Under the pieces are notes generated by a model, which was not told where the DNA came from, ran no database searches, and worked only from the letters and a program-made list of their open reading frames with translations. Below, piece by piece: positions 1 through 38,449 of a DNA stretch of 38,449 nt. The first letter of the stretch is position 1. Every line of letters starts with the position of its first letter. Position numbers and translations under genes: made by a program. Where the stretch lies: contig NW_025214919.1 in assembly GCF_004010195.1 (NCBI RefSeq), forward strand, positions 16,552 to 55,000, read 5' to 3'. The DNA comes from Chiloscyllium plagiosum (taxonomy: Eukaryota).

Positions 1-173
1 ACACAAAGGGCAAGTAACACACGTACCACACAAAGACAAGGAACACACGTACCACACAAAGGGCAAGTAGCACACGTACCACACAAAGACAAGTAACACT
101 CACAACACACAAAGGGCATGTTACACCCGTACCACACAAAGGACAAGAAATACACGCACCACACAAAGGGCAG
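1..173. repeat. Minisatellite, 26-27 bp unit (ACACAAAGGGCAAGTAACACACGTACC), about 6.5 copies, truncated by window start
   Basis: Units start at 1, 28, 54, 81, 107, 134 and 161, each beginning ACACAAAG. The first five alternate 27-bp (GGGCA) and 26-bp (GACA) forms. Confidence 0.9.
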
Positions 174-221
174 ACAATGAACATCTGAGAGAATCTAACA
201 ATCATCCCACTCTTAACACCC

Positions 222-735
222 AAACTATCCTTCATCTACAAGGCAGACGTCTGGGAGTGATTGAACTGAATGGGTGCAGCTCCAAAAATGCTCAAGAAGC
301 TTGACACCATCCAGGACAAAGCCCACTTGTGTGGTACCAAATCCAGAAGCATCCGGGCCCTCCGCCACTGACACTCAGTCGCAGCAGTGTGCACCATTAA
401 TAAGGTGCACTGCAAAAATTTACCACCGCTCTAAACTAGCACTGACTAAACCCACGACCATTACTATCCAGACGGGCAAGAGCAGCAGATGCATTGGAAC
501 ACCAGCACCTATAAGTTGCTTCCAAGCCACTCACCATCTTGACTTGAAAATATTCCTTCAGTGTTGTTGGGTTAAACTTCTGAGACTCCTGTCACATTGT
601 AGGGTCTATGTAGGTAGCACAGGGACTTGCAGTGGTTCAAGAAGGCAGCTCATCACTACTTTAAGGGCAAGTAGTGATAGACAATTAATACTGGCCCAGC
701 CAGGATTACCCACATCCCATGAGTGAATGAAAGAA
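222..735 (+). mobile_element. Degenerate 3' end of a non-LTR retrotransposon (LINE family B, CR1/L2/Jockey supergroup)
   Basis: Colinear with 6025-6455 (+), sharing e.g. CATCTACAAGGCA, CCAAGCCACTCA and TTCCTTCAGTGT. Also matches 6900-7000 (-). Ends in CCCACATCCCATGAGTGAATGAAAG, an A-rich tail. Boundaries approximate. Confidence 0.75.
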
Positions 736-736
736 C

Positions 737-1072
737 AAATTCAGCCTATCAAGCCTGTACCACATTTAACATGACCATGGCTGATACTATACCCTGAGAC
801 TGGGATGCCTTGTTCTAGACTCCCCAACAAGGAGAAACATCTATCTAGTCTATTTCGCACAATTAGAATTTTATACATTTCAATCAAATCCCCTCTCATT
901 CTTCAGAGCAGTAGACAATAAAGGCCCAGTGAAACCAATCTCTCCACACTTAACAGTCCTTCCATCCCCAGTATCAGTCTAGCACGCATCTGCTGCCCTC
1001 CCTGTATGGCACCCTTTTCTCAGCAGGGAGACCAAACTCTATATTCCAGGTGTGATCTCACCGAGACCCTAC
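737..1072 (-). mobile_element. CR1-type LINE, minus strand, segment 1 (3' end / ORF2 C-terminus)
   Basis: Reverse complement resembles the CR1 ORF2 C-terminus and 3' UTR, and is homologous in reverse orientation to 2830-3080 of the plus-strand CR1. The element resumes at about 3381. Confidence 0.7.
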
Positions 1073-1504
1073 TACCAAGGCTGGGGCTGGGTGAGTGAAG
1101 GGGAGAGAGTAGGCTTTACGTGTTCGGTTACAGAGTCTAACCTACTTTTATTCCTTACCCATCGAGCAGGAACGTTTCAGGTTGAGTTTGACGTCTTTGA
1201 GTGTGGCTTCATGCTTCCAGTCTGAGGTGGTGCTGTGGCCCATCATTTGCAGCAGGCAAGTGCAATCTCCTGAAGGGTAGAGGTCATGGTGTTATTACAA
1301 GATAAAAATATATGTTGCTGAAGAAAAGCGTATTGCTGGAGTTTTTCTATTTTTCAGTCATCAGGACAAATTCAAGAGTGCTAAATTACAAATGATCACA
1401 ACAATTTACCTCCAGGCTAAAGCATTTGACAATGTGTCTGTCATTTAGGCAAGGTTCAAGCTCTGTACTACAGAGGATTGTGTGACAGCTACATGTGTGC
1501 CTGT

Positions 1505-3379
1505 GGGAATTTAAGGAAATAAATATCAATGTCTTGAAAAGAGTACACATTACAGAAGACAAGGTGCTGGAGGGCTTAAAATGTATAAAGGTAGTTAGAT
1601 CTCTGGGACCTGATCAAGTTTATTCTGGGACATTGTGGGAAGTTGGGGAAAAAACTGGAGGCCCTCTATCAGAGATATTTGTATTATCTACAGGCACAGG
1701 AGAGGTCCGCAAGACTGGAGGGTGGCTAATGTTGTGCCTTTATTTAAGAAAGACTGCAAGGAGAAGCCTGGGAACTATAGACCTGTGAGTCTGACATCGG
1801 GGATGGGCAGGTTATTGGAGGGGTTCTGAGGGACTGGCTTGATATGCATTTTGAGAGGCAAGAACTGATTAGGGATAGTCAGTATGGGCTTTGTGTGTGA
1901 GAAATCACGTCTCATAAACTTAATTGAGTATTTTTAGGATGTGATCAAGTAGATGAGGGCAGAGTGGAAGACATTATCTCCATGGGCTTTAGCAAAGCCT
2001 TTGATAAGATTCTGCATCGTAGACTGGTCAGTAAAGTTAGATCACATCGGATTCAGGGAGACTTTGCCAATTGAATACAAAATTGGCTGATGGTAAAAAA
2101 CAGAGGATGGTGGTGGAGGGGTATTTTTGGACTGAAGGCCTGTGACCAGTGGTGTCCCGTGGAAATTGTGCTAGGTCCACTTTGATTTGTCATTTATTTA
2201 AATGATTTGGTTGAGAATATTGGAAGCATTGGCTTCACACAGAGGGTGGTGAGGTCTGGAATGCGTTGCCAGCCTGAAGTGTTATGCAGGTATGGTAGAT
2301 TAATTTAAGATGTGTCTGGACAAATGCATGAGTAGGTGGAGAGCAGAGGGACACAGATCCTTAGGAATTCGTCAACAGGTTTAGACAATAGATTTGGATC
2401 GGCTCAGGCTTGACGAGCTGAAGGGCCTGTTCCTGGGCTGTAAATTTTCTTTGTTCTGTTTGTTCATTGTTAGTAAGTTTATGGATGACACCAATATTGG
2501 TGGTATAGTAGAAAATGAGGAAGATTGTCTAAGAATACAGAGGGATCTTGATTACTTGGGCCAATAGCCCAAGGTGTTGGAGACCAGAGTTTAATTTAGA
2601 TAAATGTGATGTGTTTGCATTTTGGTAAAACGAACAAGGCCAGGGCTTAAGCAGCTAATAGTAGGGCTCTGGGGAGTGTTGTAGAACAGACAGACCTAAT
2701 GGTGAGATACGTAGTTCATTTAAAGTTGAATCACAAGTGAACAGAATGGGAAATAAAGTGTTTGGCATGCTTGCCTTCATTGTTCAGACCATAGAGTGTA
2801 GAGTTGGGATGTCATGTTGAGGTTGTACAGGATGTTGGTGAGACCTCTTATGGAGTACTGTGTATAGATCTGGGTGACCTGCTATAGGAATGATATTATT
2901 AAATTGGAGAGGGTTCAGAAAAGATTTACCAAGATGTTATTGAGACTGGACTGCTTGAGTTATAAAGAGAGGATAAGGCTGGGACCTTTTCCCTGGAGTG
3001 TAGGAGGTTAAGGGGTGACCTTGCAGAGGTTGACAAAATCACGAGGGGCATACATTGGGTGAACAACCAAGGTCTTTTCCCTCGGGTTGGGGAGTTCAAA
3101 ACTGGAGGGTGTAACTTTAAGGTAAGAGGAGAAAGATTTCAAAGGGGTAATGTTTTCACGAACCATGAACGTAGTTCATATGTGGAATAACTGCCAAAGG
3201 AAGTTATAGGTGCAGGTATAGTTACATTTAAAAGACATTTGGACAGGTACATGATTAGGAAGAATTTAAAGGTATATGGGCCAAATGCAAGCAAATGGGA
3301 CTACATTAATTTAGGATATCTGCTTGGCATGGACGAGTTGGACCAAAGGATCTGTTTCCATGCTGTATGACTTTATGAT
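1505..3379 (+). mobile_element. 5'-truncated CR1-type LINE (ORF2 reverse-transcriptase pseudogene plus 3' UTR)
   Basis: Translated fragments include GPDQVY, DWRVANVVPLFKKDCKEKPGNYRPVSLTS, GFSKAFDKI, and KFMDDT (degenerate FADD, about 2475-2492). Many stops and frameshifts. The 3' end GACCAAAGGATCTGTTTCCATGCTGTATGACTTTATGA is typical of CR1 tails. Confidence 0.9.
2232..2464 (+). mobile_element. Short 5'-truncated CR1 3' end (different subfamily) nested inside the plus-strand CR1
   Basis: Flanked by the direct repeat CATTG (2227-2231, 2465-2469). Parallels the host's own 3' end (3155-3370). Ends GAAGGGCCTGTTCCTGGGCTGTAAATTTTCTTTGTTCTGTTTGTT. Removing it restores the host RT sequence leading into the FxDD motif. 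Confidence 0.8.
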
Positions 3380-3380
3380 G

Positions 3381-3585
3381 CAATTCAGACATCCCATTTT
3401 GCAATGAAGGCCAACATACCATTCACCTTCCTCATTAATTAGTGAGCCTGCATGTTTACTTTCATTGCCTGGTGTACAAGGACACCCAGATCCCTTTGTG
3501 CATCCACATTTCCCAACATATCCCCAGTGAAATAATCTCTTATTTTCTGTTTTTCATACCCGAGTGTATAACTTCATATTTATCT
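3381..3585 (-). mobile_element. CR1-type LINE, minus strand, segment 2
   Basis: GCAATGAAGGCCAACATACC...GTACAAGGACACCCAGATCCCT is the reverse complement of CR1 ORF2 (compare TTTGGCATGCTTGCCTTCATTG at 2761-2782). It follows colinearly from segment 1. Confidence 0.75.
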
Positions 3586-4942
3586 GTGCAACATCTGGAT
3601 GCAAGATGTGGCAGAGTAGTAGCATAAGGTGAGGGATTCTGGCCAGAGCTCATCTATTCTGTTTGTTTTTAATTTATTCCTTCTTTCACTGTTTTCTTAC
3701 TTTAGTCAACTTACCTTCTGTGGAGAATGGGTTTGTGCAGCGTGGAGGAGATCAACACATGGGAGATGGAGCCCAACGTGGTGGCAAGAGAGGTCTCCCA
3801 ACAGCTGCAGTGGGGTCGAGATCAAGTAGTTCCAGGTCTCCCAGCAGTTGCAGGGGAGATCAAACGTACCTTCTGTCGGGGAAACAGCAGCAGCAACGGC
3901 ATTATGGCTTCATCGGAGCTGGAGCGTGGCAATGTCTGGGAGCCTGGATTGGGACTTGATAGTCAGAGATCATGCCCAGTGTGGGAGAGTGAGGCCAGTA
4001 CCTGCGGGAGTGCAAGAGCAGACAGCCCGAGGTCTCCTGGAGAGTGGGCCAAAGCAAAGGTGATTGAGCCCTTGTAGGGAGTGTGAGCTCAGCATAGCTA
4101 AGCACTTCAGAAAAACTGTTGAACTTTTAAATTTATTTCTTTATTTTTCTATTTTATACTGTTATGGACCAGGCCAATTCCCCTCAAAATATATTAAGAA
4201 GATAGTGTAGACCCTAACTTTCTCTTATTTTAAAGTAAGTTTAGGGCATTGTGTTCCGGTTGCAATTCGCTTAGTTAATCTACTTCTCTTTAAGCAAAAC
4301 TCACTTTATGTTATACTATGGTTAAAATTCAAACAAAATAAACATAAAAGAATTAGCTTAACTGTAATTATCAAAATGCTGAACAAAATAATATGTATAT
4401 TGATTACTACTAATTAACTATTCAAATAAAGTAGCAGCCACAAAACACACCATTGGCAAAGGCAAATTCAGTAAAATAGATTATCTCACGTGCAGTTTAA
4501 ACAGCAGGAAGAGAACCCCAATTTTTAGTTGCAACAGAGAGAGAAACAAGAGTTTCTACATTTAGCTTCAAAACCCCAGCCGAAAGCTAAAATCTAAAAA
4601 TCCTGGTTCTGTGGGAGGTTGACCCAACCATTCAGGCTGCTTTTATTGTTTCAACTTTTAAAAACTCCAAGGTGTCACAAGTTGTTCATTATTTACTCAA
4701 TGCCTCTGTCTCAATCTTTCTTCATAAAATAAACCAGACAAAAATACACCTGTTGAAGCCACAGTATCATAACAATACTATAAGAGGAACTATAACATTT
4801 AACTTTTAGCTTTGTTTACTTATCTTTCTTTGTTCCTAAGATTTTGTACCTAAGATGGTGCTGGGAATGGCAACTTTGGAGACATATTTCTGTACTTGAG
4901 GACACGTGACAATAATATATAATTCTAAAAATCCAATGTTAA
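3586..4942 (+). mobile_element. Unclassified non-autonomous insertion (GC-rich body, T-rich region, LINE-like tail ...GTGACAATAATATATAATTCTAA), itself interrupted by a solo LTR
   Basis: Flanked by a TTATCT direct repeat (3580-3585, 4943-4948). Excision rejoins the CR1 as ACTTCATATTTATCT-ACATTGTACTGC. No recognisable protein motifs. Strand is inferred from the tail. Confidence 0.6.
4160..4774. mobile_element. Solo LTR (615 bp) of an LTR retrotransposon/ERV
   Basis: Starts TGTTATG (4160) and ends CATAACA (4774), a perfect 7-bp terminal inverted repeat with TG...CA ends. Flanked by the 4-bp target-site duplication ATAC (4156-4159, 4775-4778). No ORF. Confidence 0.8.
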
Positions 4943-5835
4943 TTATCTACATTGTACTGCACCTGTCACGTGTTTGCCCCCTCACTTAATTTGTCTAGAT
5001 CACTTCAAGCATACTTGCATCCTCCTCAGAGTTCACAATCTCACCTAGTTTTGCGTTATGAGTAAACATGGAAAGATTTAATTTGGTTCCCTCATCGAAG
5101 GTTTTCACATATATTGTGACTATCTGGGGCCCAAACATTGAAACCTGCTGTACATCACAAGTTACTACCTGCCTCCTGGAAAAAAGATCTATTTATTCCC
5201 ATTATCTGTTTCTGGTCTGCCAATGAATTCTCAGTCCATGCCAGTATGTTACCTATAAATTTGTCTGCTAGCCTCTTACATGGGATTTTATCAAAAACCT
5301 TCTTGAAATCCAAATATATCACATCCGCTGGTTCTCCTTATCTATTCTGCCAGTAACATTCACAAAAACGAACTCCAGTACATTTGTTAGGTGTGATTTC
5401 CCTTATACAAACCCATGCTGACTTGTCCAATTTCATTAATGCTGTCCAAATGTTGAGTTATCACGTCTTTTATAATAGACTCTAGCATTTTCTCACTACT
5501 AACATTAGACTAACTGGTCTGTGATTCTCATTTCTTTTCTCTGCCTCCTTTTTTTTTGAAAAATAGAGAGGTTACATTTACCACCCATTAATCTGTAGGA
5601 ATTATTCCTGAGTCAATAGGATTTTGAATTATGATCACCAATGCATCCAATATCTCCAGTAGCACTTGTCTTAGTACTGGGGATTTGTCAGCCATTAACC
5701 CTGTTAATTTCCCCAGCACCATTTTCTTAGTAACATTGATTTTCTTCAATACTTTCCTTTCACTAAACCCTTGGCTGTCTAACCTGTCTGGGAAATTGTT
5801 TGTGTCTTTTTTTGTGAAGAGATAACCAAAATATG
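4943..5835 (-). mobile_element. CR1-type LINE, minus strand, segment 3 (RT domain and upstream linker)
   Basis: Minus-strand translation gives KKINVTKKMVLGKLTGLMADKSP...EILDALVIIIQNPIDSGIIPTD, then HRPVSL, SQHGFV and DFKKVFDKIP-type CR1 RT motifs, with stops and frameshifts. Confidence 0.85.
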
Positions 5836-5919
5836 TGGTCAATATACACAAGGCCACAGGGAGAAAATCAGTGTTTTAATTTCAATTTTACAAATAACTG
5901 TAGCATATATTGTTAACTG

Positions 5920-6455
5920 AAAAACATGGCCAGCCATATGAATACTGCAGCTACAAGAGCCAGATAAAGCTAAGGAACGCTGTGACTAACTACACCCCTC
6001 CTGACTCCCCAGGGCCTGTCACCCATCTACAAGGCACATGTCAGGAGTGTGATGGAGTACGTGCCTGAATGAGTACTGCTCCAGAAACACTCACTAAATT
6101 TGACATTATCCAGACCAGCTTGTTTAAATGGCACCACATCCATCCACTTCAACACTCAATCATTCACCACCAACACACAGTGTGTGCTGCAATAACTCAC
6201 GAAGGCTCCTTAGATAGCATCTTCCAAACCCACGGCCACTACCATCTAGAAGGGCAAGGTCAGCACCACTTGCATGTTCCCCTCCAAGCCACTCATTGCT
6301 ATTCCTTCAGTGTCTCTGGGTCAAGGTCCTCAAAGTCCCTCACTCTGATGGCATTGTGGGTCAACTGCTGAAGAATGAGCTCACCCACCACTCTCTCCAG
6401 GGCAACTGGCAATGGGTAATAAACGCATCACATGCCCCCTTAAATTAAACAAAAA
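5920..6455 (+). mobile_element. Degenerate 3' fragment of LINE family B
   Basis: Colinear with 222-735 and with the reverse complement of 6900-7095 (shared TCAGGAGTGTGATGGA). Ends in an A-rich tail (TAAATTAAACAAAAAA). Confidence 0.75.
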
Positions 6456-6894
6456 ACATTACTGCTCTTCAAGGTTGAATTTATTTTCTGGCAAAGCCTT
6501 TGTATGGACATCCTTCCCCACATGGTGTCAGTTACTTAGATTCATAGCAACAAGGAGGAGTGTTGACTGTGAAACCTACAGCCTCTCACCCTGACATTAC
6601 AATATTAACTACTCTGAGAAAAGAAGTTTCTCCTATATTATTCATTGTGACGATAACTCTTTTGGGATCCCTTCACTTTAGTCGATCTTATCGATGTCGA
6701 TCAAACTCCTTCAATTACATGAAAGGCTTCATTGAGAATAGCTCTCTTTTCTGTCTTTCCTTGGCTGAAAGTTTATAAGCAACACTAAAGCAGGAAAGAA
6801 GCAATTTTATTTGAATTTCCTTCTAGCAGAGACTTACCATTTTCCCTTATTTCTTGTAAAGGTTAAAATCAGAAAGCTTTTTTGGGTATTCCAT

Positions 6895-8900
6895 CATGGG
6901 ACATGGCTGTCAAGTTTCCTGAGTCCTGTTGAAGCTGTGTCCATCCAGGCAAGTGGGGAATGTTCCATCACACTCCTGATTTGTGCCTTGATGGTAGACA
7001 GGCTTTGGCGAGTCTGGATATGAGTTTCCCGCTGCAGTATTCCTAGCCTCTGACCTGCTCTTGCAGCCAATGTATATATCAGGCTATTCCAGTTCTGTTT
7101 CAGGACCATGGTAACTCCCAGGATATTGATAATCGGAAATTCAGTGATGGTGATACCATTGAGCGCCAAGGGCAATGGTCATTTTGTCTCTTACTGGAGA
7201 TGGCCAATGCCTGGCATTTGTGTGACTTACTGTTACTTACCACTTTTCAGCCCAAGCCTGGATATTTTTTGGGTCTTGTTGTATTTAGACTTGGACTGCT
7301 TCAGAATTTGAGCAGACATGAGTGGTACTGAACATTGTGCAATCACTAGTGAACAAACCCATGTCTGAACTTATGATGGAGGGAAGATCATTGATGAAGC
7401 AGCTGAAGATGTTTGAGCCTAGGACGCTCCCCTGGGGAACTCCTGCAGCGAGGTCCTGGAGTTGAGATGACTGACCTCCAACAAACACAATCATCTTCCT
7501 ATGTGCCATATATGACTCCAATCAGTGGAAAGATTCCCAGCCCGCGCCCCAATTCAGACAAATGTGACCTTGATATCAAAGGCTGCCACTCTCGCCTCAC
7601 CCCTGGAATCCAGCTGTTTTTTTCATGTTGTAATGAGGTCAGGAGCTGAGTGGCCCTGATGGAACCCAAACTGAGCATCACTGAGCAGTTTGTTGCTGAG
7701 CACTGATAACACTATTGATGAAACCTTCCATCACTTTACTAATGATTGAGGATAGACTAATGGGACGGTAATTAGCTGGGTTGGATATGTCCTGCTTTTT
7801 ATGTACAGAACAGACCCGGGCAACTTTCCATATTGTTGGGTAGATGTCAGTGTTGTAGCTGTACTGGAAGAGTTTGGCTAGGGGAGCGGCAAGTTCTGGA
7901 GCACAAGTCTTCAGTACTATTGCCGGAATGTTGTCAGGGTGCAGAGCCTTTGCAATATCTAGTACCTCCAACAGTTCCTTGACATCACGTGGAGTGAATC
8001 ACGTTGCCTAAAGGTAGACAACTGTTGTGCTGAGCACTTCTAGAAGAGGTCAAGATAGATCATCCACTGGGAATTTTAAGCTGAGAATTGCTGTGAAAGC
8101 TTCAGCCTTATCTTTTGCACTGATGTCCTGGGCTCACCCATCATTGAGGATGGGGATATTTGGGAGTCTCCTCCTCCAGTGAGTTGTTAAATTGTCCATC
8201 ACATTCATATCTGGATGTGGCAGGACTGCAGAGCTTAGATCTGATGCTCTGATTGTGGAATGGTTTAGCTCTATCACTTACTGCTTATGCTGTTTGGCAT
8301 TGCTGGTAACCCTGCATGGTGGCTTCATCAGGTTGACATCTCACCTTCAGTTATGCCTGGTGCTGCTCCTGGCATGGCCTCCTGCACTCTCTATGGAACC
8401 AGGGCTGATCCCCTGGCTGGATGTGAATAGTAAAGTGGGGGATATGCCAGACCATCAGGTCATAGATGGTGCTGGAGTATGATTCTGTTGGTGATGGCAC
8501 ACAGTATTTCATGAATGACCAGTTTTGAGTTGATAGATCTGTTCAAAGTTGGCCCCATTTAGCACAGTGAAAGTGCCACAAAACACAAGCTAAGTGATTA
8601 CCGATGTGAAGATGGGACTTTGTCTCCACAAGGACTGTTCAGTGGTCACTCTTAGCAATATTGTTATGGTCAGGTGATTCTGCGACCAGATAGATTGGTG
8701 AGGATGAGGTCAAATATGTTTTTCCCTCTGGCTGGTTCTCGCACTACCTGCAACAGACGCAGTTGAGCAGCTATGTCCTTTTGGAATTGACCTGCTCAGT
8801 AAGTGTTGCTGCTGCCAAGCCACTCTTGGTGGTGGACATCAAAATCTCTCACCTAGAGTACACTCTGTGGCCTTGTCACCTTCAATGTTTCCTCAAAGTG
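6895..8900 (-). mobile_element. LINE family B ORF2 pseudogene (APE endonuclease + reverse transcriptase), truncated at both ends
   Basis: Minus-strand motifs: RDFDVHHQEWLG (GDFN-like, about 8815-8850) and SDH (about 8642-8650) of the APE domain; PDNIPAIVLKTCAPELAAPLAKLFQYS...NPANYRPISLSSIISKVME; GVPQGSVLG...FINDLP...FTSD (degenerate FADD); IKAQIRSVMEHS. Confidence 0.9.
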
Positions 8901-10954
8901 TTCTTGAATATGCTATCAGATGAGAAAAGACTATTCCACACACAAAATGGGGGAGCATCAAGACTTTGTGCCACATAGGGTCCAGTATGTTTTTGATAAT
9001 CCAATTTCCAATGACATTCAGACTCAGAAACAGTAGTAAGCAAGCCTTTTTATTACAACTGAGAATATAAAATAAATTCACAGAACTTGTTTCCAAGTTA
9101 GTTATAACAGTCTTTTAAAATCAGTTATTTTTACATTTTAATGCTAAAAGCAATTAATAATACACTTTATAATTCCAGTGATATTTTTCTATTCTCTCTA
9201 TGACAGCTTTGCTTTGTCACTGAAAGCTATGAAATCACAGTAACAAAGCTTCAGAATGGACACATTTGATATATTACACAGTCATAAAACTAAGGTGAAT
9301 GTTCATATTCATTTGCTAATACATAAAAAGGAAAATATAATATTCACATAATCTTTACAAGGGAAAATGGGGAAAAAGTGTCATTTCAAAACCTCAATAA
9401 CTTGTTACTTAAAATGTAATTATTGATTTATGTTCAAAGTTCATCATGCCCTTATGTCCACTACATTAACTCTGATTCTTTTAACGTCTAAGAAGACAAG
9501 TACTTAAAAAATATTTAACATACTGGCATTATTATCCAGAAGATTATAGCAATAACAGTAAGAAAAACTAAGCCAAGCAGAAAATCCCTCTATTCTGTGG
9601 ATTAGTAAGAATATTGTACGATATACACTACATATTAATCTACAAACAAATGAACCTTTTTTTAAAAAAATCTACCAATACAATTTATTTTTGTTTTGTC
9701 TTTGTAAGTACTGCTTGTCTGATCTATAAAATACAGAGGAAAAGCTTTCTACATATAGTAGCTCTATTGTCAACCTCTAAGTAGAACACTAGTTTTAAAA
9801 AATGGTGATTGCAGATTAAATAACTGATTTTGATTTTAAACTTGTTTTAAAAAACAAATATGGCTGAAATTTAAAACCAGCTTTCTTTTGGAAAGCCTTA
9901 GCTGCTGCAGTTAAGTATTGGTACACTACTGCTGAGGTAAATGATGGAAAGCAGATTTGTGGAAATCTTTTTAGTGTGCAGCTCCAGTCTTGAAGAGATG
10001 GTTGTAGAGTTCACACAGGCTGCCCAACCTGTTCACTGGTTATGTTTATCGACTGTTAAGCACTTACAAACCTTGTACTGGAAATATATGGATATATAAC
10101 TAAAATCAAAAGGTGTTGTCCTGTGCTATGATTACATTGTTTCACCTTTACACTTTGATTGTGTGCCACAATGTTCAAAAATACAGGATGTAAACATCAG
10201 CAAACAGGATATTAGACTGCAGAGTGTGCACATAATTGTATGTTAATGAGTTCAAGACCAAGTCACTGAGCCACAAAACCCCCCCTTTTTTTTAAAGAGT
10301 GAATGAACAGCAGTGTCCTGCACCTGCTATCACACTGCCACCCAATCAATGATCGACTGCAGCAGTGTGTTCATATCACGTAGGAACACGAGGAGACGGG
10401 TTTCTAATTTGTAATGTACAAGTACAAATATAGATTTGTTACAGGACACTAACAGTCATGAAGCAAACTCACAGCACCAGCAGATATCATGTGGATATCA
10501 GGTGGCAACAGAAATAGCTGTCAAGGGCAACAAAAGATTATTTCTTCTGTGATTTGAAAGCGTTTACCATAAAATGTCTCATCTGCATAGTCTCTACAAA
10601 TTTAAACTCACTGTTCAAAGTGGGATAACTGCCCTATTGGGCAATGCTACAAGTTCCTCAGTGCATAAGGGGGAATTGAGAAGTTCATGTGGTGTGATCT
10701 TAGCATCAGTCACAGAGTGATTATCAGATTCCTGTGTGTAAATAGTCGGGAAGCACAAAATTAATCTTTTCTTAAAGTTAGGTCACAGCAAAGTGCTAAT
10801 GCTCTGAAGATATTTTATACTGACCCTCACTGAAAGTAATGACAATATTTTAACCGGAAACAATTGGCAACAATTTTCTCAGAAAATTCTACTTTCCACA
10901 TGGGCTTGTTATTAAAATTAGTCATTTAAATTTGCATATATTGTTGATTGAAAC

Positions 10955-11500
10955 GAATGACAAACTTGGATATGTGTGGCACTGTTTCAAAATTTGCAGA
11001 TGATGCAAAACTTGGAAGCAACATGAACTGTGGGGAGGCCAGCGATGTATCTGAAGAGATCACACACAAGCCGCTGGAACAAGAGAACAAGCAGCAGATA
11101 CACTTCACACCGAAAGTGATACATTTTGATAGGAAGAACGAGATACACCATAAACTAAAAGACACAATACTAAAGAGCAGAAACCTGGTGGCACGCAGAT
11201 AAGTCCCCAAACTGATGAAGGTAACAGGGCAGGTGGAAAAAGTGGTTAAAAGGCCATATGGCACCTGGGCATGATAAACAGAGGTATCACATACTAAAAG
11301 GGAGTTACTGTGAATCTATATCAGTTACTGACTGGGTCTTAGCATGAACCGTCTCTAACAATGGGGAGCACATTTTCATCAGAATTAGAAAGCTTCAGAC
11401 AGGATGTCGAAAGGTGTACGTGAATGGTTCCAGGTATGAAATAATTCGTTATGTGATAGATTGGAGGACCTGGGACTGTTCTCCTAAGAGAGAGAGAGGT
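10955..11500 (+). mobile_element. Old, heavily diverged CR1-type RT fragment
   Basis: Translation TVSKFADDAKLG (RT catalytic motif), then KVIHFDRKN. Colinear with 2470-3010 of the plus-strand CR1. Confidence 0.8.
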
Positions 11501-12143
11501 ATTGCTGGCATGCATTCAATGGTGGTGGGAGGTGGAATTGGTCTCATTCTGTGACGCTTATCTATTTACCTTTGAAAGAAATGTTCAAACGCATGTGGGA
11601 TTGGGACAGATGAGAGATATAGAAACTAGCCCTGCAGGGACAGGTATCAGGAAGCAGAGGCCACAGACCCAAACTAATGAGCAAACAAATCAAAACCGAC
11701 ATCAGGATACTCTTTTGGAAACTCCATGGAATTTGGGAATTGAGCCAGAAAAGACTCCATGGGCAGATTGTCCTGTTTCAGTGTGCAAATCCCCAAGTTA
11801 TGATCCTATTCAAAAATAAAACTAATACCTGTGGATGGTGGAAACGTACAACCTTCAGGACTTCACAGTGAGTTCAAACATTTTACAGCCTGAACACTTC
11901 TCCCCATGTCATTTACCCAAGAAATTATACCATAGGGAGCTTTCATATTGACACTCACTCGCCGTCCCCATGATCGCCCACTCGCGGTCCCCATGATCGC
12001 CCACTCGCCGTCCCCATGATCGTCCACTCGCAGTCTCCATTATCGCCCACTCGCCGTCCCCATGATCGCCCACTCGCCGTCCCCATGATCGTCCACTCGC
12101 AGTCCCCATTATCGCCCACTCGCCGTCCCCATGATCGCCCACT

Positions 12144-15100
12144 ACCCACTCGCAGTCCCCGTTAACACCCACTCGCAGTCCCCGTTATCACCCACTCGCA
12201 GTCCCCGTTAACACCCACTCGCAGTCCCCGTTAACACCCACTCGCAGTCCCCGTTAACACCCACTCGCAGTCCCCGTTAACACCCACTCGCAGTCCCCGT
12301 TAACACCCACTCGCAGTCCCCGTTAACACCCACTCGCAGTCCCCGTTAACACCCACTCGCAGTCCCCGTTAACACCCACTCGCAGTCCCCGTTAACACCC
12401 ACTCGCAGTCCCCGTTAACACCCACTCGCAGTCCCCGTTAACACCCACTCGCAGTCCCCGTTAACACCCACTCGCAGTCCCCGTTATCACCCACTCGCAG
12501 TCCCCGTTAACACCCACTCGCAGTCCCCGTTAACACCCACTCGCAGTCCCCGTTAACACCCACTCGCAGTCCCCGTTAACACCCACTCGCAGTCCCCGTT
12601 AACACCCACTCGCAGTCCCCGTTAACACCCACTCGCAGTCCCCGTTAACACCCACTCGCAGTCCCCGTTAACACCCACTCGCAGTCCCCGTTAACACCCA
12701 CTCGCAGTCCCCGTTAACACCCACTCGCAGTCCCCGTTAACACCCACTCGCAGTCCCCGTTAACACCCACTCGCAGTCCCCGTTATCACCCACTCGCAGT
12801 CCCCGTTAACACCCACTCGCAGTCCCCGTTAACACCCACTCGCAGTCCCCGTTAACACCCACTCGCAGTCCCCGTTAACACCCACTCGCAGTCCCCGTTA
12901 ACACCCACTCGCAGTCCCCGTTAACACCCACTCGCAGTCCCCGTTAACACCCACTCGCAGTCCCCGTTAACACCCACTCGCAGTCCCCGTTAACACCCAC
13001 TCGCAGTCCCCGTTAACACCCACTCGCAGTCCCCGTTAACACCCACTCGCAGTCCCCGTTAACACCCACTCGCAGTCCCCGTTATCACCCACTCGCAGTC
13101 CCCGTTAACACCCACTCGCAGTCCCCGTTAACACCCACTCGCAGTCCCCGTTAACACCCACTCGCAGTCCCCGTTAACACCCACTCGCAGTCCCCGTTAA
13201 CACCCACTCGCAGTCCCCGTTAACACCCACTCGCAGTCCCCGTTAACACCCACTCGCAGTCCCCGTTAACACCCACTCGCAGTCCCCGTTAACACCCACT
13301 CGCAGTCCCCGTTAACACCCACTCGCAGTCCCCGTTAACACCCACTCGCAGTCCCCGTTAACACCCACTCGCAGTCCCCGTTATCACCCACTCGCAGTCC
13401 CCGTTAACACCCACTCGCAGTCCCCGTTAACACCCACTCGCAGTCCCCGTTAACACCCACTCGCAGTCCCCGTTAACACCCACTCGCAGTCCCCGTTAAC
13501 ACCCACTCGCAGTCCCCGTTAACACCCACTCGCAGTCCCCGTTAACACCCACTCGCAGTCCCCGTTAACACCCACTCGCAGTCCCCGTTAACACCCACTC
13601 GCAGTCCCCGTTAACACCCACTCGCAGTCCCCGTTAACACCCACTCGCAGTCCCCGTTAACACCCACTCGCAGTCCCCGTTATCACCCACTCGCAGTCCC
13701 CGTTAACACCCACTCGCAGTCCCCGTTAACACCCACTCGCAGTCCCCGTTAACACCCACTCGCAGTCCCCGTTAACACCCACTCGCAGTCCCCGTTAACA
13801 CCCACTCGCAGTCCCCGTTAACACCCACTCGCAGTCCCCGTTAACACCCACTCGCAGTCCCCGTTAACACCCACTCGCAGTCCCCGTTAACACCCACTCG
13901 CAGTCCCCGTTAACACCCACTCGCAGTCCCCGTTAACACCCACTCGCAGTCCCCGTTAACACCCACTCGCAGTCCCCGTTATCACCCACTCGCAGTCCCC
14001 GTTAACACCCACTCGCAGTCCCCGTTAACACCCACTCGCAGTCCCCGTTAACACCCACTCGCAGTCCCCGTTAACACCCACTCGCAGTCCCCGTTAACAC
14101 CCACTCGCAGTCCCCGTTAACACCCACTCGCAGTCCCCGTTAACACCCACTCGCAGTCCCCGTTAACACCCACTCGCAGTCCCCGTTAACACCCACTCGC
14201 AGTCCCCGTTAACACCCACTCGCAGTCCCCGTTAACACCCACTCGCAGTCCCCGTTAACACCCACTCGCAGTCCCCGTTATCACCCACTCGCAGTCCCCG
14301 TTAACACCCACTCGCAGTCCCCGTTAACACCCACTCGCAGTCCCCGTTAACACCCACTCGCAGTCCCCGTTAACACCCACTCGCAGTCCCCGTTAACACC
14401 CACTCGCAGTCCCCGTTAACACCCACTCGCAGTCCCCGTTAACACCCACTCGCAGTCCCCGTTAACACCCACTCGCAGTCCCCGTTAACACCCACTCGCA
14501 GTCCCCGTTAACACCCACTCGCAGTCCCCGTTAACACCCACTCGCAGTCCCCGTTAACACCCACTCGCAGTCCCCGTTATCACCCACTCGCAGTCCCCGT
14601 TAACACCCACTCGCAGTCCCCGTTAACACCCACTCGCAGTCCCCGTTAACACCCACTCGCAGTCCCCGTTAACACCCACTCGCAGTCCCCGTTAACACCC
14701 ACTCGCAGTCCCCGTTAACACCCACTCGCAGTCCCCGTTAACACCCACTCGCAGTCCCCGTTAACACCCACTCGCAGTCCCCGTTAACACCCACTCGCAG
14801 TCCCCGTTAACACCCACTCGCAGTCCCCGTTAACACCCACTCGCAGTCCCCGTTAACACCCACTCGCAGTCCCCGTTATCACCCACTCGCAGTCCCCGTT
14901 AACACCCACTCGCAGTCCCCGTTAACACCCACTCGCAGTCCCCGTTAACACCCACTCGCAGTCCCCGTTAACACCCACTCGCAGTCCCCGTTAACACCCA
15001 CTCGCAGTCCCCGTTAACACCCACTCGCAGTCCCCGTTAACACCCACTCGCAGTCCCCGTTAACACCCACTCGCAGTCCCCGTTAACACCCACTCGCAGT

Positions 15101-18100
15101 CCCCGTTAACACCCACTCGCAGTCCCCGTTAACACCCACTCGCAGTCCCCGTTAACACCCACTCGCAGTCCCCGTTATCACCCACTCGCAGTCCCCGTTA
15201 ACACCCACTCGCAGTCCCCGTTAACACCCACTCGCAGTCCCCGTTAACACCCACTCGCAGTCCCCGTTAACACCCACTCGCAGTCCCCGTTAACACCCAC
15301 TCGCAGTCCCCGTTAACACCCACTCGCAGTCCCCGTTAACACCCACTCGCAGTCCCCGTTAACACCCACTCGCAGTCCCCGTTAACACCCACTCGCAGTC
15401 CCCGTTAACACCCACTCGCAGTCCCCGTTAACACCCACTCGCAGTCCCCGTTAACACCCACTCGCAGTCCCCGTTATCACCCACTCGCAGTCCCCGTTAA
15501 CACCCACTCGCAGTCCCCGTTAACACCCACTCGCAGTCCCCGTTAACACCCACTCGCAGTCCCCGTTAACACCCACTCGCAGTCCCCGTTAACACCCACT
15601 CGCAGTCCCCGTTAACACCCACTCGCAGTCCCCGTTAACACCCACTCGCAGTCCCCGTTAACACCCACTCGCAGTCCCCGTTAACACCCACTCGCAGTCC
15701 CCGTTAACACCCACTCGCAGTCCCCGTTAACACCCACTCGCAGTCCCCGTTAACACCCACTCGCAGTCCCCGTTATCACCCACTCGCAGTCCCCGTTAAC
15801 ACCCACTCGCAGTCCCCGTTAACACCCACTCGCAGTCCCCGTTAACACCCACTCGCAGTCCCCGTTAACACCCACTCGCAGTCCCCGTTAACACCCACTC
15901 GCAGTCCCCGTTAACACCCACTCGCAGTCCCCGTTAACACCCACTCGCAGTCCCCGTTAACACCCACTCGCAGTCCCCGTTAACACCCACTCGCAGTCCC
16001 CGTTAACACCCACTCGCAGTCCCCGTTAACACCCACTCGCAGTCCCCGTTAACACCCACTCGCAGTCCCCGTTATCACCCACTCGCAGTCCCCGTTAACA
16101 CCCACTCGCAGTCCCCGTTAACACCCACTCGCAGTCCCCGTTAACACCCACTCGCAGTCCCCGTTAACACCCACTCGCAGTCCCCGTTAACACCCACTCG
16201 CAGTCCCCGTTAACACCCACTCGCAGTCCCCGTTAACACCCACTCGCAGTCCCCGTTAACACCCACTCGCAGTCCCCGTTAACACCCACTCGCAGTCCCC
16301 GTTAACACCCACTCGCAGTCCCCGTTAACACCCACTCGCAGTCCCCGTTAACACCCACTCGCAGTCCCCGTTATCACCCACTCGCAGTCCCCGTTAACAC
16401 CCACTCGCAGTCCCCGTTAACACCCACTCGCAGTCCCCGTTAACACCCACTCGCAGTCCCCGTTAACACCCACTCGCAGTCCCCGTTAACACCCACTCGC
16501 AGTCCCCGTTAACACCCACTCGCAGTCCCCGTTAACACCCACTCGCAGTCCCCGTTAACACCCACTCGCAGTCCCCGTTAACACCCACTCGCAGTCCCCG
16601 TTAACACCCACTCGCAGTCCCCGTTAACACCCACTCGCAGTCCCCGTTAACACCCACTCGCAGTCCCCGTTATCACCCACTCGCAGTCCCCGTTAACACC
16701 CACTCGCAGTCCCCGTTAACACCCACTCGCAGTCCCCGTTAACACCCACTCGCAGTCCCCGTTAACACCCACTCGCAGTCCCCGTTAACACCCACTCGCA
16801 GTCCCCGTTAACACCCACTCGCAGTCCCCGTTAACACCCACTCGCAGTCCCCGTTAACACCCACTCGCAGTCCCCGTTAACACCCACTCGCAGTCCCCGT
16901 TAACACCCACTCGCAGTCCCCGTTAACACCCACTCGCAGTCCCCGTTAACACCCACTCGCAGTCCCCGTTATCACCCACTCGCAGTCCCCGTTAACACCC
17001 ACTCGCAGTCCCCGTTAACACCCACTCGCAGTCCCCGTTAACACCCACTCGCAGTCCCCGTTAACACCCACTCGCAGTCCCCGTTAACACCCACTCGCAG
17101 TCCCCGTTAACACCCACTCGCAGTCCCCGTTAACACCCACTCGCAGTCCCCGTTAACACCCACTCGCAGTCCCCGTTAACACCCACTCGCAGTCCCCGTT
17201 AACACCCACTCGCAGTCCCCGTTAACACCCACTCGCAGTCCCCGTTAACACCCACTCGCAGTCCCCGTTATCACCCACTCGCAGTCCCCGTTAACACCCA
17301 CTCGCAGTCCCCGTTAACACCCACTCGCAGTCCCCGTTAACACCCACTCGCAGTCCCCGTTAACACCCACTCGCAGTCCCCGTTAACACCCACTCGCAGT
17401 CCCCGTTAACACCCACTCGCAGTCCCCGTTAACACCCACTCGCAGTCCCCGTTAACACCCACTCGCAGTCCCCGTTAACACCCACTCGCAGTCCCCGTTA
17501 ACACCCACTCGCAGTCCCCGTTAACACCCACTCGCAGTCCCCGTTAACACCCACTCGCAGTCCCCGTTATCACCCACTCGCAGTCCCCGTTAACACCCAC
17601 TCGCAGTCCCCGTTAACACCCACTCGCAGTCCCCGTTAACACCCACTCGCAGTCCCCGTTAACACCCACTCGCAGTCCCCGTTAACACCCACTCGCAGTC
17701 CCCGTTAACACCCACTCGCAGTCCCCGTTAACACCCACTCGCAGTCCCCGTTAACACCCACTCGCAGTCCCCGTTAACACCCACTCGCAGTCCCCGTTAA
17801 CACCCACTCGCAGTCCCCGTTAACACCCACTCGCAGTCCCCGTTAACACCCACTCGCAGTCCCCGTTATCACCCACTCGCAGTCCCCGTTAACACCCACT
17901 CGCAGTCCCCGTTAACACCCACTCGCAGTCCCCGTTAACACCCACTCGCAGTCCCCGTTAACACCCACTCGCAGTCCCCGTTAACACCCACTCGCAGTCC
18001 CCGTTAACACCCACTCGCAGTCCCCGTTAACACCCACTCGCAGTCCCCGTTAACACCCACTCGCAGTCCCCGTTAACACCCACTCGCAGTCCCCGTTAAC

Positions 18101-21100
18101 ACCCACTCGCAGTCCCCGTTAACACCCACTCGCAGTCCCCGTTAACACCCACTCGCAGTCCCCGTTATCACCCACTCGCAGTCCCCGTTAACACCCACTC
18201 GCAGTCCCCGTTAACACCCACTCGCAGTCCCCGTTAACACCCACTCGCAGTCCCCGTTAACACCCACTCGCAGTCCCCGTTAACACCCACTCGCAGTCCC
18301 CGTTAACACCCACTCGCAGTCCCCGTTAACACCCACTCGCAGTCCCCGTTAACACCCACTCGCAGTCCCCGTTAACACCCACTCGCAGTCCCCGTTAACA
18401 CCCACTCGCAGTCCCCGTTAACACCCACTCGCAGTCCCCGTTAACACCCACTCGCAGTCCCCGTTATCACCCACTCGCAGTCCCCGTTAACACCCACTCG
18501 CAGTCCCCGTTAACACCCACTCGCAGTCCCCGTTAACACCCACTCGCAGTCCCCGTTAACACCCACTCGCAGTCCCCGTTAACACCCACTCGCAGTCCCC
18601 GTTAACACCCACTCGCAGTCCCCGTTAACACCCACTCGCAGTCCCCGTTAACACCCACTCGCAGTCCCCGTTAACACCCACTCGCAGTCCCCGTTAACAC
18701 CCACTCGCAGTCCCCGTTAACACCCACTCGCAGTCCCCGTTAACACCCACTCGCAGTCCCCGTTATCACCCACTCGCAGTCCCCGTTAACACCCACTCGC
18801 AGTCCCCGTTAACACCCACTCGCAGTCCCCGTTAACACCCACTCGCAGTCCCCGTTAACACCCACTCGCAGTCCCCGTTAACACCCACTCGCAGTCCCCG
18901 TTAACACCCACTCGCAGTCCCCGTTAACACCCACTCGCAGTCCCCGTTAACACCCACTCGCAGTCCCCGTTAACACCCACTCGCAGTCCCCGTTAACACC
19001 CACTCGCAGTCCCCGTTAACACCCACTCGCAGTCCCCGTTAACACCCACTCGCAGTCCCCGTTATCACCCACTCGCAGTCCCCGTTAACACCCACTCGCA
19101 GTCCCCGTTAACACCCACTCGCAGTCCCCGTTAACACCCACTCGCAGTCCCCGTTAACACCCACTCGCAGTCCCCGTTAACACCCACTCGCAGTCCCCGT
19201 TAACACCCACTCGCAGTCCCCGTTAACACCCACTCGCAGTCCCCGTTAACACCCACTCGCAGTCCCCGTTAACACCCACTCGCAGTCCCCGTTAACACCC
19301 ACTCGCAGTCCCCGTTAACACCCACTCGCAGTCCCCGTTAACACCCACTCGCAGTCCCCGTTATCACCCACTCGCAGTCCCCGTTAACACCCACTCGCAG
19401 TCCCCGTTAACACCCACTCGCAGTCCCCGTTAACACCCACTCGCAGTCCCCGTTAACACCCACTCGCAGTCCCCGTTAACACCCACTCGCAGTCCCCGTT
19501 AACACCCACTCGCAGTCCCCGTTAACACCCACTCGCAGTCCCCGTTAACACCCACTCGCAGTCCCCGTTAACACCCACTCGCAGTCCCCGTTAACACCCA
19601 CTCGCAGTCCCCGTTAACACCCACTCGCAGTCCCCGTTAACACCCACTCGCAGTCCCCGTTATCACCCACTCGCAGTCCCCGTTAACACCCACTCGCAGT
19701 CCCCGTTAACACCCACTCGCAGTCCCCGTTAACACCCACTCGCAGTCCCCGTTAACACCCACTCGCAGTCCCCGTTAACACCCACTCGCAGTCCCCGTTA
19801 ACACCCACTCGCAGTCCCCGTTAACACCCACTCGCAGTCCCCGTTAACACCCACTCGCAGTCCCCGTTAACACCCACTCGCAGTCCCCGTTAACACCCAC
19901 TCGCAGTCCCCGTTAACACCCACTCGCAGTCCCCGTTAACACCCACTCGCAGTCCCCGTTATCACCCACTCGCAGTCCCCGTTAACACCCACTCGCAGTC
20001 CCCGTTAACACCCACTCGCAGTCCCCGTTAACACCCACTCGCAGTCCCCGTTAACACCCACTCGCAGTCCCCGTTAACACCCACTCGCAGTCCCCGTTAA
20101 CACCCACTCGCAGTCCCCGTTAACACCCACTCGCAGTCCCCGTTAACACCCACTCGCAGTCCCCGTTAACACCCACTCGCAGTCCCCGTTAACACCCACT
20201 CGCAGTCCCCGTTAACACCCACTCGCAGTCCCCGTTAACACCCACTCGCAGTCCCCGTTATCACCCACTCGCAGTCCCCGTTAACACCCACTCGCAGTCC
20301 CCGTTAACACCCACTCGCAGTCCCCGTTAACACCCACTCGCAGTCCCCGTTAACACCCACTCGCAGTCCCCGTTAACACCCACTCGCAGTCCCCGTTAAC
20401 ACCCACTCGCAGTCCCCGTTAACACCCACTCGCAGTCCCCGTTAACACCCACTCGCAGTCCCCGTTAACACCCACTCGCAGTCCCCGTTAACACCCACTC
20501 GCAGTCCCCGTTAACACCCACTCGCAGTCCCCGTTAACACCCACTCGCAGTCCCCGTTATCACCCACTCGCAGTCCCCGTTAACACCCACTCGCAGTCCC
20601 CGTTAACACCCACTCGCAGTCCCCGTTAACACCCACTCGCAGTCCCCGTTAACACCCACTCGCAGTCCCCGTTAACACCCACTCGCAGTCCCCGTTAACA
20701 CCCACTCGCAGTCCCCGTTAACACCCACTCGCAGTCCCCGTTAACACCCACTCGCAGTCCCCGTTAACACCCACTCGCAGTCCCCGTTAACACCCACTCG
20801 CAGTCCCCGTTAACACCCACTCGCAGTCCCCGTTAACACCCACTCGCAGTCCCCGTTATCACCCACTCGCAGTCCCCGTTAACACCCACTCGCAGTCCCC
20901 GTTAACACCCACTCGCAGTCCCCGTTAACACCCACTCGCAGTCCCCGTTAACACCCACTCGCAGTCCCCGTTAACACCCACTCGCAGTCCCCGTTAACAC
21001 CCACTCGCAGTCCCCGTTAACACCCACTCGCAGTCCCCGTTAACACCCACTCGCAGTCCCCGTTAACACCCACTCGCAGTCCCCGTTAACACCCACTCGC

Positions 21101-24100
21101 AGTCCCCGTTAACACCCACTCGCAGTCCCCGTTAACACCCACTCGCAGTCCCCGTTATCACCCACTCGCAGTCCCCGTTAACACCCACTCGCAGTCCCCG
21201 TTAACACCCACTCGCAGTCCCCGTTAACACCCACTCGCAGTCCCCGTTAACACCCACTCGCAGTCCCCGTTAACACCCACTCGCAGTCCCCGTTAACACC
21301 CACTCGCAGTCCCCGTTAACACCCACTCGCAGTCCCCGTTAACACCCACTCGCAGTCCCCGTTAACACCCACTCGCAGTCCCCGTTAACACCCACTCGCA
21401 GTCCCCGTTAACACCCACTCGCAGTCCCCGTTAACACCCACTCGCAGTCCCCGTTATCACCCACTCGCAGTCCCCGTTAACACCCACTCGCAGTCCCCGT
21501 TAACACCCACTCGCAGTCCCCGTTAACACCCACTCGCAGTCCCCGTTAACACCCACTCGCAGTCCCCGTTAACACCCACTCGCAGTCCCCGTTAACACCC
21601 ACTCGCAGTCCCCGTTAACACCCACTCGCAGTCCCCGTTAACACCCACTCGCAGTCCCCGTTAACACCCACTCGCAGTCCCCGTTAACACCCACTCGCAG
21701 TCCCCGTTAACACCCACTCGCAGTCCCCGTTAACACCCACTCGCAGTCCCCGTTATCACCCACTCGCAGTCCCCGTTAACACCCACTCGCAGTCCCCGTT
21801 AACACCCACTCGCAGTCCCCGTTAACACCCACTCGCAGTCCCCGTTAACACCCACTCGCAGTCCCCGTTAACACCCACTCGCAGTCCCCGTTAACACCCA
21901 CTCGCAGTCCCCGTTAACACCCACTCGCAGTCCCCGTTAACACCCACTCGCAGTCCCCGTTAACACCCACTCGCAGTCCCCGTTAACACCCACTCGCAGT
22001 CCCCGTTAACACCCACTCGCAGTCCCCGTTAACACCCACTCGCAGTCCCCGTTATCACCCACTCGCAGTCCCCGTTAACACCCACTCGCAGTCCCCGTTA
22101 ACACCCACTCGCAGTCCCCGTTAACACCCACTCGCAGTCCCCGTTAACACCCACTCGCAGTCCCCGTTAACACCCACTCGCAGTCCCCGTTAACACCCAC
22201 TCGCAGTCCCCGTTAACACCCACTCGCAGTCCCCGTTAACACCCACTCGCAGTCCCCGTTAACACCCACTCGCAGTCCCCGTTAACACCCACTCGCAGTC
22301 CCCGTTAACACCCACTCGCAGTCCCCGTTAACACCCACTCGCAGTCCCCGTTATCACCCACTCGCAGTCCCCGTTAACACCCACTCGCAGTCCCCGTTAA
22401 CACCCACTCGCAGTCCCCGTTAACACCCACTCGCAGTCCCCGTTAACACCCACTCGCAGTCCCCGTTAACACCCACTCGCAGTCCCCGTTAACACCCACT
22501 CGCAGTCCCCGTTAACACCCACTCGCAGTCCCCGTTAACACCCACTCGCAGTCCCCGTTAACACCCACTCGCAGTCCCCGTTAACACCCACTCGCAGTCC
22601 CCGTTAACACCCACTCGCAGTCCCCGTTAACACCCACTCGCAGTCCCCGTTATCACCCACTCGCAGTCCCCGTTAACACCCACTCGCAGTCCCCGTTAAC
22701 ACCCACTCGCAGTCCCCGTTAACACCCACTCGCAGTCCCCGTTAACACCCACTCGCAGTCCCCGTTAACACCCACTCGCAGTCCCCGTTAACACCCACTC
22801 GCAGTCCCCGTTAACACCCACTCGCAGTCCCCGTTAACACCCACTCGCAGTCCCCGTTAACACCCACTCGCAGTCCCCGTTAACACCCACTCGCAGTCCC
22901 CGTTAACACCCACTCGCAGTCCCCGTTAACACCCACTCGCAGTCCCCGTTATCACCCACTCGCAGTCCCCGTTAACACCCACTCGCAGTCCCCGTTAACA
23001 CCCACTCGCAGTCCCCGTTAACACCCACTCGCAGTCCCCGTTAACACCCACTCGCAGTCCCCGTTAACACCCACTCGCAGTCCCCGTTAACACCCACTCG
23101 CAGTCCCCGTTAACACCCACTCGCAGTCCCCGTTAACACCCACTCGCAGTCCCCGTTAACACCCACTCGCAGTCCCCGTTAACACCCACTCGCAGTCCCC
23201 GTTAACACCCACTCGCAGTCCCCGTTAACACCCACTCGCAGTCCCCGTTATCACCCACTCGCAGTCCCCGTTAACACCCACTCGCAGTCCCCGTTAACAC
23301 CCACTCGCAGTCCCCGTTAACACCCACTCGCAGTCCCCGTTAACACCCACTCGCAGTCCCCGTTAACACCCACTCGCAGTCCCCGTTAACACCCACTCGC
23401 AGTCCCCGTTAACACCCACTCGCAGTCCCCGTTAACACCCACTCGCAGTCCCCGTTAACACCCACTCGCAGTCCCCGTTAACACCCACTCGCAGTCCCCG
23501 TTAACACCCACTCGCAGTCCCCGTTAACACCCACTCGCAGTCCCCGTTATCACCCACTCGCAGTCCCCGTTAACACCCACTCGCAGTCCCCGTTAACACC
23601 CACTCGCAGTCCCCGTTAACACCCACTCGCAGTCCCCGTTAACACCCACTCGCAGTCCCCGTTAACACCCACTCGCAGTCCCCGTTAACACCCACTCGCA
23701 GTCCCCGTTAACACCCACTCGCAGTCCCCGTTAACACCCACTCGCAGTCCCCGTTAACACCCACTCGCAGTCCCCGTTAACACCCACTCGCAGTCCCCGT
23801 TAACACCCACTCGCAGTCCCCGTTAACACCCACTCGCAGTCCCCGTTATCACCCACTCGCAGTCCCCGTTAACACCCACTCGCAGTCCCCGTTAACACCC
23901 ACTCGCAGTCCCCGTTAACACCCACTCGCAGTCCCCGTTAACACCCACTCGCAGTCCCCGTTAACACCCACTCGCAGTCCCCGTTAACACCCACTCGCAG
24001 TCCCCGTTAACACCCACTCGCAGTCCCCGTTAACACCCACTCGCAGTCCCCGTTAACACCCACTCGCAGTCCCCGTTAACACCCACTCGCAGTCCCCGTT

Positions 24101-27100
24101 AACACCCACTCGCAGTCCCCGTTAACACCCACTCGCAGTCCCCGTTATCACCCACTCGCAGTCCCCGTTAACACCCACTCGCAGTCCCCGTTAACACCCA
24201 CTCGCAGTCCCCGTTAACACCCACTCGCAGTCCCCGTTAACACCCACTCGCAGTCCCCGTTAACACCCACTCGCAGTCCCCGTTAACACCCACTCGCAGT
24301 CCCCGTTAACACCCACTCGCAGTCCCCGTTAACACCCACTCGCAGTCCCCGTTAACACCCACTCGCAGTCCCCGTTAACACCCACTCGCAGTCCCCGTTA
24401 ACACCCACTCGCAGTCCCCGTTAACACCCACTCGCAGTCCCCGTTATCACCCACTCGCAGTCCCCGTTAACACCCACTCGCAGTCCCCGTTAACACCCAC
24501 TCGCAGTCCCCGTTAACACCCACTCGCAGTCCCCGTTAACACCCACTCGCAGTCCCCGTTAACACCCACTCGCAGTCCCCGTTAACACCCACTCGCAGTC
24601 CCCGTTAACACCCACTCGCAGTCCCCGTTAACACCCACTCGCAGTCCCCGTTAACACCCACTCGCAGTCCCCGTTAACACCCACTCGCAGTCCCCGTTAA
24701 CACCCACTCGCAGTCCCCGTTAACACCCACTCGCAGTCCCCGTTATCACCCACTCGCAGTCCCCGTTAACACCCACTCGCAGTCCCCGTTAACACCCACT
24801 CGCAGTCCCCGTTAACACCCACTCGCAGTCCCCGTTAACACCCACTCGCAGTCCCCGTTAACACCCACTCGCAGTCCCCGTTAACACCCACTCGCAGTCC
24901 CCGTTAACACCCACTCGCAGTCCCCGTTAACACCCACTCGCAGTCCCCGTTAACACCCACTCGCAGTCCCCGTTAACACCCACTCGCAGTCCCCGTTAAC
25001 ACCCACTCGCAGTCCCCGTTAACACCCACTCGCAGTCCCCGTTATCACCCACTCGCAGTCCCCGTTAACACCCACTCGCAGTCCCCGTTAACACCCACTC
25101 GCAGTCCCCGTTAACACCCACTCGCAGTCCCCGTTAACACCCACTCGCAGTCCCCGTTAACACCCACTCGCAGTCCCCGTTAACACCCACTCGCAGTCCC
25201 CGTTAACACCCACTCGCAGTCCCCGTTAACACCCACTCGCAGTCCCCGTTAACACCCACTCGCAGTCCCCGTTAACACCCACTCGCAGTCCCCGTTAACA
25301 CCCACTCGCAGTCCCCGTTAACACCCACTCGCAGTCCCCGTTATCACCCACTCGCAGTCCCCGTTAACACCCACTCGCAGTCCCCGTTAACACCCACTCG
25401 CAGTCCCCGTTAACACCCACTCGCAGTCCCCGTTAACACCCACTCGCAGTCCCCGTTAACACCCACTCGCAGTCCCCGTTAACACCCACTCGCAGTCCCC
25501 GTTAACACCCACTCGCAGTCCCCGTTAACACCCACTCGCAGTCCCCGTTAACACCCACTCGCAGTCCCCGTTAACACCCACTCGCAGTCCCCGTTAACAC
25601 CCACTCGCAGTCCCCGTTAACACCCACTCGCAGTCCCCGTTATCACCCACTCGCAGTCCCCGTTAACACCCACTCGCAGTCCCCGTTAACACCCACTCGC
25701 AGTCCCCGTTAACACCCACTCGCAGTCCCCGTTAACACCCACTCGCAGTCCCCGTTAACACCCACTCGCAGTCCCCGTTAACACCCACTCGCAGTCCCCG
25801 TTAACACCCACTCGCAGTCCCCGTTAACACCCACTCGCAGTCCCCGTTAACACCCACTCGCAGTCCCCGTTAACACCCACTCGCAGTCCCCGTTAACACC
25901 CACTCGCAGTCCCCGTTAACACCCACTCGCAGTCCCCGTTATCACCCACTCGCAGTCCCCGTTAACACCCACTCGCAGTCCCCGTTAACACCCACTCGCA
26001 GTCCCCGTTAACACCCACTCGCAGTCCCCGTTAACACCCACTCGCAGTCCCCGTTAACACCCACTCGCAGTCCCCGTTAACACCCACTCGCAGTCCCCGT
26101 TAACACCCACTCGCAGTCCCCGTTAACACCCACTCGCAGTCCCCGTTAACACCCACTCGCAGTCCCCGTTAACACCCACTCGCAGTCCCCGTTAACACCC
26201 ACTCGCAGTCCCCGTTAACACCCACTCGCAGTCCCCGTTATCACCCACTCGCAGTCCCCGTTAACACCCACTCGCAGTCCCCGTTAACACCCACTCGCAG
26301 TCCCCGTTAACACCCACTCGCAGTCCCCGTTAACACCCACTCGCAGTCCCCGTTAACACCCACTCGCAGTCCCCGTTAACACCCACTCGCAGTCCCCGTT
26401 AACACCCACTCGCAGTCCCCGTTAACACCCACTCGCAGTCCCCGTTAACACCCACTCGCAGTCCCCGTTAACACCCACTCGCAGTCCCCGTTAACACCCA
26501 CTCGCAGTCCCCGTTAACACCCACTCGCAGTCCCCGTTATCACCCACTCGCAGTCCCCGTTAACACCCACTCGCAGTCCCCGTTAACACCCACTCGCAGT
26601 CCCCGTTAACACCCACTCGCAGTCCCCGTTAACACCCACTCGCAGTCCCCGTTAACACCCACTCGCAGTCCCCGTTAACACCCACTCGCAGTCCCCGTTA
26701 ACACCCACTCGCAGTCCCCGTTAACACCCACTCGCAGTCCCCGTTAACACCCACTCGCAGTCCCCGTTAACACCCACTCGCAGTCCCCGTTAACACCCAC
26801 TCGCAGTCCCCGTTAACACCCACTCGCAGTCCCCGTTATCACCCACTCGCAGTCCCCGTTAACACCCACTCGCAGTCCCCGTTAACACCCACTCGCAGTC
26901 CCCGTTAACACCCACTCGCAGTCCCCGTTAACACCCACTCGCAGTCCCCGTTAACACCCACTCGCAGTCCCCGTTAACACCCACTCGCAGTCCCCGTTAA
27001 CACCCACTCGCAGTCCCCGTTAACACCCACTCGCAGTCCCCGTTAACACCCACTCGCAGTCCCCGTTAACACCCACTCGCAGTCCCCGTTAACACCCACT

Positions 27101-30100
27101 CGCAGTCCCCGTTAACACCCACTCGCAGTCCCCGTTATCACCCACTCGCAGTCCCCGTTAACACCCACTCGCAGTCCCCGTTAACACCCACTCGCAGTCC
27201 CCGTTAACACCCACTCGCAGTCCCCGTTAACACCCACTCGCAGTCCCCGTTAACACCCACTCGCAGTCCCCGTTAACACCCACTCGCAGTCCCCGTTAAC
27301 ACCCACTCGCAGTCCCCGTTAACACCCACTCGCAGTCCCCGTTAACACCCACTCGCAGTCCCCGTTAACACCCACTCGCAGTCCCCGTTAACACCCACTC
27401 GCAGTCCCCGTTAACACCCACTCGCAGTCCCCGTTATCACCCACTCGCAGTCCCCGTTAACACCCACTCGCAGTCCCCGTTAACACCCACTCGCAGTCCC
27501 CGTTAACACCCACTCGCAGTCCCCGTTAACACCCACTCGCAGTCCCCGTTAACACCCACTCGCAGTCCCCGTTAACACCCACTCGCAGTCCCCGTTAACA
27601 CCCACTCGCAGTCCCCGTTAACACCCACTCGCAGTCCCCGTTAACACCCACTCGCAGTCCCCGTTAACACCCACTCGCAGTCCCCGTTAACACCCACTCG
27701 CAGTCCCCGTTAACACCCACTCGCAGTCCCCGTTATCACCCACTCGCAGTCCCCGTTAACACCCACTCGCAGTCCCCGTTAACACCCACTCGCAGTCCCC
27801 GTTAACACCCACTCGCAGTCCCCGTTAACACCCACTCGCAGTCCCCGTTAACACCCACTCGCAGTCCCCGTTAACACCCACTCGCAGTCCCCGTTAACAC
27901 CCACTCGCAGTCCCCGTTAACACCCACTCGCAGTCCCCGTTAACACCCACTCGCAGTCCCCGTTAACACCCACTCGCAGTCCCCGTTAACACCCACTCGC
28001 AGTCCCCGTTAACACCCACTCGCAGTCCCCGTTATCACCCACTCGCAGTCCCCGTTAACACCCACTCGCAGTCCCCGTTAACACCCACTCGCAGTCCCCG
28101 TTAACACCCACTCGCAGTCCCCGTTAACACCCACTCGCAGTCCCCGTTAACACCCACTCGCAGTCCCCGTTAACACCCACTCGCAGTCCCCGTTAACACC
28201 CACTCGCAGTCCCCGTTAACACCCACTCGCAGTCCCCGTTAACACCCACTCGCAGTCCCCGTTAACACCCACTCGCAGTCCCCGTTAACACCCACTCGCA
28301 GTCCCCGTTAACACCCACTCGCAGTCCCCGTTATCACCCACTCGCAGTCCCCGTTAACACCCACTCGCAGTCCCCGTTAACACCCACTCGCAGTCCCCGT
28401 TAACACCCACTCGCAGTCCCCGTTAACACCCACTCGCAGTCCCCGTTAACACCCACTCGCAGTCCCCGTTAACACCCACTCGCAGTCCCCGTTAACACCC
28501 ACTCGCAGTCCCCGTTAACACCCACTCGCAGTCCCCGTTAACACCCACTCGCAGTCCCCGTTAACACCCACTCGCAGTCCCCGTTAACACCCACTCGCAG
28601 TCCCCGTTAACACCCACTCGCAGTCCCCGTTATCACCCACTCGCAGTCCCCGTTAACACCCACTCGCAGTCCCCGTTAACACCCACTCGCAGTCCCCGTT
28701 AACACCCACTCGCAGTCCCCGTTAACACCCACTCGCAGTCCCCGTTAACACCCACTCGCAGTCCCCGTTAACACCCACTCGCAGTCCCCGTTAACACCCA
28801 CTCGCAGTCCCCGTTAACACCCACTCGCAGTCCCCGTTAACACCCACTCGCAGTCCCCGTTAACACCCACTCGCAGTCCCCGTTAACACCCACTCGCAGT
28901 CCCCGTTAACACCCACTCGCAGTCCCCGTTATCACCCACTCGCAGTCCCCGTTAACACCCACTCGCAGTCCCCGTTAACACCCACTCGCAGTCCCCGTTA
29001 ACACCCACTCGCAGTCCCCGTTAACACCCACTCGCAGTCCCCGTTAACACCCACTCGCAGTCCCCGTTAACACCCACTCGCAGTCCCCGTTAACACCCAC
29101 TCGCAGTCCCCGTTAACACCCACTCGCAGTCCCCGTTAACACCCACTCGCAGTCCCCGTTAACACCCACTCGCAGTCCCCGTTAACACCCACTCGCAGTC
29201 CCCGTTAACACCCACTCGCAGTCCCCGTTATCACCCACTCGCAGTCCCCGTTAACACCCACTCGCAGTCCCCGTTAACACCCACTCGCAGTCCCCGTTAA
29301 CACCCACTCGCAGTCCCCGTTAACACCCACTCGCAGTCCCCGTTAACACCCACTCGCAGTCCCCGTTAACACCCACTCGCAGTCCCCGTTAACACCCACT
29401 CGCAGTCCCCGTTAACACCCACTCGCAGTCCCCGTTAACACCCACTCGCAGTCCCCGTTAACACCCACTCGCAGTCCCCGTTAACACCCACTCGCAGTCC
29501 CCGTTAACACCCACTCGCAGTCCCCGTTATCACCCACTCGCAGTCCCCGTTAACACCCACTCGCAGTCCCCGTTAACACCCACTCGCAGTCCCCGTTAAC
29601 ACCCACTCGCAGTCCCCGTTAACACCCACTCGCAGTCCCCGTTAACACCCACTCGCAGTCCCCGTTAACACCCACTCGCAGTCCCCGTTAACACCCACTC
29701 GCAGTCCCCGTTAACACCCACTCGCAGTCCCCGTTAACACCCACTCGCAGTCCCCGTTAACACCCACTCGCAGTCCCCGTTAACACCCACTCGCAGTCCC
29801 CGTTAACACCCACTCGCAGTCCCCGTTATCACCCACTCGCAGTCCCCGTTAACACCCACTCGCAGTCCCCGTTAACACCCACTCGCAGTCCCCGTTAACA
29901 CCCACTCGCAGTCCCCGTTAACACCCACTCGCAGTCCCCGTTAACACCCACTCGCAGTCCCCGTTAACACCCACTCGCAGTCCCCGTTAACACCCACTCG
30001 CAGTCCCCGTTAACACCCACTCGCAGTCCCCGTTAACACCCACTCGCAGTCCCCGTTAACACCCACTCGCAGTCCCCGTTAACACCCACTCGCAGTCCCC

Positions 30101-33100
30101 GTTAACACCCACTCGCAGTCCCCGTTATCACCCACTCGCAGTCCCCGTTAACACCCACTCGCAGTCCCCGTTAACACCCACTCGCAGTCCCCGTTAACAC
30201 CCACTCGCAGTCCCCGTTAACACCCACTCGCAGTCCCCGTTAACACCCACTCGCAGTCCCCGTTAACACCCACTCGCAGTCCCCGTTAACACCCACTCGC
30301 AGTCCCCGTTAACACCCACTCGCAGTCCCCGTTAACACCCACTCGCAGTCCCCGTTAACACCCACTCGCAGTCCCCGTTAACACCCACTCGCAGTCCCCG
30401 TTAACACCCACTCGCAGTCCCCGTTATCACCCACTCGCAGTCCCCGTTAACACCCACTCGCAGTCCCCGTTAACACCCACTCGCAGTCCCCGTTAACACC
30501 CACTCGCAGTCCCCGTTAACACCCACTCGCAGTCCCCGTTAACACCCACTCGCAGTCCCCGTTAACACCCACTCGCAGTCCCCGTTAACACCCACTCGCA
30601 GTCCCCGTTAACACCCACTCGCAGTCCCCGTTAACACCCACTCGCAGTCCCCGTTAACACCCACTCGCAGTCCCCGTTAACACCCACTCGCAGTCCCCGT
30701 TAACACCCACTCGCAGTCCCCGTTATCACCCACTCGCAGTCCCCGTTAACACCCACTCGCAGTCCCCGTTAACACCCACTCGCAGTCCCCGTTAACACCC
30801 ACTCGCAGTCCCCGTTAACACCCACTCGCAGTCCCCGTTAACACCCACTCGCAGTCCCCGTTAACACCCACTCGCAGTCCCCGTTAACACCCACTCGCAG
30901 TCCCCGTTAACACCCACTCGCAGTCCCCGTTAACACCCACTCGCAGTCCCCGTTAACACCCACTCGCAGTCCCCGTTAACACCCACTCGCAGTCCCCGTT
31001 AACACCCACTCGCAGTCCCCGTTATCACCCACTCGCAGTCCCCGTTAACACCCACTCGCAGTCCCCGTTAACACCCACTCGCAGTCCCCGTTAACACCCA
31101 CTCGCAGTCCCCGTTAACACCCACTCGCAGTCCCCGTTAACACCCACTCGCAGTCCCCGTTAACACCCACTCGCAGTCCCCGTTAACACCCACTCGCAGT
31201 CCCCGTTAACACCCACTCGCAGTCCCCGTTAACACCCACTCGCAGTCCCCGTTAACACCCACTCGCAGTCCCCGTTAACACCCACTCGCAGTCCCCGTTA
31301 ACACCCACTCGCAGTCCCCGTTATCACCCACTCGCAGTCCCCGTTAACACCCACTCGCAGTCCCCGTTAACACCCACTCGCAGTCCCCGTTAACACCCAC
31401 TCGCAGTCCCCGTTAACACCCACTCGCAGTCCCCGTTAACACCCACTCGCAGTCCCCGTTAACACCCACTCGCAGTCCCCGTTAACACCCACTCGCAGTC
31501 CCCGTTAACACCCACTCGCAGTCCCCGTTAACACCCACTCGCAGTCCCCGTTAACACCCACTCGCAGTCCCCGTTAACACCCACTCGCAGTCCCCGTTAA
31601 CACCCACTCGCAGTCCCCGTTATCACCCACTCGCAGTCCCCGTTAACACCCACTCGCAGTCCCCGTTAACACCCACTCGCAGTCCCCGTTAACACCCACT
31701 CGCAGTCCCCGTTAACACCCACTCGCAGTCCCCGTTAACACCCACTCGCAGTCCCCGTTAACACCCACTCGCAGTCCCCGTTAACACCCACTCGCAGTCC
31801 CCGTTAACACCCACTCGCAGTCCCCGTTAACACCCACTCGCAGTCCCCGTTAACACCCACTCGCAGTCCCCGTTAACACCCACTCGCAGTCCCCGTTAAC
31901 ACCCACTCGCAGTCCCCGTTATCACCCACTCGCAGTCCCCGTTAACACCCACTCGCAGTCCCCGTTAACACCCACTCGCAGTCCCCGTTAACACCCACTC
32001 GCAGTCCCCGTTAACACCCACTCGCAGTCCCCGTTAACACCCACTCGCAGTCCCCGTTAACACCCACTCGCAGTCCCCGTTAACACCCACTCGCAGTCCC
32101 CGTTAACACCCACTCGCAGTCCCCGTTAACACCCACTCGCAGTCCCCGTTAACACCCACTCGCAGTCCCCGTTAACACCCACTCGCAGTCCCCGTTAACA
32201 CCCACTCGCAGTCCCCGTTATCACCCACTCGCAGTCCCCGTTAACACCCACTCGCAGTCCCCGTTAACACCCACTCGCAGTCCCCGTTAACACCCACTCG
32301 CAGTCCCCGTTAACACCCACTCGCAGTCCCCGTTAACACCCACTCGCAGTCCCCGTTAACACCCACTCGCAGTCCCCGTTAACACCCACTCGCAGTCCCC
32401 GTTAACACCCACTCGCAGTCCCCGTTAACACCCACTCGCAGTCCCCGTTAACACCCACTCGCAGTCCCCGTTAACACCCACTCGCAGTCCCCGTTAACAC
32501 CCACTCGCAGTCCCCGTTATCACCCACTCGCAGTCCCCGTTAACACCCACTCGCAGTCCCCGTTAACACCCACTCGCAGTCCCCGTTAACACCCACTCGC
32601 AGTCCCCGTTAACACCCACTCGCAGTCCCCGTTAACACCCACTCGCAGTCCCCGTTAACACCCACTCGCAGTCCCCGTTAACACCCACTCGCAGTCCCCG
32701 TTAACACCCACTCGCAGTCCCCGTTAACACCCACTCGCAGTCCCCGTTAACACCCACTCGCAGTCCCCGTTAACACCCACTCGCAGTCCCCGTTAACACC
32801 CACTCGCAGTCCCCGTTATCACCCACTCGCAGTCCCCGTTAACACCCACTCGCAGTCCCCGTTAACACCCACTCGCAGTCCCCGTTAACACCCACTCGCA
32901 GTCCCCGTTAACACCCACTCGCAGTCCCCGTTAACACCCACTCGCAGTCCCCGTTAACACCCACTCGCAGTCCCCGTTAACACCCACTCGCAGTCCCCGT
33001 TAACACCCACTCGCAGTCCCCGTTAACACCCACTCGCAGTCCCCGTTAACACCCACTCGCAGTCCCCGTTAACACCCACTCGCAGTCCCCGTTAACACCC

Positions 33101-35211
33101 ACTCGCAGTCCCCGTTATCACCCACTCGCAGTCCCCGTTAACACCCACTCGCAGTCCCCGTTAACACCCACTCGCAGTCCCCGTTAACACCCACTCGCAG
33201 TCCCCGTTAACACCCACTCGCAGTCCCCGTTAACACCCACTCGCAGTCCCCGTTAACACCCACTCGCAGTCCCCGTTAACACCCACTCGCAGTCCCCGTT
33301 AACACCCACTCGCAGTCCCCGTTAACACCCACTCGCAGTCCCCGTTAACACCCACTCGCAGTCCCCGTTAACACCCACTCGCAGTCCCCGTTAACACCCA
33401 CTCGCAGTCCCCGTTATCACCCACTCGCAGTCCCCGTTAACACCCACTCGCAGTCCCCGTTAACACCCACTCGCAGTCCCCGTTAACACCCACTCGCAGT
33501 CCCCGTTAACACCCACTCGCAGTCCCCGTTAACACCCACTCGCAGTCCCCGTTAACACCCACTCGCAGTCCCCGTTAACACCCACTCGCAGTCCCCGTTA
33601 ACACCCACTCGCAGTCCCCGTTAACACCCACTCGCAGTCCCCGTTAACACCCACTCGCAGTCCCCGTTAACACCCACTCGCAGTCCCCGTTAACACCCAC
33701 TCGCAGTCCCCGTTATCACCCACTCGCAGTCCCCGTTAACACCCACTCGCAGTCCCCGTTAACACCCACTCGCAGTCCCCGTTAACACCCACTCGCAGTC
33801 CCCGTTAACACCCACTCGCAGTCCCCGTTAACACCCACTCGCAGTCCCCGTTAACACCCACTCGCAGTCCCCGTTAACACCCACTCGCAGTCCCCGTTAA
33901 CACCCACTCGCAGTCCCCGTTAACACCCACTCGCAGTCCCCGTTAACACCCACTCGCAGTCCCCGTTAACACCCACTCGCAGTCCCCGTTAACACCCACT
34001 CGCAGTCCCCGTTATCACCCACTCGCAGTCCCCGTTAACACCCACTCGCAGTCCCCGTTAACACCCACTCGCAGTCCCCGTTAACACCCACTCGCAGTCC
34101 CCGTTAACACCCACTCGCAGTCCCCGTTAACACCCACTCGCAGTCCCCGTTAACACCCACTCGCAGTCCCCGTTAACACCCACTCGCAGTCCCCGTTAAC
34201 ACCCACTCGCAGTCCCCGTTAACACCCACTCGCAGTCCCCGTTAACACCCACTCGCAGTCCCCGTTAACACCCACTCGCAGTCCCCGTTAACACCCACTC
34301 GCAGTCCCCGTTATCACCCACTCGCAGTCCCCGTTAACACCCACTCGCAGTCCCCGTTAACACCCACTCGCAGTCCCCGTTAACACCCACTCGCAGTCCC
34401 CGTTAACACCCACTCGCAGTCCCCGTTAACACCCACTCGCAGTCCCCGTTAACACCCACTCGCAGTCCCCGTTAACACCCACTCGCAGTCCCCGTTAACA
34501 CCCACTCGCAGTCCCCGTTAACACCCACTCGCAGTCCCCGTTAACACCCACTCGCAGTCCCCGTTAACACCCACTCGCAGTCCCCGTTAACACCCACTCG
34601 CAGTCCCCGTTATCACCCACTCGCAGTCCCCGTTAACACCCACTCGCAGTCCCCGTTAACACCCACTCGCAGTCCCCGTTAACACCCACTCGCAGTCCCC
34701 GTTAACACCCACTCGCAGTCCCCGTTAACACCCACTCGCAGTCCCCGTTAACACCCACTCGCAGTCCCCGTTAACACCCACTCGCAGTCCCCGTTAACAC
34801 CCACTCGCAGTCCCCGTTAACACCCACTCGCAGTCCCCGTTAACACCCACTCGCAGTCCCCGTTAACACCCACTCGCAGTCCCCGTTAACACCCACTCGC
34901 AGTCCCCGTTATCACCCACTCGCAGTCCCCGTTAACACCCACTCGCAGTCCCCGTTAACACCCACTCGCAGTCCCCGTTAACACCCACTCGCAGTCCCCG
35001 TTAACACCCACTCGCAGTCCCCGTTAACACCCACTCGCAGTCCCCGTTAACACCCACTCGCAGTCCCCGTTAACACCCACTCGCAGTCCCCGTTAACACC
35101 CACTCGCAGTCCCCGTTAACACCCACTCGCAGTCCCCGTTAACACCCACTCGCAGTCCCCGTTAACACCCACTCGCAGTCCCCGTTAACACCCACTCGCA
35201 GTCCCCGTTAT
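12144..35211. repeat. 299-bp higher-order repeat (12 GTTAAC monomers + 1 GTTATC monomer), 77 periods
   Basis: Variant T at 12188, 12487, 12786 ... 14879 ... 24148 ... 35211. (35211-12188)/299 = 77 exactly. No other substitutions or indels were noticed. Confidence 0.93.
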
Positions 35212-35671
35212 CACCCACTCGCAGTCCCCGTTAACACCCACTCGCAGTCCCCGTTATCACCCACTCGCAGTCCCCGTTAACACCCACTCGCAGTCCCCGT
35301 TATCACCCACTCGCAGTCCCCGTTAACACCCACTCGCAGTCCCCGTTATCACCCACTCGCAGTCCCCGTTAACACCCACTCGCAGTCCCCGTTATCACCC
35401 ACTCGCAGTCCCCGTTAACACCCACTCGCAGTCCCCGTTATCACCCACTCGCAGTCCCCGTTAACACCCACTCGCAGTCCCCGTTATCACCCACTCGCAG
35501 TCCCCGTTAACACCCACTCGCAGTCCCCGTTATCACCCACTCGCAGTCCCCGTTAACACCCACTCGCAGTCCCCGTTATCACCCACTCGCAGTCCCCGTT
35601 AACACCCACTCGCAGTCCCCGTTATCACCCACTCGCAGTCCCCGTTAACACCCACTCGCAGTCCCCGTTAT
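35211..35671. repeat. 46-bp dimer block (alternating GTTAAC / GTTATC monomers), 10 periods
   Basis: Variant T at 35211, 35257, 35303, 35349, 35395, 35441, 35487, 35533, 35579, 35625 and 35671. Confidence 0.92.
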
Positions 35672-37073
35672 CACCCACTCGCAGTCCCCGTTAACACCCA
35701 CTCGCAGTCCCCGTTAACACCCACTCGCAGTCCCCGTTAACACCCACTCGCAGTCCCCGTTAACACCCACTCGCAATCCCCGTTAACACCCACTCGCAGT
35801 CCCATTAACACCCACTCGCAGTCTCCATTATCGCCCACTCGCAGTCCCCGTTAACACTCACTCGCAGTCCCCGTTATCACCCACTCGCAGTCCCCGTTAA
35901 CACCCACTCGCAGTCCCCGTTATCACCCACTCGCAGTACCCGTTATCGCCCACTCGCAGTACCCGTTATCACTCACTCGCAGTCCCCGTTATCACCCACT
36001 CGCAGTCCCCGTTAACACCCACTCGCAGTCCCCGTTATCACCCACTCGCAGTCCCCGTTAACACCCACTCGCAGTCCCCGTTATCACCCACTCGCAGTCC
36101 CCGTTAACACCCACTCGCAGTACCCGTTATCGCCCACTCGCAGTCTCCGTTATCGCCCACTCGCAGTCCCAGTTAACATCCACTCGCAATCCCCGTTAAC
36201 ATCCACTCGCAGTCCCCATTATCGTCCACTCACAATCCCCGTTAACGCCCACTCGCAATCCCCGTTAACGCCCACTTGCAATCCCCGTTATCGCCCACTC
36301 GCAGTCCCCGTTATCACCCACTCGCAGTCCCCGTTAACACCCACTCGCAATCCCCATTATCGCCCACTCGCAGTCCCCATTATCGTCCACTCGCAATCCC
36401 CGTTAACACCCACTCGCAATCCCCATTATCGCCCACTCGCAGTCCCCATTATCGTCCACTCACAATCCCCGTTAACACCCACTCGCAATCCCCGTTATCG
36501 CCCACTCGCAGTCCCCATTATCGTCCACTCGCAGTCCCCATTATCGTCCACTCGCAATCCCCATTAACGCCCACTCGCAGTCCCCGTTAACGCCCACTCG
36601 CAGACCCCGTTAACGCCCACTCGTCGTCCCCTTTAACATGCATTCGCCATCCCCATTAACACACACTCGCCATCTCCATTAACACCCACTCGCCATCTCC
36701 ATTAACACCCACTCGCCGTCCGCATTATCGCCCACTCGCCGTCCCCGTTAAAACCCACTCGCAGTCCCCGTTATCACCCACTCGCCGTCCCAGTTAACAC
36801 CCACTCGCCTTCCCCATTATCCCCCACTCGCCGTCCCAGTTAACACCCACTCGCCTTCCCCATTACCGCCCACTCGCCGTCCCCATTATCGCCCTCTCGC
36901 CGTCCCCATTATCGCCCTCTCGCCGTCCCCATTAACACTCACTCGCCGTCCCCATTAACACCGACTCGCTGTCCCCGTTAACACGCATTCGCCGTCCCCA
37001 TTATCGCCCGCTCGCCGTCCCCGTGAACACGTATTCGCCGTCCCCGTTATCGCCCACTCACCGTCACCATTAT

Positions 37074-37653
37074 CGCCCACTCGCCGTCCCCATTATCGCC
37101 CACTCGCCGTCCCCATTATCGCCCACTCGCCGTCCCCATTATCGCCCACTCGCCGTCCCCATTATCGCCCACTCGCCGTCCCCATTATCGCCCACTCGCC
37201 GTCCCCATTATCGCCCACTCGCCGTCCCCATTATCGCCCACTCGCCGTCCCCATTATCGCCCACTCGCCGTCCCCATTATCGCCCACTCGCCGTCCCCAT
37301 TATCGCCCACTCGCCGTCCCCATTATCGCCCACTCGCCGTCCCCATTATCGCCCACTCGCCGTCCCCATTATCGCCCACTCGCCGTCCCCATTATCGCCC
37401 ACTCGCCGTCCCCATTATCGCCCACTCGCCGTCCCCATTATCGCCCACTCGCCGTCCCCATTATCGCCCACTCGCCGTCCCCATTATCGCCCACTCGCCG
37501 TCCCCATTATCGCCCACTCGCCGTCCCCATTATCGCCCACTCGCCGTCCCCATTATCGCCCACTCGCCGTCCCCATTATCGCCCACTCGCCGTCCCCATT
37601 ATCGCCCACTCGCCGTCCCCATTATCGCCCACTCGCCGTCCCCATTATCGCCC
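37074..37653. repeat. Homogeneous block of a second monomer type, CGCCCACTCGCCGTCCCCATTAT, about 25 copies, running into the gap
   Basis: Perfect 23-bp repeats that differ from the core monomer at 4 positions. Confidence 0.93.
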
Positions 37654-38063
37654 NNNNNNNNNNNNNNNNNNNNNNNNNNNNNNNNNNNNNNNNNNNNNNN
37701 NNNNNNNNNNNNNNNNNNNNNNNNNNNNNNNNNNNNNNNNNNNNNNNNNNNNNNNNNNNNNNNNNNNNNNNNNNNNNNNNNNNNNNNNNNNNNNNNNNNN
37801 NNNNNNNNNNNNNNNNNNNNNNNNNNNNNNNNNNNNNNNNNNNNNNNNNNNNNNNNNNNNNNNNNNNNNNNNNNNNNNNNNNNNNNNNNNNNNNNNNNNN
37901 NNNNNNNNNNNNNNNNNNNNNNNNNNNNNNNNNNNNNNNNNNNNNNNNNNNNNNNNNNNNNNNNNNNNNNNNNNNNNNNNNNNNNNNNNNNNNNNNNNNN
38001 NNNNNNNNNNNNNNNNNNNNNNNNNNNNNNNNNNNNNNNNNNNNNNNNNNNNNNNNNNNNNNN
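37654..38063. other. Assembly gap (410 N) inside the satellite array
   Basis: Run of N, with array monomers on both sides. Confidence 0.99.
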
Positions 38064-38263
38064 CTCGCAGTCCCCGTTAACACCCACTCGCCGTCCCCGT
38101 TAACACCCACTCGCGTTCCCCATTATCACCCACTCGCGTTCCCCATTATCACCCACTCGCCGTCCCCATTAACACCCACTCGCCGTCCCCATTAACACCC
38201 ACTCACCGTCCCCATTATCACCCACTCACCGTCCCCATTATCACCCACTCACCGTCCCCATTA

Positions 38264-38449
38264 CCATCTACCTGGCTTCTCTTCTTCCCGATCTTACTAA
38301 CAACATTCACTATGTTCACCTACTTTGTCTCTCTCTCTGAGCTCTGTCTCCACTATTGGCTCACTCTTCACCCCTACCCTCATCCCCATCATCACGATAA
38401 ATACTACATTTTTCCCATTGCTGTCAGTTCTGAAGAAGGGTCACTGAAC
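38264..38449 (+). mobile_element. Probable Penelope-like element terminal (pLTR) region, with the start of a minimal hammerhead ribozyme, cut by the window end
   Basis: C/T-rich tract followed by CAGTT-CTGAAGA-AGGGTCACTGAAC. CUGANGA core at 38430-38436. Family assignment is from recalled similarity to fish PLE termini, not from a search. Confidence 0.55.

Follow-up and report, generated by a model that had tools for sequence, protein, structure and literature searches.

The window, a stretch of 38,449 nucleotides from Chiloscyllium plagiosum (contig NW_025214919.1), contains a 23-bp tandem array that enters from near-unique DNA on the left and returns to non-repetitive DNA on the right. The layout is summarized in Table 1, in which A, B and C denote monomer types.

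Table 1. Features of the 23-bp array and its flanks, in window positions.
Feature	Position	Strand	Description
Left flank, near-unique	9000..11950	-	Probably transcribed, 3' UTR-like, enters the minisatellite; baseline for depth
Minisatellite left edge	11951..12143		8.4 diverged 23-bp monomers, broken off mid-unit
Seam	12143..12144		Phase break (16 missing bases) with a switch of monomer type
Perfect block	12144..35256		A B, then (A12 B) x 77; period 299, 0 mismatches
A/B mixture	35211..35762		Run of (A B) x 10, then A x 4
Variant repeats	35763..37066		About 56 diverged, interspersed monomers, 42 of them distinct; ordinary minisatellite type
Second perfect run	37067..37653		Monomer C x 25.5, abutting the gap
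Gap	37654..38063		410 N, not in register with the 23-base monomer (410 mod 23 = 19)
Minisatellite right edge	38064..38263		8.7 diverged monomers, then non-repetitive DNA

Pieces that we take to be decayed LINE-like and SINE-like elements occur on both strands at about 250–8900, 10950–11480, 11800–11870 and 38380–38449, and the window opens (1–172) with a diverged 27-bp tandem repeat of 6.4 copies, with alternating types and a 53-bp period. A search of positions 1–12500 against Rfam returned no matches, and none of six flank ORF pieces picked from 21 ORFs matched Pfam. Within the array, the longest stop-free stretch is 45 codons on the plus strand and 22 on the minus strand, giving no sign of a coding role.

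Words from the flank (8900–11950) were sought in sequencing runs and recovered in 18 of 21, at a fraction of 0.94–0.98 in organism A and 0.28–0.48 in organism B. The range of 0.94–0.98 of the flank words applies to eight small or large runs of organism A that do not belong to the study that was flagged. Four of the 21 runs, none from organism B, were compared with the window: X19 and X20 as raw reads, and X1 and X5 as contigs. The X1 contig set had been flagged as a possible source of the assembly. Both X1 and X5 contigs differ from the window at position 10690, and X1 differs also at 11964; these differences may represent other alleles or consensus errors.

An X5 contig of 3,017 bases (depth 34.5) matches positions 10143–12016 from its letter 1144 onwards and, since the aligned part begins that far in, its start is placed near position 9000. 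A minus-strand AATAAA is found at 9049–9054, with the contig start about 50 bases beyond. From its small size (86 Mb) X5 would be RNA, its run label reading "DNA?". The minisatellite may be contained in a minus-strand transcript, or form its beginning, with the coding part located outside the window. On the minus strand of 12144–37653, each monomer carries one G4 tract, one G3 tract and two CpG dinucleotides, so that two monomers together provide a G-quadruplex motif.

The preliminary description of this DNA reported a single variant monomer at every 13th unit between 12188 and 35211, and this observation is exact in the assembled text. The motif GTTATC occurs at 12184 + 299k with all 77 spacings equal to 299, and the distance between the first and last variant base is 23,023 bp, or 77 x 299 and 1001 x 23. 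The exact stretch is a little longer than described since it continues to 35256: when the window is compared with itself at a lag of 299, positions 12144–35256 match over 23,113 bases with no mismatches, while a lag of 23 gives 6–8 mismatches per kb. Monomers A and B are one base apart, and the 77 copies of the unit are without any variant. TCACC, which we take to be the HphI site, was expected to share the period and is present 78 times in the block at a spacing of 299. Chance is ruled out as the origin of the exact period. The further remark that no other change was noticed is accurate for the block; left unmentioned were the seam, the (A B) x 10 run, the diverged monomers, the run of monomer C and the gap.

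The perfect block begins exactly at the seam. Contigs from X1 and X5 cross from the flank into the left edge, reaching 11994 and 12016, respectively, and raw reads that reach 12144 continue in the phase of the array. No contig bridging the seam was found among the 16 of 99 contig pieces listed. Since 12075–12143 has zero coverage in both raw runs, the missing seam reads are weak evidence. At the far end, the phase of the N run makes it unlikely to be in-phase masking of the array.

Outside the block, the array has the properties of a minisatellite, or VNTR: a unit within 10–100 bp, a length of a few kb, interspersed variants and a junction with unique flanking DNA. GC-rich vertebrate minisatellites carry interspersed variant repeats that are normally irregular, and this part of the locus resembles them in its 23-bp unit, its 61% G+C, its mixture of variants and its diverged edges. 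To our knowledge, such loci do not typically keep a strict 13-unit period over 23 kb. The block itself was proposed to be a very young higher-order repeat (HOR) arising from one burst of amplification. In the assembly it does consist of a multi-monomer unit in tandem, with units more alike than their monomers. Where an HOR would show several diagnostic monomer types and some copy-to-copy variation, the block has two types and zero variants.

The raw reads bear directly on this proposal. X19 and X20 are two of the three raw runs listed for the species, all of which are short-read Illumina data; they comprise 12.9 million x 150 each and come from samples other than the assembled individual. Reads and contigs were placed on positions 10143–12212, a target that ends three monomers (A B A) inside the block. 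At the variant site, 12188, the base A typical of monomer A was observed in 9 of 27 reads (4 of 13 in X19 and 5 of 14 in X20) and the base T of monomer B in the other 18. A real block predicts 139, 116 or 83 A-reads for a genome of 3.0, 3.6 or 5 Gb, respectively, and 51 when calculated from the flank depth; nine or fewer would then be seen with a probability no higher than 5e-13. When the noise of a flank baseline of roughly six reads is taken into account, this probability rises to 0.002 if the block is homozygous and to 0.04 if one haplotype carries it. This baseline was calculated without the X19 bin 10971–11039, in which the three reads continue into other sequence. The flank depth of 0.24 is about half of the expected 0.54, and the filter used in read placement discards reads unnoticed.

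The proportion of the two monomers disagrees with the block as well. In a simulated placement, performed with an ungapped rule of our own that differs from the actual placement program, all 299 of the block read starts were placed on the target and 70% showed A at 12188. The observed share of 9 in 27, compared with the expected 0.70, has a binomial probability of 8e-5. A ratio of variant to standard monomers near 1:12 had been anticipated for the reads; instead, B exceeds A by 18 to 9. Expressed as the share of B at this site, simulation gave about 85% for 35211–36150 and 30% for the block, and 67% was observed. The reads thus resemble the (A B) x 10 mixture more than the block.

Some of the reads carry changes that are foreign to the block, namely T at 12169 (8 of 28), A at 12192 (6 of 28; 1 of 14 in X19 and 5 of 14 in X20) and a 66-base step (three reads). 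Since neither 12169T nor 12192A is present in the block, many of the reads would come from mixed alleles or from other loci; no read spans the array. The upper bound on block-like DNA derived from the reads is 2.8–7.7 kb, and all 28 raw reads together correspond to 3–9 kb of A/B-like DNA, to which other loci may contribute. As A and B are one base apart, any sequencing bias that disfavors the repeat would be expected to affect both.

Contig depths were examined in X1 by simulating a k=31 graph of the window, with the depth set to the 6.4 of the flank, and placing its unitigs back; contig depth is not equal to copy number, and the X1 and X5 figures are to be read accordingly. Over 12144–12212, the observed depth was 461, compared with 16,365 for a window with the block, 502 without it and 673 with one cycle. 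The summed depth at 12169 was 616 (about 31,400 with the block, 750 without it and 1,070 with one cycle), and that of A at 12188 was 176 (11,488, 32 and 102, respectively). Over 12144–12212 and at 12169, X1 is therefore within about 10–20% of a block-free window. The bin 12006–12074 fits less well (293 observed, 110 simulated). While X1 may contain one or two cycles' worth of additional A-run, it does not contain 77, and the assembled copy number of the block disagrees with this run about 35-fold.

Saturation cannot account for the low depth because the abundance cap is 50,000 in the available text of the Logan preprint. Contig pieces of about 31–34 bases were placed elsewhere in the target stretch, so short unitigs of high depth are unlikely to have been missed. 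In X5, the depth for pure-A words was 268; had the transcript contained the block, about 31,000 would be expected. Contigs of 53 bases on 12144–12195 had depths of 32.5 in X1 and 15.9 in X5. They match a cycle of pure A or pure B equally well, their geometry rather than their letters being known, and as a result only the summed depths were used. The run of monomer C at 37067–37653 is possibly another unrolled loop. In X1, one contig whose geometry matches a pure C cycle has a depth of 8.1 compared with 6.4 for the flank, whereas C occurs about 24 times in the window; known by its geometry alone, this contig is suggestive of inflation of the second run.

With copy number and monomer ratio both at odds with the raw data, the block is not classed as an HOR. 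Read counts and contig depths favor the artefactual origin that had been raised as the alternative. The period is exact, the block starts at a seam, another perfect run and a gap follow, and four runs are short of A-type DNA. Together these observations make it very probable that the 77 x 299 block is an artefact, produced when an assembler or gap filler copied out a single 299-bp loop 77 times, and that the underlying locus is a real minisatellite of a few kb with mixed 23-bp monomers. The block is present in the file and most likely absent from the animal. As a counterpoint, X1 is only a possible source of the assembly and the raw runs represent other samples.

Such an artefact might have arisen as follows. 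A minisatellite of a few kb with mixed 23-bp monomers would defeat assembly. One segment of at least 300 bases with A-B-A at both ends, such as a merged read pair, a super-read, a unitig or a consensus segment, could then overlap itself; alternatively, a graph of long words could close on itself. The 299-base loop of one B and twelve A would be walked until a length or step limit was reached, and the resulting piece, 12144–37653, would be joined out of phase to the left contig. Duplicates among the 299 words of the unit disappear only when k reaches 276, and the longest run of pure A outside the block is four monomers. Since the loop needs k of at least 276, either the source data held a longer A-run or a step with long context invented it.

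Several specific routes were considered and rejected. A plain de Bruijn loop at the usual k (31–200) does not produce the unit, which is an unbranched cycle only for k of at least 276. The remaining mechanism would be a long-context step. That 1001 monomers might reflect a 1000-step limit, or that 299 is the multiple of 23 nearest to 300, were set aside as numerical coincidences. In the available portion of the Supernova description (PMC5411770), a traversing path plus 10 Ns is substituted for a cycle in the graph, and gaps from read pairs are written as 100 N. Such text resembles the block in that a cycle path is followed by Ns, leaving a perfect period beside a gap. The Supernova 1.1 source, as far as supplement file 8 of the same paper presents it, uses an edge at most twice. 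The limit of two copies per edge (MAX_COPIES = 2) plus 10 Ns differs from the 77 turns, the absence of N at the seam and the 410 N at the far end, and the cycle routine of version 1.1 was rejected as the direct cause. Arithmetically, 410 N equals 400 + 10, the latter being the number of Ns that a Supernova path adds, next to the 100 N of its pair gaps. A literature search for a convention of 400-N gaps gave nothing useful.

Two explanations retain more of the assembled sequence. According to the first, the assembled individual carries, on one haplotype or in a somatic clone, a private and very recent expansion to about 77 copies of the 299-bp unit by rolling-circle reinsertion or serial slippage; the 16-base phase break would be the scar of insertion, and the four samples would lack the allele. 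Real DNA would supply directly the context of at least 276 bases that the period needs, and zero changes in 23 kb are expected if divergence is below about 1e-4. For a hemizygous block, the test goes no lower than P = 0.04 once the noise of the flank is included, and it concerns other individuals. Identical multi-monomer blocks on short units do exist, as in the five blocks of five telomeric units described for Arabidopsis in the accessible part of PMC11406999; however, the blocks given there have 5–8 copies, not 77. The expansion is also absent from all four runs from four samples, including the possible source X1, the adjoining real monomers are strongly mixed, and the piece 12144–37653 ends with another perfect run, next to an N gap. 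We consider this expansion quite improbable, and equally doubtful that one individual carries a base-perfect 23-kb HOR in a state before mutation, created by a single burst inside a transcribed, G-quadruplex-forming minisatellite.

The second explanation, which we regard as the least probable, is that the array is truly tens of kb long and irregular, with its G-rich strand under-sequenced, so that the length is real and the period false. The period would then come from consensus building or from tiling a noisy long read with one short segment of high accuracy. The G-quadruplex motif on the G-rich strand is consistent with such a loss, as are the low depth of the flank and the filter that discards reads, and the 410-N gap indicates that the array was not closed. 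Satellites can show coverage bias that is specific to the sequencing technology, as documented in the T2T preprint to the extent available. Against this, a dropout of about 35-fold would be needed that coincides by chance with the block-free value to which the X1 depth fits, and the A/B-like DNA in the 28 raw reads amounts to 3–9 kb. An assembly-inflated minisatellite remains the preferred explanation.

Known HORs provide a further comparison. Primate alpha-satellite is composed of strongly diverged 171-bp monomers in megabase arrays, and its HORs share with the block a multi-monomer unit arranged head to tail. In the accessible part of the T2T preprint, their copy numbers agree with Illumina depth, whereas that of the block disagrees about 35-fold in X1. 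The variant telomeric HORs of Arabidopsis thaliana, to judge from the available text of PMC11406999, are the nearest real case in the literature examined. They are built from short monomers in repeated, sometimes identical, multi-unit blocks and adjoin homogenised runs of monomers, as here. They differ in having several unit types and few copies, while the block has a single one-base difference and no read support. Neither the locus nor this particular artefact turned up in a search of titles and abstract openings.

If the private expansion were nonetheless true, an HOR would have been born in one step from a minisatellite by a mechanism that can be tested. As an assembly artefact, the block serves as a caution that software can introduce a flawless higher-order period into an assembly; about 60% of this 38-kb window appears to be such text. 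A cheap screen is available for other loci: zero noise, a seam out of phase, a perfect run at a gap, and a word depth far below the assembled number of copies.
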